The notes under the pieces: generated by a model | Told to the model about the DNA's origin: nothing | Seen by the model: only the letters and a program-made list of their open reading frames with translations | Database searches by the model: none | Translations under genes and position numbers: made by a program | IMG/VR virus record: IMGVR_UViG_3300027969_000094 | Origin: an uncultured virus (IMG/VR IMGVR_UViG_3300027969_000094) | Lineage: Duplodnaviria; Heunggongvirae; Uroviricota; Caudoviricetes | Reading direction: 5' to 3' (one strand) | Length of the DNA stretch: 64,000 nucleotides | Shown here: positions 1 through 64,000 of the stretch, in pieces | Numbering within the stretch: the first letter of the stretch is position 1 | How the letters are laid out: each line of letters opens with the position of its first letter

Positions 1-22
1 TCTGACCCTTGCAGTTTTCGCA

Positions 23-52
23 AGTATATAGTGGATTTTAATTTTTTGTAAA
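23..52 (-). promoter_or_regulatory. Leftward sigma70-like promoter
   Basis: Minus strand TTTACA-18 nt-TATACT, pointing out of the window. Confidence 0.5.
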
Positions 53-140
53 GAAAATTTTGACGATTGTAAAGAACTTGGTGGGGTGGAAATCTACCGT
101 GCCCACCCCCCGCACGACTCACGTGAAGAGTGAGGTTAGT

Positions 141-329
141 TTACTTGCTTTCGCTTATAAACTTATTCATCTCCGCAGCTCGATCAAGAATATCTTGAAA
201 GGAAGGAAACTTAGGGGGTTCACCAGCTTTACCAAGTAAATCCCAAACTTGCATTGTGGCGTGAAACTGCCCCTCTAGCATGCTTTTAGCGGACTCAAGT
301 AGCTGATAACGTAGTTCAAATGGATTCAT
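141..329 (-). CDS. Small hypothetical phage protein (62 aa, MNPFELRY...)
   Basis: ORF with AGGAG RBS upstream of ATG at 329. Confidence 0.7.
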   Translation of the reverse strand: MNPFELRYQLLESAKSMLEGQFHATMQVWDLLGKAGEPPKFPSFQDILDRAAEMNKFISESK

Positions 330-532
330 AATAAAACTCCTGTGTGTTGTGTGTATGAGCAAAAGCGCTCAGAAGTAGTATACACATTTTTTAGATTTGG
401 GACTCCTATAGGGGGGTGTTTCTGTGGCTCAAACACATACCGTTCAGGCTAAAAAAGTAAGGGGGGTAGGGTATGTCCCTATTTATATGTCAAGTTAACA
501 ATGTTTGAAGGCCGTGTGTTCGAGAAAAAAAG

Positions 533-563
533 CTATATAACATAAGGCTTGCAGGGCGATTTT
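533..563 (+). repeat. 31-bp imperfect direct repeat, copy 1
   Basis: ctatataacataaggcttgcagggcgatttt; 28/31 identical to 3866-3896. Confidence 0.85.
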
Positions 564-703
564 GCGTTCACCACTTACGACGTACTTAAGTTATGAATTT
601 GAGAATTTTGTAGAGTTATTTGTGCGTTGTTTGGGGTATGGGGCAAGGGAGGGGACCCAAATGAAATTCGGGGTGGTGGGGGTCGATATATACGCGCCCA
701 AAC

Positions 704-732
704 TTTACATAAGGGGATACCATGCGTATAAC
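704..732 (+). promoter_or_regulatory. Early sigma70-like promoter P1
   Basis: TTTACA-17-TATAAC; shares AACTTTACWTAAGGGG with P2 and P3. Confidence 0.8.
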
Positions 733-787
733 TTAAATCATGGTAAGCAATCAAGCAAACCATATGACTAACTACAAGGAGAATGTC

Positions 788-1027
788 ATGCAAGTAACAT
801 GTACCCCACGCAATGAACTTGAAACCCAAGGCACATTGACCATATCAATGGTAGTAACAGTCCCACAACTTAGCAATCGTAGTAGGACTAAGAACGTAAC
901 ACTAGCACGTTATCACTACGTTAATAAGAACGATGCAAAGGAATTGAAAGCTAAGTTCTTACACGCTAATGATGAACTGATTCCTGATTTCATTACCGCT
1001 AAATGGGAATTCGTAGAGTATCTCTAA
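788..1027 (+). CDS. Hypothetical early protein
   Basis: ORF with AAGGAG RBS before ATG 788. Confidence 0.7.
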   Translation: MQVTCTPRNELETQGTLTISMVVTVPQLSNRSRTKNVTLARYHYVNKNDAKELKAKFLHANDELIPDFITAKWEFVEYL

Positions 1028-1034
1028 CCAACAC

Positions 1035-1052
1035 GGGGGACGAAAGTCCCCC
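1035..1052 (+). other. GC-rich hairpin with GAAA tetraloop (no U-tract)
   Basis: gggggac-gaaa-gtccccc between two genes. Confidence 0.6.
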
Positions 1053-1073
1053 ACTAATTAAGGAGCAATCAAA

Positions 1074-1238
1074 ATGAATAACAAATCAATAATTGACCAA
1101 CTAAATGAATTACGGGACAAAGAAACACCCGAGCAACGCAAGGCATTCTTTGAGGCAGAGCAACGCTACATGGCAGAGCAAGAGAGGTTAGCTGATCTTG
1201 CTCATGAGTTATACATCGCACAACGCTATATGAAATAA
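1074..1238 (+). CDS. Small hypothetical protein (54 aa), not in ORF track
   Basis: AAGGAG RBS; MNNKSIIDQL...QRYMK. Confidence 0.65.
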   Translation: MNNKSIIDQLNELRDKETPEQRKAFFEAEQRYMAEQERLADLAHELYIAQRYMK

Positions 1239-1248
1239 GGAGCTAATC

Positions 1249-1422
1249 ATGCTTACATTCAAATCTATTCTGTTTTTATGCTTTACATTCACTGTTGCAT
1301 TCTGTTTCTTTATCACTAACACATGGGTACACGGTGGATTGTTGTATATCGGAGGCACTGTAGTTTCTACTATTGCCATCACAATGTTGTTTTTCTTTAA
1401 GGAGTGTGAAGATGCGAGCTAA
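1249..1422 (+). CDS. Small membrane protein (57 aa, two hydrophobic segments), not in ORF track
   Basis: AAGGAG RBS; MLTFKSILFLCFTFTVAFCFF... Confidence 0.6.
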   Translation: MLTFKSILFLCFTFTVAFCFFITNTWVHGGLLYIGGTVVSTIAITMLFFFKECEDAS

Positions 1423-1735
1423 TATCCTACCTACTTGGACTGCTATCAATAAGCATATAGCTAGTACTAAAGACCATTGCAATATTGCTACGCCAATCGA
1501 ATGTACTGACGGTTTCACCATGTCAGTACAGGCAAGTAAGCACCATTACTCAACGCCTCGTGCTGATAACACTACAGCATATATACAGTATGAGGTAGGT
1601 TATCCAAGCCAGCGTGAAGAGCTACTCATGCCTTTTCATGAGTGCGAAGACAGCACAGTATTCTGTTGGGTTCCTGCTGAGGTAATCATTCAAGTGATAC
1701 TTAAGCACGGTGGAATGTGTAGCGATTCCTTGTAG
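1412..1735 (+). CDS. Hypothetical phage protein (DGFTMSVQAS..HYS.P motif)
   Basis: AAGGAG RBS, ATG 1412, followed by a terminator. Confidence 0.7.
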   Translation: MRANILPTWTAINKHIASTKDHCNIATPIECTDGFTMSVQASKHHYSTPRADNTTAYIQYEVGYPSQREELLMPFHECEDSTVFCWVPAEVIIQVILKHGGMCSDSL

Positions 1736-1740
1736 CACCT

Positions 1741-1770
1741 AGCCGACCCCGAAGGGTCGGCTTTCTTTTT
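1741..1770 (+). terminator. Rho-independent terminator
   Basis: agccgaccc-cgaa-gggtcggct followed by T-tract. Confidence 0.85.
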
Positions 1771-1777
1771 GCCTTTT

Positions 1778-1811
1778 GAAACCAGTTATTTGTCCTCGAG
1801 CACACAGCGAG
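1778..1811 (+). repeat. Motif A copy 1 (GAAACCAGTTATKTGTCCTCG + hairpin)
   Basis: 21-nt motif repeated at 2688 and 3469. Confidence 0.9.
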
Positions 1812-1856
1812 CGTGTAGCCAAGGGCGTTGCGTAGCTATTCATGCGGGCGTGAAAC

Positions 1857-1885
1857 TTTACTTAAGGGGCTTGTGAGCGTATAAC
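1857..1885 (+). promoter_or_regulatory. Early sigma70-like promoter P2
   Basis: TTTACT-17-TATAAC. Confidence 0.8.
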
Positions 1886-1949
1886 TAAATCATGGTTAGG
1901 CAATTCGGTTTAACCATGCAGTACTTTATTTTTATAAGGAGAAGTCATC

Positions 1950-2600
1950 ATGGCTAAATCTAGCCCTGCATTACCCGTAGTAGATTCATTCGAGATCACC
2001 AGCCTCAAGGATGGTGCGTATAAACAAGCGGTCGCAACTGACCGCATGCGTAGCGTTGCTCGTTATGTAATGGCTCAGAGCAAGTCGTTTCCTGAGTCAG
2101 TACCTGACGAAATTAAAGAGCAACTGTATGAAGGTTATCGTCTCCGCTTTAATGAGATCAACATGCCTGAGAAATACGCAGTTGTTAACGATCACTACTT
2201 ACTCATTGATGGATCGAATCCTGATCTTGAAAACGAGCGTGAAAAGGTGATTATCGGTGTTGATTACTGCTACGCATACAGTCAGCAACAGTACGGGAAA
2301 CTCAAGAATGAGAATCCTAATCTACACGCTCTGATTAAAGGGTGGAGAGATCGTACTAGTTCTTATTGCTCTAATCGTTTAGCTGACCTAAAGCGTCAGG
2401 CTCGTGTCATCATGAATGAAGGTAAAACGAGAGAGCGTACTGCAACAATTGATTTTGCTCAGCGTGTCACCGAGACATTCAAGGGCGATCAAGGGTTAGT
2501 AGTTAAGTGTAAGAATGCTATTGCTCGTGGTGACAATACTGCGAATGAGGCAAAACTCAAAACCGCTATTGACGCATTCATGGTGAAGTGGAATGCCTAA
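1950..2600 (+). CDS. Hypothetical early protein, paralog of 2833-3414
   Basis: Strong RBS; shares EITSLKD, ES.PDEI, LRFNE, KGWRD, SNR..DLKR blocks with the next gene. Confidence 0.85.
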   Translation: MAKSSPALPVVDSFEITSLKDGAYKQAVATDRMRSVARYVMAQSKSFPESVPDEIKEQLYEGYRLRFNEINMPEKYAVVNDHYLLIDGSNPDLENEREKVIIGVDYCYAYSQQQYGKLKNENPNLHALIKGWRDRTSSYCSNRLADLKRQARVIMNEGKTRERTATIDFAQRVTETFKGDQGLVVKCKNAIARGDNTANEAKLKTAIDAFMVKWNA

Positions 2601-2631
2601 GTAGTATTCGGGGATAGTGAATCCCCCCAAT

Positions 2632-2659
2632 AAGCCACCCTTCGGGGTGGCTTTTTTTT
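2632..2659 (+). terminator. Rho-independent terminator
   Basis: aagccaccc-ttcg-gggtggctt followed by T-tract. Confidence 0.9.
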
Positions 2660-2687
2660 CGCCTAAATTTTACAAGCCCCCCAATTT

Positions 2688-2722
2688 GAAACCAGTTATT
2701 TGTCCTCGCGCGCACACCGAGG
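2688..2722 (+). repeat. Motif A copy 2
   Basis: gaaaccagttatttgtcctcg...cgagg. Confidence 0.9.
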
Positions 2723-2728
2723 GCGTGG

Positions 2729-2758
2729 CTAATTAGAGTTCCATACCATAGTGGAACT
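2729..2758 (+). promoter_or_regulatory. Motif B site (CTAWTTAG-N4-CCAY-N6-GTGGA)
   Basis: ctaattagagttccataccatagtggaact, abutting the -35 of P3. Confidence 0.75.
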
Positions 2759-2786
2759 TTACATAAGGGGTTCTGTCCTGTAGAAC
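2758..2786 (+). promoter_or_regulatory. Early sigma70-like promoter P3
   Basis: TTTACA-17-TAGAAC. Confidence 0.7.
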
Positions 2787-2832
2787 TGTAAGTAATGAAG
2801 CAATAGTGCTTCAGAAAATGAAAGGACATATT

Positions 2833-3414
2833 ATGTCTAAGAAAGTTGAAATAACATCCTTAAAGGATGCGTCTTACCAAGGTTGTATCAGTGCAGAACG
2901 TGGTGTATCAATCGGTAGGTTCATACATGAGAAGTGCCCGACGTTCTTAGAGTCCATTCCCGATGAGATAAGGGCAGAACTCGAAGAGGGGCAGATGTTA
3001 CGTTTTAATGAACTCAACCCTGCCCAACACTATACCGATAATTGGACACCTTGCGAAGAGGGAACAAAGGGTTCTAAACGTGTAGACATTAATGTAGTGA
3101 TGGCTTATTCATCCCAAGCATTTGGTAACTTCCGCAATGATGAACCTATCAAGCATGGTATTCATAAGGGATGGCGGGACGATTGGTCGGACTATAAGTC
3201 CAATCGCATGAAGGACTTGAAGAGATACGTTAAACAGTATCTAGATAGTTTGGCGGGTAAAAAGCGGGAACGTGCCGTTACTAAGGACTTTGCCTTGTGG
3301 CTTAAGGAAGATGTCTTAGCAAGTATCAAAGCAAGGGCTAAGACGGCTAAGGGTAGAGGGGATACTACAGTAGACGATGCTGTAGTGAATGCGATAGCTA
3401 AAGCTATCAAGTAG
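2833..3414 (+). CDS. Hypothetical early protein, paralog of 1950-2600
   Basis: AAGGA RBS, ATG 2833; visible alignment with the preceding gene. Confidence 0.85.
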   Translation: MSKKVEITSLKDASYQGCISAERGVSIGRFIHEKCPTFLESIPDEIRAELEEGQMLRFNELNPAQHYTDNWTPCEEGTKGSKRVDINVVMAYSSQAFGNFRNDEPIKHGIHKGWRDDWSDYKSNRMKDLKRYVKQYLDSLAGKKRERAVTKDFALWLKEDVLASIKARAKTAKGRGDTTVDDAVVNAIAKAIK

Positions 3415-3418
3415 GACT

Positions 3419-3454
3419 AGGGGATGGGGCTAAATTGCCCTGTCCCCTTTTTTT
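3419..3454 (+). terminator. Rho-independent terminator
   Basis: aggggatggggc-taaatt-gccctgtcccct followed by T-tract. Confidence 0.8.
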
Positions 3455-3468
3455 GCGTTTGCTAAACA

Positions 3469-3505
3469 GAAACCAGTTATGTGTCCTCGCGCGCGTGTAC
3501 GAGGG
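3469..3505 (+). repeat. Motif A copy 3
   Basis: gaaaccagttatgtgtcctcg...cgagg (one substitution). Confidence 0.9.
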
Positions 3506-3530
3506 AATTCCCCATGCCAACACAAGGTCA

Positions 3531-3560
3531 CTATTTAGCTTTCCACGGTCTAGTGGAATT
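3531..3560 (+). promoter_or_regulatory. Motif B site
   Basis: ctatttagctttccacggtctagtggaatt. Confidence 0.75.
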
Positions 3561-3660
3561 GGACTGTGCATCATTTAGAATTCTAAGAACTGACAGGGTT
3601 AGATTAAATTCCAAAAACCTATTCAGAACTTTTTTACCTGTTTGGAATTTTTTTGCCTTG

Positions 3661-3673
3661 TAACACTTTGATT
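3661..3673 (-). promoter_or_regulatory. IHF consensus site inside an inverted repeat
   Basis: Minus strand AATCAAAGTGTTA matches WATCAANNNNTTR; flanked by ccttgtaa/ttacaagg. Confidence 0.5.
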
Positions 3674-3865
3674 TACAAGGACATTCTAAAAAAATTCCAA
3701 AATTCCAACTTTTTTTAGGAGGGGGTCGGGTAAATTGAGAAAAAAGAGGGAGAGCAAGGGTTGCTCAGCCAGTGCAACTTTTAACTGCAAGGTAACGTCT
3801 CCCCCTAATCCTGTTTGGAATTTTGGAATTTTTCTATTATTTATTATTTATTATTACTACTACTA

Positions 3866-3896
3866 CTATATAACATAAGGCTTTCAGCCCGATTTT
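3866..3896 (+). repeat. 31-bp imperfect direct repeat, copy 2
   Basis: ctatataacataaggctttcagcccgatttt. Confidence 0.85.
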
Positions 3897-3990
3897 TACC
3901 CCGTTAAAAAAATTCCAAAACGCTTTTTAAACTTGGAATTTTTCTAGAATTTTTTAGCCCATTTTGGAATTTTTACCCCCAGCCTCGTAT

Positions 3991-4039
3991 AAAAAAGTCA
4001 TACAAGACCATTGACCGAAATGTAAAGTTAAAGTATAAT
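3991..4039 (+). promoter_or_regulatory. Strong sigma70 promoter P4 with conserved upstream element
   Basis: AAAAAAGTCATACAAGACCA-TTGACC-17-TATAAT. Confidence 0.85.
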
Positions 4040-4092
4040 AGTCTTGTCGATGGGGAAGAAACCAACGCAGAACACCGCAGACCTCACCGACA

Positions 4093-4122
4093 CTATTTAG
4101 CTTTCCACGATGTAGTGGAATT
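4093..4122 (+). promoter_or_regulatory. Motif B site
   Basis: ctatttagctttccacgatgtagtggaatt. Confidence 0.75.
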
Positions 4123-4150
4123 TGTTTTAACTCTAATCAAGGAGAAGTAC

Positions 4151-4342
4151 ATGGGCAAACTAAAGCAAGCCTTAATCGTTTTCGAAGAGCAACGTGCTGG
4201 CAAAGGAAGCAAGGAATTAGATCCACGCTATCGTGGAATGGTAGATAGCGACGAAGAGTGGGCAATCTACGAAGCAGAGTTCAACGACTGGCTCGACAAG
4301 TACGAAGCATCGTTCGGTGATGAGAAAGGGTATCTACCATGA
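4151..4342 (+). CDS. Small acidic hypothetical protein
   Basis: AAGGAG RBS, ATG 4151. Confidence 0.7.
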   Translation: MGKLKQALIVFEEQRAGKGSKELDPRYRGMVDSDEEWAIYEAEFNDWLDKYEASFGDEKGYLP

Positions 4343-4539
4343 GTATCAATCTTGATGCGTGGTTAGACCACGAATGGGCGAAAGCCTGTGAAGCAGACGA
4401 TGCGGAGGAGGGCATGATTCAGTATTGGGGTGAGCGTTGTCCCGACTACGACAGACAATGCCCGACTTGCCAAGCATGGAAAGAGTTTGAAGCGTCAGGC
4501 GAAATCGTTAAGACCTATAAGGAGTTCGACCATGATTGA
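4339..4539 (+). CDS. Small Cys-containing hypothetical protein
   Basis: ATGA overlap; CPD...CPTC. Confidence 0.65.
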   Translation: MSINLDAWLDHEWAKACEADDAEEGMIQYWGERCPDYDRQCPTCQAWKEFEASGEIVKTYKEFDHD

Positions 4540-4750
4540 TGAGACTTTTAACCCACAGTGCAAGCTATGTGGCGACATCTACGATGAGCAACGGTTTCGA
4601 CTGGGCTACGCAGTTTGTTGTCCATGCGGTGATGAAATCGCAAAGAAGGTGAACACCAAGCGGACAGTCGTACCCATGAACAAATCGAACTACATGATGG
4701 TAACGGATATGACTATTCTTAAACAACTTAACCCAAAGAGGACAACATGA
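4532..4750 (+). CDS. Small zinc-finger-like protein
   Basis: CKLC...CCPC; AAGGAG RBS before ATG 4532. Confidence 0.65.
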   Translation: MIDETFNPQCKLCGDIYDEQRFRLGYAVCCPCGDEIAKKVNTKRTVVPMNKSNYMMVTDMTILKQLNPKRTT

Positions 4751-4983
4751 TAGTCGGCAAGCGGAAGGAAAAGGAATTGGGGATTAGGTGGAATCGCACC
4801 AATCGTTCAAAGGAATATAGGGGTAAGCGAGTCAAACCCTTGACTGCTAGTTTGTATGCTAAGAACGATAGGCAATATAGACGCTATCGTGGTGGGTTGA
4901 ATGAGTCTATCGTTCATGTAGTTTGCCTAAGACTTAATCGACCAGTAGATGTCCCAATGTGTCCAATGAGGAGATGGAAATGA
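4747..4983 (+). CDS. Small basic hypothetical protein
   Basis: ATGA overlaps at both ends. Confidence 0.6.
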   Translation: MIVGKRKEKELGIRWNRTNRSKEYRGKRVKPLTASLYAKNDRQYRRYRGGLNESIVHVVCLRLNRPVDVPMCPMRRWK

Positions 4984-5171
4984 AAGGCGAAGATAAGATA
5001 TTCCTACTGGAAGTTATCAATGCGGTGCGTTCGGGGGGTAACGAGATGGCTAGGTTTCTACTAGATAGTGGAAACATAGATAGGATTATCCGTATCAAAC
5101 GAGAGGTGGGTGCGGATGAACTAGACCGAGAGTTAATCAAATTGAAGGAGGTGGTGTATGAAAGTCATTAA
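4980..5171 (+). CDS. Hypothetical protein
   Basis: GAGGAG RBS, ATGA overlap. Confidence 0.6.
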   Translation: MKGEDKIFLLEVINAVRSGGNEMARFLLDSGNIDRIIRIKREVGADELDRELIKLKEVVYESH

Positions 5172-5352
5172 GTTATATCGCAAGCCCGACAAGCCCGAGT
5201 TCTACAAGCTGGTGCGAAGCGATGCCCATTCTCTATTAGTTCATTACCCGATAGACGTATGCAATCGCAAGCGACAGTCGAGGTGGTTTTACTTTGATGA
5301 AGTGTACGTGGACTGGGTTAGAACATTCATAGGGGAAGAGCATGGGGTATAG
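5158..5352 (+). CDS. Hypothetical protein
   Basis: GGAGG RBS. Confidence 0.65.
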   Translation: MKVIKLYRKPDKPEFYKLVRSDAHSLLVHYPIDVCNRKRQSRWFYFDEVYVDWVRTFIGEEHGV

Positions 5353-5776
5353 ATCAACAGTTGCATATTCAATAAGGTTTATTCCACGACTAAGTGAAAT
5401 ACAAACTACCGATGATGAGATAGAGAAAGCAAAGGCGACGTTCTTTACATTCCTAGCTGAAGCCAAGGCAAACGAAGACACGGCTGGTGCGTTCCTTGAC
5501 GAAGACCTAAAGGTAGACGAGGAGAAGTTAGCTATCTATTTCTTTGCTGACAACGTGAAATGGTACGAATCTTATGAGGATGTTAAGTGCCACGAAGCGT
5601 TACTGGATTTGTCAAAAGAGTGGGCTGACGATGGTGACTGTTCTAACCCATACATAGGCGGTGCGTTTGCACGTATCGGTGAAGAGATGGAAGATAACGT
5701 AGAAGAAGTGTGGGGTCAGGGCGACTATGACTGGATAAGTGTGCATCGTTCTATGTCATGCGATTGGATGGATTAA
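5342..5776 (+). CDS. Acidic hypothetical phage protein (MGYRS.V..., KWY, RIGEE motifs)
   Basis: 144-aa ORF coupled to the previous gene. Confidence 0.75.
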   Translation: MGYRSTVAYSIRFIPRLSEIQTTDDEIEKAKATFFTFLAEAKANEDTAGAFLDEDLKVDEEKLAIYFFADNVKWYESYEDVKCHEALLDLSKEWADDGDCSNPYIGGAFARIGEEMEDNVEEVWGQGDYDWISVHRSMSCDWMD

Positions 5777-5823
5777 AAAAGTCATACAAGACCATTGACT
5801 GAAATCATAAGTCAAGTTATAAT
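5775..5823 (+). promoter_or_regulatory. Strong sigma70 promoter P5 with the same upstream element as P4
   Basis: AAAAAAGTCATACAAGACCA-TTGACT-17-TATAAT. Confidence 0.85.
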
Positions 5824-5849
5824 ATACATACTGAAGGGAAGGAGTTTTT

Positions 5850-5936
5850 ATGAAAGACTTTTGGGGTAAGTTGTTAATCGTTGTATCGGTAGGCTATTTA
5901 GCTTACCACGTGATAGTGGATTTACTTTTAGCGTAG
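5850..5936 (+). CDS. 28-aa hydrophobic peptide (contains a motif B site)
   Basis: AAGGAG RBS; MKDFWGKLLIVVSVGYLAYHVIVDLLLA. Confidence 0.45.
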   Translation: MKDFWGKLLIVVSVGYLAYHVIVDLLLA

Positions 5937-5960
5937 TTCAATTAAACCAAGGAGAAGTGT

Positions 5961-6872
5961 ATGAACATGGAATTAACCAAACCCGATCACCTGATTAGCT
6001 TAGCTAGTTCGGCAGTCCTAGTAAGCGTAGACATCAGCGTATGGTCGGCAACCAAGCAAGACCGAGGTATCAGTGATGAGGTTACTACCTCAAAGAACGC
6101 AGACAAACACGCGGGTCGTTACGTTAAGAATCTCTTAGCTAACCATCCCAAGCATAAGGCAGTCGTTAACTATCGGCAGACCATATACAACTGGCTTCAA
6201 CGTAGGACTTACAAGTGGAATCAATCGCAGAATTTATTGCCAAGCGTAGACGTTCCCAAGTTTAAGCAAGAGTATCAAGAACACCAACTAGCTTTCCATG
6301 GTTTAGTGGATTCATTAACAACGGACTACGATTCAATCGTGTCGGACATGGCTTTCAAGCAAGGCACTATGTTCAACCGAGATGACTACCCGACTAAGGA
6401 GCAAGTTCATGCCAAGTTCAGTTTGAACCTGTATGTGTCCGAAGTTCCGATGAACGACTTTCGCTGTGGGATAGCAGAGGACATCGCTGATGACTTGTTT
6501 GCTACATACAAAAAGCAAGCGCAAGGGATTATCGAATCGATTGGGCAAGAACAGTCAGAACGGTTGCTCGAGGTAATGGAGTCCATATCTCATTGTTGTG
6601 GTCATGATGAGTCAGAGGTCAATGGCGAGGTGCGAACCAAACGTCGTAAGATTTACGATACAACGATTCAGAAAGCCCTAGAAATGTGCGAAAGTTTTAA
6701 GCGATTTAATCTTAAGAATGATTCAGGATTAGAGTCAGCACGTGCATCGCTAGAGAAAGTATTACGTGGTGTGAAGGCAGAGGACATTCGTGATTCCGAT
6801 GCAGTTCGCCATCATGTTAAGGAAGGGATAGACGATATCCTTTCTAAGTTCGGTAGTTTCAATTCAATCTAA
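5961..6872 (+). CDS. Conserved phage protein upstream of AAA/vWA pair (DUF3150-like, tentative)
   Basis: 303 aa, strong RBS; context and FNRDDYP motif. Confidence 0.6.
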   Translation: MNMELTKPDHLISLASSAVLVSVDISVWSATKQDRGISDEVTTSKNADKHAGRYVKNLLANHPKHKAVVNYRQTIYNWLQRRTYKWNQSQNLLPSVDVPKFKQEYQEHQLAFHGLVDSLTTDYDSIVSDMAFKQGTMFNRDDYPTKEQVHAKFSLNLYVSEVPMNDFRCGIAEDIADDLFATYKKQAQGIIESIGQEQSERLLEVMESISHCCGHDESEVNGEVRTKRRKIYDTTIQKALEMCESFKRFNLKNDSGLESARASLEKVLRGVKAEDIRDSDAVRHHVKEGIDDILSKFGSFNSI

Positions 6873-6888
6873 TCAAGGAGAAATACAA

Positions 6889-7962
6889 ATGAGCAAACTC
6901 AACTTCAATGCAACTGTAACCATCAACGAGTTACGTAAGACCATTCCCCTAATAGGTTCATCAATCACACCAATCATACTGTCCGAACCTGGATGTGGTA
7001 AGACTTCTCTCTTATCTATGATTCGTGAGGATTTGGGCGAGGGCTACGACTACATCTATGTAGACTGTCCTGTGAAAGATATGTCAGACATCGGTATGAC
7101 TATCCCCAACCATGCGAGCAAGTCACTAGAGTATTACGTGTCATCTCTCTTCAAGCTTGACTCTCCTAAACCAAAGGTCATCTTGCTTGACGAGTTCATG
7201 AAGTCACCCAAGCTATTGCAAGTTATCTTTACCCGTCTGATGTTGGAGAGAATGGTAGGTGACGTTCCACTACCAAGTGGATCGATAGTTTTCGGTACGT
7301 CAAACAATTCAAGCGATGGGGTAGGCGATACGATGTTGGCTCATGCTGGTAATCGTGTGTGCATTATGGAAATGAGTAAGCCGATTCCGAATGAATGGTT
7401 AGAGTGGGCATCGGCTAATGGTATCTCACGTGTTGTTCGTGCGTTCGTTGCGTTGTTCCCTCGTACCCTTGCATCGTATCGTGATGGCAATCAAGACGAC
7501 AACCCATACGTGTTCAACCCTAAAAAGACTCAACTCTCATTCTGTTCACCAAGGTCTCTCGCTAAGTGTGATGTCATTGTGAAGAATCGTGATGCGTTAG
7601 GTGAGAATGCAACGATGGTCGCTCTTGCTGGCACGATTGGCTTGGCTGGTGCTGGTGATATGTCAGCGTTCCTATCGCTAGAGAAGACTTTAGTAGATGT
7701 TAGGGACATCGTCAAAGATCCAGATGGCATTAAAGTTCCTGATGAAATATCAGCACAGTTGATGATTATGTTTCAAGCAGTAGATGTTCTCGAGACACAG
7801 GATGAGTTAACGAAGTTCATGAAGTTCGTTAATAAAGTTCCTAGTTCAGAGATTCAAGCGGTGTTCTTTACCATGATGATGCGTAACACCAAGGCAATCA
7901 AGTTGGCACGTAACAATATGCAGATTGCAGAGTGGGCTAAGAACAACCACGAATTGTTCTAA
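6889..7962 (+). CDS. MoxR-like AAA+ ATPase
   Basis: Walker A SEPGCGKTS, Walker B ILLDE, sensor TSN, SPRS motif. Confidence 0.85.
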   Translation: MSKLNFNATVTINELRKTIPLIGSSITPIILSEPGCGKTSLLSMIREDLGEGYDYIYVDCPVKDMSDIGMTIPNHASKSLEYYVSSLFKLDSPKPKVILLDEFMKSPKLLQVIFTRLMLERMVGDVPLPSGSIVFGTSNNSSDGVGDTMLAHAGNRVCIMEMSKPIPNEWLEWASANGISRVVRAFVALFPRTLASYRDGNQDDNPYVFNPKKTQLSFCSPRSLAKCDVIVKNRDALGENATMVALAGTIGLAGAGDMSAFLSLEKTLVDVRDIVKDPDGIKVPDEISAQLMIMFQAVDVLETQDELTKFMKFVNKVPSSEIQAVFFTMMMRNTKAIKLARNNMQIAEWAKNNHELF

Positions 7963-7990
7963 TTAGTTAACCATCATGGAGTGGAAAGCT

Positions 7991-8086
7991 ATGTTAGCAC
8001 TTGGATTATTTATGTGGGGTTTCACCATGTTTGCCATAGGCATCGTGGTGGGTTTTTTAATATGTTTAACGAGGACTAAGAAATGA
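7991..8086 (+). CDS. 31-aa transmembrane peptide
   Basis: Hydrophobic ORF with ATGA overlap into the next gene. Confidence 0.4.
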   Translation: MLALGLFMWGFTMFAIGIVVGFLICLTRTKK

Positions 8087-9408
8087 ATAACAAACAAGAA
8101 ATTAGATTGAAGAAGGCTCATATCGCCTTGATGAAGCATCCCGAGACTGCTCTCTATTCGGGCGTAATGCTGATGGGTAAGTCAGAGGTGAGTGATGAAT
8201 CCTTTACGGCATACACCGATGGTGTCAACAAGAGATACTCTAAACCATTCCTAGAGACTATCGACTGCGAACCCAAGTTGCGTGGTCTTGTCCTCCATGA
8301 GAATCTTCATGTGGCATTGAAACAAATCCCACGTGGCAAGGATATGTTCAAAGAAGATTCTAAGGTTGCAAATATGGCGGCGGATTTTGTAGTCAACGAT
8401 ATCATCTTCAACATCAAAGGAACTATTAGCGGAGGCAACGAGGCTATCGTTCAGCTACCCGAAGGTGCGTTGTATGACCCATTCTTTCACAACTGGAATA
8501 TGCGTGAAGTCTACAACCATATCCGCAAGGAGAATCCTGAGCGAAGTAAAGGTAAGGGTAGCTCAAGTGGCTCACCTAGTGATGACGGCGAACAAGGTGA
8601 TGGTGACGAAGATGAATCACAGAATAGTTCTCCATCACAGGGTGGAAAGCAAGATAGCAATAACAAGATCAAAGCTAATGGCAAAGAGTATGACATGGGC
8701 GGTGATGGTTTCGATGAGCATGACTGGGAATCATTTAAGGACATGACCCCCGAGGAAATCAAGGAATTGTCAGAAGGTATTGACAAGGCTTTGCGTGAAG
8801 GCGGTATGCTCGCTGGTCGGATGGGTGCGAAGATGCCACGTGCAATCGGCGAACTACTCGAACCCAAGATAGATTGGCGAGATGTTTTGCGTGACTTTGT
8901 TTCATCAGCTATGAAAGGCAAAGATGAGTTTACATGGCGACGCATGAACAAGCGTCAGATGGCTAATGATATGTATATGCCAAGCATGGAGAACGAAACC
9001 ATCGGCGAGGTCATCGTGGCGATTGATACGTCAGGCTCGATTGGTAGTGTAGAACTAACCGAGTTCGCTACGGAACTGGCATCGATTTGCGACCTTGTGC
9101 AACCCGAGGCTGTGCGTGTTTTGTGGTGGGACACGATGGTGCATGGCGAACAAGTCTTCAAGCCCGACTCATTCAACAACATCGGAGCATTACTTAAACC
9201 ATTGGGCGGTGGTGGTACTCACGTGAGTAGCGTGTCTCAATACATCGTTGAGAAGAAACTTAACGCAGAGTGTGTCATCGTGTTTACCGATGGTTACGTG
9301 GAGCATGACATCGAGTGGAATATCGTTCCACCTACCCTGTGGATGATTACTCAGAACAAGGGCTTGAATGTTCCATGCGGTAAGAAAGTCATGTTCGATA
9401 GGGAGTAA
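8083..9408 (+). CDS. Metallopeptidase-vWA domain protein (DUF2201-like)
   Basis: HExxH (LHENLH), acidic linker, MIDAS DTSGS, GGGT, FTDG. Confidence 0.85.
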   Translation: MNNKQEIRLKKAHIALMKHPETALYSGVMLMGKSEVSDESFTAYTDGVNKRYSKPFLETIDCEPKLRGLVLHENLHVALKQIPRGKDMFKEDSKVANMAADFVVNDIIFNIKGTISGGNEAIVQLPEGALYDPFFHNWNMREVYNHIRKENPERSKGKGSSSGSPSDDGEQGDGDEDESQNSSPSQGGKQDSNNKIKANGKEYDMGGDGFDEHDWESFKDMTPEEIKELSEGIDKALREGGMLAGRMGAKMPRAIGELLEPKIDWRDVLRDFVSSAMKGKDEFTWRRMNKRQMANDMYMPSMENETIGEVIVAIDTSGSIGSVELTEFATELASICDLVQPEAVRVLWWDTMVHGEQVFKPDSFNNIGALLKPLGGGGTHVSSVSQYIVEKKLNAECVIVFTDGYVEHDIEWNIVPPTLWMITQNKGLNVPCGKKVMFDRE

Positions 9409-9410
9409 TC

Positions 9411-9605
9411 ATGGGCGATGGAGGACTCTCACGAATTAAGCATGACCTAGTGAAAGACTTGATGGAGCAATATGGAAAAGGTGCGTATTCCTATGCTCTA
9501 GAAAGACTTATTTCGTATCAAAACAAAGGCGACGACATGGGTGAGAACCTATGGCGAACTGTAATTGCAGATTTAGATGAACACTTTAAAGGAGAAGGAC
9601 AATGA
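9411..9605 (+). CDS. Hypothetical protein
   Basis: GGAG RBS, coupled ORF. Confidence 0.6.
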   Translation: MGDGGLSRIKHDLVKDLMEQYGKGAYSYALERLISYQNKGDDMGENLWRTVIADLDEHFKGEGQ

Positions 9606-10624
9606 AAGCATTAACGTGGGACAGACTGACTGACATTAAAAATACTGTTAAGCCATACAGGGGGACAACCAATCGGTTTCCTGTTGGTGACAGGCGACAC
9701 AACCACAAAGACTTTATTGCCGAGGAACGTAATGGCGAGCAAGTGTATGTAATCCGTTATGGTTATGGGTGGGAGTGCAAAGATGACCACACTAAGGAGG
9801 AGTGGCTTGTTAACCAAAACACCAATCAACCTAACATCCACGAGCGGACTACTAACGGAGTCACCACCTATGAAAGTTATAGAACAATCCCTAGAGAGTT
9901 AGGCATCGTGCGTTCGGACAATACGTTCGAGTTCACACACTATAACTACGGACAGGGCGATAACATAATGCTTAGCAACTGGAGCAGAGGATACTTTTGT
10001 AGGAGTTCACGACATGGTGGAATGATATATAGAGCGAACGATATCTTCCATCCTATCTTCAAGGGCATGAGAGTTAACTGCGAGACGATGATGCCTCACA
10101 AGGATAGCGAGTACCAAGTTACTGGCAAGCGTGTAAGCCGTAAGGATGCTAAGGAGTTTCTTAACCGATACACAGACTTCTACCAAGTTAACGAAGTCAT
10201 GCTTAAGACGATGGAGTGGAAGGGTTACATGGAGACTGCGGTTGATGTAATGAAGTCATTAGACTTGACGACAGAAAACTGGTCTCTTATGCAAGACGAG
10301 AGGGACAAACTTATCAAGTTCGCTGATGAGAATCTAAATACTTGTCCACTAGATGCTGGAATCGCATTTGCCTTAGCGTATGACGTAATGAATACTTATT
10401 CAAGAGTTCGTGCGTTCGTAGACCCCAATGCGAGTAGCCACTATGTAAGAGAGGTAGAGTTGGATATTTTGTTCGCCAATATGAAACGCAAGCTGAACAA
10501 GGAGTTGTATAAGCGTAATCCATCGGTAATGAAACTCACAGAGTATGTACCAAACCAACCTTATCCGCCTAGCGAGTGGGGTATAGATATTACAGTCAAT
10601 GGCAAAGAAGTAGAACAACTATAA
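9602..10624 (+). CDS. Hypothetical protein (340 aa)
   Basis: Long ORF, RBS, ATGA overlap. Confidence 0.8.
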   Translation: MKALTWDRLTDIKNTVKPYRGTTNRFPVGDRRHNHKDFIAEERNGEQVYVIRYGYGWECKDDHTKEEWLVNQNTNQPNIHERTTNGVTTYESYRTIPRELGIVRSDNTFEFTHYNYGQGDNIMLSNWSRGYFCRSSRHGGMIYRANDIFHPIFKGMRVNCETMMPHKDSEYQVTGKRVSRKDAKEFLNRYTDFYQVNEVMLKTMEWKGYMETAVDVMKSLDLTTENWSLMQDERDKLIKFADENLNTCPLDAGIAFALAYDVMNTYSRVRAFVDPNASSHYVREVELDILFANMKRKLNKELYKRNPSVMKLTEYVPNQPYPPSEWGIDITVNGKEVEQL

Positions 10625-10634
10625 GGAGAAGTAA

Positions 10635-10823
10635 ATGAAAGACGGATTGTTTACTCAAAACCCTGAGTATCACGAAGGAACATTTATCGAAGAAGACGAT
10701 GATTTAATTCATTTTCTTATAGAACTTAGTGAAAGGCTGGCAGACGAATCAGACTACGACGAGTATTTAGCCCCAAAACTTTTAAGCGCAATCAAATTTT
10801 TAATAGGAGAAGACCATGAATAA
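10635..10823 (+). CDS. Small acidic hypothetical protein
   Basis: AAGGAG RBS. Confidence 0.65.
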   Translation: MKDGLFTQNPEYHEGTFIEEDDDLIHFLIELSERLADESDYDEYLAPKLLSAIKFLIGEDHE

Positions 10824-11754
10824 ACTAATCTACGAAGGATTTGAAACAGAAAACTTGGCAGCGGAGTTAGAGAACTCATCATGTAAGAGACTCATACAAG
10901 AACTAAACTTTAAGTATGGTCTCAAGGTAGTAGATAAAGTTGATCCCCATTCTCTAAGTCGTAGCAGTCCTATTAGTTTTTTACTTGCTGACCCCAATGG
11001 TTTTATGGTGGCGAAGGTGTGGACAGACAAGGAATGTGATGATGTTGTCTATAACTATCGCTCGCCTTTCTATAAGAAAGAACGTGGCTCTGACTCAGCT
11101 GACCGAGAGACTTTGCATAGTAAGAAACTCTCAACATTGATGGCAACTTTAAAACGCAATAATGTCGTTCCACCCCCTGATGGAATGATAAATAAGTATC
11201 CAGCAGATTCTTTTAATCAAGCCATAGGTTATATGGATTCTTATCATGGTCGAGATTACAAACAAAGTAATTTCTCAGCAGAGGAAATTCATACGATGCT
11301 CAAGGTAGTTTTACTAGGGGAAAGTCCTAGTGAATTAAATCTAAATAATTGTAAAGAAACACTTGACAAATGGGATAGTATGGATAGAATTAAGGCTAGA
11401 AAGCGTGAAGATATTGAACGCTTTTTTAATAGTGAATTTTACGCAATCGGTGCGGATAAGTTAAATCATTTAGTTATAGGTTCAGTTAAGCGTATGCCAA
11501 GACAAGCAACAGAACACTACTCTTTTGAAGTAGTCAAGCCGTTCAAACGCATGATGGAATTGCCTGACGAGTTTAAGGCAGTCATGCTGATGAACAAGGT
11601 TCATGCGGAAGGTAAGAATATTACTAGGTTCTACGCAAATACCATTCCATCCGACAATGGATACAACCCTGACCTCGATCTGATAAATGTTAATGGTCGT
11701 CACGTCGATGAGTTTAATTGCCAATGGACTCTAGTGCCATGCTCGGGAATTTAA
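10816..11754 (+). CDS. Hypothetical protein (312 aa)
   Basis: Long ORF with AGGAG RBS. Confidence 0.8.
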   Translation: MNKLIYEGFETENLAAELENSSCKRLIQELNFKYGLKVVDKVDPHSLSRSSPISFLLADPNGFMVAKVWTDKECDDVVYNYRSPFYKKERGSDSADRETLHSKKLSTLMATLKRNNVVPPPDGMINKYPADSFNQAIGYMDSYHGRDYKQSNFSAEEIHTMLKVVLLGESPSELNLNNCKETLDKWDSMDRIKARKREDIERFFNSEFYAIGADKLNHLVIGSVKRMPRQATEHYSFEVVKPFKRMMELPDEFKAVMLMNKVHAEGKNITRFYANTIPSDNGYNPDLDLINVNGRHVDEFNCQWTLVPCSGI

Positions 11755-12074
11755 GCCCAGTAGTTCATCAATATGATTTTGGTCTCTATCGTGTTCCTTT
11801 GCGTAAGGAAGGAAACTCCTACACCATCTTTGTTGCTGATGGATTTAATCGGGTATTCGATGAGGATACTTTACCTGATGAAGTCAAAACTAAGATGGCG
11901 ATGATACTGGCAAGTGCAAAACAAATCGTAACTGATGAGAAGGTAACGCAGTTGCAGTTAATGGCAACTACGGTGGACAACGAGTTTAGAGATGTGGGAT
12001 GGCGAGCAAGTGACAGTTGGTTTTGTATCATATTGTCTCTTGCGTCTCTAATGAAACTAAGAGGAGAAGACTGA
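11718..12074 (+). CDS. Hypothetical protein (start uncertain)
   Basis: ORF fills the gap between neighbours; TGATG overlap downstream. Confidence 0.65.
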   Translation: MPMDSSAMLGNLSPVVHQYDFGLYRVPLRKEGNSYTIFVADGFNRVFDEDTLPDEVKTKMAMILASAKQIVTDEKVTQLQLMATTVDNEFRDVGWRASDSWFCIILSLASLMKLRGED

Positions 12075-12364
12075 TGGCTACGACACCCGAGGGCAAAGTA
12101 AAGGACAAGATTAAGAAAGTTCTTAAGGAGAGAGGTATCTACTTTGTAATGCCAGCGACAGGAGGATACGGGTCAAGCGGTGCGCCCGATATTCTCGTAT
12201 GTCATAAAGGAATGTTCTATGGCATCGAGTGCAAGGCTGGTGATAACAAACCGACTGCGTTGCAGAAGGATAATTTAAATCGCATTGAAGATAATGGTGG
12301 CTATGCTTTTGTCATCAATGAAACTAATGTCGATGACTATATGAAAGTGCATTTCAATGATTAA
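12074..12364 (+). CDS. VRR-NUC / Holliday-junction-resolvase-like nuclease
   Basis: TPEGKVK...GAPD...IECK...PTALQ PD-(D/E)xK pattern. Confidence 0.8.
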   Translation: MATTPEGKVKDKIKKVLKERGIYFVMPATGGYGSSGAPDILVCHKGMFYGIECKAGDNKPTALQKDNLNRIEDNGGYAFVINETNVDDYMKVHFND

Positions 12365-12494
12365 GAAACAACCAACCCCAGTATTCCAATTAAAGCCTTA
12401 CAAGCCTGTACCTCACCCCATGCAACATCGCATAAGTGAGTTCAGAACGATACCAAGTCAAGTAACAGGGAGAAAAGATGAGAGCAAAAACTGA
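12357..12494 (+). CDS. Small hypothetical protein (45 aa)
   Basis: ORF overlapping both neighbours; not in ORF track. Confidence 0.4.
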   Translation: MIKKQPTPVFQLKPYKPVPHPMQHRISEFRTIPSQVTGRKDESKN

Positions 12495-12624
12495 ATTTGA
12501 AAACTGGATTGAAAGCGAGAAGTTTGTCAGTGCAGAAGGCGGACTCGAGGAGGCTTATACAACTGGCTTCAATCGGGCGATTGAGTTAATGGAAGAATTT
12601 TTAAAGGACAAACAAAGTGAATGA
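12478..12624 (+). CDS. Small hypothetical protein (48 aa)
   Basis: GGAG RBS; not in ORF track. Confidence 0.5.
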   Translation: MRAKTEFENWIESEKFVSAEGGLEEAYTTGFNRAIELMEEFLKDKQSE

Positions 12625-12808
12625 AAATGATTTAAGAGATTGCTTTGCTATGTTTGCATTGATGGGCTACATTGTAAAAAGAGATATAGACCCTCATATG
12701 TTTGAGACTTGCTACAACGTAGCTGATGCCATGATAAAGGCTCGCAATGCAAAAGATGAAACAGGAATTGTCGCAGTAAAACGTAGTTCAACTAAAAAGG
12801 AGAAGTAA
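12617..12808 (+). CDS. Small hypothetical phage protein (LRD.FA...ADAM..AR motif)
   Basis: AAGGA RBS, GTG start. Confidence 0.7.
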   Translation: MNENDLRDCFAMFALMGYIVKRDIDPHMFETCYNVADAMIKARNAKDETGIVAVKRSSTKKEK

Positions 12809-13345
12809 ATGAAGAAGTTAACCAAAACCACCAAAGTGTTACGCTATATCCGTAGTCATCCAAAGGCTCTTGCAAGTGAAGTAGCTAAAGCCGTTGGAGT
12901 TAGTGTCAATACTGTGTATCAAACTACATACAATGCTAAGAAGAAAGCTAAGTCATTACCAATGACGGCTCTTGCACCTAGCACCAATGCACCTAATGCT
13001 CAGATGTCTTTGAATCTATTTAGCGATCCACCCAAGCGTGGAAGACCATTTAAGCTGAAAACAAAACTTGGTACTTACACTAAAAAGAATCAAACTAGCC
13101 TTACAGAGATTCGTGATGGGCAAGTTCGTCTAGTAAAAGCTTTAACTGACAACGTCAATCACCCTCCACACTACAAGGCGGGCGGGATCGAGACTATCGA
13201 TTTCATCGAGGCAAAGTCTCTTAACTATAACCTTGGTAATGTAGTCAAGTACATCACACGTGCTGACCACAAAGGGAATAAGTTAGAAGATTTACAGAAG
13301 GCGCAATGGTATCTCGCTAGAGAACTTAAGAATCTAAGCAAGTAA
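12809..13345 (+). CDS. N-terminal HTH fused to DUF3310 (T7 gp1.7/SaV-like) domain
   Basis: ASEVAKAVGVS HTH; DNVNHPPHY..GGIETIDFI...GNVVKY..RA..K...EDL.KA.WYL. Confidence 0.75.
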   Translation: MKKLTKTTKVLRYIRSHPKALASEVAKAVGVSVNTVYQTTYNAKKKAKSLPMTALAPSTNAPNAQMSLNLFSDPPKRGRPFKLKTKLGTYTKKNQTSLTEIRDGQVRLVKALTDNVNHPPHYKAGGIETIDFIEAKSLNYNLGNVVKYITRADHKGNKLEDLQKAQWYLARELKNLSK

Positions 13346-13349
13346 CTCT

Positions 13350-13384
13350 TGGGGAGTTAGGCTTCGGCTTCGCTCCCTATTTTT
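13350..13384 (+). terminator. Probable terminator
   Basis: gggag...gc-ttcg-gc...ctccc followed by tattttt. Confidence 0.55.
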
Positions 13385-13416
13385 GTATCTATTAAATTTG
13401 TTATTTAAGGAATTAA

Positions 13417-15297
13417 GTGAACCTAATCACCCTAGATTTTGAGACGTACTACGCTCAAGATTACTCGTTAACTAAGCTAACAACTGAGGAATACATCAGG
13501 GATAGACGCTTTGAGGTTATCGGTGTTGCGGTTAAGGTCGGCGATGGTATCGCTGAATGGTTTTCTGGCTCACACCTTGACATCCAAAAATACCTTTCCA
13601 CGTACCCGTGGAACGATTCTGCTCTCCTTTGTCATAACACGATGTTTGATGGGGCTATCCTTGCATGGCGATTTGGCATCAAACCAAAGCTATATCTCGA
13701 TACTTTGTGCATGGGTAGGGCTACCAACGGTGTTGATGTGGGAGGCTCTTTAGCCTACCTATCTGAGCGTTACAAGTTAGGCAAGAAGGGTACAGAAGTC
13801 ATTGACGCTAAAGGTAAGAACATAACTGGTTTCTTAAATAGCGAGCTTGCCCAGTACGGCGAATATTGTAAGAATGATGTGGAGTTAACTTTTAAGCTCT
13901 TCCAAGTATTGTCGAGTGCGTTTCCAGCAGACGAATTACAACTAATTGATTTGACTTTGCGGATGTTTATTAATCCCATACTGGAGGTTGACGATGCTTT
14001 ATTGATTGAGCGTCTTGAAGAACTTAAAGATGAGAAGTTCAAGCTACTTGGAACGCTTAAAGAGAAGTTAGGATGCGAGCTTGAAGAAGACGTACGCAAG
14101 AAGTTAGCCAGTAATAAACAGTTTGCTCAAGTGTTAGAAGACTTTGGTATTGAAGTGCCAATGAAGGAAAGCAAGACTACTGGCAAGCTAACCTATGCGC
14201 TGGCAAAGAACGATACAGGATTCATAGCGTTAACAGAACACGAAGACCCATTCATCCAGCAACTCGCTGCGGTGCGTTTGGGAACTAAATCAACTATTGA
14301 AGAGTCAAGAATAGAGAGGTTCATAGATGTCGGTTCAAGGAACAAAGGTCGATTACCTATTCCGCTTAAATACTACGGGGCGCATACGGGTCGTTGGGCA
14401 GGGTCGGATAAGGTCAATTTCCAAAACCTACCGAGTCGTGACAAGAAGAAAAAAGCCCTTAAGAACGCAGTCGTTGCACCCGAAGGTTACGCGGTTATCA
14501 ACTGCGATTCGTCTCAAATTGAGGCACGTGTACTCGCTTGGCTTTCGGGTCAGGAAGACTTGGTTAAAGAGTTTGCCGATGGGGACGATGTTTACTCCAT
14601 CTTTGCGTCGAAGATATACGACTACGAAGTCACAAAGAAAAATCCCGTTGAAAGGTTCGTGGGTAAGACCTGCATTCTTGGACTGGGATACGGCACTGGC
14701 GCATTAAAGTTACAGCACACACTAAAGACTAGTCCGCCAGGCGCTGATCTCACTAAGGAGAAGTGTGACGAGATAGTTAAATTGTACAGAGACACTAACG
14801 ACATGATCGTTAAGTTATGGAGAGAAGGCGATAAGGCTTTAAAGTCCATGGCTGACTGGCAACCTGAGTTTGAGCCGTTTGACTATGGTATGCACGGGTG
14901 CGTAAAGGTAACTCAAGAAGGCTTTAAATTGCCAAACGGGTTATACATCCGCTACCCCGACCTCAAACTCAACACTGATGAAACTAAAAGCGGATACGAG
15001 TACAAGTCACGCAAAGGCCCCGTGTCTCTATGGGGTGGTTCTATTGTGGAAAACGTAGTTCAAGCTCTTGCACGGATCATCGTGGGCGAGCAGATGTTAA
15101 AACTTACCGAGCGTTATCGACCCGTGTTAACTGTTCACGACGCTGCGGTGTGTGTAGTACCCGAAGAAGACGTAGACGAGGCTTGTGCTTGGATCGTCGA
15201 GGTCATGTCAACACCACCAGACTGGGCTAAAGGACTGCCTGTGGCTTGTGAAGCTCAAGTCGGTAAAAATTATGGGGAGATGGAAGAATGGCGATGA
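13417..15297 (+). CDS. polA: Family A DNA polymerase with 3'-5' exonuclease domain
   Basis: ExoI DFET, HNTMFD, TGRW, NFQNLP, motif A DSSQIEAR, motif B KTCILGLGYG, motif C TVHD. Confidence 0.95.
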   Translation: MNLITLDFETYYAQDYSLTKLTTEEYIRDRRFEVIGVAVKVGDGIAEWFSGSHLDIQKYLSTYPWNDSALLCHNTMFDGAILAWRFGIKPKLYLDTLCMGRATNGVDVGGSLAYLSERYKLGKKGTEVIDAKGKNITGFLNSELAQYGEYCKNDVELTFKLFQVLSSAFPADELQLIDLTLRMFINPILEVDDALLIERLEELKDEKFKLLGTLKEKLGCELEEDVRKKLASNKQFAQVLEDFGIEVPMKESKTTGKLTYALAKNDTGFIALTEHEDPFIQQLAAVRLGTKSTIEESRIERFIDVGSRNKGRLPIPLKYYGAHTGRWAGSDKVNFQNLPSRDKKKKALKNAVVAPEGYAVINCDSSQIEARVLAWLSGQEDLVKEFADGDDVYSIFASKIYDYEVTKKNPVERFVGKTCILGLGYGTGALKLQHTLKTSPPGADLTKEKCDEIVKLYRDTNDMIVKLWREGDKALKSMADWQPEFEPFDYGMHGCVKVTQEGFKLPNGLYIRYPDLKLNTDETKSGYEYKSRKGPVSLWGGSIVENVVQALARIIVGEQMLKLTERYRPVLTVHDAAVCVVPEEDVDEACAWIVEVMSTPPDWAKGLPVACEAQVGKNYGEMEEWR

Positions 15298-16295
15298 TAG
15301 ATGCTGGAGGGAGAACTATTGACCCCCATTTATTAGAATCAAAAAAGTTATTTCCAGTAGCTTTGATTGGAGCAGAGGATACACACGCTAGTGTTAAAGC
15401 TGGGTTTCAAAATATTTTAGTAAAAAATAGAATATTGACTGCTTTTACTGACTATATTAAGTTGGCTAAAGAAGGTAAAGCCTATTCTAATATTGAATAT
15501 GCGGGGGAACATATCAGCGAGTGCATTACAGATTACCCTAAAGTAATCCTTGAGAATCATTTTGATAAAGACTATCAATTAATGTTATCTGATATTGAAA
15601 ATTTAGGTGAGATAAGACTACCTTTTCCCATGCTAACAATAATTACAGGGGAAAAAACTCACAACAACGATGAGACTATACACAATGAAGAATACGGAAT
15701 AATCCGAAGAGGTACTCGAGTTCTGCAAGACGGAACAATCAATTTGTTCAACGCATATTTTATGGTGCAAAGAGGCGATAAGGTATTGATACACGCTATC
15801 TTTAATAAACCTAATGCACGACAAAAATCCTACTATATTTGTTCGCTTTATCTTGGTGTAGAAAACGGAAAAATGCAACTATACGGTGTAGAAAATTATG
15901 ACGAGGCAGAGTTTAATGACCCCGACACCATAGGTACAATAGCCGCGCATGCAGTTATAGCTATTCATATGCTAACCCTATCAGGTGGAGACATTTATAT
16001 GGATGCTCCTACACCTGACCAAGCGGCGGTTAATAGAAAGCGTGTTAGCAAGGGTAAGAAGCCGTTGGTTGAGTTCCGACTAATTACAGTAGACACCAAG
16101 AAGAAAGATACCGAAGTTGTTATGCACCATGGTACTCATGCTTCACCCCGCCAGCATTGGAGACGTGGACATTGGAGGACTGCACCCAAGTCAGGTAAAC
16201 AAGTTTGGATTGATCCAATCTTAGTAGGCGACGAAAAGAACGGCAAGATTATTAAGGACTATGCGGTAGGACATTACGAGGAGAGAAGAGCATGA
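15288..16295 (+). CDS. Hypothetical protein with C-terminal HASPRQHWRRGHWR motif
   Basis: 335-aa ORF with GGAG RBS. Confidence 0.75.
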   Translation: MAMIDAGGRTIDPHLLESKKLFPVALIGAEDTHASVKAGFQNILVKNRILTAFTDYIKLAKEGKAYSNIEYAGEHISECITDYPKVILENHFDKDYQLMLSDIENLGEIRLPFPMLTIITGEKTHNNDETIHNEEYGIIRRGTRVLQDGTINLFNAYFMVQRGDKVLIHAIFNKPNARQKSYYICSLYLGVENGKMQLYGVENYDEAEFNDPDTIGTIAAHAVIAIHMLTLSGGDIYMDAPTPDQAAVNRKRVSKGKKPLVEFRLITVDTKKKDTEVVMHHGTHASPRQHWRRGHWRTAPKSGKQVWIDPILVGDEKNGKIIKDYAVGHYEERRA

Positions 16296-16756
16296 AAGCG
16301 TTTATTTTCTGCGTAGGCCTGCTGTGTTCGAGCGTTAATGCTCAAGAGATGGCGGTCAATGCTATGCCATTAGATAACCCGACAGGCTCAACTTGCAAGC
16401 TAGTCATGGCTGAGTACCGTGCTGGGTCAGTCGTTATGTATACGGGTAAATGTGGTTGGAACGGTCTGTACGGCATTGCTGGGTATGTACAGGCATGGAA
16501 TCACAGTAACCATATAAAGATTGTTAGAGGTATGTTTAGCAATGGTAAGGCAGTTTCATGGACAAAAGTTACTTACATCAACAAGGTTAATAGAACTATT
16601 GAAACTTATGAAGAAGATGAGTGGATAACCAACAATAGGAAGACTCATAACTTTGATGACAGGGAGACTGATGCCCGTCAAGCTGGGTTGTATTTAAATT
16701 TTAATAAAGCGGAGTCGTTGTTTAAGTTTGCAAATTACATTGACATACATGAATAA
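16292..16756 (+). CDS. Putative exported protein
   Basis: N-terminal signal-peptide-like MKAFIFCVGLLCSSVNA. Confidence 0.65.
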   Translation: MKAFIFCVGLLCSSVNAQEMAVNAMPLDNPTGSTCKLVMAEYRAGSVVMYTGKCGWNGLYGIAGYVQAWNHSNHIKIVRGMFSNGKAVSWTKVTYINKVNRTIETYEEDEWITNNRKTHNFDDRETDARQAGLYLNFNKAESLFKFANYIDIHE

Positions 16757-16766
16757 GGAGAAGTAC

Positions 16767-17072
16767 ATGAAAAAACTAATAGTAGTATCAGCTATGTTTT
16801 TAGGAGCTTGTGCAAGCAAGCCTGAGTCGGTGGTGTTTACACCTCCGTTTAACGCTCAGAATATTCCTATCACTAATACAACTAACATCCCAGCCGTAGC
16901 TTATGTATATGAGACAGAGGTTACAGCAATGGGTAGGACTCAAGTGGTAGAGGCTACCCGTATGTGCGAAGACTCAGGGTTAAGAGCGTCGCCAACTTTT
17001 GCTCGCCGTAGAATTACAGGTCAGACTTCTGAAGTAGTAGTAGATATACAATGCTTACCAAAATACAAATAA
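16767..17072 (+). CDS. Putative lipoprotein
   Basis: MKKLIVVSAMF-LGAC lipobox; AAGGAG RBS. Confidence 0.7.
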   Translation: MKKLIVVSAMFLGACASKPESVVFTPPFNAQNIPITNTTNIPAVAYVYETEVTAMGRTQVVEATRMCEDSGLRASPTFARRRITGQTSEVVVDIQCLPKYK

Positions 17073-17082
17073 AGGAAATTAA

Positions 17083-17853
17083 ATGTTAGAACTAAATGCA
17101 GAGCAAACACCAAAGCCAGCTAAGTTATTTATAGCTACTCCGATGTATGGCGGTATGTGCGTAGGTGGATACACCATGGGTATTTTGAATACTGTACAAA
17201 CTTTTATGAAGAACAAAATTCAAATGTACTACTCATACATGATGAACGAGTCTCTGATTACCCGTGCTCGTAATGGTATGGCTTATGACTTTTTGGCATC
17301 AGACGCTACTCACCTAATGTTTATTGATGCTGACATTAGTTTTGACCCCGAAGATATTGTGCGCATGATTAACGCAGACAAGGACATCATCTGCGGTCTA
17401 TATCCAAAGAAAGAAATTAATTGGCAGTTAATATCCGATGCGGTTAAAAAAGGTGTTGACTATAAGGACTTGCCTAACTACACAGGCTCTTTTGTGGTTA
17501 ACCTAGTAGGTGGTGCGCTAGAGTCCACAGGGAATATTAACGAGCCAATGGAGATTGACAATGGCGGTACAGGCTATATGTTAATTAAGCGCAACGTCTT
17601 TGATGTTTTAAAACCTTTAGTGCCAACCTATACCAACGACATGATTCTGATTGTTGATAAGAACCCGCAGAAGAAAATTATTAGCGAGTTTTTTGACACC
17701 AGCATTGATGAAGATACAAACCGACTGCTATCTGAGGATTACCATTTTTGCAAGATCGCTCGTAAAGCTGGCTTTAAAGTATATGCCGCACCTTGGGCAA
17801 AGCTAACTCATAGCGGTACTTATAACTTTAGCGGTACTTTACCAAGGAGTTAA
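17083..17853 (+). CDS. GT-A fold glycosyltransferase
   Basis: IATPMYGG, ESLITRARN, FIDAD (DxD), LSEDYHFC. Confidence 0.8.
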   Translation: MLELNAEQTPKPAKLFIATPMYGGMCVGGYTMGILNTVQTFMKNKIQMYYSYMMNESLITRARNGMAYDFLASDATHLMFIDADISFDPEDIVRMINADKDIICGLYPKKEINWQLISDAVKKGVDYKDLPNYTGSFVVNLVGGALESTGNINEPMEIDNGGTGYMLIKRNVFDVLKPLVPTYTNDMILIVDKNPQKKIISEFFDTSIDEDTNRLLSEDYHFCKIARKAGFKVYAAPWAKLTHSGTYNFSGTLPRS

Positions 17854-17854
17854 G

Positions 17855-18589
17855 ATGATTCCAAATTGCCAACTAATCACCTCAATGGATGCGCAATTCC
17901 TTGTATTTAAAGGGAACGACCTAGTATCTAATGCTTTGCGTAATGGTGGATATGAGCTTGACCTTCATGCTATGTCGGATAGGATACTAAGCCAACATAC
18001 AGGGTACGGCAAAGTTTTAGACATTGGGGCTAACTTGGGTAGCTACTGCATCCCATTAGCAAAGAAGCACCCGCATATTAAGTTTGAAGCGTTTGAACCC
18101 CAGCGTATCGTTAATTACCAGCTATGTGCAAACATAATTATTAACGGTTTAGAAAATGTTAATAGCTACGAAGTTGGCTTGTCCGACAAAGAAGAAGTGA
18201 TTGAACTTGTAATGCCTGACTATACAGTCGAAGGTAATATCGGTGCATTTAGTATTGACAAAGAAGTTCGTGATAACGAGTATGAGTGTAGTTCTAAAGG
18301 AGCAACCGATGAACTTCAGTTAACAACCCTCGATGGTTTAGGCTATGAGAACATTAAGCTACTTAAGATTGACGTAGAGGGTCATGAGTTAGAAGTATTA
18401 AAAGGCGGTATCGAAACAATCAAGCGTAATAACTATCCACCAATCATCTTTGAAGCATGGACATGGAAGCCTTGGTATCAGGAGAAGCGAACTGCTTTGT
18501 TTGATTATTTAAAAGGTCATGGGTATAACATCATAGAAATAGGCGAAAATAACATTGCCCGACACCCTGACCATGAGGAAACAAAATGA
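17855..18589 (+). CDS. FkbM-family SAM-dependent methyltransferase
   Basis: LDIGANLG, AFEP, KIDVEGHE motifs. Confidence 0.9.
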   Translation: MIPNCQLITSMDAQFLVFKGNDLVSNALRNGGYELDLHAMSDRILSQHTGYGKVLDIGANLGSYCIPLAKKHPHIKFEAFEPQRIVNYQLCANIIINGLENVNSYEVGLSDKEEVIELVMPDYTVEGNIGAFSIDKEVRDNEYECSSKGATDELQLTTLDGLGYENIKLLKIDVEGHELEVLKGGIETIKRNNYPPIIFEAWTWKPWYQEKRTALFDYLKGHGYNIIEIGENNIARHPDHEETK

Positions 18590-18819
18590 CAACTTTTACG
18601 ACTGAAGACCGTGTCAATGCTACTGTTGACCTAGAGCCTTTAGAACCCATACCGTTTGCTGGTATGGTGGATATAAATAAACCCAACATGAGCAGGCAAA
18701 ACATTGCCGATGAACTTGGTGTAAGTCGTCAAACCGTTGCATACATTGAAGAAAAAGCATTAAATAAAATTCGTGCCGAACTATTTAAACGTGGCGTTAA
18801 TAAGGAGGACTTATTGTGA
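18586..18819 (+). CDS. Small HTH protein resembling sigma70 region 4
   Basis: MSRQNIADELGVSRQTVAYIEEKALNKIR. Confidence 0.7.
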   Translation: MTTFTTEDRVNATVDLEPLEPIPFAGMVDINKPNMSRQNIADELGVSRQTVAYIEEKALNKIRAELFKRGVNKEDLL

Positions 18820-18950
18820 GCCTTGAAGAACTTAAAAAAGAACTAAGCAAGTTCTATCAATGGATAGATTCATTAGCCAAAGAAGAAGTTACTCCAGAAG
18901 AGGAAGAAGAGTGGCGCCGTTTGGAAAAACAGAGTAATATGTCAAAATGA
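18816..18950 (+). CDS. Small hypothetical protein (44 aa)
   Basis: GGAGG RBS, GTGA/ATGA overlaps; not in ORF track. Confidence 0.5.
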   Translation: MSLEELKKELSKFYQWIDSLAKEEVTPEEEEEWRRLEKQSNMSK

Positions 18951-19603
18951 ACTTTACTTGGTCATTCTCCGCTCTTAAAGAATACGTTAACTGCCCTAAG
19001 CAATATCAGGAGTTAAAGGTATTAAAACGCTACGAAAAAAAAGCCACGGAGCAAATGCTCTATGGAACTGTTGTACACAAAGCTTGTGAAGACTACGTAG
19101 CTGAGGGTAAACCCTTAGAGAAAAACTACCAACGCTTTAAGCCTGTGCTTGACTCTTTAGTAGCAATCCCTGGAACTAAGTATCCTGAGTATGAAATGGC
19201 ACTCACACCTGACAAGCAACCGTGCGCGTTCCGTGATGACGGCAGATGGGTACGGGGTATTGTGGACTTGCTTATTGTGGACGGCGACTACGCATTTATT
19301 GTTGACTACAAGACTGGCTCTAACCGTTACCCTGACCCAAAACAGTTAAAGCTAATGGCACTAATGACCTTTGCTCACTTCCCCGAAGTCAACAAGATTA
19401 AAGCTGGGCTATTGTTTGTAATGCATGAGAGTTTCATGGATGAAGAATACACACGAGATCAGATACCAAAACTATGGAGTTATTTTGAATCTGACCTTGA
19501 AAGGTTGAACTATTCGTACGAAAATGATACATGGCAAGCTAACCCTACCCCCCTATGCGGGTGGTGTCCTGTTAAGTCTTGCGAATTTCATAAGGAAAGA
19601 TAA
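18947..19603 (+). CDS. PD-(D/E)xK exonuclease (RecB/Cas4-like)
   Basis: CPK...GTVVH...GIVD...VDYKTG...QL; C-terminal CGWCP...C. Confidence 0.85.
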   Translation: MNFTWSFSALKEYVNCPKQYQELKVLKRYEKKATEQMLYGTVVHKACEDYVAEGKPLEKNYQRFKPVLDSLVAIPGTKYPEYEMALTPDKQPCAFRDDGRWVRGIVDLLIVDGDYAFIVDYKTGSNRYPDPKQLKLMALMTFAHFPEVNKIKAGLLFVMHESFMDEEYTRDQIPKLWSYFESDLERLNYSYENDTWQANPTPLCGWCPVKSCEFHKER

Positions 19604-19917
19604 TGCCCTACGTAACTAAACCAAGACCGTATGCAAAAGAATATCAACAAGAGAAAGAACGTGGAGAACATCCCCGTCGTATGGAGCGTCAAAGAGCGAG
19701 GCGGGCGTTGGATAAAAAATTACCTGACGGAAACGGAAACGGTAAAGCCGATGCAAGAGAAGGCAAAGACGTTGCCCACAGAAAAGCTTTAGATAAAGGC
19801 GGTTCAAATAAAAACGGTACTTACATTACTACTGTTGCTAAGAACCGTAGCTTTAAACGTGACTCGCAAGGTAATCTAGTATCAGAAACAAGTAAGAAAG
19901 AACGTAAAAAGAAATAG
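19603..19917 (+). CDS. HNH-like endonuclease
   Basis: KDVAH..AL.KGGSN...NR. Confidence 0.65.
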   Translation: MPYVTKPRPYAKEYQQEKERGEHPRRMERQRARRALDKKLPDGNGNGKADAREGKDVAHRKALDKGGSNKNGTYITTVAKNRSFKRDSQGNLVSETSKKERKKK

Positions 19918-20099
19918 GTAGTGGGGTGTTCCGCTGTAAGGCATGAGTGGGCGGTAGGGTTATTTGTTCCCCTTACAACCATGTCAGCAGGGCGGTGTTT
20001 GTGAAGGCTAGCTGATAACACTAGCGCTTCTCCTTGGCATTTGGCTCTGCCGACTAGCCCCCGTAAGGGGCGCCGTTAAAATTTAGTTAAAGGACAGTC

Positions 20100-21668
20100 G
20101 TGGAAATAGTAGAAAACCAAGTAGTTAAATTCAGTATTGCTTCAGATAAAGTTAATTTAATAACAAACTATCTAGAAAAAAGCGAAGTCTTAGAAGACGA
20201 CGGCAAGACTGCAGACATGGTGGTCTACTGGGGTATCAAAGAGATGCAGCATTTAGTAAGAATCTATGGTGAAAAAGTTCCTTCACCGATACAAAAGGAT
20301 TACAAGTGGCCTGGGATGTACACTCCCTTCAAACACCAAGAAACTACGGCTGCGTTTCTATCACTACAAGACAGGGCTTTCTGCTTCAATGAAGCAGGTA
20401 CGGGCAAGACTTCCTCAGTAATTTGGGCTGCCGACTATTTGATGACTCAAGGCTTGATAAAGCGCGTTTTAATCATTTGCCCGTTATCTATTATGTACTC
20501 CGCTTGGCAAGCTGACATCTTTAAAACCGCTATGCACCGCAGCGTTGCCGTAGCCTACGGCGATGCCAATAAACGCAAGAAAGTTATCAACGGAGTCTAT
20601 GAGTTTGTCATCATAAATTACGACGGGGTAGGAATTGTTGCTGAAGATATAAGTAAATTAGGGTTTGACCTAATTGTAATAGATGAAGCTAACGCTTATA
20701 AAACAGCTACGACCAAAAGATTTAAAACAATGGCAAAAATACTGAAACCTTCTACAAAACTTTGGATGCTTACTGGCACACCAGCTTCTCAGTCCCCGCT
20801 TGATGCGTTTGGACTGGCTAAACTTGTAAACCCAAATGGTGTACCTAAATACTTCACTGCGTGGCGGGATAAGGTAATGCACCAAATAACACGGTTTAAG
20901 TACGTACCAAAACCTACCTCACGGCAAGATGTTTACAACGCTTTGCAACCAGCTATTCGGTTTGAGAAAGCTCAGTGTTTGGATTTACCGCCTGTAATGT
21001 ACCAGACCCGTGAAATACCACTTACCCCACAAGTTAACCGTTATTACAAAGCTATCAAAGATCAGATGCTTATTGAAGCGGCAGGGGAAAAGATTAGTGC
21101 AGTCAATGCGGCGGCAAAGTTAACAAAGTTGCTACAAATTTCGGGTGGGGCAGTCTATACAGATACCCGTGAAGTAGTGGAGTTTGATGTGTCTCCACGA
21201 CTAAATGCCCTGATGGAGGTGTTAGATGAGACGGAACATAAAGTCATTGTGTTTGTTCCCTATCGTCACACCATTGAGTTAGTTTCTAAACATTTACAAG
21301 GAGAAGGTGTCACTAATGAAATTATTAGCGGAGACGTAGGAGCAAAAGAGCGAGGCGATTTAATTAATCGTTTCCAAACCTCAGAATTTCCACGAGTCCT
21401 TATTATTCAACCTCAAGCTGCATCGCATGGTGTGACTCTTACTGCCGCCAATACAGTAGTATTTTGGTCTCCAGTCATGAGTGTGGAAACATACTTGCAA
21501 TGCATAGCTCGTATTGACCGTTATGGTCAGCAAAACAAAATGACCGTTGTGCATCTACAAGGTTCAGAAGTAGAACGCAAGATGTATGAGATGTTACAAG
21601 GGAAAGTTACTAGCCACGAGAAGCTGGTTGATCTGTACAAAGAAGAGTTAGGAATAAAAGATGAGTGA
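20100..21668 (+). CDS. SNF2-family (SF2) helicase
   Basis: GTGKT, IDEA, LTGTP, GVTLTAA, RIDRYGQ. Confidence 0.9.
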   Translation: MEIVENQVVKFSIASDKVNLITNYLEKSEVLEDDGKTADMVVYWGIKEMQHLVRIYGEKVPSPIQKDYKWPGMYTPFKHQETTAAFLSLQDRAFCFNEAGTGKTSSVIWAADYLMTQGLIKRVLIICPLSIMYSAWQADIFKTAMHRSVAVAYGDANKRKKVINGVYEFVIINYDGVGIVAEDISKLGFDLIVIDEANAYKTATTKRFKTMAKILKPSTKLWMLTGTPASQSPLDAFGLAKLVNPNGVPKYFTAWRDKVMHQITRFKYVPKPTSRQDVYNALQPAIRFEKAQCLDLPPVMYQTREIPLTPQVNRYYKAIKDQMLIEAAGEKISAVNAAAKLTKLLQISGGAVYTDTREVVEFDVSPRLNALMEVLDETEHKVIVFVPYRHTIELVSKHLQGEGVTNEIISGDVGAKERGDLINRFQTSEFPRVLIIQPQAASHGVTLTAANTVVFWSPVMSVETYLQCIARIDRYGQQNKMTVVHLQGSEVERKMYEMLQGKVTSHEKLVDLYKEELGIKDE

Positions 21669-22065
21669 AAATAATTTAGATGAATTAGTAAAAACTTACT
21701 TGACAATTAGAAATGAACGTGAAAGAATTGCTGGTGAGTGGAAGGTGCAAGATAAAGCTTTTGAAAACGACTTGGCAGTTCTTGGTCAACAGATGCTAGC
21801 AATCTGCAACGAAACAAATGCAACAAGTATTAAGACTGCTCAAGGTAGAGTGGTTAAGAAATTAAATGAACGCTATACCGTATCTGATGGAGATAGCTTT
21901 CGTAAGTTTGTTATGGAGAATGAAATGCCCGAATTATTTGAGACAAGGATTCACCAAACAAACTTTAAGGAATTCATGGCTGAGAATGCAGGTGACGGTC
22001 TGCCACCTGGAGTGAATGTAATGAGGGAGTTTACAGCCGTTGTATATAAACCAACCTCAGAATAG
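21661..22065 (+). CDS. Conserved hypothetical protein of the replication module
   Basis: Coiled-coil N-terminus, LPPGVN C-terminal motif, context. Confidence 0.7.
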   Translation: MSENNLDELVKTYLTIRNERERIAGEWKVQDKAFENDLAVLGQQMLAICNETNATSIKTAQGRVVKKLNERYTVSDGDSFRKFVMENEMPELFETRIHQTNFKEFMAENAGDGLPPGVNVMREFTAVVYKPTSE

Positions 22066-22093
22066 TTAAATTTAGTTAAATAAGGAGTTTTAA

Positions 22094-22957
22094 ATGAGTA
22101 CAGATTTAGTGAACTTAAGCGCTATCGGCGCATTGGCAACAGTAGGTGGTTTAGATGAAGACACACTGGCGGTAGCTGGTGGTGGTGGTCGTCAAGGTAC
22201 TAAGCGTCTATCTATTAAAGGTAGCGTGTTCCGTAAGTATGCGGGCGGTAAAGAGATCGGTGCTATTGAAGACCGTTTTATGAACGTAATCATCGTTAAG
22301 ATGGCGCACAAAGCTTCTCGTACATACTACGACAAAGGCTACAGAGAAGGCGAAAAGGTTAGCCCAGCTTGCTGGTCATCTGACTCAGAGACTCCTGATC
22401 CTGAAGTAAAAAATGCACCGTCTTCTAGTTGCAACTCTTGCCCTAACAGCGTAAAGGGTTCTGGTGATAATGGTATGGGCGCAAAGTGTAAGCTGTCATG
22501 GCGCACTGCGGTAGTTCTGCCTAATGATCCAGGTGGTGATGTAATGCAGTTTGTTCTTCCAGCTACGTCAGCTTTCGGTAAAGAAGATAATGGTCGTTGG
22601 CCTTTCCGTCCGTACATCCAGCACCTAGCGTCACACAATGTGTCAGCGGGCCGCGTGGTTACTAAGATAGCCTTCGATACAAAATCTCCTACACCAAAGG
22701 TTTTGTTTGCTCCAGTCGGTGCTGTACCTGATGCTGACCTAGAAATCATTGCCCGCCAAGCCAAAAGCCCAGCGGCAGAAGCAGCTATCAAGTTAAGCGT
22801 GTTCCAAGTTGATAGCACAGGTGATACAGAGGTTGCAGTAGCGTCAGTGTCAGCCGAAGTAGAAGTAGAAGAGCCTAAGAAGCGGGAATCAAAAGCCGCT
22901 GCTGGTGAAAAAGCGTCCGATGTATCGGATATTGTTAAAAAATGGTCTAAGAAGTAA
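22094..22957 (+). CDS. Putative ssDNA-binding/annealing protein
   Basis: CWS...C..CP...C Cys cluster, acidic flexible tail, position in replication module; function inferred. Confidence 0.5.
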   Translation: MSTDLVNLSAIGALATVGGLDEDTLAVAGGGGRQGTKRLSIKGSVFRKYAGGKEIGAIEDRFMNVIIVKMAHKASRTYYDKGYREGEKVSPACWSSDSETPDPEVKNAPSSSCNSCPNSVKGSGDNGMGAKCKLSWRTAVVLPNDPGGDVMQFVLPATSAFGKEDNGRWPFRPYIQHLASHNVSAGRVVTKIAFDTKSPTPKVLFAPVGAVPDADLEIIARQAKSPAAEAAIKLSVFQVDSTGDTEVAVASVSAEVEVEEPKKRESKAAAGEKASDVSDIVKKWSKK

Positions 22958-22966
22958 GGATAAGGA

Positions 22967-23278
22967 ATGTCACGGACATACAGTCAAGAACTAATCAACA
23001 CGGTTAGTACGTTAAACCCCAACTACCCAGGGGTTGCGTTAGCAAAAGCATGCATACAAGCGAATCTACCCTCCAAGTATGTAGCTGTAGCACTAAACGT
23101 AACTAGGATGACGCTCTATAGCTGGTTCCGTGGCAAGCCTATTCGCTTTAAGAATCAACAACTTGTCGAAGTGTTTACAGACTTAGTGGAAAGTGATACG
23201 GCTAAAGGGTTACTACCAGCTAAAACTACTAGCCATGCTAAGGCATACTTAGAGGACATGATCGGACAAAAGATTTAA
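22967..23278 (+). CDS. Cro/XRE-like HTH protein
   Basis: VAVALNVTRMTLYSWFRG. Confidence 0.7.
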   Translation: MSRTYSQELINTVSTLNPNYPGVALAKACIQANLPSKYVAVALNVTRMTLYSWFRGKPIRFKNQQLVEVFTDLVESDTAKGLLPAKTTSHAKAYLEDMIGQKI

Positions 23279-23373
23279 ACAACGGGGGAAAACGAGTATT
23301 GCGTCGGCTCGGCGACGTTAAATAGCCTGTACCTTTCATATAAAACACACGTTAGTACCCCACCCAATAACCT

Positions 23374-23396
23374 AGCCGAGGATTTCTCGGCTTTTT
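23374..23396 (+). terminator. Terminator-like hairpin just upstream of primase
   Basis: agccgag-gattt-ctcggct followed by TTTT. Confidence 0.6.
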
Positions 23397-23409
23397 AGAC
23401 TCTGCGCAT

Positions 23410-26319
23410 ATGTTAAAACAATTTTATGAGAAAGCATTGCCATCGCAGGGTGTTTATTGTGTAAGCGGTATAGAGCAAGCAACGAAGAAAACAACTAACC
23501 GCTTTGCTGAAACACTTGATGATGTATTTAAATTAGTAGACAAACTTAAAGGACAGAAGTTAAACGTATTTGTAGCACTAGGTAGCTTTGACGGGTTCAG
23601 TAGAAAAGCTGACAACTGCCTGTTCTTCCGTTCATTGTTTGTTGACCTTGACGTTGGAGAGGGTAAAGCATATGCCGACAAGGGCGAGGCGCATACAGCC
23701 TTATGGAAATTCATTGGTGAAACAGGTTTGCCAGATCCTGTTTGTATTGATTCTGGTGGTGGCTTGCATGCCTATTGGATTATGGATAGGGATATACCTA
23801 TTAGTGAGTATCTGCCTTACGCGCATCAATTCAAAGCTTTCGTACTGGATAAAATCTCGGCAGACCCGTCGGTAATGGCAGATGCGGCGCGCATTATGCG
23901 TTGCCCAGAAACATTTAATCAAAAGTTTGACCCACCAGAACCTACGTCAGTTATTGGCGATGAGATTTATGTCTATGACTGGGACGAGTTTAAAAAGTTT
24001 TTTGACGGACAAGTAGAGTCCAAGCCTAACGACGTGCTAGCAAACGTTAAGAAGGGGCTAGACGAAGACACAATGGCTATGAAGAAGCTTGATAACTTTG
24101 AGTGGGACTTCAACAAGATAGCTGTGCGTTCTTTAGAGGGGAGCGGTTGTGCGCAGGTCAAATACTGGCTAGAGAATGAAACTACGCTAGGCTACGACGA
24201 CTGGTTCTCCAGCATGAACATCGCTTACTTCTGTAAAGATGGCGACCAGATGATCCATGAGGTTTCTAAAGGACACCCAGACTATACCGTCAAAGCTGTA
24301 GAAGAAAAGAAACTTGAGTTCGTTAAGCGTGGTAAGCCACAGACTTGCGACTATTTAGCCAGCCAACACCCAGACAGATGCAAAGGATGCAAACATCGTG
24401 GAAAAATCCATACCCCAATCGTTTTGGGAAAAACTCTTAGAGAAATTACCGACGAACCAATTGTCGAACCAACCACAGGAGAACCAAGCGCTGACCAAAT
24501 CAACGCCCTCCTCGGAACCCAAACCTATGAAGCGGAACCAATTCGGGAGACATCGGATACCCAAAAAATTCCAAAATTCCCAGAATTTTTAACACCATAT
24601 AGCCGTGGAGAATTAGGTGGAGTTTATTACAACCCGCCACCAAAAGTGGATAAAAAAGGTAACAGAGAGTATTTAGACCCAGTAGAAATCTTGGCGCACG
24701 TATTATATCCCGTACGTCGTTTGTTTAGCCCGTTAGATGGCGAGTGCATGACAATGCATTTGGTTTTACCTAATGATGGGTTAAAAGAGTTTTTGCTTCC
24801 AATGAAGTCAGTGTATGCGCTAGAAGAATTAAAGAAGACACTAGCGTTTCACCAAGTAATTTACACCCCTAAATGGATTAACAACATACAAGAATATCTT
24901 GTGAAATGGAGCCAGTACATGATTAATGTAGGAAAAGCGCAAATGATGCGTATGCAGTTAGGTTGGACAGCAGTAAACAATACAGAAGAATGGAAGACAA
25001 GAAGCTTTGTTATTGGCGAACGTGAGATTACGATTGATAAAGAAATAGTAGAGTCTCCCGTATCCCCGTATATCAGGGGGGTAGTAAAACACTTTAAAGC
25101 AGTAGGCACGTATGAGCGCTGGCAAGAGTCTGCAAATGAGCTTAACCGTCCAGGGTTTGAACTCCATGCCATGACATGTTTAGCTGGGTTTGGTACTACC
25201 TTGATGGCTTACATGTCTACCCCAGGCGTTGTTATATCCCTTCTTGGTAGGTCAGGTTGTGCTAAGACTGGAGCTATGTACGCTGGCATTAGCGCCTTTG
25301 GAGACCCAGATGCACTCAGCGTGTTTGAGAGTACAGACAACGGTTTGACTGGTCGCATGCTTGGCTTGAAGAACTTGATGTTTGGTGTTGACGAGATTGG
25401 TAACAAAGACCCCAAGCCTCTATCTCAGTTAGTACATAACGTCTCTAACGGTAAAGCCAAGATTCGCATGCAAGCATCGGTCAACGCTGAGCGTGTTACA
25501 GAGATGTCAGCTTCTTTGATAACCATATTAACTACCAACGAATCTGTTTACAACAAGTTTGAACTTCATAAGGGAAGCCCTGACGGAGAAGTAGCACGTT
25601 TGATTGAGTTCTTAATTGAGCAACCAAACGACCTAAAAGGGACTGACGGCGCTAAGCTAGGTGTTCATATCTTTGATGCGTTCAAACATAACTACGGTCA
25701 TGCAGGTCCTAAGTTTATTATTGCAGCGCTAGAGGCTGGTGACATTCAGATTAAGAAGCGGATTGACTACTGGATTAATAGATACTTAACTGATACAGGC
25801 GGTGACTCTGCTTATCGTTTTCACCAAAACTTTGTAGCAGCGGTGTTTACAGCTGGTGAGTTGGCTGTTGATGCTGGCATCGTTAACTATGACTTAGAGC
25901 GTATCTATGCCAAGGTAATTGCTGAGCTTAACAATATCAAGCTTAATGTTATCAAGGTTAACCATACAGACTACGCCGCAATTCTTGCTGACTTTATGTA
26001 CGAGAACATGGGTAACACGCTACGCATTAAAGACGGAAGGGTTACTGACGAGCCTCGTGGTAAGTTGGTAGCAAGGGTAGCTATGGATGAGCCAACCCGT
26101 GTATCTAAAGATGCGTTAAAAGAATACCTGCATAAGAAGAAGATTGCTCCACGAGAGTTTGAAAAGTATATGTTGGAGTCTGGCGACATGCTAGATAAGG
26201 CGGCTAAGAAACACTTGGAGACTGGATGGAAACCAACCACCACAACTAAGGCGGCTAACGTGTATCTGTTTAAAAACTCAATGGAGTTTATGGATGTTGA
26301 ATCCCACTCAGATCATTGA
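23410..26319 (+). CDS. Primase-helicase (AEP/RepB-like primase + DUF927-like domain + P-loop)
   Basis: FVDLD, SGGGLHAYW, RIMRCP, Cys cluster; degenerate Walker A GRSGCAKT and Walker B GVDE. Confidence 0.85.
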   Translation: MLKQFYEKALPSQGVYCVSGIEQATKKTTNRFAETLDDVFKLVDKLKGQKLNVFVALGSFDGFSRKADNCLFFRSLFVDLDVGEGKAYADKGEAHTALWKFIGETGLPDPVCIDSGGGLHAYWIMDRDIPISEYLPYAHQFKAFVLDKISADPSVMADAARIMRCPETFNQKFDPPEPTSVIGDEIYVYDWDEFKKFFDGQVESKPNDVLANVKKGLDEDTMAMKKLDNFEWDFNKIAVRSLEGSGCAQVKYWLENETTLGYDDWFSSMNIAYFCKDGDQMIHEVSKGHPDYTVKAVEEKKLEFVKRGKPQTCDYLASQHPDRCKGCKHRGKIHTPIVLGKTLREITDEPIVEPTTGEPSADQINALLGTQTYEAEPIRETSDTQKIPKFPEFLTPYSRGELGGVYYNPPPKVDKKGNREYLDPVEILAHVLYPVRRLFSPLDGECMTMHLVLPNDGLKEFLLPMKSVYALEELKKTLAFHQVIYTPKWINNIQEYLVKWSQYMINVGKAQMMRMQLGWTAVNNTEEWKTRSFVIGEREITIDKEIVESPVSPYIRGVVKHFKAVGTYERWQESANELNRPGFELHAMTCLAGFGTTLMAYMSTPGVVISLLGRSGCAKTGAMYAGISAFGDPDALSVFESTDNGLTGRMLGLKNLMFGVDEIGNKDPKPLSQLVHNVSNGKAKIRMQASVNAERVTEMSASLITILTTNESVYNKFELHKGSPDGEVARLIEFLIEQPNDLKGTDGAKLGVHIFDAFKHNYGHAGPKFIIAALEAGDIQIKKRIDYWINRYLTDTGGDSAYRFHQNFVAAVFTAGELAVDAGIVNYDLERIYAKVIAELNNIKLNVIKVNHTDYAAILADFMYENMGNTLRIKDGRVTDEPRGKLVARVAMDEPTRVSKDALKEYLHKKKIAPREFEKYMLESGDMLDKAAKKHLETGWKPTTTTKAANVYLFKNSMEFMDVESHSDH

Positions 26320-26503
26320 ACCAGAATGGTTGCTTCCGTTTGAGGGTATGGATGTGGGGAATAGTTTTTTTATTCCTACACTCCGCCCAGCAGAACTTAT
26401 TTACTCAATAGACTGCGGCGCTAAGCGGGCTGGTGTGCGGGTAAAGAGTTACGTGACTTCAAAAGAAGGGTTTCTAGGGGTACGTTGCTGGCGTACCGCC
26501 TAG
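26294..26503 (+). CDS. Small conserved phage protein (PF..MDVG.SFFIP...GVRCWR), probably DNA-binding
   Basis: Motif pattern; last gene of the + arm. Confidence 0.65.
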   Translation: MLNPTQIIEPEWLLPFEGMDVGNSFFIPTLRPAELIYSIDCGAKRAGVRVKSYVTSKEGFLGVRCWRTA

Positions 26504-29500
26504 GGTTTAATGTCGTACGCTTCAAACGTATCAACAATATTACGCTTAATAATATTTTGCTGGAAGTTTAAGTCTTTTAATAATTCTGTTTTTTCTTTCG
26601 GTGACAGATCCATCATTCTAACTCTTTTAGCTTCTGCTCTCATAACGTTTATGGCTGGTAAACTTTTATCGTAAGTAGCCACTATAACTTCAGCTAAAGG
26701 ATTTTTATCCAAGTAATCTGCGTAACCTTCTGGGTTTGCTTTTTTGTACGTGTTTAATACTTCGCTTATCTTTTTAACTTTTTCTTCTACTTGTACAAAT
26801 TCTTTGTTATCTATATTAGACTTGGCTCCTATAAACGAACCTAAAAATGGTAGGTCTGTCTTAGGATTAAATTCTTTTTCTCCACTTACTAAATAAGCGC
26901 CAGAAACCATAGCGTCAATTATTTTTCCTATGCCGTCAGCGTAACTGTTAGTAAGAAAATAAATACTATTAGGAGACCAATCATAGTCACCATTTGTAGC
27001 GTTAAACAACGCTTTGGATATTATTTTATATGTCTCAGGAATGTGATCACCACCCATGTAAGCATCACCCATACGACGGTTAGAGTCTCCGTAAATCTGT
27101 TGTCCTAAACCATTCTTATTAACAACAAACTCAAGTACGGGTCTTGCAAAGCTTGGCATTGCAGAATCTAAAGCCCACAGTGCAGGGTTATCTCTAACAT
27201 CCATACGAGATACTGGGATTGGAATAAACGAATCTAAAGCAATGTTAGTTCCAATAGCAAACATAGCGTCGCCAAATGATTGGCGACCAAACCCTACAGC
27301 CGCTAATTGAGCGCCAGCCGCTGCAAACGCGCCCCAACCAAATCCCCAAGGCATCTGGAATGGCTTGTCAAAACCAGGAACATGGAACCTAGCAAATCTG
27401 GTCCATTTATTCATATCATCAACTAAAGTTTTGTTGCGTCCCATTTCGTCGTCGTCTGCCATCATATAAGACATCACGTAGAAAAGCGCACCTGCTGACA
27501 TCAACGTAGTAAACATATACCGAGAATTAGTACTCTTTTGTGCATAGTTCTTTTTAAAATCAGCTAACGCTTCAGGGTTTTCTGAAATACTTTTTGGTAA
27601 GTTTTTAATAGCTCTTTCAAGACTGTAAGGAAACGCTGGTATTAATGACTCAATAGCACGTAAAGCTCCAGTTGCAGACGGGCGGAAGAACATAAATACT
27701 GCACCTAACCCCTTACCATATTCGCCTACTTGCTCGAAGTTAGCTAAGTTTTTAGCAAATTCAGCTGCTTTAATAGACGCAGATTTTTCGTCCAGCTTGC
27801 CAACTTTTATGTAATTTTGTTTAGCAATACCATAGGCAATAGAACGGCTAGCAATCTCAAACATGTTAGTCCAACCGTCTATTAATTTATTTAACTGCCC
27901 TGCGTTACGCATTATCATGCCACGACCAAGTTCTTTTTCAAGCTGTTTAAAGTTAGACTTAATAGTCATACCTTCTAGGTATTCAGTCATACCACCTTGA
28001 AGAATATACTCAGCCATGTTTCTAATGTCGGGGTCTTTTGTAGTTTTGGCTAAGTGTTTTAATAACCCTAGATTTTTAGAGTCATACAGTTTTGCCACTT
28101 TATAAGCTTTACCAAGAACACCACGTGCACTAACTTTTTCTGCTACTTCTGAAATAAATCTAGCTGACTCTTTTAATCCCATGTCAGCACCGATAGCCCA
28201 AGCGTTGGTCAATGCGTCACGAACAAAGTTTAATGGAGCAAAGTTGTAGTTGTAGCGGGTGTGCATTTGACCTAATCCGCTAGTAATTTTATTAGCTATG
28301 TCAGTAACAACCCATGTATCTTTATACGTGCTACGGATAGAATTAAGTAGCCGTGGGTCCATAATTTGAATAACGTCCATGCTACCGTCAGGGTTCATAC
28401 TAAAAATAGTATGTTCTGTAGGCAATGCTTTTATAGCATCTGGAGTGCGTTCTTCAAAAGTTAAAGTTTTAATTACTTCAGCTTCTATATGGCCTTGACC
28501 ATTAGGGTTATATTTATTAGCTTTAGAGGCATTCTTAATAGCTAAACCTAAGTCTTTTCTGCCAGCACGACCAGCTGCCTTAACTGCGTCAGACATTGAT
28601 TGCAATATTGGATTAAATGAAACGCTACTACGTCCATCCATTGACTGTGGTACGTCTTGCATTTCTTTACCACCGCCCATATCGTCAAAGTTAAAACCTT
28701 CGTCCACTTTACTTTTTTTATCAACACCTTTTAAAGGTACATAGTTTTCAAACCCGTAGAAGTTTACAAAATTTGAAACTTTATCTGACCAATAATTACC
28801 TTCTTTATTAAGTTCAATTGTAGCGTTATGTATTTCTTTAATAGAATCAATAATGTCGTCTAATATTTCTTTGTGCGGGCTATTCTTGTAATCTTTAATT
28901 TTTGCTCTTGCAGCTTGTGCGCTTAAACCTGTAGCGTTGTATATTACTGCGTCTGGGTCAATACTATTAGCCAACGCTTCTGGTGTTACAGTTTTAATTT
29001 GTTCAGCGCTTAGGTCAGCAAGTGGGTCAACGTATTTATTGTTAATTACTCTTTTGCCTGTAGTTGAGTCTATTGCAATATTACCGTTTGCGTCGCGCAT
29101 AAAAATCATAGAGTCTAACTCGTACCTAAGTTTTTTAACTTGGTCTTCACTCAATGTTTTTTGTTTGAGTAGATCTGTAATTTCTTTTCTGCGGTCAGCA
29201 GCTGTAATGGTGTTGTTTCTAAGGTTTTTATTTTTATTATCTAAAGGCACCTTTAGAATGAACTTAACCATATTACGTTCTTCAGTATGCAAAGCTTCTA
29301 ACATCTGATGTAAATAGTTAAGCGACTCTTTTAAATCGAAACCAGTTGCCTTTCTAAAATCAAAAAGACCTTTGCTCAACACTTCATACGGACCTTGAAT
29401 CATTGAATTAAAATAATTTTTAGCCAAGCCAGACGCTAAAGTTAACTGAGTGTAAAAATTATTAATTCTTGGACCAGTGTATTCTAGTACACCAGCTAAA

Positions 29501-32500
29501 TCCATTTGATCTTGTCTGTATTTTGCTTCGTAACGTTTGTTTACCAACGCACGAACAACGTCTCTTAAACCTTTTGCAGTAAATAACATGTCTTTAAAAT
29601 ATTTTAAAGTTTTAGGTTGTTGGTCTGGTGGTAAATCATACTGTTTATTTTTAACGTCAATAGTTTCTTCTTGGCGTAATTCTTTTTCTGTGACTGGAGG
29701 CGCAGCTGTGGCGTAAGAAACTTCTGCGCCAGCAAACTCAGTTGGAATAGCAGCGATTCTAGACAAGTCTTCTAGAAGCTCTTTAAATACTATGTATTCA
29801 TCTGGTCTATTAAACTGCCCTAAACCTAACGCCTCAGCTACGTTAGAGATAATTCTTTGAAATAGATTTTTGTTTTCTTCTCTAGTTTTATAAGTCTTTG
29901 TAGGTCCAACAGATACATACTGCCTTTCCTTATCCATATCCATTGTGCGCAAATCAGATTGAAATGCAGAATTACCCCAAAACTCAGCAATGAATTCTTT
30001 CATTGTTCCAATGTCGTATTTCTTACCTAACTTATCTTTTACATAACGGTAGTTATTGTCAAGGCGATTAAGTGCATTCTCTACAGCTTTGCGATCAGCT
30101 GCGTTTTTAATAGACGCTAAGTAATTTTTGCGATTGTCTATTATGTGGTCATTTAAATAGTGCCCTACCTCGTGCATTACTACTTCAGCAAGGGGGCGTT
30201 TACCTGTATATACATTTGCTTCGCCTTTTACAGTAATGACATTATTAGACGGATCAAACTTACCATCTTTGCCATCTTCTACTTCACCAAAACGAATCTG
30301 TAAATTCTTTGCTTTCTCACCTTGTTTAACTTTTTTATTAATGCCGCCAAACAATTTAATTAGCTGCGTAAATATTTTTGCGTTAGTTCTAGTAGCTCTA
30401 TCATTTAAAGTTGAGTCAGAAATATTTTTAATAGCGTCTGATACATTGTTAGCTTTAATATTAGCTTCAAGCGCAGTTACTAACTTAGACTTAGCAGGGG
30501 CTTCTTTTTCTTTTTTTTCCGCTTTCTTAGGTAGCACTTTTTCAGCTGCTTTATTAAATTCTTTTAACTCTTTAGTTAATTGTGTTTCAGCAGCAGCTTC
30601 TTGTTCGATGCCCTGTTGAGCTTCTGTTTCTCGTTTAGCGTCAGCTTCTTTTTTAAGCGTTGCCAATTCTTGAGATAACTCATCAGCTGTAACAGATATT
30701 TTGTCTTCTTTTTCTAATTTAAGTTTGCGCTCGTCGGCATCAGTAGTCTGTTCTTTTCTACTTAACTTAGATACTATTTCTTGTTCAAGAGCTTTTCTAG
30801 CAATAATGTTAACTTTGGCTTGCTGCAACATATCCAACTTGCCAAGGAATGTGTTCCTAACGTCAGCGTGTTCTTCTCTAGACGTACGTTCTTCTTTAAT
30901 AATTTGTTTTTTGTTAGCATGCTCAAGGTAAAGCTCAACTAACTCTTTTGGAGTCATAAACTCAAGCGGACTTCCAGCATCGTATAGTGGGATGCTCGAA
31001 ACTAAACTAGTAATACGTTTGTTTGTGTATTTTTTACCTGTCTCTTTATCTACTTTGCCAGTTAACTCTTCGCGCATTTGTTCGCGCTTAGCGTTTTGTT
31101 CTTTGTTCTTTTTAGCAACAATAGATTTAAGTTTAGGTATTACGCCCATTTTTTGGGCAACAGTATCGTAAGTATCAAAAGCAATCTCGTGCCCTGCATA
31201 CTGGATTGCGTTGTCAATATCTTTAGGTGCAGCTGCGCCGTAGTAACTAGGAGTCTCTAAATAGTTTTGTGTAGCTGGAGCAGCTTTAGCGGTTTTAGTT
31301 TTTTTAGGTTTTTCTTCAACAACTTCTACAGGTGTTTTTTCTACAACTGTTTCTGTAGGTGCTTCTTCTACAACCGTTTCTACAGGTGCTTCTTCTACAA
31401 CTGTTTCTGTAGGGGCTTCTTCTACAACTTGTTCTTCAGCTAATCTAGCTTCTTCATCTAATCTAAATTGTTCAGCAGCTGCGGCGGCTTTAGCTTCTTG
31501 GTCGGCTAATGCTTGTTCGTCAATTACTTCTACACCAGCAAGTTCGTTAATTAAATCTTGAGACTGATTAGTTTCTGCGCCCCATTTTTCTACAAGCTCA
31601 GGAAAATCAGAAGTTTCAGCATCTTCTGGTAAATTAATACCGTTTTGAGACGCCCACCCAAAAAATGATTTAACTGGGTCTAGTGCAGACTGCTGTGTTC
31701 CCGCTCCGTCTTGAGGTGCTGATTCAAGACTTTGATCGCCGTCCACTCTAGGTCGTCCAAGTCCAACTCCTGTAGTTCCATCGGCGGATATATCTTCTCT
31801 GGGTTCTCCAGATATTCCAGCGCCATCTCCACTTGCTGGAGCGTTAGTCTGTTGAATAGCATCTTGGCCTCCTAATTTAGCTTTTAGTATAGCTATTGCG
31901 TTTACGTTTGAAGTGCCGACTGGAATAGTTATTCCTGCGGCTTTAGCTATTTGCCTATATTCAGATTGCGTAACTTTGTGTCCAGCATCAACCGCAGCCA
32001 AATAAGATGGTAAGTCTGTAAATGTAGTAGCTTGTTTAGCTACAGTTTGTTTTGCAGGGATAGGCGCACCAGCTTTTAAAGCCTCTAATTCTTTTCTTTC
32101 TTTTGCTTGTGTAATAGCAGCGGCTTTAGGATTACCATGTGTGCCAGCATCTAGTTTAGCTTGACGTGTAGCAATAGACTCTTCTAATTTAGTAACCCTA
32201 GTTGCTTTTTCTTCATCAGATAGTATGTCAAACGTTTCTTCTTTTTTAGCAGCAAGCTCATCAGCTGTAAATTGAGTTGCATTGCCTGTATCGTCAAGAA
32301 CACTTTTTAGCCTGTAGTCAGTTTCTTCAACGATAGGCGCTTGTTGTTCTTTACCTGCTTCTTTTTCTAAAAGTTTTTCTTTGTCAGCAGCTTTTTGTAA
32401 TTCTTTTACATCTAATTTTCCTTGCGCTGTTAAAGCTTCTTTGCCACCAGCTACAGAACCTAAACCTAGTCCAGCTAAACCTTCTAATGTTGCTTGCCCT

Positions 32501-33516
32501 ACAACGCCACGCATAGTAGGTACATCTAAACCTTCACGTTGCGCTGCAATATTTTGTGCTAGTTGTTCTTGACCAGCTTGACCAAATTCTGTAGCAAATT
32601 CTGTACCGCCAGTAATTGCACCTTGTTTTACAGCACCACGTTGCGCTGCTTTTTTAAGTCCTTCTTCAGCGACGTTACTAAGTTCTTGTTTTACAGCGGC
32701 TTTTGTTAAGATGCCTTTAGCCAACTGTCTAGCAATAGCGGGTTCAGCGCCTGTTGTAGCGCCAATACTACCAATAGCGGCGCCAGCCAAAATCATATCT
32801 AAGTTCTTACCGTTATAAGCTTGAGCTAGTTGTGCCCTTGCTTCTGCTTGGTCAGCAGGCATGTTTGTTTTACCTAGTTCATCTTTAACTGCTTCGTATA
32901 TAGAACCTTTAACAGTACCAGCGCCCATAGTCGAACCGACAGTAAGACCTGCAGCTATACCTGCAGCTGGCCCTAATACCGTAGCACCTAAACCAGCAAT
33001 AATAGCTGGTGCTGCTGTACCAAGTGCGTTAGAAAGAAAGTCAACAGGGGCTGTAGCCATTGCTTGAACCGCAGCTTTAACTTGGTCAAGTGCCCCTTTG
33101 TCTTCAGCTTCTTTCATGATGCGAGCAATTTCTTTTGAGTCTTGTTTAGACTGAGCGCTCATTAAGTTAGCAAGGTAATCTTCTGCACCTTTTAAAGTCT
33201 TACCTGTATCACTACCAGCACCAAATGCGTCGGCAATCATTCTAACGCCTGATACTGCGCCCTTACCTATCTGTAAAGGCACGTCAGCAATTCCTCTAAG
33301 CGTAGAAAAACTTTCTGGAGCCGCAGCTGGAGCTGGAGCAACTTTTGCCGAAGGAGGGCCTTTCATTAGGGTGTCAAGAATAACGTCGTCAGATGCCCCT
33401 GCTTGCCTTGCACCTGCTACATCAAAGCCTAACTTTTGACCTAAAAAATTATTTATTTCAGCGTCACTAGCTCCAGCTCTTCTTGCACCCTCTATATCAA
33501 AAGGTAGGTTCGCCAT
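26500..33516 (-). CDS. Giant internal virion/ejection protein, polyvalent-like (zincin HExxH domain, LPD38-like C-terminus)
   Basis: 2338 aa; VMHEVGHYL...EFIAE; position at the end of the structural arm. Confidence 0.7.
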   Translation of the reverse strand: MANLPFDIEGARRAGASDAEINNFLGQKLGFDVAGARQAGASDDVILDTLMKGPPSAKVAPAPAAAPESFSTLRGIADVPLQIGKGAVSGVRMIADAFGAGSDTGKTLKGAEDYLANLMSAQSKQDSKEIARIMKEAEDKGALDQVKAAVQAMATAPVDFLSNALGTAAPAIIAGLGATVLGPAAGIAAGLTVGSTMGAGTVKGSIYEAVKDELGKTNMPADQAEARAQLAQAYNGKNLDMILAGAAIGSIGATTGAEPAIARQLAKGILTKAAVKQELSNVAEEGLKKAAQRGAVKQGAITGGTEFATEFGQAGQEQLAQNIAAQREGLDVPTMRGVVGQATLEGLAGLGLGSVAGGKEALTAQGKLDVKELQKAADKEKLLEKEAGKEQQAPIVEETDYRLKSVLDDTGNATQFTADELAAKKEETFDILSDEEKATRVTKLEESIATRQAKLDAGTHGNPKAAAITQAKERKELEALKAGAPIPAKQTVAKQATTFTDLPSYLAAVDAGHKVTQSEYRQIAKAAGITIPVGTSNVNAIAILKAKLGGQDAIQQTNAPASGDGAGISGEPREDISADGTTGVGLGRPRVDGDQSLESAPQDGAGTQQSALDPVKSFFGWASQNGINLPEDAETSDFPELVEKWGAETNQSQDLINELAGVEVIDEQALADQEAKAAAAAEQFRLDEEARLAEEQVVEEAPTETVVEEAPVETVVEEAPTETVVEKTPVEVVEEKPKKTKTAKAAPATQNYLETPSYYGAAAPKDIDNAIQYAGHEIAFDTYDTVAQKMGVIPKLKSIVAKKNKEQNAKREQMREELTGKVDKETGKKYTNKRITSLVSSIPLYDAGSPLEFMTPKELVELYLEHANKKQIIKEERTSREEHADVRNTFLGKLDMLQQAKVNIIARKALEQEIVSKLSRKEQTTDADERKLKLEKEDKISVTADELSQELATLKKEADAKRETEAQQGIEQEAAAETQLTKELKEFNKAAEKVLPKKAEKKEKEAPAKSKLVTALEANIKANNVSDAIKNISDSTLNDRATRTNAKIFTQLIKLFGGINKKVKQGEKAKNLQIRFGEVEDGKDGKFDPSNNVITVKGEANVYTGKRPLAEVVMHEVGHYLNDHIIDNRKNYLASIKNAADRKAVENALNRLDNNYRYVKDKLGKKYDIGTMKEFIAEFWGNSAFQSDLRTMDMDKERQYVSVGPTKTYKTREENKNLFQRIISNVAEALGLGQFNRPDEYIVFKELLEDLSRIAAIPTEFAGAEVSYATAAPPVTEKELRQEETIDVKNKQYDLPPDQQPKTLKYFKDMLFTAKGLRDVVRALVNKRYEAKYRQDQMDLAGVLEYTGPRINNFYTQLTLASGLAKNYFNSMIQGPYEVLSKGLFDFRKATGFDLKESLNYLHQMLEALHTEERNMVKFILKVPLDNKNKNLRNNTITAADRRKEITDLLKQKTLSEDQVKKLRYELDSMIFMRDANGNIAIDSTTGKRVINNKYVDPLADLSAEQIKTVTPEALANSIDPDAVIYNATGLSAQAARAKIKDYKNSPHKEILDDIIDSIKEIHNATIELNKEGNYWSDKVSNFVNFYGFENYVPLKGVDKKSKVDEGFNFDDMGGGKEMQDVPQSMDGRSSVSFNPILQSMSDAVKAAGRAGRKDLGLAIKNASKANKYNPNGQGHIEAEVIKTLTFEERTPDAIKALPTEHTIFSMNPDGSMDVIQIMDPRLLNSIRSTYKDTWVVTDIANKITSGLGQMHTRYNYNFAPLNFVRDALTNAWAIGADMGLKESARFISEVAEKVSARGVLGKAYKVAKLYDSKNLGLLKHLAKTTKDPDIRNMAEYILQGGMTEYLEGMTIKSNFKQLEKELGRGMIMRNAGQLNKLIDGWTNMFEIASRSIAYGIAKQNYIKVGKLDEKSASIKAAEFAKNLANFEQVGEYGKGLGAVFMFFRPSATGALRAIESLIPAFPYSLERAIKNLPKSISENPEALADFKKNYAQKSTNSRYMFTTLMSAGALFYVMSYMMADDDEMGRNKTLVDDMNKWTRFARFHVPGFDKPFQMPWGFGWGAFAAAGAQLAAVGFGRQSFGDAMFAIGTNIALDSFIPIPVSRMDVRDNPALWALDSAMPSFARPVLEFVVNKNGLGQQIYGDSNRRMGDAYMGGDHIPETYKIISKALFNATNGDYDWSPNSIYFLTNSYADGIGKIIDAMVSGAYLVSGEKEFNPKTDLPFLGSFIGAKSNIDNKEFVQVEEKVKKISEVLNTYKKANPEGYADYLDKNPLAEVIVATYDKSLPAINVMRAEAKRVRMMDLSPKEKTELLKDLNFQQNIIKRNIVDTFEAYDIKP
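31312..31428 (-). repeat. 27-bp in-frame tandem repeat (VVEEAP[T/V]ET x ~4)
   Basis: Visible in DNA and protein. Confidence 0.85.
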
Positions 33517-36351
33517 TTATATTGGATTCCCTTGTTTCCAAAAACTGTTTAAATCAACGCCACTAGACTCACCAGACGAAGTAGTAGGCATTCCTTTATT
33601 TTGTTTAAAGAACTCAATGTTATTTCTAAGTTCTTTTTCACGACTTTCACGTTTATTGATTGTTGCCAAAGATTCTTCGTAACGTTTCTTTTTAGCTTCG
33701 TCAAACTTACCAGCTTCATAATCTGCTTTGCCAGCTTTAACAATTGCTTTAGCACTAGAGTATTCAGACCCAAATTTATTGTTATCTGCAAGGTGTTTAT
33801 CAAGCGCGTTTTCAGCTTCTTGAACAGTTTTAAAACCACCTTTACTACCAGCAGCTTCAACTTTACCAGCTTGATTAATTTTAGCAACTTCAAGTGCTCT
33901 CTTATCAGTCAAACGAGCAGATAAGAAATTTAATTCATCACCGTAAGTTTTTCTTCCTTCTTTACCTAAATCACTCTTAAGCTTAGCAGCTTCGTCCCAA
34001 GCGCCAGCTTTTTCTAGACGGTCAGCTTTATCTAATCCAGCAATATCTTTGTTAATAGCTCTGCGAATCTCGGCTTCTTTTCTTGAATCACTAACAATAC
34101 TAGGAACTTTTTCTTTAAGCGCAGTTAAACCAGCGGCAATAGTGCTACCAGGTCTTGAACCCCAATCAGCAAAAAACTCAGCAAAACGTAATGATTGTGT
34201 GCGGCGAGCTTCGTCTTTAGCGTTAGCGCGTTCTGCCATTAGTCCTGCACGTTCTTCTTTTCTAACATCTGGACCTAAGAACGCTAATTTTTCTTTAGCT
34301 ATTTCTGATACAGACATCTTAGCGTATGGGTCTTCAGCAGGACGTTCTAAACCAAATTCTGCTGCTATTGAACCGCCTGGAGTTTTAGTGCCAGTAGTAG
34401 CAGGAACAACTGGGGTAACGGCGGTCGCAGGCGCAGCAGCTTTAATACCAGCAGGTTTACCTATTTTATATTCAGGACCAAGTTTAGCTGCGTCTTCTGG
34501 TGAACTAATAGACGTTGGAGCTTTTTTATCTGTAGTAAGTGTTTTACCCTCAATAGCCGCAAAGAATTTAGCTTTTTGGTCTTCTGATAAATCAGCAAAT
34601 GTTTTAGCTTGTGGGCCTTTACGTTTAGCACCGCTTTCTATTAGATCTTGTTGTAATTTTTGTTTAGCAACATCTTCTTCAAAACTTAACCCAGTACCAG
34701 CAAGATTCTGACGAGTGATTCCTTGCGCTACTTTACTATCTGGGTTTAAAAATTGTTTTCTATCAGTAGCGCCTTCTACGTACTGAAGATTTTTAGGCAT
34801 ATTTTTATTGCCACCTTCTAGTAAAGCAGCGTCAATCTGAGCTTGGCGTACCAAAGCTGGATTAGCACGTTCTACTGGGGCTTCTACAACTGGAGCTGCG
34901 GCTGGAGCAGCTTGAACAATAGAGCGTTCAACGTATGGTTTAGGTTCTTGTTTAAAAGAATTCATCACTGCAGCGTCACGATAGGCTTTAGCAACTGCAG
35001 CTGGGTCTTCTTTAACTAAACTTTGATTGTTCTCATCAGTAGAATCTTTAAATGCAATAATGCCACCACCAGCTAAACCCATGCGTTTTTCTTTAGCGAT
35101 TGCACTAGCCAAACGTTTAATAGTAGGGCTAGTAGAACTCTTAGCACGTTTTTCTAACTCTTCTAATGGCAAATCGTACAAGTCAGACTTAGTGCTTTCA
35201 ACAACGTCACCTTCGTAATAAGACTTGATACCAGTACTCTTAAACTCACTGGGAAGGCCACCCTCCTTACCACCTTTAAGCGCGTTATATAAAGATGCAC
35301 CAGCACCAGCAGCGCCAATGCCTTGCGTAAGAGCATTAGGAGCAGCTTGATATTGGTTAGTGGTAGACGCTTGCATTGGGAGACCACGAAGCATGTTAGA
35401 CATAACACCCAACTGCATAAGTGGGTACTGTTGAGTATTAGCCCAGTCTTGCATAGCTTGGTTAATCTTCTGTTGTTCCATAGCTTGCTGTTGCTGACCC
35501 ATACCATACTGAGACTGAATAATGCCTTGTCTAGCAGCAAGTTCTTGACCACCTAACTGACCTAACTGAGCGCCCATAGCACCATATTGACCAAGACCTT
35601 GCATTGCACCTTGTTGTCCTTGCAAACCTAACTGAGCACCAAATTGTTGCTGTTTTTGTGCATCTTGGAACGCTTGTTGAGAACCTTGTGCTGTAATACC
35701 TTGTAACTGATTACCTAAAGAACGTTGAGCTTCTGCTTCCATTAAAGCTTGACGATTACCACCAAACGCACCTTGACCTACAGACTGAGCTTTACGTACT
35801 CCTTGACCAATATTATAGTCACGCAACGCTTGGGACTTTTGATAGTCAACAACGTTTTGCATGTAAGGCGACATATAACCTTGCATAGCATTGGGGTCTT
35901 GAGCTTGTTGTGCAAAGTTTTGACCAGCGCCAGCCATTTGCCCTGCTAAACCTAAAGAACCCATACCAGCCATGCCAGTCATTTGGGTAGCTTGACCATA
36001 CTGACTAGGAACGCCCAACTGCCCAGTAGCTTGTTGTGCTTGTTGTTGCAAGGGAGAGAACCCTGCTACGTAATCATTTACGTTAGTGCTATATGGTTGG
36101 TAAGGTTTAAACCCTGTAATCTCGTTACCATCCATATTAAACAATTGCTTCTGGGTAGCCCCAAGCATGTTCTCAACATACGGTTGAGCGTATTCTGGAA
36201 TATTAGTGTTGTACGTAGTACCTGTACTTTGCGTAGTGTTTCCACCGCCACCTTTACCACCTTCAAGTGTCATTCCATGAGCACCAAAACCACGACCTAA
36301 TCGTGGAGAAAAAGCCCGTTCAGGCAGAGTTGATTCTAAGTCGTATCTCAT
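33517..36351 (-). CDS. Internal virion/ejection protein
   Basis: 944 aa, Gln/Gly-rich N-terminal half, position. Confidence 0.65.
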   Translation of the reverse strand: MRYDLESTLPERAFSPRLGRGFGAHGMTLEGGKGGGGNTTQSTGTTYNTNIPEYAQPYVENMLGATQKQLFNMDGNEITGFKPYQPYSTNVNDYVAGFSPLQQQAQQATGQLGVPSQYGQATQMTGMAGMGSLGLAGQMAGAGQNFAQQAQDPNAMQGYMSPYMQNVVDYQKSQALRDYNIGQGVRKAQSVGQGAFGGNRQALMEAEAQRSLGNQLQGITAQGSQQAFQDAQKQQQFGAQLGLQGQQGAMQGLGQYGAMGAQLGQLGGQELAARQGIIQSQYGMGQQQQAMEQQKINQAMQDWANTQQYPLMQLGVMSNMLRGLPMQASTTNQYQAAPNALTQGIGAAGAGASLYNALKGGKEGGLPSEFKSTGIKSYYEGDVVESTKSDLYDLPLEELEKRAKSSTSPTIKRLASAIAKEKRMGLAGGGIIAFKDSTDENNQSLVKEDPAAVAKAYRDAAVMNSFKQEPKPYVERSIVQAAPAAAPVVEAPVERANPALVRQAQIDAALLEGGNKNMPKNLQYVEGATDRKQFLNPDSKVAQGITRQNLAGTGLSFEEDVAKQKLQQDLIESGAKRKGPQAKTFADLSEDQKAKFFAAIEGKTLTTDKKAPTSISSPEDAAKLGPEYKIGKPAGIKAAAPATAVTPVVPATTGTKTPGGSIAAEFGLERPAEDPYAKMSVSEIAKEKLAFLGPDVRKEERAGLMAERANAKDEARRTQSLRFAEFFADWGSRPGSTIAAGLTALKEKVPSIVSDSRKEAEIRRAINKDIAGLDKADRLEKAGAWDEAAKLKSDLGKEGRKTYGDELNFLSARLTDKRALEVAKINQAGKVEAAGSKGGFKTVQEAENALDKHLADNNKFGSEYSSAKAIVKAGKADYEAGKFDEAKKKRYEESLATINKRESREKELRNNIEFFKQNKGMPTTSSGESSGVDLNSFWKQGNPI

Positions 36352-36779
36352 TTTTTGCGTTCCTTAATCCACCTACAATCAGCTTTATCCATTTCAAAGA
36401 CTACAAGATCACCACCGCTATCATGCATTCCTGCAAATCTTATGGCTTCTTTAAACCCTAATTTTCGGTCATATTCCATAGCTCTAACATTATTACTATC
36501 TACAAGACCAAAAACCTTTTCTAACTTACAGTGATTAAATGGATAGTCAAAAGCACCAAACAAAAGACCTTTTGGGGTATACCCTCCTTTAAGATTAACC
36601 ATATGCATTTGGCATGTCTTTCCTATAAAAGCTGTATACCCTATAACCCATTCAATTTTATTCTCTTCACCTACCCAAAACAATGCCTGTAAATCACCGC
36701 AGGGTTGAACCCCCACTTCCTTAAGCAATATGTTTGCCGCTACATTTTTAGCTTCTAAAGACTGAGCGCTTTGTAACAT
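36348..36779 (-). CDS. GNAT-fold virion-assembly protein
   Basis: AFDYPF...GLV...N..A..Y..KLGF..A acetyltransferase-like pattern between ejection genes. Confidence 0.7.
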   Translation of the reverse strand: MLQSAQSLEAKNVAANILLKEVGVQPCGDLQALFWVGEENKIEWVIGYTAFIGKTCQMHMVNLKGGYTPKGLLFGAFDYPFNHCKLEKVFGLVDSNNVRAMEYDRKLGFKEAIRFAGMHDSGGDLVVFEMDKADCRWIKERKK

Positions 36780-36780
36780 A

Positions 36781-38346
36781 TTACTTAGGGATGTATTTTC
36801 CTGCCTTTACTGCTGGGGCTTGTTTCTTTTTCCCAGTTCTATCTACTCTTACTTTATCCATCATGCCATGTAACTTTTTAGCGCCAGCGTTAGTAGAGCC
36901 ATTACCTAAGTGAGACACCACGTCAGCTGGGACTACAAACTCACCATCAGCTAATCGAGCAGGTTGTCTACCACTAATAGTAGCTGGGATATTATCGCTC
37001 ATGCCATCACCAGGTCCACTAAGTAAACGAGGATTACCACCTGCAGCGTAGCCACCTAAATTAGCTTGCATGATTCCACCACCAGCGGCTTGCCTTGTTG
37101 GCATGTTTAAAGCCCCCGCTTGGATACCCGCAGGAAGAGCAGCAACATCATAATTAGCTCGTTTACCAGTCTTTTTTAGTCTAGTTAGCGCCGCAGTATA
37201 AGGATCTTGGAGTCTAGTATCTATATCGCTGTCTTCAAAAGTACCTACTACTCCTGTATAGGGGTCAGCTTTACCACTAGGCAAACTACCACTTTTTTTA
37301 CCTTCAATCATCTCGTTGTACTTATCAAGCGTACCCGTCAAGTTACCACGATAGCGGCGAGGGGTATGAGTATCTTCTTCAACTTCCCCCTCATTAGCAA
37401 ACCTAGCAATACCCCCTTGCGCCATAGTTACACCAGAATACTCATTATTCATAGTTACTTCTGCGCTTACTGGCATTTGAGTTGGAGTAGCAAAATTGGT
37501 ACGTTCTTGCTGACTTTGTGGGTACATATTAGTATTACCGCCCAAAGCATTTGCACTCATTCGTTCTACAGGACCATTAATTTGCGTAATGCCACCCGCT
37601 GCATAACTAGGTTTATAGACGTTAGGCTGACTATACGGACCACCTTGGAAATTAGGCGAAAGACTATATTGATTCTTAAAAGTCTTTTTTTCTGGCATTT
37701 GTGCTGTTTTTTGATTAAAAGCGCCCATGGACTGTAGACCCATATAAGCACCAGCAGCTGTATAACCTTTATTTTCATTCATCCAACTTCCTACATCTTT
37801 AACACCTTGCAAGAACGGATTAGTCTCAGGAGTAGGTACATTAGACGGCGGAGGAATTTGTGTAGGTGCGTCAACAGGTCCAGTAGAATCGGCTGGTGAA
37901 AAGCCTTCAGCCTGTGTTGGCATATCAGACCAAGTCTGAGGACCAGAAGTTGGAGGCTGAACAGGTGGTTGAGTAGGTGGTTGAACAGGTGGTTGAGTAG
38001 GTGGTTGAGCAGGAGGCATAGGCTCAGCAGGGGGTGTTGGAGTAGACCCAGCAGGGGTAATTTGTTCTATGCCAGCAGGTGTCATTGGCTCAGCTGGAGG
38101 CGGGGTAACGCCAGGAGCGGCTTCTAAAATACCTGTAGCTTCGGGTACAAGTGTGCTAGTAGCTTCTGGTAAAACCGTAGCGGCAGTTTGAGTAAGAGCA
38201 GGGGCAGCTTCAGCAACTAATGCAGTGCTAGCGGTTTGGGCGGCGGCGGCTTCGGCAGCGGCGGTGGCAGCGGCAGCGGCAGCGGCTTCAGCGGCAGCAA
38301 TTTCGGCGGCGGTTAATGTGGCGGTTCCAGCGGCTACCCAAGTCAT
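36781..38346 (-). CDS. Internal virion protein with Ala- and Pro-rich N-terminus
   Basis: GPGDGMSDNIPA...ARLADGEFVVPADVVS motif; several xAxGG motifs. Confidence 0.65.
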   Translation of the reverse strand: MTWVAAGTATLTAAEIAAAEAAAAAAATAAAEAAAAQTASTALVAEAAPALTQTAATVLPEATSTLVPEATGILEAAPGVTPPPAEPMTPAGIEQITPAGSTPTPPAEPMPPAQPPTQPPVQPPTQPPVQPPTSGPQTWSDMPTQAEGFSPADSTGPVDAPTQIPPPSNVPTPETNPFLQGVKDVGSWMNENKGYTAAGAYMGLQSMGAFNQKTAQMPEKKTFKNQYSLSPNFQGGPYSQPNVYKPSYAAGGITQINGPVERMSANALGGNTNMYPQSQQERTNFATPTQMPVSAEVTMNNEYSGVTMAQGGIARFANEGEVEEDTHTPRRYRGNLTGTLDKYNEMIEGKKSGSLPSGKADPYTGVVGTFEDSDIDTRLQDPYTAALTRLKKTGKRANYDVAALPAGIQAGALNMPTRQAAGGGIMQANLGGYAAGGNPRLLSGPGDGMSDNIPATISGRQPARLADGEFVVPADVVSHLGNGSTNAGAKKLHGMMDKVRVDRTGKKKQAPAVKAGKYIPK

Positions 38347-38849
38347 AGTTTTTCTCCCTCAATCTTAACCAAATCATTGACAGATGCTATCAAGCCTAAA
38401 TCCCCATAATGCGGAGCTATAACTTCATCTTCAACTTTGTCTAAATTCTCTTCGCCCACATGGGCAGTTAAATGTATAGTTGTCCAGATAGTGTCTTCAT
38501 GGGCATAGACAGCCCTTTTTAACCCTATTTCTGATACAAACGTACAAGGTCCTTCTAAATCTTTCTTGCCAAATTCAGTAAACACCGTAACCTTACCCTT
38601 AGAGATAATGTTTAAGTGCTGATGTTTATGTATTTTACCTATAACTAGACTACCTTTGCGTAAAAGAATTTCTCTAGCGTAAGCACAACAGCCGTACTTC
38701 TCGTCTACTGGTGAAAAGTAATGCTTTAAAGGGCTATCATCTGGAATTATTTCTCCCGATGCAACCTTATCTTTAAGGCCCTGCTCAACCATTAAAACGT
38801 CATGTCTGAACTTTACCTTGTCAGGTGTGTTTTGTATAGCATTTGTCAT
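38343..38849 (-). CDS. Cupin-like protein
   Basis: YAREI...GKIHKHQHLNIISKG...KRAVYAHEDTIWTTIH; ATGA overlaps. Confidence 0.7.
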   Translation of the reverse strand: MTNAIQNTPDKVKFRHDVLMVEQGLKDKVASGEIIPDDSPLKHYFSPVDEKYGCCAYAREILLRKGSLVIGKIHKHQHLNIISKGKVTVFTEFGKKDLEGPCTFVSEIGLKRAVYAHEDTIWTTIHLTAHVGEENLDKVEDEVIAPHYGDLGLIASVNDLVKIEGEKL

Positions 38850-39202
38850 ACAGTTGTAACCGTTACGGTTCCTATTCTTCCTACAGCTTTTACCCCTGTA
38901 ATTGAGACAAAAACAGGTATTTTTACCTGCCCAGTTGCATCTACCCAATTCGTGCCGTTCCACCAAAAAGGAATACCAAGGCCAGGGCTAGTATCAAAGT
39001 ACATTTGCCCAATATGAAGACCTGTTCCAGGACGCTCTGCCGTAGTGCCTGATATTGGCTGGGCTGTAAATCCTGTAAAAGTATCTATCTGGTTAAAGTA
39101 AAGGCGTAGGGCATTATTAAGCTGATCTTGATAGCGCTGGTCATAATCTACGGGGGCAACTAATAGATTGGGCGCTTTAGAAGGACGTAAGCTAATAGCC
39201 AT
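38846..39202 (-). CDS. Virion-associated hypothetical protein
   Basis: GTTAERP...GQMYFDT...WWNGTNW motif typical of fibre proteins. Confidence 0.7.
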   Translation of the reverse strand: MAISLRPSKAPNLLVAPVDYDQRYQDQLNNALRLYFNQIDTFTGFTAQPISGTTAERPGTGLHIGQMYFDTSPGLGIPFWWNGTNWVDATGQVKIPVFVSITGVKAVGRIGTVTVTTV

Positions 39203-41406
39203 TAACGCCTACCGTCATTTCTAATATCAATACGAGGGCTACCCAACTGCCAGCTTACACCAAGCGTAGTGGACTCAATACGGAAAGCTAATTGGCGACC
39301 ACGCAAACGGGTATAAACCTGCCCAGTAAACTCTTGAACGTTGTAAACGCCTACATTAGTAAAGTTATCTGCACTAATAACCCTTGGGTTATCAGCTTGT
39401 CCGTAAGGAGTGCCTGAGTTTTGACGAGGTCTAACCGTCATAGTTACTTCTGGGTTATTTGTATTTGAGCCGTTAAAGTTAATATCAGGCAAAATGCGCC
39501 AAACAAAACCAAAGTTATGCCCATCGCCAATGTCAAAATCAGACGATTGAACATATGCGTTAATAGGTACTGGGGTTACACCAGACACGTCATCAACTGC
39601 TGATTCCTGAAACAAAATGCGAGAATTGTAATCTGCTGCCATTGGGTATTGGCGAATACCAGAATCAAGCCAAGCAGTCCTTGCCATAGAGCCGTAATAC
39701 CATACTCGATCAAGATAGTTATAGATGACATATTTATCAATTATATTTGAGTTACCAGAACAATAGAACCACCAAACTTCACTATACCCTTCATTACCGC
39801 CCGAAAAAATTTGAAAAGATTGGTCTTTATTAATATCGTTAAAAATATACTGCCACAGACTGCAAGGTAGTGTTTCTACTCGTCCAGAATACATATAGAA
39901 CTTATCTACACCCATCCAATACGTTACGTTGTTAATCGTAATCATAGAGTTAGGGGACATAACAGATATGTTATCCATCAATATTTGAAAACCCCAAATG
40001 TAAGGAGGTCCTAAGTACTGCATAGAATAAATAGCCGAATCAGTCCAAACTAAAATTTCTTGGCGAGTAGCCTTAGCTTGCATAATAAAAGAACCATTGG
40101 ACAAACGGAACTCACCTGCTTGGTTTGTTACTGCTGGAACCCATTCGTATGGATTTTCTTGGTCAGACCAACGCACAAGCATTGGATCAAAAGTGGTATT
40201 AGGGTCGCCAGGAAGATAAGAATTAGCTCCCATAGTAATAATAAAACGCTGAATAGCAGATGAAACTACTTGGTAAGTTTCAGTTGGAACATAATCCCCA
40301 TCATATCCAGCAGCAGTTGCTTGCGTTGCTAAAGATTGCGCTCTAGTTTCTAAACCTCCAGCAATAGAACTTGGATAAGTTTGCCCAGTGGGTATCCAGT
40401 AAAAAATACTACCTCCACGAGGAGCTATAAAAAGTTGCTCTCCATAGTTATCGTTAGACCAAAGACGAAGTTGTGTGCCAATACCCGTACTAAATTCAGT
40501 GCCCCATCCACGAGTACCAGTTTGGGCATACTCAGTTACCGTACCACCGCCAGAAACTGAAGCATTAGCATTAACTTGAACAGTTACAGTATAGGCATTA
40601 GCGTTAACTGTAGTTACATAAAACAAAGTATTTAAAAGAGGTGCTGAAATACCTCCAGTAGCCGTTGCATTACCAAAAATAACCGCTTGTCCGTTAGATA
40701 AGTTATGTGCAGTATGGGTTACAGTAACTACGTTACTTGTATTTGAAGTTGTAAATGGATCAGTTAAAACAGTAACTACACCGTTATCGGGCCAAGGTCC
40801 AGTACCCCATCCAACACCAACTGAATATACATTTAAGCCAATAGGTTGTTGATAAGCGGCTATAACGGTATTTCCACCGCCAGTATTGCTTGCATTAGCG
40901 GTAACAGATACTACTACTGTATAAGCTATTGTATTAACAGAGGAATTTACTTCGTATTCTTGGTTAAGAATAGTGCCTGTTACGTTGGTTCCTGTTACTG
41001 TATTAGCGCCAGAAAAAGTTACATAGTCACCAACACTAGGGCTATATTGTCCATCTATTACTGTTACAACATTTGAACCACTTGTAACAACAAAGCAATT
41101 ATCTAAAGCTGGGCTAGAGCTATAGACTACTGGGGTAATGTCGTAATAAACGCCCCCCTGCTCAACATAGTATTTTGTGTTTGTTCCAACTCCAAGGTAA
41201 TTTGAACCGCTAAGCGCAATCCAATTCCATAAAGACCGTGCCGTGCCTAAAAATTGAGCAGTAGCCATGCGTGTCCAGCCACCAATTTTTTCAGGAAAGC
41301 CAGAACGGAAACGAATTTTGTCTCCGTCATACCAACCGCCTTCGTTGGCGTAATCAGTACCTTCTCGATTAAGACCAGGTCTAAATTGTAATTTTTGTAA
41401 TGGCAT
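39202..41406 (-). CDS. Tail nozzle / tubular protein B-like structural protein
   Basis: 734 aa, beta-rich, VRWSDQE motif, position before ejection genes. Confidence 0.7.
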   Translation of the reverse strand: MPLQKLQFRPGLNREGTDYANEGGWYDGDKIRFRSGFPEKIGGWTRMATAQFLGTARSLWNWIALSGSNYLGVGTNTKYYVEQGGVYYDITPVVYSSSPALDNCFVVTSGSNVVTVIDGQYSPSVGDYVTFSGANTVTGTNVTGTILNQEYEVNSSVNTIAYTVVVSVTANASNTGGGNTVIAAYQQPIGLNVYSVGVGWGTGPWPDNGVVTVLTDPFTTSNTSNVVTVTHTAHNLSNGQAVIFGNATATGGISAPLLNTLFYVTTVNANAYTVTVQVNANASVSGGGTVTEYAQTGTRGWGTEFSTGIGTQLRLWSNDNYGEQLFIAPRGGSIFYWIPTGQTYPSSIAGGLETRAQSLATQATAAGYDGDYVPTETYQVVSSAIQRFIITMGANSYLPGDPNTTFDPMLVRWSDQENPYEWVPAVTNQAGEFRLSNGSFIMQAKATRQEILVWTDSAIYSMQYLGPPYIWGFQILMDNISVMSPNSMITINNVTYWMGVDKFYMYSGRVETLPCSLWQYIFNDINKDQSFQIFSGGNEGYSEVWWFYCSGNSNIIDKYVIYNYLDRVWYYGSMARTAWLDSGIRQYPMAADYNSRILFQESAVDDVSGVTPVPINAYVQSSDFDIGDGHNFGFVWRILPDINFNGSNTNNPEVTMTVRPRQNSGTPYGQADNPRVISADNFTNVGVYNVQEFTGQVYTRLRGRQLAFRIESTTLGVSWQLGSPRIDIRNDGRR

Positions 41407-41412
41407 ACGGGT

Positions 41413-42000
41413 TTACCCTAGTACTGACAATGCTTTAGAAATCTTGGCTTTACGGTCATCTAAACCAATTAAGCCTCCATTAATACGTTTAGTCATTGTC
41501 TCAATATCTGAGGCATCTGCCAAGCTGTTTAAGCCTTTCTTGTTCCAAAACCATCCTGCTGATAGAGCAGCATATCGTGGATCCAGCAATAGAGTAGGGT
41601 CAGCAAGAAGATCAACACCAATACCCAGTCCGCAGTGTTCATAGTTCTCCTTGCCAGTTAGCTGGATAAGTCCTCTGCCTAAAAATTTAGCAGCCTCTTC
41701 CTCGCTGGTATTGCCTAAGCGCCCGTTGTAAACCTTACCAGCAATCTTAGCTGGTTGACGTGCATATTGGTCTGCAATCTCTTTAGTAGCAAAACGGCTG
41801 GGCCAAGTCTTCATTAGACCTTCAGCGCTATAGTTCAAGTTCTCTTGCAGGGTTTTAAAGTTCCCAGACTCGTGAGCGCATTGACCCATAAAGCAAGCCT
41901 GACGAACAGGCGTAGAAATATCGTATTTAACAAAGGCTTCTTCCAAAGGTGCAAGCCATTTATGGTCAATACCTAAAGCATCTAATTGGTCATACGTCAT
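41413..42000 (-). CDS. Glycoside hydrolase family 19 endolysin
   Basis: AHESG...ENLNYS, GRGLIQLTGKENY, TKRINGG. Confidence 0.9.
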   Translation of the reverse strand: MTYDQLDALGIDHKWLAPLEEAFVKYDISTPVRQACFMGQCAHESGNFKTLQENLNYSAEGLMKTWPSRFATKEIADQYARQPAKIAGKVYNGRLGNTSEEEAAKFLGRGLIQLTGKENYEHCGLGIGVDLLADPTLLLDPRYAALSAGWFWNKKGLNSLADASDIETMTKRINGGLIGLDDRKAKISKALSVLG

Positions 42001-42398
42001 TCTTTTTTAGCTTTCATATCCATGATCTTCTCAAGGGTACGACCCCCGAAATAGAAAGACATAATGAGCATACCCCATTGCCCAAGCAGTTCTACATAAT
42101 TGTTGTTTACCTCAATATCCCACGCAGACATCATGGCAAAGGTTGAATAGACAACCAATATAAATACAAGGGTGGCAGGTCGGATGTTCTTGGATAGCGT
42201 AGAGTCAGAAGCCATGTCAGCTTGCTGCCTTTTAGTAAGTTCTTGCTGCTCTGCAGTATCCGCTGCAATTCTAGCCAGCTCACCGTTCTGTTGCATCTCT
42301 AACAGCTTGAGTTTGGCTTGCTCTGCTTGTGCTGGGTCAGGAAAGACTTTATCTAGAATCTTACCGCCAATATTTAGTAATGCGTCTAATGGAAACAT
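41997..42398 (-). CDS. Holin (GTA-type 3TM holin-like)
   Basis: KNIRP, two TM segments, FYFGGRTLEK; next to endolysin. Confidence 0.75.
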   Translation of the reverse strand: MFPLDALLNIGGKILDKVFPDPAQAEQAKLKLLEMQQNGELARIAADTAEQQELTKRQQADMASDSTLSKNIRPATLVFILVVYSTFAMMSAWDIEVNNNYVELLGQWGMLIMSFYFGGRTLEKIMDMKAKKE

Positions 42399-42664
42399 TA
42401 TTTTCTTCCCTTTTCTCGTTCTTCAAGTAATTGCACTTTAACTTGTAATTGGTGAATATCTTTATAAATTTCTTCTTTAAGTTTATGCCTTGCTTCAGCA
42501 GAAAGTGGAGAATCAGTTGGTACATTTTCCTTAGTAATTAAAGCTGGCATCTGCCCTTCAATCTTGGTAAGCCGTGTAGAAAAGTCTGATACTTGACCTA
42601 ATAACCAAGCCAAACACGCTACAACAATTGGTAATACAGCTTTTAAAATGTCTTGGATATTCAT
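42398..42664 (-). CDS. Membrane-anchored coiled-coil protein
   Basis: N-terminal TM segment; in lysis cluster. Confidence 0.65.
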   Translation of the reverse strand: MNIQDILKAVLPIVVACLAWLLGQVSDFSTRLTKIEGQMPALITKENVPTDSPLSAEARHKLKEEIYKDIHQLQVKVQLLEEREKGRK

Positions 42665-43113
42665 TATTTATAACCCCATGTTAAATACCATGCAATAACG
42701 GCAGCTGCTGCAACGCAATAAAACTGTACCCGTCTAACTGCTTTTAAATCATGCTTGTATTCTTCATTGTCTTTGCGCTCCATGTTCTCAATATCCAGCT
42801 TAATCTTTAATACTGCTTCCCACTCTTTAGCACCATGCTTTTTAACAAAATCAATCTTTAGTTTTGCTTCTTCATCGGAGATTTGCTTCTTATGTTGCCA
42901 TGACTCTAAAGCCTTGATTAATGCTCTTTCCTTCTTAAACTCTGCTTCCCGCCTTGCCCTAATGCGTTCATTAGCTTGTTTCTGCGCTACATCTACTGCA
43001 TCGTGCTGGGCATCTTCAATACTTTTAGACAGCCCTTTAGTAGCCTCTCTAGTTGCATCAAGGCTACCGCTAAGAGTTTTTACTCCTTCGGATATTCCGT
43101 AAGGGTCTGCCAT
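42664..43113 (-). CDS. Coiled-coil protein with C-terminal TM segment
   Basis: ORF coupled to neighbours. Confidence 0.65.
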   Translation of the reverse strand: MADPYGISEGVKTLSGSLDATREATKGLSKSIEDAQHDAVDVAQKQANERIRARREAEFKKERALIKALESWQHKKQISDEEAKLKIDFVKKHGAKEWEAVLKIKLDIENMERKDNEEYKHDLKAVRRVQFYCVAAAAVIAWYLTWGYK

Positions 43114-43116
43114 ACA

Positions 43117-43326
43117 TCAGAGCGTAGCCCCACCAGAAGATAGATTAGCTACCACAATAGCTACGTGCTGTTCTGGCTCATCTAAATGATGTCCACAATC
43201 GCCACATACTTTCATAGCTAGTTCGGTCTCGTCCACATCGCGGCTGCAACTAGGACAGTAAATTTCAATGGTATGGCGTGGCTTAAATTCACCCGCTTCA
43301 ATAGTGTCTTGAATAGTCTTAATCAT
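43117..43326 (-). CDS. Small zinc-ribbon protein
   Basis: CPSC...CGDC; GGAG RBS. Confidence 0.65.
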   Translation of the reverse strand: MIKTIQDTIEAGEFKPRHTIEIYCPSCSRDVDETELAMKVCGDCGHHLDEPEQHVAIVVANLSSGGATL

Positions 43327-43335
43327 TATCGCTCC

Positions 43336-43914
43336 TTAAAATTCAGTCCAGCCTGTAACAACATATTTTTCATTGCTTAATGGTGGGTTGCCTCTATGGG
43401 TATGGGTAAACGCAGCGGGCCAAATAAGTAACGTACCTTGTTTTGGTTTAACTCGCATACTTTGATACAAAAATTCAGTTTCGCCACCTTCTTCTACATC
43501 GTTTAAATAAACCATCCAAGTAAGCAAACGAGTACACATTTCTCTATTAGGAGACTCATAATGCCAAATATGATATCCTTCTCGCAAACCTGTTTTTTGC
43601 ATTTTAAAAGAATAGTTACTATGTTTTCCTGAATTTTTTAATGATGCAAATTCTTTTTCGTATATTGGATAACATTTACCCCAAAACGTTTCATTAAAAA
43701 GAGCTATGTTTTGTATTGGTATTTGAATGTTTTCTAACGAACTAAATAATTGAGTGTCAGCTTTTTCCAATTTAGAATAGGGTTCTTCGTCTTGACGAGT
43801 GCGACCATAACCAGCTTGTACAGCAGTGTCATAATTTTTAATTAAATTTTCACAATATTCTTTAGAAAAAGCATTTTCAAAAATACCAACAAATTTATTT
43901 ATTGTTACATTCAT
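43336..43914 (-). CDS. 2OG-Fe(II) oxygenase (HxE variant)
   Basis: WHYE...YLNDVEEGGETEF...HTHRG...KY. Confidence 0.85.
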   Translation of the reverse strand: MNVTINKFVGIFENAFSKEYCENLIKNYDTAVQAGYGRTRQDEEPYSKLEKADTQLFSSLENIQIPIQNIALFNETFWGKCYPIYEKEFASLKNSGKHSNYSFKMQKTGLREGYHIWHYESPNREMCTRLLTWMVYLNDVEEGGETEFLYQSMRVKPKQGTLLIWPAAFTHTHRGNPPLSNEKYVVTGWTEF

Positions 43915-44495
43915 TTCCATTTTGGACCCGCCATCCAACACACTGCACTATAACGAACACCCCTTGTTACTGGAGTAACTTGATGAGCCATAAATGATGG
44001 AAACACAATAATAGTTCCTTGTTTTTTTGTTTTTATTGTTTCATTTAGCATTAATAAATCACCACCTTCATACTCCGATTCATCATTAAGTAACAATGAA
44101 GCGCTTATTTTTCTTTGCGATAGCATAGGGACAATAATTCCACCGCCGTTGCCAGTAGCTATTACATCACCACCTTTAATATAGCAATCAATGTGCTGTT
44201 CATAAAATTGATTTTTTTCATATTTTGCTATTTGCACAATTTCAGGTTCAGTAATATCAAAATTCCATAAAGCTTCTTGATTTGCTTGAATAATAAATCG
44301 AGAAATAATACATTCAATTAAACTGTTTTTTGAATCCCATTGAATTTCAGTATTTCTTATTTTTCGGTCTATGCGCTCTTGATTGTCAGTTCCAACTTTT
44401 GCAGAACTAAAAGGTTGATTTTCAAATTGTTTAATTATGGATTGACATATTTCAGGTGATACTGCAGCCTCATAAGTCATATAAGTATGTTTCAT
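43911..44495 (-). CDS. 2OG-Fe(II) oxygenase (prolyl-hydroxylase/PKHD-like)
   Basis: HID...RKIS...YEGG...FPS...HQVTPV..GVRYS. Confidence 0.9.
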   Translation of the reverse strand: MKHTYMTYEAAVSPEICQSIIKQFENQPFSSAKVGTDNQERIDRKIRNTEIQWDSKNSLIECIISRFIIQANQEALWNFDITEPEIVQIAKYEKNQFYEQHIDCYIKGGDVIATGNGGGIIVPMLSQRKISASLLLNDESEYEGGDLLMLNETIKTKKQGTIIVFPSFMAHQVTPVTRGVRYSAVCWMAGPKWK

Positions 44496-45043
44496 CTTTT
44501 TACTCCGTCAAAGCAATGATTGGCATACATACCTTCACTTCTTACATAATGTAAAAATACTTGCCCATATTCTTTTCCAGCAAAAACATCTTCGCGCCAA
44601 TGCTCAGATATACATCCTAAATAAATTACAGCTTCCCCAACCTTTAAGTCTTTTAAAACAATAGAACCATCAGGTTTCGTAAAACATAGATTCCAAGGAA
44701 TTTCATCATTACTAAGATTTACAGTTACGCTAATTTCGCAAGAGGGTCTGTCTGTATGCTTTGTTAACTCTGCTCCATTTTTATATATCCTAGCAAAAGT
44801 GTATGTTGGCAATAGCTTTTCGCCAACTAACTCATTCATGTGTGCAGTTTTTTCACACATTAACGCAACAAAAGGCACATAGTTAAGGACTGAATCAGCA
44901 TTGCTAACTTGTTTATCTTCATAACAAATGTTTGGATATAACTGTATTTGTTTTTTAAAATTTTTAAATAAATTGTTAGCTTCTTGTTTTGTTATAAATT
45001 CAGGTACAAACAAATAATTGTTATTTAAAAGTTCTTGCTTCAT
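44492..45043 (-). CDS. 2OG-Fe(II) oxygenase-like protein
   Basis: RIY..G..L.KHTDRPSCEIS...HWR...QVFLHY. Confidence 0.8.
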   Translation of the reverse strand: MKQELLNNNYLFVPEFITKQEANNLFKNFKKQIQLYPNICYEDKQVSNADSVLNYVPFVALMCEKTAHMNELVGEKLLPTYTFARIYKNGAELTKHTDRPSCEISVTVNLSNDEIPWNLCFTKPDGSIVLKDLKVGEAVIYLGCISEHWREDVFAGKEYGQVFLHYVRSEGMYANHCFDGVKR

Positions 45044-45444
45044 TAAGCAGTTGTCCAAACTTCGGTTGGGTTTATGGGCCAGCTAATATTTCCAGCTATA
45101 GGAGTAATTGCGTACTGCCGCACAGCGTTACGATACGTAACAAAATCTTGAACGTTGCTTAAATAAGGATTGCTTTTTGTTGGATCCCCAACATCGGGAA
45201 TAGTAGTCCAATCCGTGCTTTGTAATTTAATTATTGCAGTCTGTTTGTTTTGTTCTGCTGTAGGTGGAACAGGTTCAGGTTGGGGAACGGGGGTAAACTG
45301 TCCGTTACTATATGTATAGTTGCCAGCAGTTATATCATCAGGGCAGTCCACCCATTGATGAGCAGGATCAACAGGAAACGTTTGACCCAACGGCTCAACT
45401 TGAACGACTAAAGTGGATGGAGTATCGATTAATGCATTTTTCAT
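45043..45444 (-). CDS. Tail fibre assembly chaperone-like protein
   Basis: WVDCPDD...L..TDWT...YR.A.R...WP pattern; follows fibre gene. Confidence 0.7.
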   Translation of the reverse strand: MKNALIDTPSTLVVQVEPLGQTFPVDPAHQWVDCPDDITAGNYTYSNGQFTPVPQPEPVPPTAEQNKQTAIIKLQSTDWTTIPDVGDPTKSNPYLSNVQDFVTYRNAVRQYAITPIAGNISWPINPTEVWTTA

Positions 45445-45453
45445 AATTACTCC

Positions 45454-46056
45454 TTAATAATAAACAAGAACTTTTCCTGGATTACCAACATTACCAGGGT
45501 TAGCGCCACCTGGACCAGGGCTAGCGCCTGTAGTTTCACTTCCAGTTGTCCATAAGACAGGCTGATAAAGAGGTGAGCCACTTATTGTTAGTTGTGCTAA
45601 AGGTGAACTACCACCATTGCCTGGATTTCCTGGCTCGCCATTACCCAAACCACCATTACCACCATTACCACCATTTGCAGTTAACAAATTTCCAAAAGAA
45701 CTTGCACCGCCAGCGCCGCCTGCATTTCCAAAGTTGGCATTATTGCCACGATTACCGCCGTTTCCAACAGTAACTGTGTAAGCTGTGCTTGCAGTAGTTG
45801 TGTAGTAACCAGCGCCGACAATTCCTGTACCGCCGCCGCCGCCATAAGACTGTGAGGGTGAACCGCCACCAGAGCCGCCACCTGCGCCACCTACAACAAC
45901 ATAGACTCTTGTGACATTTCCTGGGGTTGTAAAAGTACCAGAGGTGTTAAAAGTTTGTACTGATGAAATGCCACCGCCCGCCGAACCAGGGAAAGCAGTA
46001 TTCTGAGTTGTTGCATCGTTAAAAACTATATTAGTTCCGTTTACTGTTACTGACAT
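45454..46056 (-). CDS. Glycine-rich tail fibre tip/adhesin protein
   Basis: FNTSGTFT.P...GAGGGSGGG..., polyglycine stretches. Confidence 0.7.
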   Translation of the reverse strand: MSVTVNGTNIVFNDATTQNTAFPGSAGGGISSVQTFNTSGTFTTPGNVTRVYVVVGGAGGGSGGGSPSQSYGGGGGTGIVGAGYYTTTASTAYTVTVGNGGNRGNNANFGNAGGAGGASSFGNLLTANGGNGGNGGLGNGEPGNPGNGGSSPLAQLTISGSPLYQPVLWTTGSETTGASPGPGGANPGNVGNPGKVLVYY

Positions 46057-46121
46057 TTTTTGCTCCTATAAATTAAACACTATTACCGCTACTTAACTTG
46101 TCTTGAATGGTTTTAGTCATA

Positions 46122-47162
46122 TTATGCTTTCATAATATATGCAAGAGCATAATATGGAGGCAGGTTAGCATTTGTGCCAGACGAACCAGCAGCAGCAACA
46201 GTAGTTGTAATATTTGCGTTGCCTGTAGCAGTTGTTCCGCTTGTTGTTTGAATGTAATCAGGAATACTACCAGCAGCATTATTTGGTGATAATGATGGAG
46301 CTGTATAGCCATGCGTATGCCCTGCATCAGTAGAGGTTGCTGTATGAGTATGTGTTACTACAATTGCATTTGCTGAACCACCTGTTGCGGCTACGGCATA
46401 AGTAGAGCCAGCGCCAACAACAAATCTATCTCTTAAGTCTGGAGTTCCGCTTGAACCATCACATAGCAGCCAACCACTAGGTATAGAAGCAATAGAGCCA
46501 GACCACAAAATAATAGCGCCAGATGGGATTCCATTAGCTAAAGCAAAAGCTGTAGTTGCTATTTGTGCTGTATTTGTTCCAGCGGCTGCATTTGGAGCTA
46601 AAGGAATTCCAGTAAGCGTAGGAGAAGCAGATAACACCATATTCCCTGTGCCAGTAACCGCATTAGCTAGCGAGACTCCACCGTAGTTCAAAGCGCTAGA
46701 CAAAGTTGTAGCACCAGACAAAGTTGTAGTCCCAGCTACCGTAAAGTTACCAGCTGTTCCAGATAGTCCAGAATAAAAATTTGTACCGTTGCAATAAACA
46801 AGTGTTGTAGCACCATTAGGAATATTTACACCTGTACCAGAAACTCCAATAACCCGAATATCGTACCCACCTGTAGTATTGTTTACGATGGTGTACATTT
46901 TTTCCACAACTGGCGGTATTAAGTCACGAACAGCATTATTTGCACCAGTAACCACTATAACTGCATTTCTAGCTTCGTCTGATACACCGTTAAAACTAGT
47001 AAGGGTGTAATTGGCATCCGCCATATTGACTGTAACAACACCAGTAATAGCTTGTTCCAGCAAAGTACCTAAGTTAGTATTGGTAGTCTGACCCCAAATA
47101 CCCGCTTGATCTCCGTCCCCAATTAGGGTAATTTTTAAACTAGTTGAATATGTACTTGCCAT
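46122..47162 (-). CDS. Tail fibre protein with tail-collar domain
   Basis: IPSGAIILWSG...GWLLCDG..TPDLRDRFVVG...NLPPYYALAYIMK. Confidence 0.8.
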   Translation of the reverse strand: MASTYSTSLKITLIGDGDQAGIWGQTTNTNLGTLLEQAITGVVTVNMADANYTLTSFNGVSDEARNAVIVVTGANNAVRDLIPPVVEKMYTIVNNTTGGYDIRVIGVSGTGVNIPNGATTLVYCNGTNFYSGLSGTAGNFTVAGTTTLSGATTLSSALNYGGVSLANAVTGTGNMVLSASPTLTGIPLAPNAAAGTNTAQIATTAFALANGIPSGAIILWSGSIASIPSGWLLCDGSSGTPDLRDRFVVGAGSTYAVAATGGSANAIVVTHTHTATSTDAGHTHGYTAPSLSPNNAAGSIPDYIQTTSGTTATGNANITTTVAAAGSSGTNANLPPYYALAYIMKA

Positions 47163-47171
47163 AATTTATCC

Positions 47172-47903
47172 TTAAGCTGCTATTCCATCTGGAACTAAAA
47201 CAGTAGTCCAATTTGGTGTTTGTACTGGGTTTATAACACCCCAAACGTTAACTGTATTTAGTCTAACAACCGTTATAACCCCAGTCAAATTAACAATTGC
47301 ACTAACATCAACTGTTACAGTGCCAACTTCTCCAATTGCATAAACACCTGTTAAGTTAACTACTGCAGTCGCTGTAGCGTCTACATTACCTAATCGACCT
47401 ACTGCATAAACACCATTTAGATTAATGATTACAGAACCTTGAACTTCATAATCACCAATAACACCAATGCTTGTTACACCTGTAACATTAACCGTAGCTC
47501 CACCAGTAGTCTCGGTAGTATTACCAAGAACCCCAATAGCGGATACTCCAGTAACATTAATTAGTACACCAATACCCTCAATGATTGTTACATTGCCGAT
47601 AACTCCTATAGCGTTTACACCTGTTACATCAATGTTTTGGTCTGTTTGGGTATCTATGTTACCAATTCTACCTACTGCATATACTCCAGTTACTACAACA
47701 TTTCCATCAGCCTGAACCGTTAAAGTACCAACCTGACCTATGGCATTTACGCCTGTTACATTTATATTATTATCAGTGTTAACACCTACAGTACCAATAA
47801 CACCTACTGCAGTTACCCCAGTAAGCTGAACTGAAATACCTTGGCTAGTATCACCAGTTCCAGCAAATGTATCGCCAGAGAAAGGAAACCCTGCAAAACT
47901 CAT
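47172..47903 (-). CDS. Repeat-built beta-strand structural protein
   Basis: About ten ~19-aa repeats VTGV.A.G.IG.V. Confidence 0.75.
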   Translation of the reverse strand: MSFAGFPFSGDTFAGTGDTSQGISVQLTGVTAVGVIGTVGVNTDNNINVTGVNAIGQVGTLTVQADGNVVVTGVYAVGRIGNIDTQTDQNIDVTGVNAIGVIGNVTIIEGIGVLINVTGVSAIGVLGNTTETTGGATVNVTGVTSIGVIGDYEVQGSVIINLNGVYAVGRLGNVDATATAVVNLTGVYAIGEVGTVTVDVSAIVNLTGVITVVRLNTVNVWGVINPVQTPNWTTVLVPDGIAA

Positions 47904-50890
47904 TATCTAGCCTTTAATTGAGCTATTTCCGCACGTAACTCTTCAACAGCTTTAGCAAGCTCAATAGCCGAAACTAATGCTGCACCGCCATAATTAACTG
48001 ATAGGAACCCATCTGCGCCTTCAACTACGGCTTCTGGTAATACAGGCATAAAGGACTGCGCACCAACACCAGGCTCACGATTACCGCTATCTTTACGGCT
48101 AAATACACCGTGTTTAACTTTAGCCAGTTTTTCTATAAAGTCAGGAGCTACATCAGTCCAGTTTTCTTTTAAACGCTCATCTGAGTTAGATGTATGAACT
48201 GTAGCAGTTAAAGTACCTGTTGATGGGTTAAAGAATAGCTTGGTATTTGAAGTATTTGCTGCACTAATTGAGCCAGATGTAGCAGTAGTTAACGTTACAT
48301 AATAACTAGCATTAGTAGTTGTATCGTTAGTAATTGTAATACCAGATGTTACCGCTGCCCAAGTAGAGTCACCTCGTAGATAGGTAGAACTATTAGCTGT
48401 TCCAGTTGCAAGACGAGCTGTAGCTACTGTTCCGCTAGAAATATTAGAAGCGTTTATAGAAGTAACTGCTGAACCATCACCACTAAATGTAGCTGTTATT
48501 GTTCCAGCAGCAAATTCACCAGAAGATCCACGCAAAACAATAGTAGAAGCACCGTTAGCAGAAGCAGCAGTCGTTCTTGCATTTGCAATAGTCCCCGAAG
48601 CAATGTTGGACGCATTAATAGCGGTTAAAGCTACGCCATTACCTGAGATAGAAACAGCCGTAATATCACCAGCACCGAAGCCACCAGAACCATCACGAAG
48701 AACAATTGTAGAAGCTCCATTAGCTGTAGCAGCTGTAGTACGAGCGTTAGCTACGGTTCCAGACGAAATATTAGACGCATTGATTGCACTAATTGCTGAT
48801 CCATCTCCACTAAAGGCAGCGGAAATAGTATTGGCGCCAAAGTTACCAGTCGCATCACGGAGAACTATTGTGCTTGCACTATTAGATGTATTACCTGTAG
48901 TACGAGCATTAGCAATTGTTCCGCTAGAGATATTGGACGCATTGATAGCTGTTAGGGCTACGCCGTTACCAGAAACGTTAGTAAATGAACCTGTAGTTGC
49001 AGTTACAGTAGTAGCGTTTACGTTTGTAAAAGTTCCAGCATTAGCTGTGCTACCGCCAATAACTACATTATCAAGCGAACCACCAGTAATAGTTACGGCA
49101 TTAGCGTTCTGAGTAGACATCGTCCCCAGACCAGAAATATCAGCAGCAGCTACTTGTACCCATGAAGGCGCAGCAGAGTTAGCTCCATCACCTACCTGTT
49201 GTAAGTACTTCTTAGTTGTTGTAATATTGCCAGTTAACTTAGCAAGACTATTAGTGGCGTTGGAATAAATAATATCGCCAAGCGTATAAGTAGACTGCCC
49301 TGTACCGCCATTAGTTGCACCTAAAGTACCAGATACAGCATTAGCAGAACCTAAAGCAACGTTACCCCATGAAGGAAGTCCTCCAGCGCTAACAACTAAA
49401 GAGTTGTACTGAGAACCAATAGCTAGAGCACTAATCGTATTGGCAGTATTAGCGTAAACAACATCACCAGCAACAAAGGTTGTTAAGTTTGTACCACCCT
49501 TATTTACAGGGACAGTGGTTAAAGAAATAGTCTGTCCAGACACATTAATTGGGGATGTGCCTATGTACGCAGGTACTCTACTAAATTCACCAAAAGTAAT
49601 ATTAGTAGTACCAAAAACAATTGTGCCTACCGTGTTAACCACAAAAGCGTAGTACGCTAAAGTATCACCAGCATTAACAAAATAGTAAGAACCTTGGCTA
49701 AATTCAGCTGAAGTATCGGAATCAGTAGCGCGAGTTAATATATACGCAGTCCCTGCGTCACCTTCTGTAGTAACTGTGTATACACCATTTTGCACAGCAT
49801 TAGCTTGGCTTTGTACAAGGATACGGAATCCAGCATCAGCATTTTGCCCGTCAACACTTAAAAATCCTACGCCAGCAGCAGTAAGAGTTGCGCCTACACC
49901 ATTTCCAGCACCGCCAGGTTGGTTATAAGTTGGAGTACCAGATAGTACAGCTACAGTTGCTAAATCAACAGCAGTATGAATATCAAGGCCAGCTGAAACA
50001 GCATTGTCAACATAAGCCTGAGTTACTAAAACAGTACTATTTGCAGCGTTGGCAATATTGCCACCTGCATAAGCAAAGTTGGTAACAGTAACGTTATTAG
50101 CACCAAGAGTTTTAGTTACAGTAACGCCATTAGCAAAGGTAGCATTTTGGTCTGTACCAGAAATAGTAAGGGCTGTATTGTTAGGATCTACACCACCAGC
50201 AAAAACAACTACGTTTGCGTCTGGAGACTCTGTACCAATCATTAAACGACTTACTGTTGTAGCATTTCCGTAACTGTATAAGTAAGCGTCATTAGCTTGA
50301 AATATTGGGTACCCAGCTTGGTTATAAGCGCTACTAGCTATGCCCATATCCACAAAGAAATAAGTACCATCACCTAGCTCGTTATAAGCTGCAATATCCG
50401 TAGAGGCGTTAGCATCGCTACTTTGGTTCTGGATATAAAGCTGAGAATAATTAGCTTCATTAGAAGTAAATTGAGCCAATGTAGAACTGAAAGCACCTGC
50501 CGTAGCGTTAGCGCCAACCACAGAAATAGGACCTTCGTTAAACTCAGTTAGTCCGTTTGTTTGTTGAAATACAGCTTGTTCAGAAGGATAGGTAATAAAT
50601 ACTTCAAGACCGTTAGTTCCAGCAGTAAAGTTTACAAGAGCGCCAGCATTTGAGGATGAGTAAACATTAGTTCTAACCAATGTATCTGGAGTAGTGAACG
50701 TACCATAGCCAACTTCCCACTCGGTATCATACCCAACAGCTAAGTTGTGAATACAGTAGTAAACAATAGATCCAGTAGGTACACACGATACAAATGTACG
50801 GTAGCCAGGAATAGCTCCGCCTAACGTAATATTCCCAGTACCAGAGCTAGAGCTAGTCTCTTTGACCCTATCTTGCAGAACTAAAGCCAT
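47903..50890 (-). CDS. Long tail fibre with C-terminal intramolecular chaperone (peptidase S74-like)
   Basis: MALVLQDRVKET N-terminus, internal repeats, SDERLKEN...SVNY C-terminus. Confidence 0.85.
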   Translation of the reverse strand: MALVLQDRVKETSSSSGTGNITLGGAIPGYRTFVSCVPTGSIVYYCIHNLAVGYDTEWEVGYGTFTTPDTLVRTNVYSSSNAGALVNFTAGTNGLEVFITYPSEQAVFQQTNGLTEFNEGPISVVGANATAGAFSSTLAQFTSNEANYSQLYIQNQSSDANASTDIAAYNELGDGTYFFVDMGIASSAYNQAGYPIFQANDAYLYSYGNATTVSRLMIGTESPDANVVVFAGGVDPNNTALTISGTDQNATFANGVTVTKTLGANNVTVTNFAYAGGNIANAANSTVLVTQAYVDNAVSAGLDIHTAVDLATVAVLSGTPTYNQPGGAGNGVGATLTAAGVGFLSVDGQNADAGFRILVQSQANAVQNGVYTVTTEGDAGTAYILTRATDSDTSAEFSQGSYYFVNAGDTLAYYAFVVNTVGTIVFGTTNITFGEFSRVPAYIGTSPINVSGQTISLTTVPVNKGGTNLTTFVAGDVVYANTANTISALAIGSQYNSLVVSAGGLPSWGNVALGSANAVSGTLGATNGGTGQSTYTLGDIIYSNATNSLAKLTGNITTTKKYLQQVGDGANSAAPSWVQVAAADISGLGTMSTQNANAVTITGGSLDNVVIGGSTANAGTFTNVNATTVTATTGSFTNVSGNGVALTAINASNISSGTIANARTTGNTSNSASTIVLRDATGNFGANTISAAFSGDGSAISAINASNISSGTVANARTTAATANGASTIVLRDGSGGFGAGDITAVSISGNGVALTAINASNIASGTIANARTTAASANGASTIVLRGSSGEFAAGTITATFSGDGSAVTSINASNISSGTVATARLATGTANSSTYLRGDSTWAAVTSGITITNDTTTNASYYVTLTTATSGSISAANTSNTKLFFNPSTGTLTATVHTSNSDERLKENWTDVAPDFIEKLAKVKHGVFSRKDSGNREPGVGAQSFMPVLPEAVVEGADGFLSVNYGGAALVSAIELAKAVEELRAEIAQLKAR
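48360..48980 (-). repeat. Four ~54-aa internal repeats in tail fibre
   Basis: SG[N/D]G...INASNI[S/A]SGT.A.AR...ST..LR repeated. Confidence 0.85.
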
Positions 50891-50903
50891 ACGGCCTCCC
50901 TAA

Positions 50904-51335
50904 TTAACTAGCGGTCAAACGGATAATTGCACTGGTTGAATCTGCTGTTGGGAAGTTCACTGCAAACGTACCGTTGGTTGAAGTCTTATCACCACCAAAA
51001 GATAGTACAGCAACAGCTGCATTTGCTACGTTTGCGTTATAAATTAAAGCTCCAGCAGCAGTAATAGTTGCATTTGACCAAGAAGTATTAGTAAACGAAA
51101 TAAATGCTACGTTTCCAGTATTTGTTGGTGTTACGCTAACTGATAAAGTATTACCACCAGCACTGTAGTTACCTGTTGAAGCTACTTCATTGCTTGTAGT
51201 ATATGCAGTTGTATTCTCATTTAAAGTAGCTGATGCTGTGTACAACGCTAACTTAAATGTGTTTGCTGAAAAGTTTTGCTGACCATTCAAAAGTTGAACT
51301 TTAAACGATGTAGCCATTGCTTGAGTAATTGCCAT
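50904..51335 (-). CDS. Virion structural protein
   Basis: FKLALYT...YSAGG..L...GALIYN pattern; tail module. Confidence 0.7.
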   Translation of the reverse strand: MAITQAMATSFKVQLLNGQQNFSANTFKLALYTASATLNENTTAYTTSNEVASTGNYSAGGNTLSVSVTPTNTGNVAFISFTNTSWSNATITAAGALIYNANVANAAVAVLSFGGDKTSTNGTFAVNFPTADSTSAIIRLTAS

Positions 51336-51352
51336 TTTTTGCTCCTAAAAAA

Positions 51353-52261
51353 TTAATTGGTTGGCCCAGGTACAGGCATCCTAAGTTGTCCATCACGGTA
51401 GGCACTGCGTCTATCTTTACCTTCACCCAACATAGCAAGTAAAGCTAAAGATTCTTGGTACTTCTGCTCATAGTACGTAACCATATCTTGTTCTCCCTTT
51501 TGGAAGATCACAGCCTCACGTAATGAACCATATAACAAAACAGTTTCAAAATTATCACCCAGCCAAGAAGTACCAGCTGCGTTTTGAATATTATTTACAA
51601 GTACAGAGAACCCACTTCCAGTACCACCTATTGTAGCGGTAGTAGCGCTTAAAGAGTTACCAACAAGATATAAATATCCAGGGTTAACTAAAGTTAATGC
51701 AGTTACAGAACCACCAGATACAGTAATAGTTGCGGTTCCATTAGCTCCATCACCACCTGTTAATGTTATATTTTCATATACACCATCGGTATATCCAGAA
51801 CCACCTGTAATGGAACCAAAACCAGCAATACCACCTTGAACTATAGTTGTTGGGTAATAGTAATAGTTCAACTCAGTCTGATAAGCAGCGTTTGGGGTAG
51901 GTCCAATAATGTAGGTATATGGTAAAAACTGAGCATAGTATTTTGGAATACCTGTATCGGTAGTTGGGTTTGGGTAAGACTGACGAATAAAGTTAACGTC
52001 TTTATCTATTAGATACTCATAATTTCCACTTGCATCAATAACTGCAAGGGAAAATGAAGCTAGATAATCAGTAGGCAAGGCAAGGTATGTATCCCCGCTT
52101 GTAAAGCTACCAATAACGTTCTTACGAATAGCAGGTATCTGAACAGCGTTATAAACACGCTCTTCACAAAGTTGTACAAAGTTTGGGATGTTCTGAACAA
52201 ATAACTGTTCAGTTGATTCCGTATAGCTTTGAATAGCTGCAGATAGCTGCTGGAAGTTCAT
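51353..52261 (-). CDS. Tail adaptor / tubular protein A-like
   Basis: GIPKYYA..., GPTP, LLYGSLREA motifs; position. Confidence 0.65.
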   Translation of the reverse strand: MNFQQLSAAIQSYTESTEQLFVQNIPNFVQLCEERVYNAVQIPAIRKNVIGSFTSGDTYLALPTDYLASFSLAVIDASGNYEYLIDKDVNFIRQSYPNPTTDTGIPKYYAQFLPYTYIIGPTPNAAYQTELNYYYYPTTIVQGGIAGFGSITGGSGYTDGVYENITLTGGDGANGTATITVSGGSVTALTLVNPGYLYLVGNSLSATTATIGGTGSGFSVLVNNIQNAAGTSWLGDNFETVLLYGSLREAVIFQKGEQDMVTYYEQKYQESLALLAMLGEGKDRRSAYRDGQLRMPVPGPTN

Positions 52262-52264
52262 AAT

Positions 52265-52531
52265 TTATGCCATTGGTCCACGGCATTTAATGCCTTTGGT
52301 AGCAGCGCCACCTCCACGCATGGTAATTTCGCCATTTTTGTTCATTGGGGTGTAGTTACCTTTGCTAATACCAGCAACAGACATATTAACGTCATTAACA
52401 CCGTTTTTACCTGGTTTAACAACAGAGTCTTTAGCTGTAGTCATAGCTTTGCCGTCCATAGTATGTGGCTTAGCATAGATACTGGCTGGACCAACTTCCT
52501 TGCCGCCTTTTTTCATAGAAAATTTAGCCAT
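52265..52531 (-). CDS. Small basic protein with xxGG motifs
   Basis: MKKGGKEV; MRGGGAATKG. Confidence 0.65.
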   Translation of the reverse strand: MAKFSMKKGGKEVGPASIYAKPHTMDGKAMTTAKDSVVKPGKNGVNDVNMSVAGISKGNYTPMNKNGEITMRGGGAATKGIKCRGPMA

Positions 52532-52533
52532 GA

Positions 52534-52725
52534 TTAACGTCCTCTTCCAGCTTTTTGGTTAGCTACTTTAGCCAAGTTACGACCCATTAGCTTCATGTTC
52601 TTATTTAAAGTACTTGTGCTAGCTTTTGGACCGCTTAAAATTACGCTTGGACCGCTATTTGGATAAATCTTTGGGTCAGTTTTACCTTGTTTGGTAATAC
52701 CATCCGCACCTTTTTTGTATCCCAT
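52534..52725 (-). CDS. Small basic protein
   Basis: AGGAG RBS; ADGITKQGKT motif. Confidence 0.65.
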   Translation of the reverse strand: MGYKKGADGITKQGKTDPKIYPNSGPSVILSGPKASTSTLNKNMKLMGRNLAKVANQKAGRGR

Positions 52726-52734
52726 TTTTAACTC

Positions 52735-53157
52735 CTAAGTTGTTGTTACTGTAACTGTACCTAAAACTACACCAGAAACCAAGTCATTTGGCGTCATAGG
52801 CCAGTTAGACCCACCACCAACAGGGTTCCAACCCCACTGAAATACTCTACTACCTAACTCAGGTACACCAAAACCGCTTGGTGTAACTCCACCATTTATT
52901 TCCGTCTGCAACCCGCTTTGCCCTGATACTAAGTAGCTTACATCAGGTCTTGGCTCTCGTACAGCTTGTGGGTCATTTACTGGATACAGACCTAATGATA
53001 ACTGTGGTTGATCTGGATCCCAACAAGATCTACAAACTTTAACTTGGTAAGGTTTAGTCTTTAATATCTGTATCCGTAATTCCTTAAGCATATATCGCTG
53101 AGCGCATCTATCGCATTCAGCAATTGAATTCTTTCCAGAAGCATATTTACTTGGCAT
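52735..53157 (-). CDS. Cys-motif structural/assembly protein
   Basis: CDRC...VCRSCWDPDQPQL...DPQA..EPRPD. Confidence 0.7.
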   Translation of the reverse strand: MPSKYASGKNSIAECDRCAQRYMLKELRIQILKTKPYQVKVCRSCWDPDQPQLSLGLYPVNDPQAVREPRPDVSYLVSGQSGLQTEINGGVTPSGFGVPELGSRVFQWGWNPVGGGSNWPMTPNDLVSGVVLGTVTVTTT

Positions 53158-53163
53158 GGCATA

Positions 53164-54102
53164 TCATCGGTAGTAGAACGAATTACGTGGTACAAACCGA
53201 ACAGGGGCTTTTTCCCGATCTTCGGAAGAAGCAAAGTCCCATTGCTGCTCATAATCAGCTTTTAGCATGGCTATTCTATTCATATCCACTTCAGGCATTT
53301 TACTGCTTAAATAAAAGGCAAGACCAGCAGCCATACAAGGTATAAAGCGGAACGGTATATCTTCAGTTCTTACGCCTGTACCCGCATCTTGCATCCTGCG
53401 TAACCTGTAATACACAAAAGTGTATTGGTTTCCTGGAGGGTTTGGAGTAGGCCAAACGTTAATACAAGGCAGGTTATTTACATAGACATCTGCAAGCGCT
53501 GCATGGCTAGTAGCTGTAGTGCCGTTTTGACCACGCCAAGCGTTAAGTATTTGATTTCCAACAATATTTTGATAGCCGATAGTTTCAGCGCCAATGTTTA
53601 CAAAACCCTGAGTAGGTAAACCAGTTACTGAAGTAAGAGTAATAGTAGTATCTTCATCAGATATTGGATACCCAACAGCAAGGGTTGTCTGCGGGATGGT
53701 AGCTATGTTTCCTGATTGACGGTTAACCCATACTTGGATAGGTCGTCCATTAGCATTTTTATTAGGAATAGTAATGTAAGTAGACTCGCTAATACGGCTG
53801 ATGTTAATGTCAATCTGGTTATTAGCTTGCCCGTTGTTAGTCCTGACAACAGTATCTAGAAGGTCAATGGTGTCTACAGGAATGGGGTAAATAGCCTGAT
53901 TGGTATTCATCACAATCTGACCCTGTTCAATAGTCCACAGGTTAATACCCCTGTTAGCCCACTCAATAGTCAATAAGTTTAAAGACCGCCTAGCAGTCCT
54001 AAAGTCATAACCAGAACGAAGCTCTAAACCACAACGCTCAAACGCCTCCTCAACGAGGTCATTCATGTCTAAGTTAAAGGTGGTTATGCCTGTAGTAGTC
54101 AT
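53164..54102 (-). CDS. Head-tail connector/adaptor-like protein
   Basis: EEAFERCG...ARRSLN...WANRG.NLW; GRP.Q; P.RF.PC.AAGLA. Confidence 0.7.
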   Translation of the reverse strand: MTTTGITTFNLDMNDLVEEAFERCGLELRSGYDFRTARRSLNLLTIEWANRGINLWTIEQGQIVMNTNQAIYPIPVDTIDLLDTVVRTNNGQANNQIDINISRISESTYITIPNKNANGRPIQVWVNRQSGNIATIPQTTLAVGYPISDEDTTITLTSVTGLPTQGFVNIGAETIGYQNIVGNQILNAWRGQNGTTATSHAALADVYVNNLPCINVWPTPNPPGNQYTFVYYRLRRMQDAGTGVRTEDIPFRFIPCMAAGLAFYLSSKMPEVDMNRIAMLKADYEQQWDFASSEDREKAPVRFVPRNSFYYR

Positions 54103-54272
54103 TTCATCTTCTTCAAAGTTTGAGCTAATCTAGCTCTTTGCCCCAGTTTTCCTGGTTTTTTGGCTGCCGCTGCTAGCTTTTTGGCTGGGATTGGTTGACC
54201 CGCTTTTGCCCCCAATTGCGCTCTTAACGCCCCTGGTTTTTTAATTGCTTTTTGGATCCACTTTTCCGCCAT
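54099..54272 (-). CDS. Small basic protein (57 aa, WIQKAIKKPGAL...RARLAQTL), not in ORF track
   Basis: ORF coupled by ATGA to the next gene. Confidence 0.7.
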   Translation of the reverse strand: MAEKWIQKAIKKPGALRAQLGAKAGQPIPAKKLAAAAKKPGKLGQRARLAQTLKKMK

Positions 54273-54274
54273 GA

Positions 54275-54526
54275 TTATTTAACCTTTCGGAATGGTTTTA
54301 CTTTTGCTTTTACCTTTTGCGGCTGCGGCACGAACTGCTGCCCCTGTGCTTTTCCTGCTCGTTTTGCTCGTGTTGTTGCTGCGTACTCCTGTGGGCTTAA
54401 CGCTTGTATTGCTTTTTTTGGCAGGTACCGCTCGCCTGTTTCGGACGACGGTTTTCCTGACTTGGTTGTCCACTTCTGGTCGCCCCAAGCCTTTAAAGAA
54501 CGTTGCGATTTTGCTAAACCACTCAT
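54275..54526 (-). CDS. Small basic protein
   Basis: SLKAWGDQKWTTKSGKPS...ERYLPKKA. Confidence 0.7.
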   Translation of the reverse strand: MSGLAKSQRSLKAWGDQKWTTKSGKPSSETGERYLPKKAIQALSPQEYAATTRAKRAGKAQGQQFVPQPQKVKAKVKPFRKVK

Positions 54527-54795
54527 TTATACCCACCACCAGCCGCCTTATATTTTTTAGCTACTAGTTGCGCTTTACGAGCCGACCACTGACCTGCGCC
54601 AGTACCCTGTGTTGCAGCTGCTTTAACTTGAGAAACTATACGTTTACGCATTTCTGGTTTTGTGTAATTACCAGCCTCATTGACCGTGCCGCCTTCTTTA
54701 TACTGTGTAAAGTCAGTATTATCACGGCGAGCTTTTTTGACGCCGTTAGGCATCTTTGACGGAGAAATTGCGCCCATACCTCTGCTTGGTCTCAT
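54523..54795 (-). CDS. Small basic protein
   Basis: YKEGGTV...NYTKP...GQWSARKAQL...YKAAGGGY. Confidence 0.7.
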   Translation of the reverse strand: MRPSRGMGAISPSKMPNGVKKARRDNTDFTQYKEGGTVNEAGNYTKPEMRKRIVSQVKAAATQGTGAGQWSARKAQLVAKKYKAAGGGYK

Positions 54796-54983
54796 GCTCT
54801 TGTCTTTCCACGAACGCAGCAGCCATCTGCACGGGCGGAAGCAGATTTAACCTTACCGCCAGACTTCATTCCTTTGGATGCTTTTTCTACATCCTTATAG
54901 TCTTTGTATTTAGAAGAAGTAGTTCCTGTTTTAGACATACCTTCCTCAAACATTTCAACTATTTTTGGTGCCATAAATCCCAT
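54792..54983 (-). CDS. Small basic protein, shares C-terminus with 54986-55351
   Basis: MKSGGKVKSASARADG...RGKTRA. Confidence 0.65.
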   Translation of the reverse strand: MGFMAPKIVEMFEEGMSKTGTTSSKYKDYKDVEKASKGMKSGGKVKSASARADGCCVRGKTRA

Positions 54984-54985
54984 AA

Positions 54986-55351
54986 CTAAGCCCTCGTCTT
55001 TCCACGAATTGCAATACCGTCTGCACGGGCAGAAGCGGATTTAACCTTACCACCAGACTTCATAGCTCTTGGGTTTGTAATGCTTTTTAATTCTGCAGCG
55101 CCCGAATTACCACCAAACCCACCAGATGTTGGGCCTGTTCTTGGTCCTGTATCTGAATAAGCCTTGCCAGTATATTTAGGTTCAGCTCTAGTTGTTTCAG
55201 CCATCTTACTTATTTCAGCCTTAGCCCTATCAGATTTAGCTTTTTCTAAATCTTCATCAAACTTTCCAGGACCATGCTTTGGCTTGGCTGGATACTTCTC
55301 CTGCCCATCACCGTCAGTCTTTTTAGAAGGATCTACAGGCTCAATTGGCAT
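54986..55351 (-). CDS. Small basic protein, shares C-terminus with 54792-54983
   Basis: MKSGGKVKSASARADG...RGKTRA. Confidence 0.65.
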   Translation of the reverse strand: MPIEPVDPSKKTDGDGQEKYPAKPKHGPGKFDEDLEKAKSDRAKAEISKMAETTRAEPKYTGKAYSDTGPRTGPTSGGFGGNSGAAELKSITNPRAMKSGGKVKSASARADGIAIRGKTRA

Positions 55352-55537
55352 TTAGCAAGCTCCGCCGCCCATCATCTTAATCATTTTGCCTTTGGTGTGA
55401 CCTTTAGTTACACAGCCGTCAGCACGAGTTACGCCGCCTTTAGCCATACCATGCATCTTTTTCTCATGAGTAGCAACTTCTTGCTTAGCTACTTTTTTCA
55501 TCATTGGCATATCTTGTTTAATATCATCGTGTTTCAT
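55352..55537 (-). CDS. Small basic protein
   Basis: MAKGGVTRADG...KGHTKG. Confidence 0.65.
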   Translation of the reverse strand: MKHDDIKQDMPMMKKVAKQEVATHEKKMHGMAKGGVTRADGCVTKGHTKGKMIKMMGGGAC

Positions 55538-55539
55538 AG

Positions 55540-55680
55540 TTAGCAAGCCTTTCCGCTTTTAGTTGTTTTCTTAGCTACGCCGCCTTTTTTCATAGGCATT
55601 GCAGCGCCTTTAGCTGGCTTTTTACCAGCAGCTTCTTTTTTCTTTGCAATCATTTCCATAAATGGGTTTGGCTTTTTCAT
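55540..55680 (-). CDS. Small Lys-rich protein (46 aa), not in ORF track
   Basis: MKKPNPF...MKKGGVAKK; fills gap exactly. Confidence 0.6.
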   Translation of the reverse strand: MKKPNPFMEMIAKKKEAAGKKPAKGAAMPMKKGGVAKKTTKSGKAC

Positions 55681-55683
55681 AAT

Positions 55684-55926
55684 TTACCTTTGAATAAGTT
55701 GGTCAATCTTGCTTTCAAGCTTGTTAAAGCGAGCATCGATGTGCTCCATAATGCGGTCAACTTCTGCTTTAGTAACGTTATCACGAGCTACCTCTTCTCT
55801 TGTTTTGTTTAACAAAATACCAATACGACCAAGTTCATTAAACTTTTCGTGCATGACATATCCGATTAGGGCTACAAATATAGTTAACCCACCAGTCCAA
55901 AGTTCCATCATATCTAGCATTTCCAC
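55684..55926 (-). CDS. Small protein with N-terminal TM segment and coiled coil
   Basis: LLNKTREEVARD.VTK...F.KLE.KID. Confidence 0.65.
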   Translation of the reverse strand: MEMLDMMELWTGGLTIFVALIGYVMHEKFNELGRIGILLNKTREEVARDNVTKAEVDRIMEHIDARFNKLESKIDQLIQR

Positions 55927-56171
55927 CTCTTTAAAGAGGCAGCCTTACGAGTAGGGCGACCTTTTTCATCTTTCATTGGGCCTGGCATACCAGACATCCT
56001 AGCGCAAAAAGACTTTTTACGAGGACCACCTTCAGGCTGTGGAGCCTTTAGATTCGAGCCAGTAGCTGCATTATACTTAGCACGACCTTTGGCGGTAAGC
56101 CCAGCGCCCTTAGATACAGGCAACTTTTCACCACGACCAACCGCAAGGGAGGGACCTTTTTTCTTAGCCAT
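55914..56171 (-). CDS. Small basic conserved phage protein
   Basis: GLTAKGRAKYN..TGSNLKAP...RKKSFCARMSG...WKC. Confidence 0.75.
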   Translation of the reverse strand: MAKKKGPSLAVGRGEKLPVSKGAGLTAKGRAKYNAATGSNLKAPQPEGGPRKKSFCARMSGMPGPMKDEKGRPTRKAASLKRWKC

Positions 56172-56454
56172 GGAAAACTGTTACCGCTGCGTTGGTTGGT
56201 AAATTTACATACACACCATTATTAAACCTAATACCTTCACCAGGTATTAATGTAGAAATAATAGCTGTGTTTACAGTAATATTTATTTTTAAACGCTCAG
56301 TACCCGAAGCAGAATTAGCTGCAGTGTCATAAAAAATAATTTCACCAGCGGTTCCACCAGAAGCTACTTGATACCCTTTAATTCTAGTAGGACCAATAAT
56401 AAGTTGAACGTCTCCATCTGCATGCGCTGCTTGTACGTCATATTGCATACCCAT
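56164..56454 (-). CDS. Hypothetical virion protein
   Basis: GGAG RBS; IPGEGIRF..GVYV motif. Confidence 0.7.
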   Translation of the reverse strand: MGMQYDVQAAHADGDVQLIIGPTRIKGYQVASGGTAGEIIFYDTAANSASGTERLKINITVNTAIISTLIPGEGIRFNNGVYVNLPTNAAVTVFHG

Positions 56455-56479
56455 AATTAATCTCCAAAAAAAGTTAAGA

Positions 56480-56503
56480 TGAGTTAGGGAAAACCCTAAC
56501 TCA
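56480..56503 (-). terminator. 10-bp perfect hairpin, possible terminator
   Basis: tgagttaggg-N4-ccctaactca, T-tract a few nt downstream on minus strand. Confidence 0.55.
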
Positions 56504-56512
56504 CAAGATTAA

Positions 56513-56965
56513 TTAAGTATTGCCAGTGCAAAGAACCATTTGGCTTGCAGCCCAAGGAGCGTCAGGATTACCGTTGCCGCCGTACTCAACAGCATAGCCA
56601 GCAGGTAAAACAACGCCATCTGCGTCCAAGTTAACACGTTGGAATACGCCAGCAGATGTCTGATAACCAGCTAAAACGTGGGCAACTGCGCCATAGTTCA
56701 AAATAAAACCACGTAGACCAGCATAGTTAGGATCTGCGTTAGTAATGCTAAAGGCTTGACCGTTGGTTGTCTGTACTAAAGGCAAAGTTAAAGTAACTTC
56801 ACTAGCAGGACCGCCATCAGCAGGTGAAAGAATAAGGACTTGTGAACCAGCAGTAATAGGAATTACGTTGCTGTATTGGGCAGCTAACGCTGAAGTAATG
56901 TAAATAATAGGCTGTGCAAAACCGTTAAGCGATCTGACGGGGCCTGTAAAAGTGGTAAATGCCAT
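56513..56965 (-). CDS. Probable capsid-associated protein (MAFTTFTGPVRSLNGF)
   Basis: AAGGA RBS before ATG 56965; directly after major capsid. Confidence 0.65.
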   Translation of the reverse strand: MAFTTFTGPVRSLNGFAQPIIYITSALAAQYSNVIPITAGSQVLILSPADGGPASEVTLTLPLVQTTNGQAFSITNADPNYAGLRGFILNYGAVAHVLAGYQTSAGVFQRVNLDADGVVLPAGYAVEYGGNGNPDAPWAASQMVLCTGNT

Positions 56966-56974
56966 GATAAATTT

Positions 56975-57050
56975 TCCTTCATACAAAGTTCAGCTTATTA
57001 GTCTTGTATGCGTCTGCTGGGGCAGTCTAATAAGCGGGTAACACCCAGAT
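56975..57050 (-). ncRNA. Candidate structured cis-regulatory RNA (pseudoknotted)
   Basis: 9-bp stem GCUUAUUAG/CUAAUAAGC, inner hairpin, loop CAUACAA complementary to UUGUAUG next to the RBS. Confidence 0.55.
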
Positions 57051-57070
57051 ATTTAAATCTTACTACAAAT

Positions 57071-57100
57071 AAAACAAAAAGGGGGGATTTCTCCCCCCAA
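57071..57100 (-). terminator. Terminator after major capsid gene
   Basis: gggggga-gaaa-tcccccc followed by TTTTTGTTTT. Confidence 0.85.
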
Positions 57101-57103
57101 TTT

Positions 57104-58012
57104 TTAGGCTCCTTGGGAACCCCACATACCTAGTGGATCTGACCAGCCAAAGCTATAACGCTCACGAGACTTGTAACGTACGTTACCTGTATCGAAGTCA
57201 CCATCCATAGAATTCTGGAGTGGTGTACGAACGAAATGCTTCATACCGTTTGGAACATCAGTTGTCAAGAACCATGCGTTTGTGTCGGTCAAGAAGTGGT
57301 TAATTGTGTAACCTTCTGGAATCGAGCCATTGTTCTTAATTGCGTTGATGTCGTTATCAGCTGTACCAACACGCAGTTCAGTTTCGAGCAAACGAGTTGC
57401 AACGAACTGTAATGATGGAGGGACAATCATCTTCTTAGGTTTAGCAGCGATCAACAATGAACGCTCGTCAGTCCACAAAGAGATTTGAATAACAGCGGCT
57501 TCCAAAGAAGTCTCATTCAAGTCTGATGGGGTTGCTGGGATGTTACTGTTGGTACCACCAGAAACCAATGGGTGATCGTTAGCAAACAATGCAACACCGT
57601 CACCACCTGGGTAGCTAGCGTTAAAGCCATTGTTGATAACAGCAGCACCACGAACTTGCTTGGTATACGCCATGGAACGAGCTAAAGCCTTGGTATAACG
57701 AGCAGACAATGAGTCATACAAGTTATCTTCAATTGCTTCTTCGGTCAGAGAGAAACCCTGAGCGATCGTTACGTGTGTATAGCGAGCAGTCCATGCTTCT
57801 TGCCCGTTGTCATAAGCGATTGCGGAGCCTTCGTTTTTAACTGGGGCAGCACTAAAGCCAGACAATTTGGTTTCTTCTTCGAAGGAACGCTCAGAGGATT
57901 CAGTTTCGTAAATCTCGTTAGTTTCTTCACCATACTTTGCATACTCAAGTCCGAACAATGCGTTCAAGCCTGGGAGCAACTCTTTCAGTAGTTGTGCGCG
58001 TGAAATAGCCAT
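57104..58012 (-). CDS. Major capsid protein
   Basis: MAISRAQLLKELLPGLNALFG..., 302 aa, biased codon use, follows portal/scaffold, ends at strong terminator. Confidence 0.85.
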   Translation of the reverse strand: MAISRAQLLKELLPGLNALFGLEYAKYGEETNEIYETESSERSFEEETKLSGFSAAPVKNEGSAIAYDNGQEAWTARYTHVTIAQGFSLTEEAIEDNLYDSLSARYTKALARSMAYTKQVRGAAVINNGFNASYPGGDGVALFANDHPLVSGGTNSNIPATPSDLNETSLEAAVIQISLWTDERSLLIAAKPKKMIVPPSLQFVATRLLETELRVGTADNDINAIKNNGSIPEGYTINHFLTDTNAWFLTTDVPNGMKHFVRTPLQNSMDGDFDTGNVRYKSRERYSFGWSDPLGMWGSQGA

Positions 58013-58025
58013 TTTTTAGCTCCTA

Positions 58026-58646
58026 TTAGGCTGCATAATCCAAGCCAGTAGCTCGGAGAATTTGCGGGTTGTTTAACTTAACTACTACTTCTGTATAACC
58101 AGCAGAAGTGGCAGTCGCTGGGACAACTTCAACAGCACGAACAGGCAGTGTTGCTGCGTTACCTGCGTTGTCAGTAGCAACAAGAACACCCGTACCAGAG
58201 TTACCAGTGGTTGTATCACCAGTACCTTGGTCAATTGCCATGTTTACACCAACAATGCTTTGGTTAACTGTAGTAACAACGCTATTTGCGTATACAACAG
58301 CTACTTTAAAAGCAGCCATAGGATCGTCAACTACATAAGCAATAGCGTCAGTAACGCTGGTGCCTGGATAGTATTGAGCCTGTACTGTTTGACTTTGACC
58401 ATTTACATACTGACAACCCATAAATACACCATAGGTGTAATTAGCAGCTGAAGTTGTAGAGTCATTTGTAACGCCTGATTTTGCAATAGTGCCACCATCA
58501 ACTATAGCCACAATATCCCCGTAGAAAATCGCAGTATTGTAATTACTTGCGATTGGCAACTGACGGGTTGCACCAGCGTAGGGTTTACCATCCACGCTGT
58601 TGATTGGGCGTAAGCCGTAGGGAGCATTAACGGTTGGATAAGCCAT
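58026..58646 (-). CDS. Capsid decoration/cement-like protein
   Basis: Directly upstream of MCP; APYGLRP..., IFYGD, GVFMGC.Y, VVDDP motifs. Confidence 0.6.
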   Translation of the reverse strand: MAYPTVNAPYGLRPINSVDGKPYAGATRQLPIASNYNTAIFYGDIVAIVDGGTIAKSGVTNDSTTSAANYTYGVFMGCQYVNGQSQTVQAQYYPGTSVTDAIAYVVDDPMAAFKVAVVYANSVVTTVNQSIVGVNMAIDQGTGDTTTGNSGTGVLVATDNAGNAATLPVRAVEVVPATATSAGYTEVVVKLNNPQILRATGLDYAA

Positions 58647-58669
58647 TTGAATCTCCTAAAATTAAAAAA

Positions 58670-59119
58670 TTAACCACCTTTGCCAAAGCTACTTGTAGTT
58701 TTACCTTCATTGAAGATAGGCATACGAGGATCACTTTGACGCATAAGAGTGTTCTCTACAGCATTCATTTGAGCATCTGATTGTTTAGCATAATGTGCAT
58801 TGCGCTGGTCAACGAACTCAAGTGGAGTCTTGCAAAGTAACAAACCACCGACCTCAATATTGTCCTTAAAGCGACTATTGGGATCAGCTAGCAGTTGAAA
58901 TTTGGGTTGCTCTTCTAGTCTTACAGGTTCCCATCCTTCTCTTAACTTCGCTGAGAGGTTGCGAGGATCGGCCTGATTAAGGGTAGAAACACGAATCCAT
59001 CTGTAGGCATATCCAGCTTGCTTATCGGGTTCAGGGAGAAGCTCAGGTTGCGACCACTGCTTTGGGCGCTCTGACTGGGTACGACTTTCTAATTCTCTTT
59101 GTAATCTGTTTGTTGCCAT
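58670..59119 (-). CDS. Conserved head-module hypothetical protein
   Basis: GGAGG RBS; YRWIR...LREGWEPV...VGGLLLCK. Confidence 0.7.
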   Translation of the reverse strand: MATNRLQRELESRTQSERPKQWSQPELLPEPDKQAGYAYRWIRVSTLNQADPRNLSAKLREGWEPVRLEEQPKFQLLADPNSRFKDNIEVGGLLLCKTPLEFVDQRNAHYAKQSDAQMNAVENTLMRQSDPRMPIFNEGKTTSSFGKGG

Positions 59120-59120
59120 G

Positions 59121-60098
59121 TTAGGCCTCCAATTTATTAAGTTCACGGGCATACTGCTCAGGGCTTAAGCCAAACTTTTTAGCCAAAGCCACTTGCGTTT
59201 TTGTCAATACAATCTTTTTTGAAGATGTACTGCGTCTTGCAGGCGCTACGACCGTACTCAACCTAGATGTACGTTGAGGCTTTTCTTCCTCATCGTTTTT
59301 TACTTCAATGTCGTCGAATTCTTCTGGAAAGCGACGTTGTACTTCTGTGTCAATACGTTTGAAATATTCATCCGTACCAACAAATGCTCTACCAAACTTT
59401 TCTTCAAGCTCCTCATGAATAAATACAGCATATTTACTCATTGATTTCTTGTCTGGATCAACGTACCAGGGGTTGTTTGACACCCATTCAGCAACTTTAT
59501 CATCCATCTGTGCAGGCTGCTGAGACTGCTTAGTTTGTATTTTTACATCATTTTCAGCAATTTGTACAGTAGGTTTGAAATTTTTTGCTTTGTCAAGTTT
59601 AAGTTGCGCCCGCATCATATCTTCTTGAGCTTCTGCTAATGCATCAGAATCCCCAGAATCGTACGCTTCTTTGTACGCTTTTCTTGCCTGTGCCGCTTCT
59701 AACTCAGCAGAGTTTTGGTAGCTAGAAATTAACTCTTTCTCGCCACTTTGCAGGACTTCTTTTAGACGCCGATTCTCATCTAAGATTGATTGCGCCGCTG
59801 CCAAAGCCTCTTGTTGTTCACGTAAAGCTGCTTCTTTTGCCCTACGCTCGTCATGCCAAGCTTTTTTATATTGTGTAAACTTATCCTTTACATTTTTAGA
59901 GTATTCTGCAGACGAATCAGCAGTTTCTAAGTCTTTTTTGATGTCATTAGGTAAAGGTTCTACGTTCCGATCCTCTTTAGGGGTATCGTCAACAATCTCA
60001 ACGTTTATCGAGCCTTCTTCTAATTCATCTACGGGTTTACCCTTAGTTTCTTCCATCTCGTCAGGAAATTGAAAGTCATCTTTTTGCATTTCAGCCAT
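59121..60098 (-). CDS. Probable scaffolding protein
   Basis: Acidic coiled coil, C-terminal LTKTQVALAKKFGLSPEQYA; position. Confidence 0.7.
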   Translation of the reverse strand: MAEMQKDDFQFPDEMEETKGKPVDELEEGSINVEIVDDTPKEDRNVEPLPNDIKKDLETADSSAEYSKNVKDKFTQYKKAWHDERRAKEAALREQQEALAAAQSILDENRRLKEVLQSGEKELISSYQNSAELEAAQARKAYKEAYDSGDSDALAEAQEDMMRAQLKLDKAKNFKPTVQIAENDVKIQTKQSQQPAQMDDKVAEWVSNNPWYVDPDKKSMSKYAVFIHEELEEKFGRAFVGTDEYFKRIDTEVQRRFPEEFDDIEVKNDEEEKPQRTSRLSTVVAPARRSTSSKKIVLTKTQVALAKKFGLSPEQYARELNKLEA

Positions 60099-60108
60099 GT
60101 TTTATCTC

Positions 60109-60528
60109 CTAGATAAATTTGCGTTTAATGCCGCGTGGGTCTTGTACAACAGCTTCCACGGAGTCGTCATTAATTATGCGGAACTCACGGTCATGTATAA
60201 CTAGACGTGTGCCCGCGTTTGGTCGAACCAGAATAAAGTCGCCCTTTTTGCACCAAGGCCCAGTTGGATAGCGCTCAGGATCTTTATAGCAATCTTCACC
60301 TAAGTCAACTACAAATAGAACAGTGGTTAAAAGTTCATCAGTTCTAATTAATTCATCAGGTTTAAGAATGCCAGACTCAAACTCTTTTTCAACTTCGGGA
60401 ATAGCACAAAGTATTCTGTAGCCTTTCGGTGTAGGAAGTTGTTTGGCTCTTTCTTCTACTTCTTTATTCAATATTGCACTTAAATCTACTGCTCTGGTTA
60501 AATCTACCGCTGTCTGTTGGTCACTCAT
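60109..60528 (-). CDS. GroES/Cpn10-like co-chaperonin
   Basis: P.GYRIL...SGIL...GPWCKKGD...Y/AG...RIINDD.V.AVV. Confidence 0.75.
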   Translation of the reverse strand: MSDQQTAVDLTRAVDLSAILNKEVEERAKQLPTPKGYRILCAIPEVEKEFESGILKPDELIRTDELLTTVLFVVDLGEDCYKDPERYPTGPWCKKGDFILVRPNAGTRLVIHDREFRIINDDSVEAVVQDPRGIKRKFI

Positions 60529-60718
60529 CCGAGTTCTCCATTGCTTTATTAAGGTCGGTTATGTAGTTACGTGCAGTTAGGAGACCTCTCACCTCACCAC
60601 ACACTTTTTTGTACTCGTCGTATGTCTCTACGCGACCGTCTGCGAGAGCTTCCTGGAGTTGCAAAATCTTGTCGTCAATTTGACGTTTTAATACATCGAA
60701 AGCCTTATCAGCTTGCAT
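60521..60718 (-). CDS. Small hypothetical protein
   Basis: Coupled ORF between portal and GroES-like gene. Confidence 0.7.
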   Translation of the reverse strand: MQADKAFDVLKRQIDDKILQLQEALADGRVETYDEYKKVCGEVRGLLTARNYITDLNKAMENSDE

Positions 60719-63234
60719 TATTTACCTTTCTTTGTTTGCTCCTTTTGCCTCCGAGCAATATCACGTTGATGTGCAAGGGTAGTTTGATGTTTTATCATCT
60801 CAATCCCCGCTTTACTACCTTCTATTTTCTGTGCAGCTTCGCGAGCTTCTTTATCAGTTATCGCTTTCATAGCTGCTTGTGCTCCTGCTGTTTGCTGTTG
60901 AGCTTGGATTCTCTCTCGTTCTACAGCAATTTGTTCCTGCTTAAGTTGTGCATCGACCATGTCTTTTTGGGCTTTGCGTTGCTGCTCTGCTGCTTTAATT
61001 TGTAACTCTTGTTGTTGCATTTGAATAATTGGATCTTGGGCTTGTTGCTGTGCCTGTTGAGCCTGAGCTTCTTGTTGGTTTTGCATTAACAACTGTTGAG
61101 ACGCTTGAGCTGCCATCTGTGCTACTTGATCTGCCATTTCTGGAGGCATTGGTTTAGGCTGTTCACCATCTTCAAGCATTGGAGGTAACTGCATACCCAT
61201 AGCTTGTTCAATCTGTAGGCGATATTCAAAGCCTAAATGCTCGTTGATGTGTGCCATCATTGTTAACTGCAGTTGTTGTGCCACCTGTGGGTTCATAGAC
61301 AAAATCTGTTGGATCTTTGGATCTTGCATTGCTGCCATATGAACGCCAATATGAGCTTTGTGGTTTTGCTCAATAAAAGCTTTAACAGGTTTTTGTTTCA
61401 GAATGTTTTGGTTTTCGGCGACTGGATCCATTGGAGTCATGTCCTCAGCCATCGGTACTAACTTCTGATAATTTTTGATTCCCAACACGTCTAGCATCTG
61501 ACGGTGTAATAACGGTAGATCATAGAGCTGCGGTGCTGTTTGAGCGAGTTGTAGAGCTGCTTGATACTGTACTACTTTTTGCGCCATAGTAGCCGCGTTG
61601 GGATCGGAGACTGGAAGCACGTAGACCATGTCATAGTCTGATTGCTTAGCCATACGGCTGCCTTCTACAGGCTCATAGCCATACTCATCTGGAGTGTAGT
61701 CACGGATGATGTCTTTTAATAATTGAAACTCTTGCTTCATCGAATAGTGGATACGAGCTTGTATCGCACTCATTGTCTTAAGAGTTCTTTCTAAGATTGC
61801 TAGAGTCGTTCCTACTGGAGCATTAGCGCTCATGTCAGAAGCTTGTAGCTCAGTAGAGCCAGCAAATCTGCGACCTTCTTCTACGATTGTTCCTAATAGA
61901 CTGTATAAGACTTGACTAGGTTCTTTGTAGGGAAGCGGTAACAAGTTGTCACGCATTGTCCCTGATGGAACATCTACATCACGGAACTCACCTGGGGCAA
62001 TTGGGGTGTCGTCACCTTTGATTCGCAAGCCACGGGTCTTAAAGCCACCTGGCAAGTTGCTAAGTGTTCCTGCATCCACGAGTTGCCGAATAATACTAGT
62101 ACCAGACTTAGCAAAAGCCCCGATAAGATGGATAAGCCCAAAAGCATAAAAGCCAAAGCCTGGAATGTACGGATAATGGACAAAATGGTTTCTCTTCTGA
62201 TGTGTATCATCTTCGGGTCTCCAGTTACGACGAATAGCTAGGATAGTATTAGTACCCTTTTCAATAGTTACAACATAAGGCAAGCCAATGCCTGTAGCTT
62301 CACCATCTTCGTCTTTATGTTCAAAGCCAGGAATATCTAGCTCAACATGCATCTCTAATAATTTAAAGCGATTGTCAGTAGTCGCTCTAAAGCCGAGCTT
62401 CTCTGCAATCTTCTTCTCTACCTCATCCATTACTTGGACAGGATCACCTAAATCACACTCACGATAAAAGCCCGCAGCCTGCAAGCGGCGCACATCGTTC
62501 TCTGTCTTACGCATCACATGCGTGACACGCTCAGCTGCCTCTAAACTAGAAGCTCCATAGGGGACAACTACATCTTCTGCAGGAACATACATAGATACTT
62601 GACGACCAAGACTTGGGTCAAAGTAAACTTTCTTAAACGCATTACCTGCTAAGCCCAAGCCCCACAACATGCGCTCATGCTCAGGGCGATATTCTTTCAT
62701 TACATCAGTAATCTGATAGTTCATGTCATTTTGGACACGCTCAGCTGCATCTTTTTTCTCAGGAGTTTCTTTACCAATGATCTGAGTTTTTACTGGACCT
62801 GCCGCAGGCATGGTCTCCATCATGGTTTCAGCTTGGAACTTTACTAACGCCTCAGATAGAAGTGGGTGATATACACCGCAAGCACCTTCCCATGGTTCTG
62901 TACGTTCTTCAATCTTCAAACCTAATAGTTCTAAACCGTCTACATAAGTTTGAATCCAATCTTTGCGAGAGCCAATGTCGTCTTCAAAGTCAGATGTTAA
63001 ATCTGATGCGAGGGTCTGTAATGCTTGTTCGCTAATAACTTCTGCTAAGTTTTCGTCAAACTTTTCTTCCTCTTCTTCCTCTTCTATACGTAGAATAGGT
63101 TCGCCGTCAATCCCAATCTCTACCGCTTCTGGGTCTTCAATAGTAATCTCCAGAGCTGGCTCATCACCCATCATTTCTGGATCTAATTGGTCAAGTCCTA
63201 GTGGAGCTTGCGATAACGACTTATCTATTGCCAT
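60718..63234 (-). CDS. Portal protein
   Basis: 838 aa, directly after terminase, long Gln-rich coiled-coil C-terminus as in P22-like portals. Confidence 0.85.
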   Translation of the reverse strand: MAIDKSLSQAPLGLDQLDPEMMGDEPALEITIEDPEAVEIGIDGEPILRIEEEEEEEKFDENLAEVISEQALQTLASDLTSDFEDDIGSRKDWIQTYVDGLELLGLKIEERTEPWEGACGVYHPLLSEALVKFQAETMMETMPAAGPVKTQIIGKETPEKKDAAERVQNDMNYQITDVMKEYRPEHERMLWGLGLAGNAFKKVYFDPSLGRQVSMYVPAEDVVVPYGASSLEAAERVTHVMRKTENDVRRLQAAGFYRECDLGDPVQVMDEVEKKIAEKLGFRATTDNRFKLLEMHVELDIPGFEHKDEDGEATGIGLPYVVTIEKGTNTILAIRRNWRPEDDTHQKRNHFVHYPYIPGFGFYAFGLIHLIGAFAKSGTSIIRQLVDAGTLSNLPGGFKTRGLRIKGDDTPIAPGEFRDVDVPSGTMRDNLLPLPYKEPSQVLYSLLGTIVEEGRRFAGSTELQASDMSANAPVGTTLAILERTLKTMSAIQARIHYSMKQEFQLLKDIIRDYTPDEYGYEPVEGSRMAKQSDYDMVYVLPVSDPNAATMAQKVVQYQAALQLAQTAPQLYDLPLLHRQMLDVLGIKNYQKLVPMAEDMTPMDPVAENQNILKQKPVKAFIEQNHKAHIGVHMAAMQDPKIQQILSMNPQVAQQLQLTMMAHINEHLGFEYRLQIEQAMGMQLPPMLEDGEQPKPMPPEMADQVAQMAAQASQQLLMQNQQEAQAQQAQQQAQDPIIQMQQQELQIKAAEQQRKAQKDMVDAQLKQEQIAVERERIQAQQQTAGAQAAMKAITDKEAREAAQKIEGSKAGIEMIKHQTTLAHQRDIARRQKEQTKKGK

Positions 63235-63243
63235 TTTTTATCC

Positions 63244-63999
63244 TTAATAGTACGCAGCTTTTTTGCGGTACTTATACAACATGTCATCTTCGGGTTCATC
63301 ATTCGGTAGACGTATAAAGCCACCCTGCCTGAATCTTAACAGAGCTAATGTAGTAGAGTCTACCAAGTCATCATTAGTTCCGCTAGGAAAATCGTTACAT
63401 TCCTCAATTACTTCCTTCGCCCACCTGCGGTCTGGCGCCCAGACGACCCCGCCCGAAAACAAATCTGAGACAGCATTAACACGAGCAATCTTATCTTGAC
63501 CTTTGCCAGGTGTGAATTCCCCGACTGGTATGCCCATGCGGCGTAGTTCCTGATAGAGCGCTGCCCCGTTGGACTTTTTCTCGACCATGAACGCATCTGG
63601 TTGCCATTCTTTATACTCCTCAAGTACAAGCTTCTTAAGTTCTGGAAACTCCAACCGCTTTTTAATGGAGTTAAGGAGGATAATGTTGTAATTGTTAACC
63701 TCGTCATTGAAGAATACACCCCACGTCGTAAGCGCATTGTAGTCAGCCCTATTAGTTGCTTCTTGTGCCGCGTCTAGCGACATGATCGTAAATTCACAAT
63801 CAGGTGGATCTTCCTTATCCCAAATTTTCCACCATTCCCGTTTAATCAGAGCGCCTTCTTCTGATACTGGGTTTTGCATGTACTGGGCATTCCAGTATCT
63901 TATGTCAAGTGCCGCCTTCTTTGCTAATAGCTCTTCTACAGGCCAAAATTCGGGCCAAAGTGCCTCTCCATCATCTTTAATTGCAGGAAACTCAACTAC
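63244..63999 (-). CDS. terL: Terminase large subunit, C-terminal nuclease domain (5' truncated by window)
   Basis: Frame is open to window end; AQYMQNP, SLDAA, VEKKSNG, DKIAR, FP...DDLVD. Confidence 0.9.
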   Translation of the reverse strand, partial: VVEFPAIKDDGEALWPEFWPVEELLAKKAALDIRYWNAQYMQNPVSEEGALIKREWWKIWDKEDPPDCEFTIMSLDAAQEATNRADYNALTTWGVFFNDEVNNYNIILLNSIKKRLEFPELKKLVLEEYKEWQPDAFMVEKKSNGAALYQELRRMGIPVGEFTPGKGQDKIARVNAVSDLFSGGVVWAPDRRWAKEVIEECNDFPSGTNDDLVDSTTLALLRFRQGGFIRLPNDEPEDDMLYKYRKKAAYY

Positions 64000-64000
64000 T

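Follow-up and report, generated by a model that had tools for sequence, protein, structure and literature searches.

phiC31 is a temperate siphovirus of Streptomyces that encodes an integrase, and its early region carries conserved inverted repeats and conserved 21-bp promoter words behind terminators. The locus described here likewise appears to bring a terminator, a conserved word and dispersed repressor palindromes together. Cluster A mycobacteriophages (L5 gp71, the TipsytheTRex repressor) resemble it in having many sites (more than about twenty) for one phage protein, located in and beyond promoters, with a specificity that diverges among relatives; in the sections of the report considered here, the phages are temperate, and the Cluster A site is 13 bp long, asymmetric, oriented by transcription and bound by a monomeric HTH protein (PMC9283540). 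Such a repressor combines the HTH with a stoperator domain, blocks elongation of transcripts and makes a lysogen immune. Integrase-less phages with dispersed palindromes are already known as well, mostly with no known reader. A published example, as far as the considered part of that report extends, is Cluster O of the mycobacteriophages, which have no integrase and carry dispersed, partly coding 17-bp dyad repeats forming a predicted dimer site (PMC4351075). In T4-type phages, PeSL and PmSL junctions composed of a terminator and a promoter repeat between early genes, and genes are gained, lost or replaced there, two properties of which the first recurs at our locus and the second may do so; the portions of these papers used here describe PeSL with an AT-rich stretch, many unrelated genes and circles detected by inverse PCR (PMC4122927, PMC2839356). 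Long specific sites with AEP-type primase readers are described in parts of the reports on RSF1010 ssiA/ssiB (PMC8567376) and NrS-1 TTTGGTTA (PMC8718748). The ssi sites are 40-nt hairpins, one per strand, and share with motif A, described below, a placement on opposite strands, which in our case flanks a putative origin (PMC8567376, in the part considered).

The window, the whole 64-kb stretch of DNA analysed here, comes from an uncultured freshwater phage. Its nearest capsid relatives among cultured phages reach at most 71%, and no integrase was seen among the scanned phage proteins.

Results

Three composite modules precede an origin-like repeat cluster

The left part of the window contains three copies of a composite module, with a slot gene following each of the first two and an origin-like region behind the third.

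704..732, + strand, P0, the leftmost promoter-like pair (TTTACA-17-TATAAC), read from sequence; repeat families D7 and D9
1741..1771, + strand, terminator-like hairpin and T-run of module 1
1778..1798, + strand, motif A copy 1, invariant core 1778-1787
1839..1854, strandless, motif B palindrome 1, operator-like, 2 bases ahead of the -35
1857..1885, + strand, putative promoter-like pair 1 (TTTACT-17-TATAAC)
1950..2600, + strand, slot gene 1, 216 aa, unknown-fold family, putative dimeric reader of motif B
2632..2662, + strand, terminator-like hairpin and T-run of module 2
2688..2708, + strand, motif A copy 2
2740..2755, strandless, motif B palindrome 2
2758..2786, + strand, putative promoter-like pair 2 (TTTACA-17-TAGAAC)
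2833..3414, + strand, slot gene 2, 193 aa, paralogue of slot gene 1
3419..3455, + strand, terminator-like hairpin and T-run of module 3
3469..3489, + strand, motif A copy 3, the final + copy ahead of the origin-like region
3542..3557, strandless, motif B palindrome 3
3550..4000, strandless, origin-like region with inverted TTCCA/TGGAA repeats and an AT-rich stretch, across which motif A switches strand

This layout had been proposed in an earlier note on the same DNA, and it was borne out in part. The word GAAACCAGTTATKTGTCCTCG, claimed to follow each of three terminators, occurs at 1778, 2688 and 3469 and nowhere else in the 64 kb at up to three mismatches (shuffled controls 0/100). Each terminator is represented by a T-run and a terminator-like hairpin (1741-1762, 2632-2653 and 3419-3448), and one motif B is present per module as described. 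The promoters proposed for copies 1 and 2 are, by sequence reading, TTTACW-17-TAKAAC pairs; both are missing from the scanner list because their -10 lacks the last T. Copy 3 has no promoter, and the iteron locus claimed behind it is a repeat cluster that forms the densest 450-nt window of the 64 kb (16 words vs a median of 3). The paralogy of the slot genes and the motif copies outside the modules had been overlooked. P0 is of the module-promoter type, yet neither motif A nor motif B lies upstream of it. Metatranscriptome contigs span 1903-2597 at slot gene 1 and 2812-3089 at slot gene 2. An Rfam search of positions 1-7000 gave no match up to E 1. The module is best explained as two separate signals laid over a terminator-promoter junction.

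Positions 3550-4000 would represent the replication origin. They include a match (3661-3673) to the IHF consensus, and the phage encodes a primase/helicase with DUF927 (23410-26319). GC skew tracks gene strands and does not place an origin.

Motif A is an invariant word oriented about the origin-like region

The motif A core, GADRCCAGTT, is non-palindromic and invariant across lineages. Nine copies are present in the window vs 0.87 expected, and those beyond the modules are as follows.

6189..6198, - strand, inside the 303-aa gene 5961-6872
9074..9083, - strand, inside the VWA/metallopeptidase gene
10277..10286, - strand, inside gene 9602-10624
12561..12570, - strand, ahead of gene 12617-12808
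13824..13833, - strand, inside the DNA polymerase A gene
29338..29347, + strand, inside the 2338-aa LPD38 gene of the late arm

By sequence comparison, the distribution of motif A is polar: 121 plus and 0 minus copies lie left of the repeat cluster and 0 plus and 69 minus copies right of it (51/60 loci). Beyond 5 kb rightward the counts are 15 plus vs 29 minus. Exceptions are a plus copy at 13-15 kb in four genomes, the late-arm copies, which are plus, and L220, where one plus copy lies on the right side of the cluster. Genes contain 35 antisense copies, whereas synonymous shuffling gives 4.75 (at most 11 in 200 shuffles), and in other lineages the 303-aa gene has motif A elsewhere within or before it, indicating site turnover. 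In phages without a recognisable slot family protein, tandem arrays of 3-7 motif A copies adjoin the cluster. Where the gene between two copies is inverted, the orientation of motif A remains unchanged, and orientation by transcription at the left end was rejected on this ground. We also rejected an antisense small-RNA model: in-gene copies differ from module copies at the degenerate positions, in four genomes a sense copy precedes a gene, and no listed RNA contig bridges a module, an absence that by itself proves nothing. General lagging-strand priming is a poor fit since most of the late arm lacks motif A. Overall, motif A is probably a polar, replication-linked site.

Such a signal could also be read by the host, as a Chi-like site for RecBCD/AddAB or a Ter-like site that shields the origin. 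The orientation of Chi about oriC resembles that of motif A about the origin-like region, and both the invariance of motif A in phages of 35-57% GC with different putative operators and its tandem arrays, 15-22 bp apart with no helical phasing, are consistent with a host reader. We nevertheless consider this unlikely. In one Burkholderiales replicon of 2.09 Mb motif A has 10 matches vs 7 for controls, two actinobacterial bins show no enrichment, a weak test as these may not be host genomes, and motif A is absent from Pag-Yong1. In the genome contigs searched, the neighbouring gene matched only two short contigs, in actinobacterial bins; we do not take them as host evidence.

Slot proteins form an unmatched family that co-varies with motif B

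Aligned over 189 aa, slot genes 1 and 2 are 37% identical paralogues (E 1e-40) belonging to a family of at least 311 clusters at 50% identity. Neither slot protein nor any of 24 aligned members has a significant match in Pfam or PHROGs, the ESM Atlas returns unnamed viral clusters only, cultured phages contain no relative of slot protein 1, and no prophage with the family was found in the genome contigs searched. The AlphaFold model (pLDDT 87, pTM 0.64) has no Foldseek match in PDB and BFVD at E 0.001, the best Z of 6.1 falling within helical-protein noise; a profile search of PDB sequences reaches E 0.16 at best, and no HTH family or fold is matched. The fold of the family is thus unmatched, although blank searches are not proof of a new fold. 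Two HTH-like genes are present elsewhere in the window (12809-13345 and 22967-23278). Our literature search, covering mostly open-access texts without supplements, found no description of the slot family or of motifs A and B.

The slot protein is predicted to be a homodimer. Its dimer prediction scores 0.79 and the best of three controls 0.02, by a score whose mark is reached by 20/30 solved pairs and 1/23 single chains; the dimer models agree in at least 93% of contacts with pLDDT of at least 86.

Co-variation with motif B was compared for two genes, the slot gene and its neighbour. Across 63 loci, motif B distance correlates with slot-protein identity (Spearman -0.56, partial -0.52) and more weakly with neighbouring-gene identity (-0.27, partial -0.09), and no slot-protein pair at least 55% identical differs in motif B. 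The AUC for having the same motif B is 0.74 for the slot protein vs 0.69 for the neighbouring gene. Between L150, L153 or L176 and the divergent record G002, the neighbouring gene is 90-91% identical and the slot protein 21-24%, and motif B is different. Among 193 columns, residue 138 scores highest for motif B base 2, and its rule is correct in 25/25 held-out proteins, a set with 5 lysine proteins from 4 loci and non-independent relatives. Pooled, K138 occurs with T in 30/36 cases and with C in 0/35, and R/K143 with C5 in 35/38 and with G5 in 6/23. When changes shared on the tree are counted, residue 138 ranks first of 188 columns for base 2 (6/8), residue 134 first of 185 for base 1 (9/11) and residue 143 joint first for base 5, while N142D does not lead for base 4 (2/4 shared). 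The independent-pairs test on well-supported branches, which is underpowered, gives 3 same and 0 opposite for residue 138 (p 0.25) and less support for the other residues. Residues 134, 138, 142 and 143 lie on the polar face of the predicted helix 123-155; residues 142-143 fall inside the predicted dimer interface, which counts against their reading bases. A B-type array also occurs in four phages (L181, L202, L204, L218) whose slot protein could not be linked to the family by homology (probability 3.4%). Judged from these aligned sequences, the slot protein is likely the partner of motif B as its reader.

Motif B forms an array over the early genes

About 20 copies of motif B, a palindrome of 16 bp, are spread across the first 14 kb, and its sequence varies between phage lineages. 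Sixteen sites (4104..13612) lie beyond the modules, mostly within genes, starting at the following positions.

4104, 4222, 4621, 5057, 5383, 5905, 6295 and 7266, motif B sites beyond the modules, first eight
7970, 8631, 10006, 10345, 11169, 11646, 13027 and 13597, motif B sites beyond the modules, last eight

Weaker matches occur at 1603 and 2577, and site 1 (TTCAT) deviates from the window consensus. Sites are spaced evenly, about 0.6 kb apart through the early genes, and end sharply at the polymerase gene start, a border that is also the start of the replication operon. The same pattern is found in relatives. With a profile trained on module sites alone, dispersed sites fall nearly all in the first 16.5 kb (Markov controls 0-1 sites per genome). 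Profiles built from each genome's own sites, for which counts are partly circular, give, over 11 genomes, 173 sites in 176 kb of early arm vs 20 in the other 498 kb. Record G002 carries a different palindrome with 15 exact matches, all within 2.8-14.0 kb, and a de novo search recovered identical 16-bp geometry with differing half-sites in 78/88 regions.

An alternative is that slot proteins bind motif B as an architectural or entry coat of the first 14 kb, comparable to second-step transfer in T5, or as promoter activators. Even spacing, the sharp right border, the many sites within genes, the position of the genes at the probable left end and the module -10 without its last T, which makes activation by the slot protein possible, would agree with such roles. 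We regard them as quite unlikely. Besides lying against the module -35, motif B occupies an operator-like place directly behind two strong sigma70-type promoters (4011 and 5795), and P0 shares the -35/-10 type without motif B, so motif B is dispensable for such promoters. The border at the replication operon also argues against these roles, and fast divergence of specificity suits immunity more than mechanics. DNA entry or antitermination, suggested in the earlier note as a role of the junctions, was unsupported by any test, though either may still play a part.

One family fills most slots in relatives

A scan of relatives bore out the module as a conserved composite junction signal, present in hundreds. 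The CTCG-N9/10-CGAG hairpin drawn after motif A did not hold up: it can be drawn in 3/3 window copies but is not conserved, the same arm pairing in only 23/436 distinct modules, and 60 sampled modules show no fold signal (folding z-score -0.14). Conserved there is an alternating purine-pyrimidine tract (longest run 9.6 vs 5.1 shuffled), which after motif A copy 1 extends up to about 1820. The spacing of motifs A and B is bimodal (about 54-57 and 63-70); as no period between 10.5 and 13 bp stands out in the test, we do not claim helical phasing.

Cassette exchange, one proposed function of the junctions, stands in part. Unrelated genes of several families occupy 19/268 distinct slots and some shuffling does occur at junctions, but one family fills the remaining 249/268, close to the outcome that the earlier note had set as refuting its idea. 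Slot shuffling is real but minor. Since the slots hold the same family, the hairpin is unconserved and the motifs are kept in genes, exchange is probably a side effect rather than the main function, and the module would act chiefly in gene control and swap genes only rarely. Modules could still be kept as PeSL-like homology patches through which early genes are recombinationally gained, lost or swapped. This would fit the extra upstream modules in L049, L093, L101 and L103, the one or two family genes per phage, a promoter-gene-terminator block inverted between two motif A sites, the terminator-like hairpin ahead of 359/436 distinct modules, and homogenisation within genomes (module similarity 0.80 within a genome; between genomes 0.65 for the same slot and 0.64 for other slots). 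However, motifs A and B are selected inside genes, where a junction role is impossible, the conserved motif A core is merely 10-12 bp and extra upstream modules often lack motif B; together with the dominance of one family, this makes such patches very unlikely. Contig joints between modules 1 and 2 (1789/1794 to 2684/2685) were not accepted as excision; their sides measure 21-24 letters, and they probably arose as artefacts of the repeats. That the modules are functionless leftovers of tandem duplication is hardly credible, for although the slot genes are paralogues, motif A is still 20-21/21 identical where these genes are down to 37%, single-gene phages retain two modules, and dispersed motif copies are selected at synonymous positions and flip strand at the repeat cluster.

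Discussion

We consider it probable that slot protein and motif B constitute a repressor-operator array and that motif A is linked to replication. The slot protein is best read as a new repressor, dimeric and autoregulated, whose operators are arrayed across the early genes. From the array and its co-variation we infer binding and repression: the dimer would read a 5-N6-5 palindrome, its half-site centres 11 bp apart, via the polar face of helix 123-155, with base contacts from residues 134, 138, 142 and 143. Motif B against the -35 of the slot genes' own promoters would provide autoregulation, and the dispersed operators would throttle or shut off the entire early arm. As each lineage has its own operator, the system could define an immunity type against close relatives. 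Motif A, pointing at the origin-like region from both flanks, would serve replication there through priming, helicase loading or polar fork control, with a reader distinct from the slot protein.

A more far-reaching version, which we offer as tentative and rather doubtful, is two-code control of an undescribed kind in a large integrase-free freshwater podovirus clade, exerted by a new-fold dimeric repressor and an origin-aimed polar 10-mer. The residue-to-base code (134, 138, 142, 143) would be simple and swappable. About 20 operators would silence a 12-kb early arm and set immunity types, which may serve a carrier or plasmid-like state, and the 10-mer would be the recognition site for new replication initiation or fork gating.

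Natural variation in the slot family proposes testable residue-to-base rules, and the family would give new DNA-binding proteins with ready orthogonal operator pairs. The system also offers a route to ask whether abundant uncultured phages exclude relatives or persist silently. Motif A adds a strand-polar, precisely mapped origin signal.

Compared with known systems, the junctions have the terminator stem-loop of PeSL directly before a sigma70-like promoter, ribosome-binding site and start codon, save in copy 3, which has no promoter. No AT-rich region like that of PeSL separates their stem-loop from the -35; this stretch is GC-rich and alternating, with AT confined to a 7-bp flank beside motif B. 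They also differ from PeSL in their two protein-site-like motifs and in the single family that fills 93% of slots. Motif A differs from ssi sites in its length of 10-12 bp and its many copies; it forms no hairpin and lies up to 10 kb from the origin-like region. It is asymmetric like the Cluster A site but oriented by the origin, not by transcription. Motif B differs from the Cluster A site as a 16-bp palindrome mostly within genes, with a putative dimeric reader of no matched fold. The Cluster O repeats are genome-wide, and the considered part of that report identifies no reader (PMC4351075), whereas motif B is confined to the early arm and, unlike for most dispersed phage palindromes, a candidate reader can be named.

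A composite module is repeated between the early genes

The window makes up most of a tailed-phage genome of roughly 65 kb. Its right part holds the terminase, portal and capsid genes; other products are a 2338-aa LPD38 protein, a DNA-ejection protein, DNA polymerase A and a DUF927 primase/helicase. The nearest capsid relatives among cultured phages are at most 71% identical, and metagenome runs containing stretches of the window are from freshwater or unlabelled. A non-coding region with G-rich and C-rich tracts between divergent arms (400-700) is probably the genome end; positions 533-563 recur at 3866-3896. In a related locus, L228, a G-rich tract leads directly into motif A.

The module found in three copies in 1741..3560 is a real composite element. 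The 21-mer called motif A was confirmed at 1778, 2688 and 3469 (0 matches in 100 shuffles), each time behind a terminator-like hairpin. Motif B, a 16-bp operator-like palindrome, and the promoter-like pairs are located where the earlier note had placed them, and the iteron locus it described after copy 3 corresponds to a repeat cluster. The conserved CTCG...CGAG hairpin proposed to follow motif A did not hold up: among the matches listed, comprising 436 distinct modules from 315 stretches, such arms pair at a loop of 9 or 10 in 23 modules, a number that rises to 54 when every loop length of 3-20 is allowed. For 60 sampled modules the folding z-score averages -0.14. Conserved instead is an alternating tract:

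1795-1820, 2705-2725, 3486-3502: CG/TG tract of alternating purines and pyrimidines that follows motif A in most modules

Its longest run averages 9.6 versus 5.1 in shuffled sequence and reaches at least 8 in 75% of the 436 modules among the matches listed; the tract is absent at in-gene copies of motif A. Upstream of a promoter it could favour Z-DNA or bending.

Motif B forms an operator-like array in the early arm

Using a profile trained on module-proximal sites alone, we found dispersed B sites almost only in the first 16.5 kb, with one weak site beyond (in the related phage G009) and 0-1 site per genome in Markov controls. The divergent relative G002 has just 2 sites by this profile and 15 exact matches to its own palindrome, all within 2.8-14.0 kb. 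Own profiles for 11 genomes yielded 173 sites in 176 kb of early arm versus 20 in the other 498 kb, a figure that is partly circular as these profiles were trained on the early arm. When 88 early regions were searched blind for spaced dyads, 78 yielded a 16-bp palindrome present at 6 or more sites; the 10 regions with no, weak or odd-length calls were left out of the B calls. Half-sites vary, with TCCAC, CCCAC, TTCAG, TTCAC, ATCGG, GTCGG, ATCAG, CTCAG, CCTAN and CGTAT among them. One geometry combined with drifting specificity points to a single protein family as the reader.

Both slot genes (1950-2600 and 2833-3414, between the modules) have a B site two bases ahead of their -35. Other sites follow the 4011 and 5795 promoters at a distance of 60-80 bases or lie within genes, as far as the start of the polymerase gene. 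P0, a pair of the same promoter type at 704..732, has no B. This layout would suit an autoregulated repressor that, via B, closes the early arm. B specificity differing between close relatives would suit an immunity-like role. None of the proteins scanned was recognised as an integrase, and a search of genome contigs turned up no prophage, so this may be either a lytic switch or a carrier state. A role of B binding in DNA entry or activation is a possible alternative to repression.

On its right the B array is bordered by a terminator-like junction ahead of the polymerase gene (13340-13420), where four relatives have B and plus-strand A and one has minus-strand A over the ribosome site. L235 and L236, short contigs of the same phage group, lie within two actinobacterial genome bins; they may represent mis-binning, and we draw no host assignment from them.

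The slot protein is the likely reader of motif B

Comparing B with proteins suggests that the slot protein is likely its reader. In 63 of 78 loci the slot family gene is also present, giving 1953 pairs, and B distance correlates with slot-protein identity (Spearman -0.56, partial -0.52) more strongly than with identity of the neighbouring 303-aa gene at 5961-6872 (-0.27, partial -0.09); the AUC gap is small (0.74 vs 0.69). No pair among the 1953 with slot proteins at least 55% identical differs in B, and 13 pairs at least 75% alike in the neighbouring gene have different B and slot proteins just 20-24% alike.

Among 193 columns in 47 representatives, residue 138 ranks top for half-site base 2, as does residue 142 for base 4. 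Of 221 loci carrying the gene, 97 had a B call, and these supplied 25 held-out proteins less than 70% identical to the training set; in them lysine 138 goes with T in 5/5 and Thr/Asp/Ser with C in 20/20. In 71 pooled rows, leaving out the long branch L228, K138 occurs in 30/36 with T and 0/35 with C, R/K143 in 35/38 with C5 and 6/23 with G5, and D142 in 4/5 with G4 and 1/65 with A4; D134 occurs in 29/43 with T1 and E134 in 11/17 with C1. On a tree built without the tested columns, 138 shares 6/8 changes with base 2 (first of 188 columns) and 134 shares 9/11 with base 1 (first of 185); 143 is tied first for base 5 and 142 is not the first column for base 4. A sign test on well-supported independent pairs was not significant (3 same, 0 opposite, p 0.25).

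Residues 134, 138 and 142 occupy the polar face of a predicted helix (123-155) in the same order as the bases. Arginine prefers G, asparagine A and aspartate C, and the slot-protein pairings fit these preferences. The palindromic B requires a dimer, in accord with a homodimer model scoring 0.79 versus 0.02 for the best control, a mark reached by 20/30 solved pairs and 1/23 single chains, with contacts agreeing to at least 93% and pLDDT of at least 86. The model supports a putative slot protein dimer. Residues 142-143 contact the partner, and the interface as listed lacks 134 and 138. In the first slot gene (1950-2600), Q26 is the second-ranked column for base 2 and contacts residue 143 of the other subunit in the model, a hint at a reading surface formed by both subunits.

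Family, profile and structure searches returned no family or fold match for the slot proteins, whose family comprises 311 representatives at 50% identity; two HTH-like genes lie elsewhere in the genome. Metatranscriptome contigs spanning 1903-2597 and 2812-3089, which are uninformative on start, strand and level, are compatible with slot gene expression.

Slots are mostly occupied by one family

The two slot genes are paralogues (37% identity, E 1e-40). An exact 21-mer scan of viral contigs gave matches in 17 stretches; two family scans each took in the best 80 of 196 viral stretches and a third the best 80 of 199 metagenome stretches, and a scan with the 303-aa gene the best 80 of at least 91 confirmed stretches. 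Among the matches listed, the slot family occupies 249 of 268 distinct slots between successive modules and unrelated genes 19, with one or two family genes per phage. The proposed exchange of different genes between conserved junctions stands in part. In L195 versus L069, an operator-promoter-gene-terminator block is inverted between two A sites (861 nt, 74.6%), and across 55 three-module loci the likeness of the 16 bases after the A core is 0.80 within a genome and 0.65 (same slot) or 0.64 (other slot) between genomes. PeSL-like shuffling and homogenisation do occur, yet with one family in most slots they are not the main story.

In L049 (2051-3662, compared with 740-1735), homologues of genes 785-1027 and 1412-1735 have changed places, and the end of the second of these genes persists ahead of the next terminator as a vestige of junction recombination. 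In 8 distinct slots (L101:4264-4746, L103, L166, L175, L196, L222, L242 and L253) an upstream slot is taken by a second family, about 150-170 aa long, which also precedes the first module in other phages.

Motif A is oriented toward an origin-like cluster

Motif A is a signal separate from B. The window has 9 copies of its core, GADRCCAGTT, versus 0.87 expected, and the core is identical across all B types. Genes beyond 5 kb in 11 genomes, which are related to one another, contain 35 antisense copies, where synonymous shuffling gives 4.75 (maximum 11 of 200); for sense copies the corresponding figures are 1 and 1.84. In the 303-aa gene the site lies at YNWLQ, at ELASKF/QLVSKF or just before the gene, depending on lineage, a shift that shows selection on the DNA. 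In phages whose slot protein cannot be recognised as a family member, A forms tandem arrays of 3-7 copies 15-22 bp apart. Such arrays adjoin the origin-like cluster in L202 (about 2.1 kb before the marker gene), L181, L204, L218 and L220, a lineage with a CGTATTA-N2-TAATACG operator array and a 199-213-aa slot protein. The 303-aa gene, an AAA ATPase (phrog_1297) and a DUF2201 metallopeptidase/VWA gene form a conserved trio (5961-9408) in nearly all relatives, with both motifs within.

The repeat cluster behind module 3 (3550..4000) was seen in 10 of the 11 genomes (for G008 the view covers another stretch). It has inverted short repeats, an AT-rich stretch and a match to the IHF consensus, and resembles primase-helicase origins; it is the putative replication origin. 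Of 60 loci, 51 have a clear cluster. In these, over the 6 kb to the left and the 5 kb to the right of the marker gene, A copies number 121 plus and 0 minus on the left side of the cluster and 0 plus and 69 minus on its right side, the last plus-strand A lying a median 86 nt before the cluster. This orientation is unchanged despite the gene inversion in L195, so A tracks the cluster rather than transcription. Exceptions to a simple strand rule are 15 plus and 29 minus copies farther right, plus-strand A at 13-15 kb in four genomes, plus-strand late-arm copies, and plus-strand A right of the cluster in L220, which is not among the 60 loci. Late-arm copies (26500-36351 and relatives) are mostly within two large ejection-type genes. 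Our best guess for A is a role in priming, loading or fork control; a weak test gave no support for a host Chi-like site.

Comparison with known systems

In its way of working, the B array is comparable to the operator arrays of Cluster A mycobacteriophages, but it fails the asymmetry test described for them (PMC9283540), and it is similar to the Cluster O dyads, whose reader is unidentified there (PMC4351075). The module junction is similar to PeSLs, differing in having no AT-rich spacer and mostly one family in its slots (PMC4122927; PMC2839356). Motif A is like primase sites in placement only (PMC8567376, PMC8718748). In the openly readable literature, supplements aside, we found no published account of this module, motif and slot-family system. 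The element amounts to phage control of a known type with a newly identified candidate reader family, and it includes the origin-pointing motif A.

Follow-up and report, generated by a model that had tools for sequence, protein, structure and literature searches.

Comparative evidence for a double-pseudoknot RNA leader upstream of a probable capsid-accessory gene in aquatic phages

The alpha-operon (S4) and rpsO (S15) transcripts of Escherichia coli have pseudoknotted leaders that involve or adjoin the ribosome-binding site and are bound by a ribosomal-protein repressor, with the SD and the start codon located inside the knot; the alpha-operon leader is a double pseudoknot, and folding by itself does not prevent binding of the 30S subunit. 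The gene 32 leader of phage T4, present on an mRNA of the late/structural type, has a 5'-proximal pseudoknot that controls translation of its own gene; this is a single H-type pseudoknot that lies far upstream of the SD and nucleates the cooperative binding of its ssDNA-binding protein. Riboswitches with an SD-adjacent pseudoknot (preQ1-I/II, SAM-II/V, and fluoride) precede metabolic or transport genes and have known ligands. To our knowledge, apart from T4, hardly any work has addressed structured mRNA leaders of phage virion genes.

Here, we analyzed an RNA element of ~85 nt that lies between the terminator of a phage capsid gene and the next gene, which we refer to as gene X. Like the S4 and S15 leaders, it is a pseudoknotted leader that adjoins a ribosome-binding site; unlike in these leaders, the SD and AUG of the window are located 3' to the knot, and we found no sequence or model similarity to them (no Rfam match). 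As in T4 gene 32, a 5'-proximal pseudoknot is found on a phage mRNA of the late/structural type, whereas the fold of the element is double and abuts the SD of what is probably a capsid-accessory gene. With the SD-adjacent riboswitches, the element shares a conserved core followed by a variable 3' platform and a pseudoknot whose 3' strand can enter the first SD bases; in contrast to them, it is found only before one gene, probably for a virion protein, and it lacks an Rfam match. Finally, the element resembles the 8,495 phage RNA candidates (DNAVirus_N set) presented in PMC10690425 in its IMG/VR source and in being a covarying intergenic phage RNA located directly upstream of a gene.

Layout of the capsid locus and of the RNA element

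The window, i.e., the whole stretch of 64,000 nucleotides analyzed, is the genome of a short-tailed phage in which the genes in the region of interest are on the minus strand. The capsid region has ~67-69% DNA identity to the metagenome-assembled Phage DSL-LC04 and to the Pelagibacter phages HTVC027P and HTVC023P. A 302-aa ORF was identified as the major capsid protein based on matches to Pfam PF25209 Phage_capsid_4 (E 7e-12) and to phrog_371 major head protein (E 3e-20). Because terminator-like hairpins are present on both sides, gene X forms a bracketed unit behind the capsid gene. The features of this region, in the direction of transcription, are as follows:

57104..58012, minus strand: major capsid protein gene (ORF, 302 aa; stop at 57106-57104), upstream of the RNA element
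57071..57098, minus strand: intrinsic-terminator-like hairpin GGGGGGAGAAAUCCCCCC plus U-run after the capsid gene (stem 57098-57081, tail TTTTTGTTTT)
57057..57062, minus strand: -10-like hexamer TAAGAT from a loose scan, 5 nt before model position 1 and without a matching -35; a weak candidate
57044..57048, minus strand: segment A (CUGGG), 5' strand of pseudoknot 1, pairing with A' (CCCAG, 57021-57017)
57036..57046, minus strand: optional local hairpin P0 (GGGU 57046-57043 with ACCC 57039-57036; -4.4 kcal/mol), which competes with A:A'
57027..57035, minus strand: 5' strand GCUUAUUAG of stem B, a 9-bp closing stem formed with 57001-56993
57014..57026, minus strand: junction A57026, then hairpin C (CUG 57025-57023 with CAG 57016-57014)
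57003..57013, minus strand: junction ACG 57013-57011, then D (CAUACAAG, 57010-57003), 5' strand of pseudoknot 2
56993..57001, minus strand: 3' strand CUAAUAAGC of stem B, partner of 57035-57027
56980..56992, minus strand: linker UGAAC 56992-56988, then D' (UUUGUAUG, 56987-56980), 3' strand of pseudoknot 2
56963..56979, minus strand: SD AAGGA 56979-56975, 9-nt spacer, and AUG 56965-56963, from the sequence and the ORF
56513..56965, minus strand: gene X, ORF of 150 aa (MAFTTFTGPVRS...)
56479..56504, minus strand: terminator-like hairpin directly after the gene X stop (11-pair stem, tail CTTAACTTTT)

All pairings that the original prediction had listed for this element are present on the minus strand between 57048 and 56980. 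Stem B closes a junction; the 6-nt loop of hairpin C (C-CCCAG) holds A' (57021-57017), which pairs with A upstream of B, and D (CAUACAA(G), 57010-57003) pairs with D' ((U)UUGUAUG, 56987-56980) downstream of B. The resulting helix order is A-B-C-A'-C'-D-B'-D', i.e., two interleaved pseudoknots, with unpaired A, AC(G), and AGA conserved at the junction, of which AGA (57004-57002) immediately precedes the 3' strand of B. With the last base of D' at 56980 and the first base of the SD at 56979, pseudoknot 2 directly abuts the SD in the window. Hairpin C had been described with four pairs (CUGC/GCAG); three of these (CUG/CAG) stand, while the fourth, C57022-G57017, competes with A:A'.

By simple energy bookkeeping, B and C together contribute -8.6 kcal/mol, or -13.0 kcal/mol with the local hairpin, and the duplex energies of A:A' and D:D' are -6.7 and -6.1 kcal/mol, respectively. 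The nested MFE of the element is -20.3 kcal/mol (z = -1.41), and 15 of 200 shuffled sequences folded as well. With a z of only -1.41, we did not accept single-sequence folding as proof of structure. Accordingly, the proposal that so many pairings in a short stretch are unlikely to arise by chance did not hold from the window sequence alone and was borne out by comparison with relatives.

Comparative support for the fold and its distribution

To compare the element across phages, we used relatives of the downstream protein. Among 144 gene X homologs in the database, all named hypothetical, 47 were aligned (A1), and this yielded 46 metagenome loci encoding clear relatives; a second set consisted of 65 viral loci matching A1 at the N-terminus only. 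The 170 nt upstream of gene X in 44 loci had the same architecture with different sequences, as exemplified by B GCCCGUC/GACGGGC and D AUGCACA/UGUGCAU in L079, A CUAGG/CCUAG and D UUAUAG/CUAUAA in L081, and A GGAAG with loop CUUCC in L082. When 36 distinct relatives were aligned with plain MAFFT, 80.1% of the cells could pair compared with 33-43% when partners were slid, 19 of the 24 pairs had two-sided changes, and none of 500 shuffles reached the covariation score. Covariation among homologs, by which the original prediction was to be judged, is therefore present.

We then used a covariance model, R1, built from helices B and C only, with A:A' left out. R1 identified one copy in the window (86.6 bits, E 8e-17; next best 13.9 bits), a score that is partly circular because the window was in the seed alignment; independently of this score, relatives found by protein or by pattern have the same layout. 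In the 65 distantly related viral loci, R1 matches (E ≤ 0.01) ended exactly at the ATG in 47 cases. Among 76 distinct R1-aligned sequences, A:A', the helix outside the model, paired in 84.8% of the cells, with two-sided changes in four of its five pairs (UA 34 / CG 25; GC 27 / AU 25), and in a further model alignment, it paired in 94.7%. In the same 76 sequences, B paired in 89.6% of the cells with two-sided changes in all nine pairs, and C in 95.2%, with the variants CUG/CAG, CAG/CUG, and CCG/CGG. D:D' paired in only 50% of the cells on this alignment because the subfamilies are out of register. We therefore also scored the two pseudoknots without an alignment in 148 distinct sequences: uninterrupted runs of 5 bp or more for A:A' occurred in 94% of them, compared with 43% after partner permutation, and runs of 6 bp or more for D:D' in 78%, compared with 33%, the latter helix taking ~46 different sequence pairs. 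Because U·G and G·U pairs are frequent (e.g., UG 17 at one B pair and GU 11 at one A pair in the R1 alignment), the folded molecule is the RNA of the gene strand.

The unpaired junction nucleotides A, AC(G), and AGA are conserved across relatives with a GC content of 30-60%; 125 of 129 parsed sequences had the junction A, and a pattern fixing that A had been used to preselect about half of them. P0 is found only in some clades (CCGGG, CCAGG, CCGAG, and UCGGG types) and is absent from the largest (CUAGG) group, and its mean length across the family is 3.73 bp compared with 3.26 bp for shuffled linkers. Based on this clade-specific occurrence, we did not retain P0 as a universal switch arm. Because both pseudoknot helices covary, the comparison of sequences shows that the double-pseudoknot fold is real, evolutionarily conserved, and located on the gene strand. 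The central proposal of the original prediction, a double-pseudoknot RNA that precedes the gene after the capsid terminator and is tied to the ribosome-binding site of that gene, is supported by these data.

The four-helix layout (A:A', B, C, and D:D') in the 148 distinct sequences derives from phage contigs of lakes and oceans. A sequence-only scan of IMG/VR with a 17-base degenerate core pattern gave at least 120 matches; among these, R1 matched 79 of the 80 loci examined, whereas among bacterial and archaeal genome contigs with the same pattern, it matched only 6 of 80. The difference between viral and cellular loci supports that the model, not the pattern, carries the signal. In DSL-LC04, a metagenome assembly annotated with HHpred (PMC10611076), R1 matched (50.6 bits, E 3e-9) immediately 5' of the CDS that follows the capsid gene; this CDS carries the annotation "cement protein" and is equivalent to gene X in position. 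In the cultured SAR11 phage HTVC027P, R1 scored only 17.4 bits; upstream of gp62, the four helices were discernible by eye, with A CUGUA/UACAG, B GUUUACAUAG/CUAUGUAGAC, and D CCUAG/CUAGG. In phage 023Pt_psg01, A covaries (CUAUA/UAUAG). The record nearest to the window (G001; 31 kb, 48% complete) gave no R1 match, an uninformative result.

As proposed in the original prediction, we searched Rfam 15 (4227 models) using cmscan with permissive filters, and the element matched no catalogued family. In the interval 56000-58000 of the window (E ≤ 10), no meaningful score was obtained over 56963-57051, the sole entry there being HOTTIP_2 (7.6 bits versus a gathering score of 80), and in 12 diverse relatives (E ≤ 1), nothing fell on the element. 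PrrB_RsmZ (22.4 bits versus a gathering score of 44) and other matches at 57066-57207 were driven by the terminator hairpin and were discarded. According to PMC10690425, the T4 gene 32 pseudoknot also has no Rfam model. In the parts of PMC10690425 that we compared, the text does not describe the motif, and a search of the tables with four 16-nt core strings and six sample numbers gave no match; the motif may nonetheless be one of the numbered candidates of that set. We conclude that the RNA family, absent from Rfam, is new, while pseudoknotted mRNA leaders as a kind are already known.

The downstream gene and its probable product

Among the 79 R1 scan matches, 72 (71 distinct) had at least 60 downstream codons in the DNA examined, and all 72 preceded an ORF with a MAxTTFSGPVxSxNGF-like start. 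At the N-terminus, F6, G8, and P9 were conserved in 67, 68, and 67 of the 71 distinct sequences, respectively, and the mean ungapped identity was 0.58 for residues 1-16 compared with 0.12 for residues 21-60. We considered that the N-terminal conservation could reflect RNA structure and rejected this possibility, as variation at the third position is close to saturation in most of the conserved codons, with entropies of 1.3-1.95 bits except for Phe6 (0.89 bits). Because third positions vary while the first and second positions are fixed at the conserved N-terminal codons, the conservation is at the protein level. The conserved peptide contains only one basic residue.

Gene X had no Pfam or PHROG family, tblastn against 50,697 deposited phage records gave no match at 1e-3, and for gene X and its relatives, PDB sequence searches and the protein atlas gave nothing usable. 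With the DSL-LC04 "cement protein", gene X shares only the first 12 residues; a PHROG match of that protein to an "Rz-like spanin" (E 6e-4) was not considered credible at this position. The AlphaFold (AF2) model of gene X (pLDDT 89.6, pTM 0.81) consists of a low-confidence arm (residues 1-19) and a beta-rich body. A Foldseek search of the PDB with this model returned nothing at E ≤ 1e-3. In VIA-align, the model matched accessory beta-sandwich domains from tailspikes and baseplates of phages, as well as the distal domain of the capsid spike of Pa223, with Z of 10.0-8.2 and an rmsd of 2.2-3.1 (90-98 residues aligned), clearly above the next unrelated rows, which fell to Z 3.8. The body in the model is a beta-sandwich resembling these spike domains. 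These models suggest that gene X probably encodes a capsid accessory protein of the spike, decoration, or cement-like type. Because of the model and the divergence of arm and body, taken together with the position after the capsid gene, the best reading is that the protein would sit on the capsid surface, with an arm conserved for anchoring and an exchangeable outer domain.

Possible functions of the leader

In the window, a scan for consensus promoters gave 0 sites, and the hexamer TAAGAT at 57057..57062 is the only candidate listed above. Relatives such as L110 have TTGCAG-16-TAAGAT at this position. Using loose criteria on 141 elements with at least 70 nt of upstream sequence, we found a -10-like hexamer 2-10 nt before the model start in 77, many of which also have a good -35 (e.g., TTGACA-17-TATAAA in L071 and L077), a GC hairpin within 12 nt and no -10 in 23, and neither feature in 41. 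This placement of -10-like hexamers and hairpins puts the element at, or close to, the start of the gene X message.

For HTVC027P, Table S3 of PMC12753301 classes gp62, the gene X homolog, as late. At the last time point, the average TPM values given there are 79,173 for gp58, 74,585 for gp59 (capsid), 11,866 for gp60, 36,186 for gp61, 28,568 for gp62, and 9,428 for gp63. From these values, gp62 mRNA amounts to 0.38 of that of the capsid gene and to 2.4-3 times that of its neighbors gp60 and gp63, and it is below that of the 40-codon gp61, which sits upstream of the predicted promoter. These values describe mRNA and not translation. The suggestion of the original prediction that the element may set the ratio of gene X protein to capsid is a reasonable one. 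We note that the excess of gp62 mRNA could come from a promoter alone and that gp61 is also high.

We tentatively favor, with a probability of roughly 0.45, that the element functions as a cis-acting translation and stability leader of the capsid-accessory mRNA. Such a leader would act in cis on initiation and on mRNA life. With gene X expressed from the unit behind the capsid terminator, it would bury the 5' end of the transcript in structure and withdraw D' from local pairings with the SD and AUG, and the folded core would be clamped to the 5' edge of the ribosome-binding site such that the SD is presented beside a rigid helix. The outcome would be a fixed, high output of a protein that is needed in amounts comparable to those of the capsid protein. 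Because the SD core is unpaired in the subtype of the window, we lean toward a permissive or enhancing role, with protection of the 5' end.

The geometry at the ribosome-binding site varies across the family. In most of the 148 sequences, 9-18 nt separate the 3' end of D' from the AUG; D' directly borders the SD in the window and in close relatives of it, and in large subgroups it takes in 2-3 SD bases (UUUCGUAAG|GAGG; CUAGG|AG in HTVC027P), which speaks against the favored leader. D:D' is missing from 20 of the 148 sequences, in which the SD is part of a small hairpin, an arrangement that looks repressive rather than enhancing. Some D strands of these sequences read xGCCAAGA, whose GCCA or UGCCA could pair with (A)UGGC(A) in the start region, and others read ACUUACUCCAAGA, whose CUCC could pair with the SD GGAG; these candidate pairings are only 4-5 bp long. 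The strand that leaves the junction thus always points at the initiation region, in differing ways. In modeling, blocking D' raised the unpaired probability of the SD-AUG stretch in the window from 0.54 to 0.79, which suggests that drawing D' into the knot would free this stretch. Across the family, SD/AUG accessibility increased from 0.561 to 0.610 (0.586 with a control block), with 34 gains and 10 losses compared with 15 gains and 4 losses in the control. This small gain, a weak family-wide trend only, speaks against the favored cis-acting leader, and we rejected the pseudoknot as a general unmasker of the SD and AUG. Two further observations speak against this leader. A simple 5' hairpin would suffice for stabilization, and the presence of a conserved junction and a complex topology where a simple hairpin would do suggests specific recognition. 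Moreover, because 23 of the 141 elements are promoterless and directly follow a hairpin, capping of the 5' end cannot be universal unless the RNA is processed.

Specific recognition is at the center of a second reading, in which the element is a regulated translational operator or a riboswitch-like sensor, and the junction binds a trans factor (a phage or host protein, the gene X protein, another capsid protein, or a small molecule) that switches ribosome loading. Binding would stabilize or block the SD-adjacent pseudoknot, as in the S15, S4, ThrRS, and T4 gp32 operators or in riboswitches with an SD-adjacent pseudoknot. We consider this reading, the main rival, possible, if somewhat unlikely. 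The conserved unpaired junction in relatives of widely differing GC content (30-60%) is in agreement with it, as is the variable "expression platform" on a constant core, in which D' abuts the SD, overlaps it, is replaced by an SD hairpin, or leaves a D complementary to the start codon. In several clades, a copy of A' just 5' of B gives A two exclusive partners, and the alternative partner covaries with A (CCAGG/CCUGG, CGAG/CUCG, and GGGU/ACCC). The exclusive linkage to one gene family and the co-conservation of the element with the 16 N-terminal residues of the protein (0.58), while residues 21-60 diverge (0.12), also fit. As in pseudoknotted translational operators, a pseudoknot adjoins the ribosome-binding site, and as in riboswitches, a structured aptamer-like core is conserved with covariation. 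Several findings argue against this reading: neither a ligand nor a binder is indicated, the downstream gene is structural rather than metabolic, the N-terminal peptide has one basic residue and is conserved as protein and not as RNA, and the SD core is never paired in the subtype of the window. P0 is also absent from the largest (CUAGG) group and barely enriched overall (3.73 versus 3.26 bp). Mutually exclusive alternatives occur in part of the family, P0 in some clades and overlap of D' with the SD in some subgroups. The genes do not share a metabolic or transport theme; only one structural gene family is found downstream (72 of 72 readable ORFs, 79 matches), and no ligand is suggested by it, so that the riboswitch-like character originally proposed was not supported.

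A more specific and quite improbable version is that the leader and the 16-residue N-terminal arm of gene X form an assembly-coupled feedback loop, in which accessory protein not bound to expanded capsids, or another capsid component, would recognize the junction and stop translation of gene X. If this were true, synthesis of the decoration protein would be metered against available capsid surface, as ribosomal proteins are metered against rRNA, and it would explain why the N-terminal arm stays linked to the RNA although the remainder of the protein is freely exchanged.

That the element is a self-cleaving ribozyme or an RNase processing signal separating the gene X message from the capsid message, as the ribozyme-like label of the original prediction would have it, is very improbable. 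The compact double-pseudoknot topology and the conserved junction nucleotides would suit a ribozyme, and in the 23 of 141 elements that directly follow the capsid-gene hairpin without a promoter, cleavage might make the 5' end; in 77 of the 141, however, the -10-like hexamer would already be able to create it. No known ribozyme class (HDV-like, twister, pistol, hatchet, or hammerhead) was among the Rfam matches in the window (E ≤ 10) or the 12 relatives (E ≤ 1). The helix order A-B-C-A'-C'-D-B'-D' also differs from the nested order of HDV-like ribozymes. Two RNA-library contigs argue weakly in the same direction: one (X11 record 2) runs unbroken across the terminator to 57003, and the other (X9 record 28), from a close variant with 8 other letters, spans the terminator and the whole element and extends into gene X. 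Overall, the RNA-library contigs are deeper over the capsid gene than over gene X; such contigs show neither ends, strand, nor level and do not prove transcription, and DNA may be present. Least probable is a transcription-level element (antitermination or attenuation) or a DNA-level repeat without a role in translation, which the location directly behind an intrinsic terminator might suggest, since the element is downstream and not upstream of that terminator, has no U-run after stem B, has a 3' boundary that tracks the SD and AUG across every relative, and contains G·U pairs that make it strand-specific. The probability not taken up by these readings is left to something else.

The new aspects of this system are the D'-SD geometry of the element, the subgroups that lack D:D', the module of RNA and N-terminal arm, and the protein fold. 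The element is widespread in aquatic phages, with at least 120 pattern matches in IMG/VR, its fold is unusually intricate for ~85 nt, and it is absent from Rfam. Because the cultured phage HTVC027P, for which infection transcriptomes exist, carries the element, its function is directly testable. Should the element bind a factor, it would represent a phage translational operator of a new class. Should it determine how much of a capsid-surface protein is made, it would be a compact, portable module for translation control and a marker for fast-evolving capsid-surface genes in highly abundant aquatic phages.

Gene X between two terminator-like hairpins

Directly past the stop codon of gene X (56513-56965, minus strand), which encodes a probable capsid accessory protein of 150 aa, we identified the following feature.

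56479-56504, minus strand: terminator-like hairpin of 11 pairs, directly 3' of the gene X stop

Gene X is therefore a one-gene unit between two terminators. On the capsid side, the Rfam match to the PrrB_RsmZ sRNA at 57073-57207 (minus strand), which covers the 3' end of the capsid gene and its terminator, was sub-threshold (22.4 bits versus a gathering score of 44) and was rejected, as a GC hairpin and a U-run account for it. Within the leader, the linker between the 3' strand of stem B and D' (56988-56992 in the window) often reads UUAAC followed by UUU just 5' of the SD (e.g., in fetched locus L102), which is similar to the A/U-rich translational enhancer of the T7 gene 10 leader. Searching the literature by motif turned up nothing useful.

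Genes flanking the head region

In the related phages DSL-LC04, HTVC027P, and 023Pt_psg01, a co-chaperonin GroES gene is annotated at the equivalent place 5' of the head genes and is followed by a gene for an acidic scaffold-like protein of ~320 aa. By gene order, two ORFs in the window would occupy these places.

60109-60528, minus strand: 139-aa ORF, at the place of the annotated GroES
59121-60098, minus strand: 325-aa ORF, at the place of the ~320-aa acidic scaffold-like protein

At 54792-55546 (minus strand), at least three small, basic ORFs (63, 121, and 64 aa) lie side by side and share near-identical C-terminal tails (…KSGGKVKSASARADG[CI][CA][VI]RGKTRA; in looser form, …GGVTRADGCVTKGHTKGK). 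These ORFs form a tandem family 3' of the head genes; the encoded proteins are small and rich in lysine and may be internal or ejection proteins.

A shared leader with different accessory genes

Bona fide leader copies are present in six genome contigs binned into MAGs of unrelated phyla (Chitinophagales, Ignavibacteria, Microbacteriaceae, Kordiimonadaceae, Gammaproteobacteria, and Chloroflexota; L238, L244, L247, L252, L254, and L279). Since these are probably mis-binned phage contigs, they are uninformative on the host.

In RNA-library contigs, the match to the element ends at 56971 and 56980, where the contigs continue instead with different alleles of gene X; in reverse complement, these alleles read M-A-Q-T-T-F-S-G-P and M-S-S-T-T-F. 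Because of this divergence, we infer that one lake sample contained several co-occurring phages with the same leader and different accessory genes.

In the window and the 80 IMG/VR loci from the sequence-pattern scan (L118-L197), the leader and the first ~16 codons of gene X (MAxTTFSGPVxSxNGF) are kept together as one module, while in the rest of the protein widely differing sequences replace one another, among them bodies with GNVTG-type repeats and an MDDFTG-containing type. This pattern suggests that the outer domain of a capsid-surface protein is swapped as a cassette.
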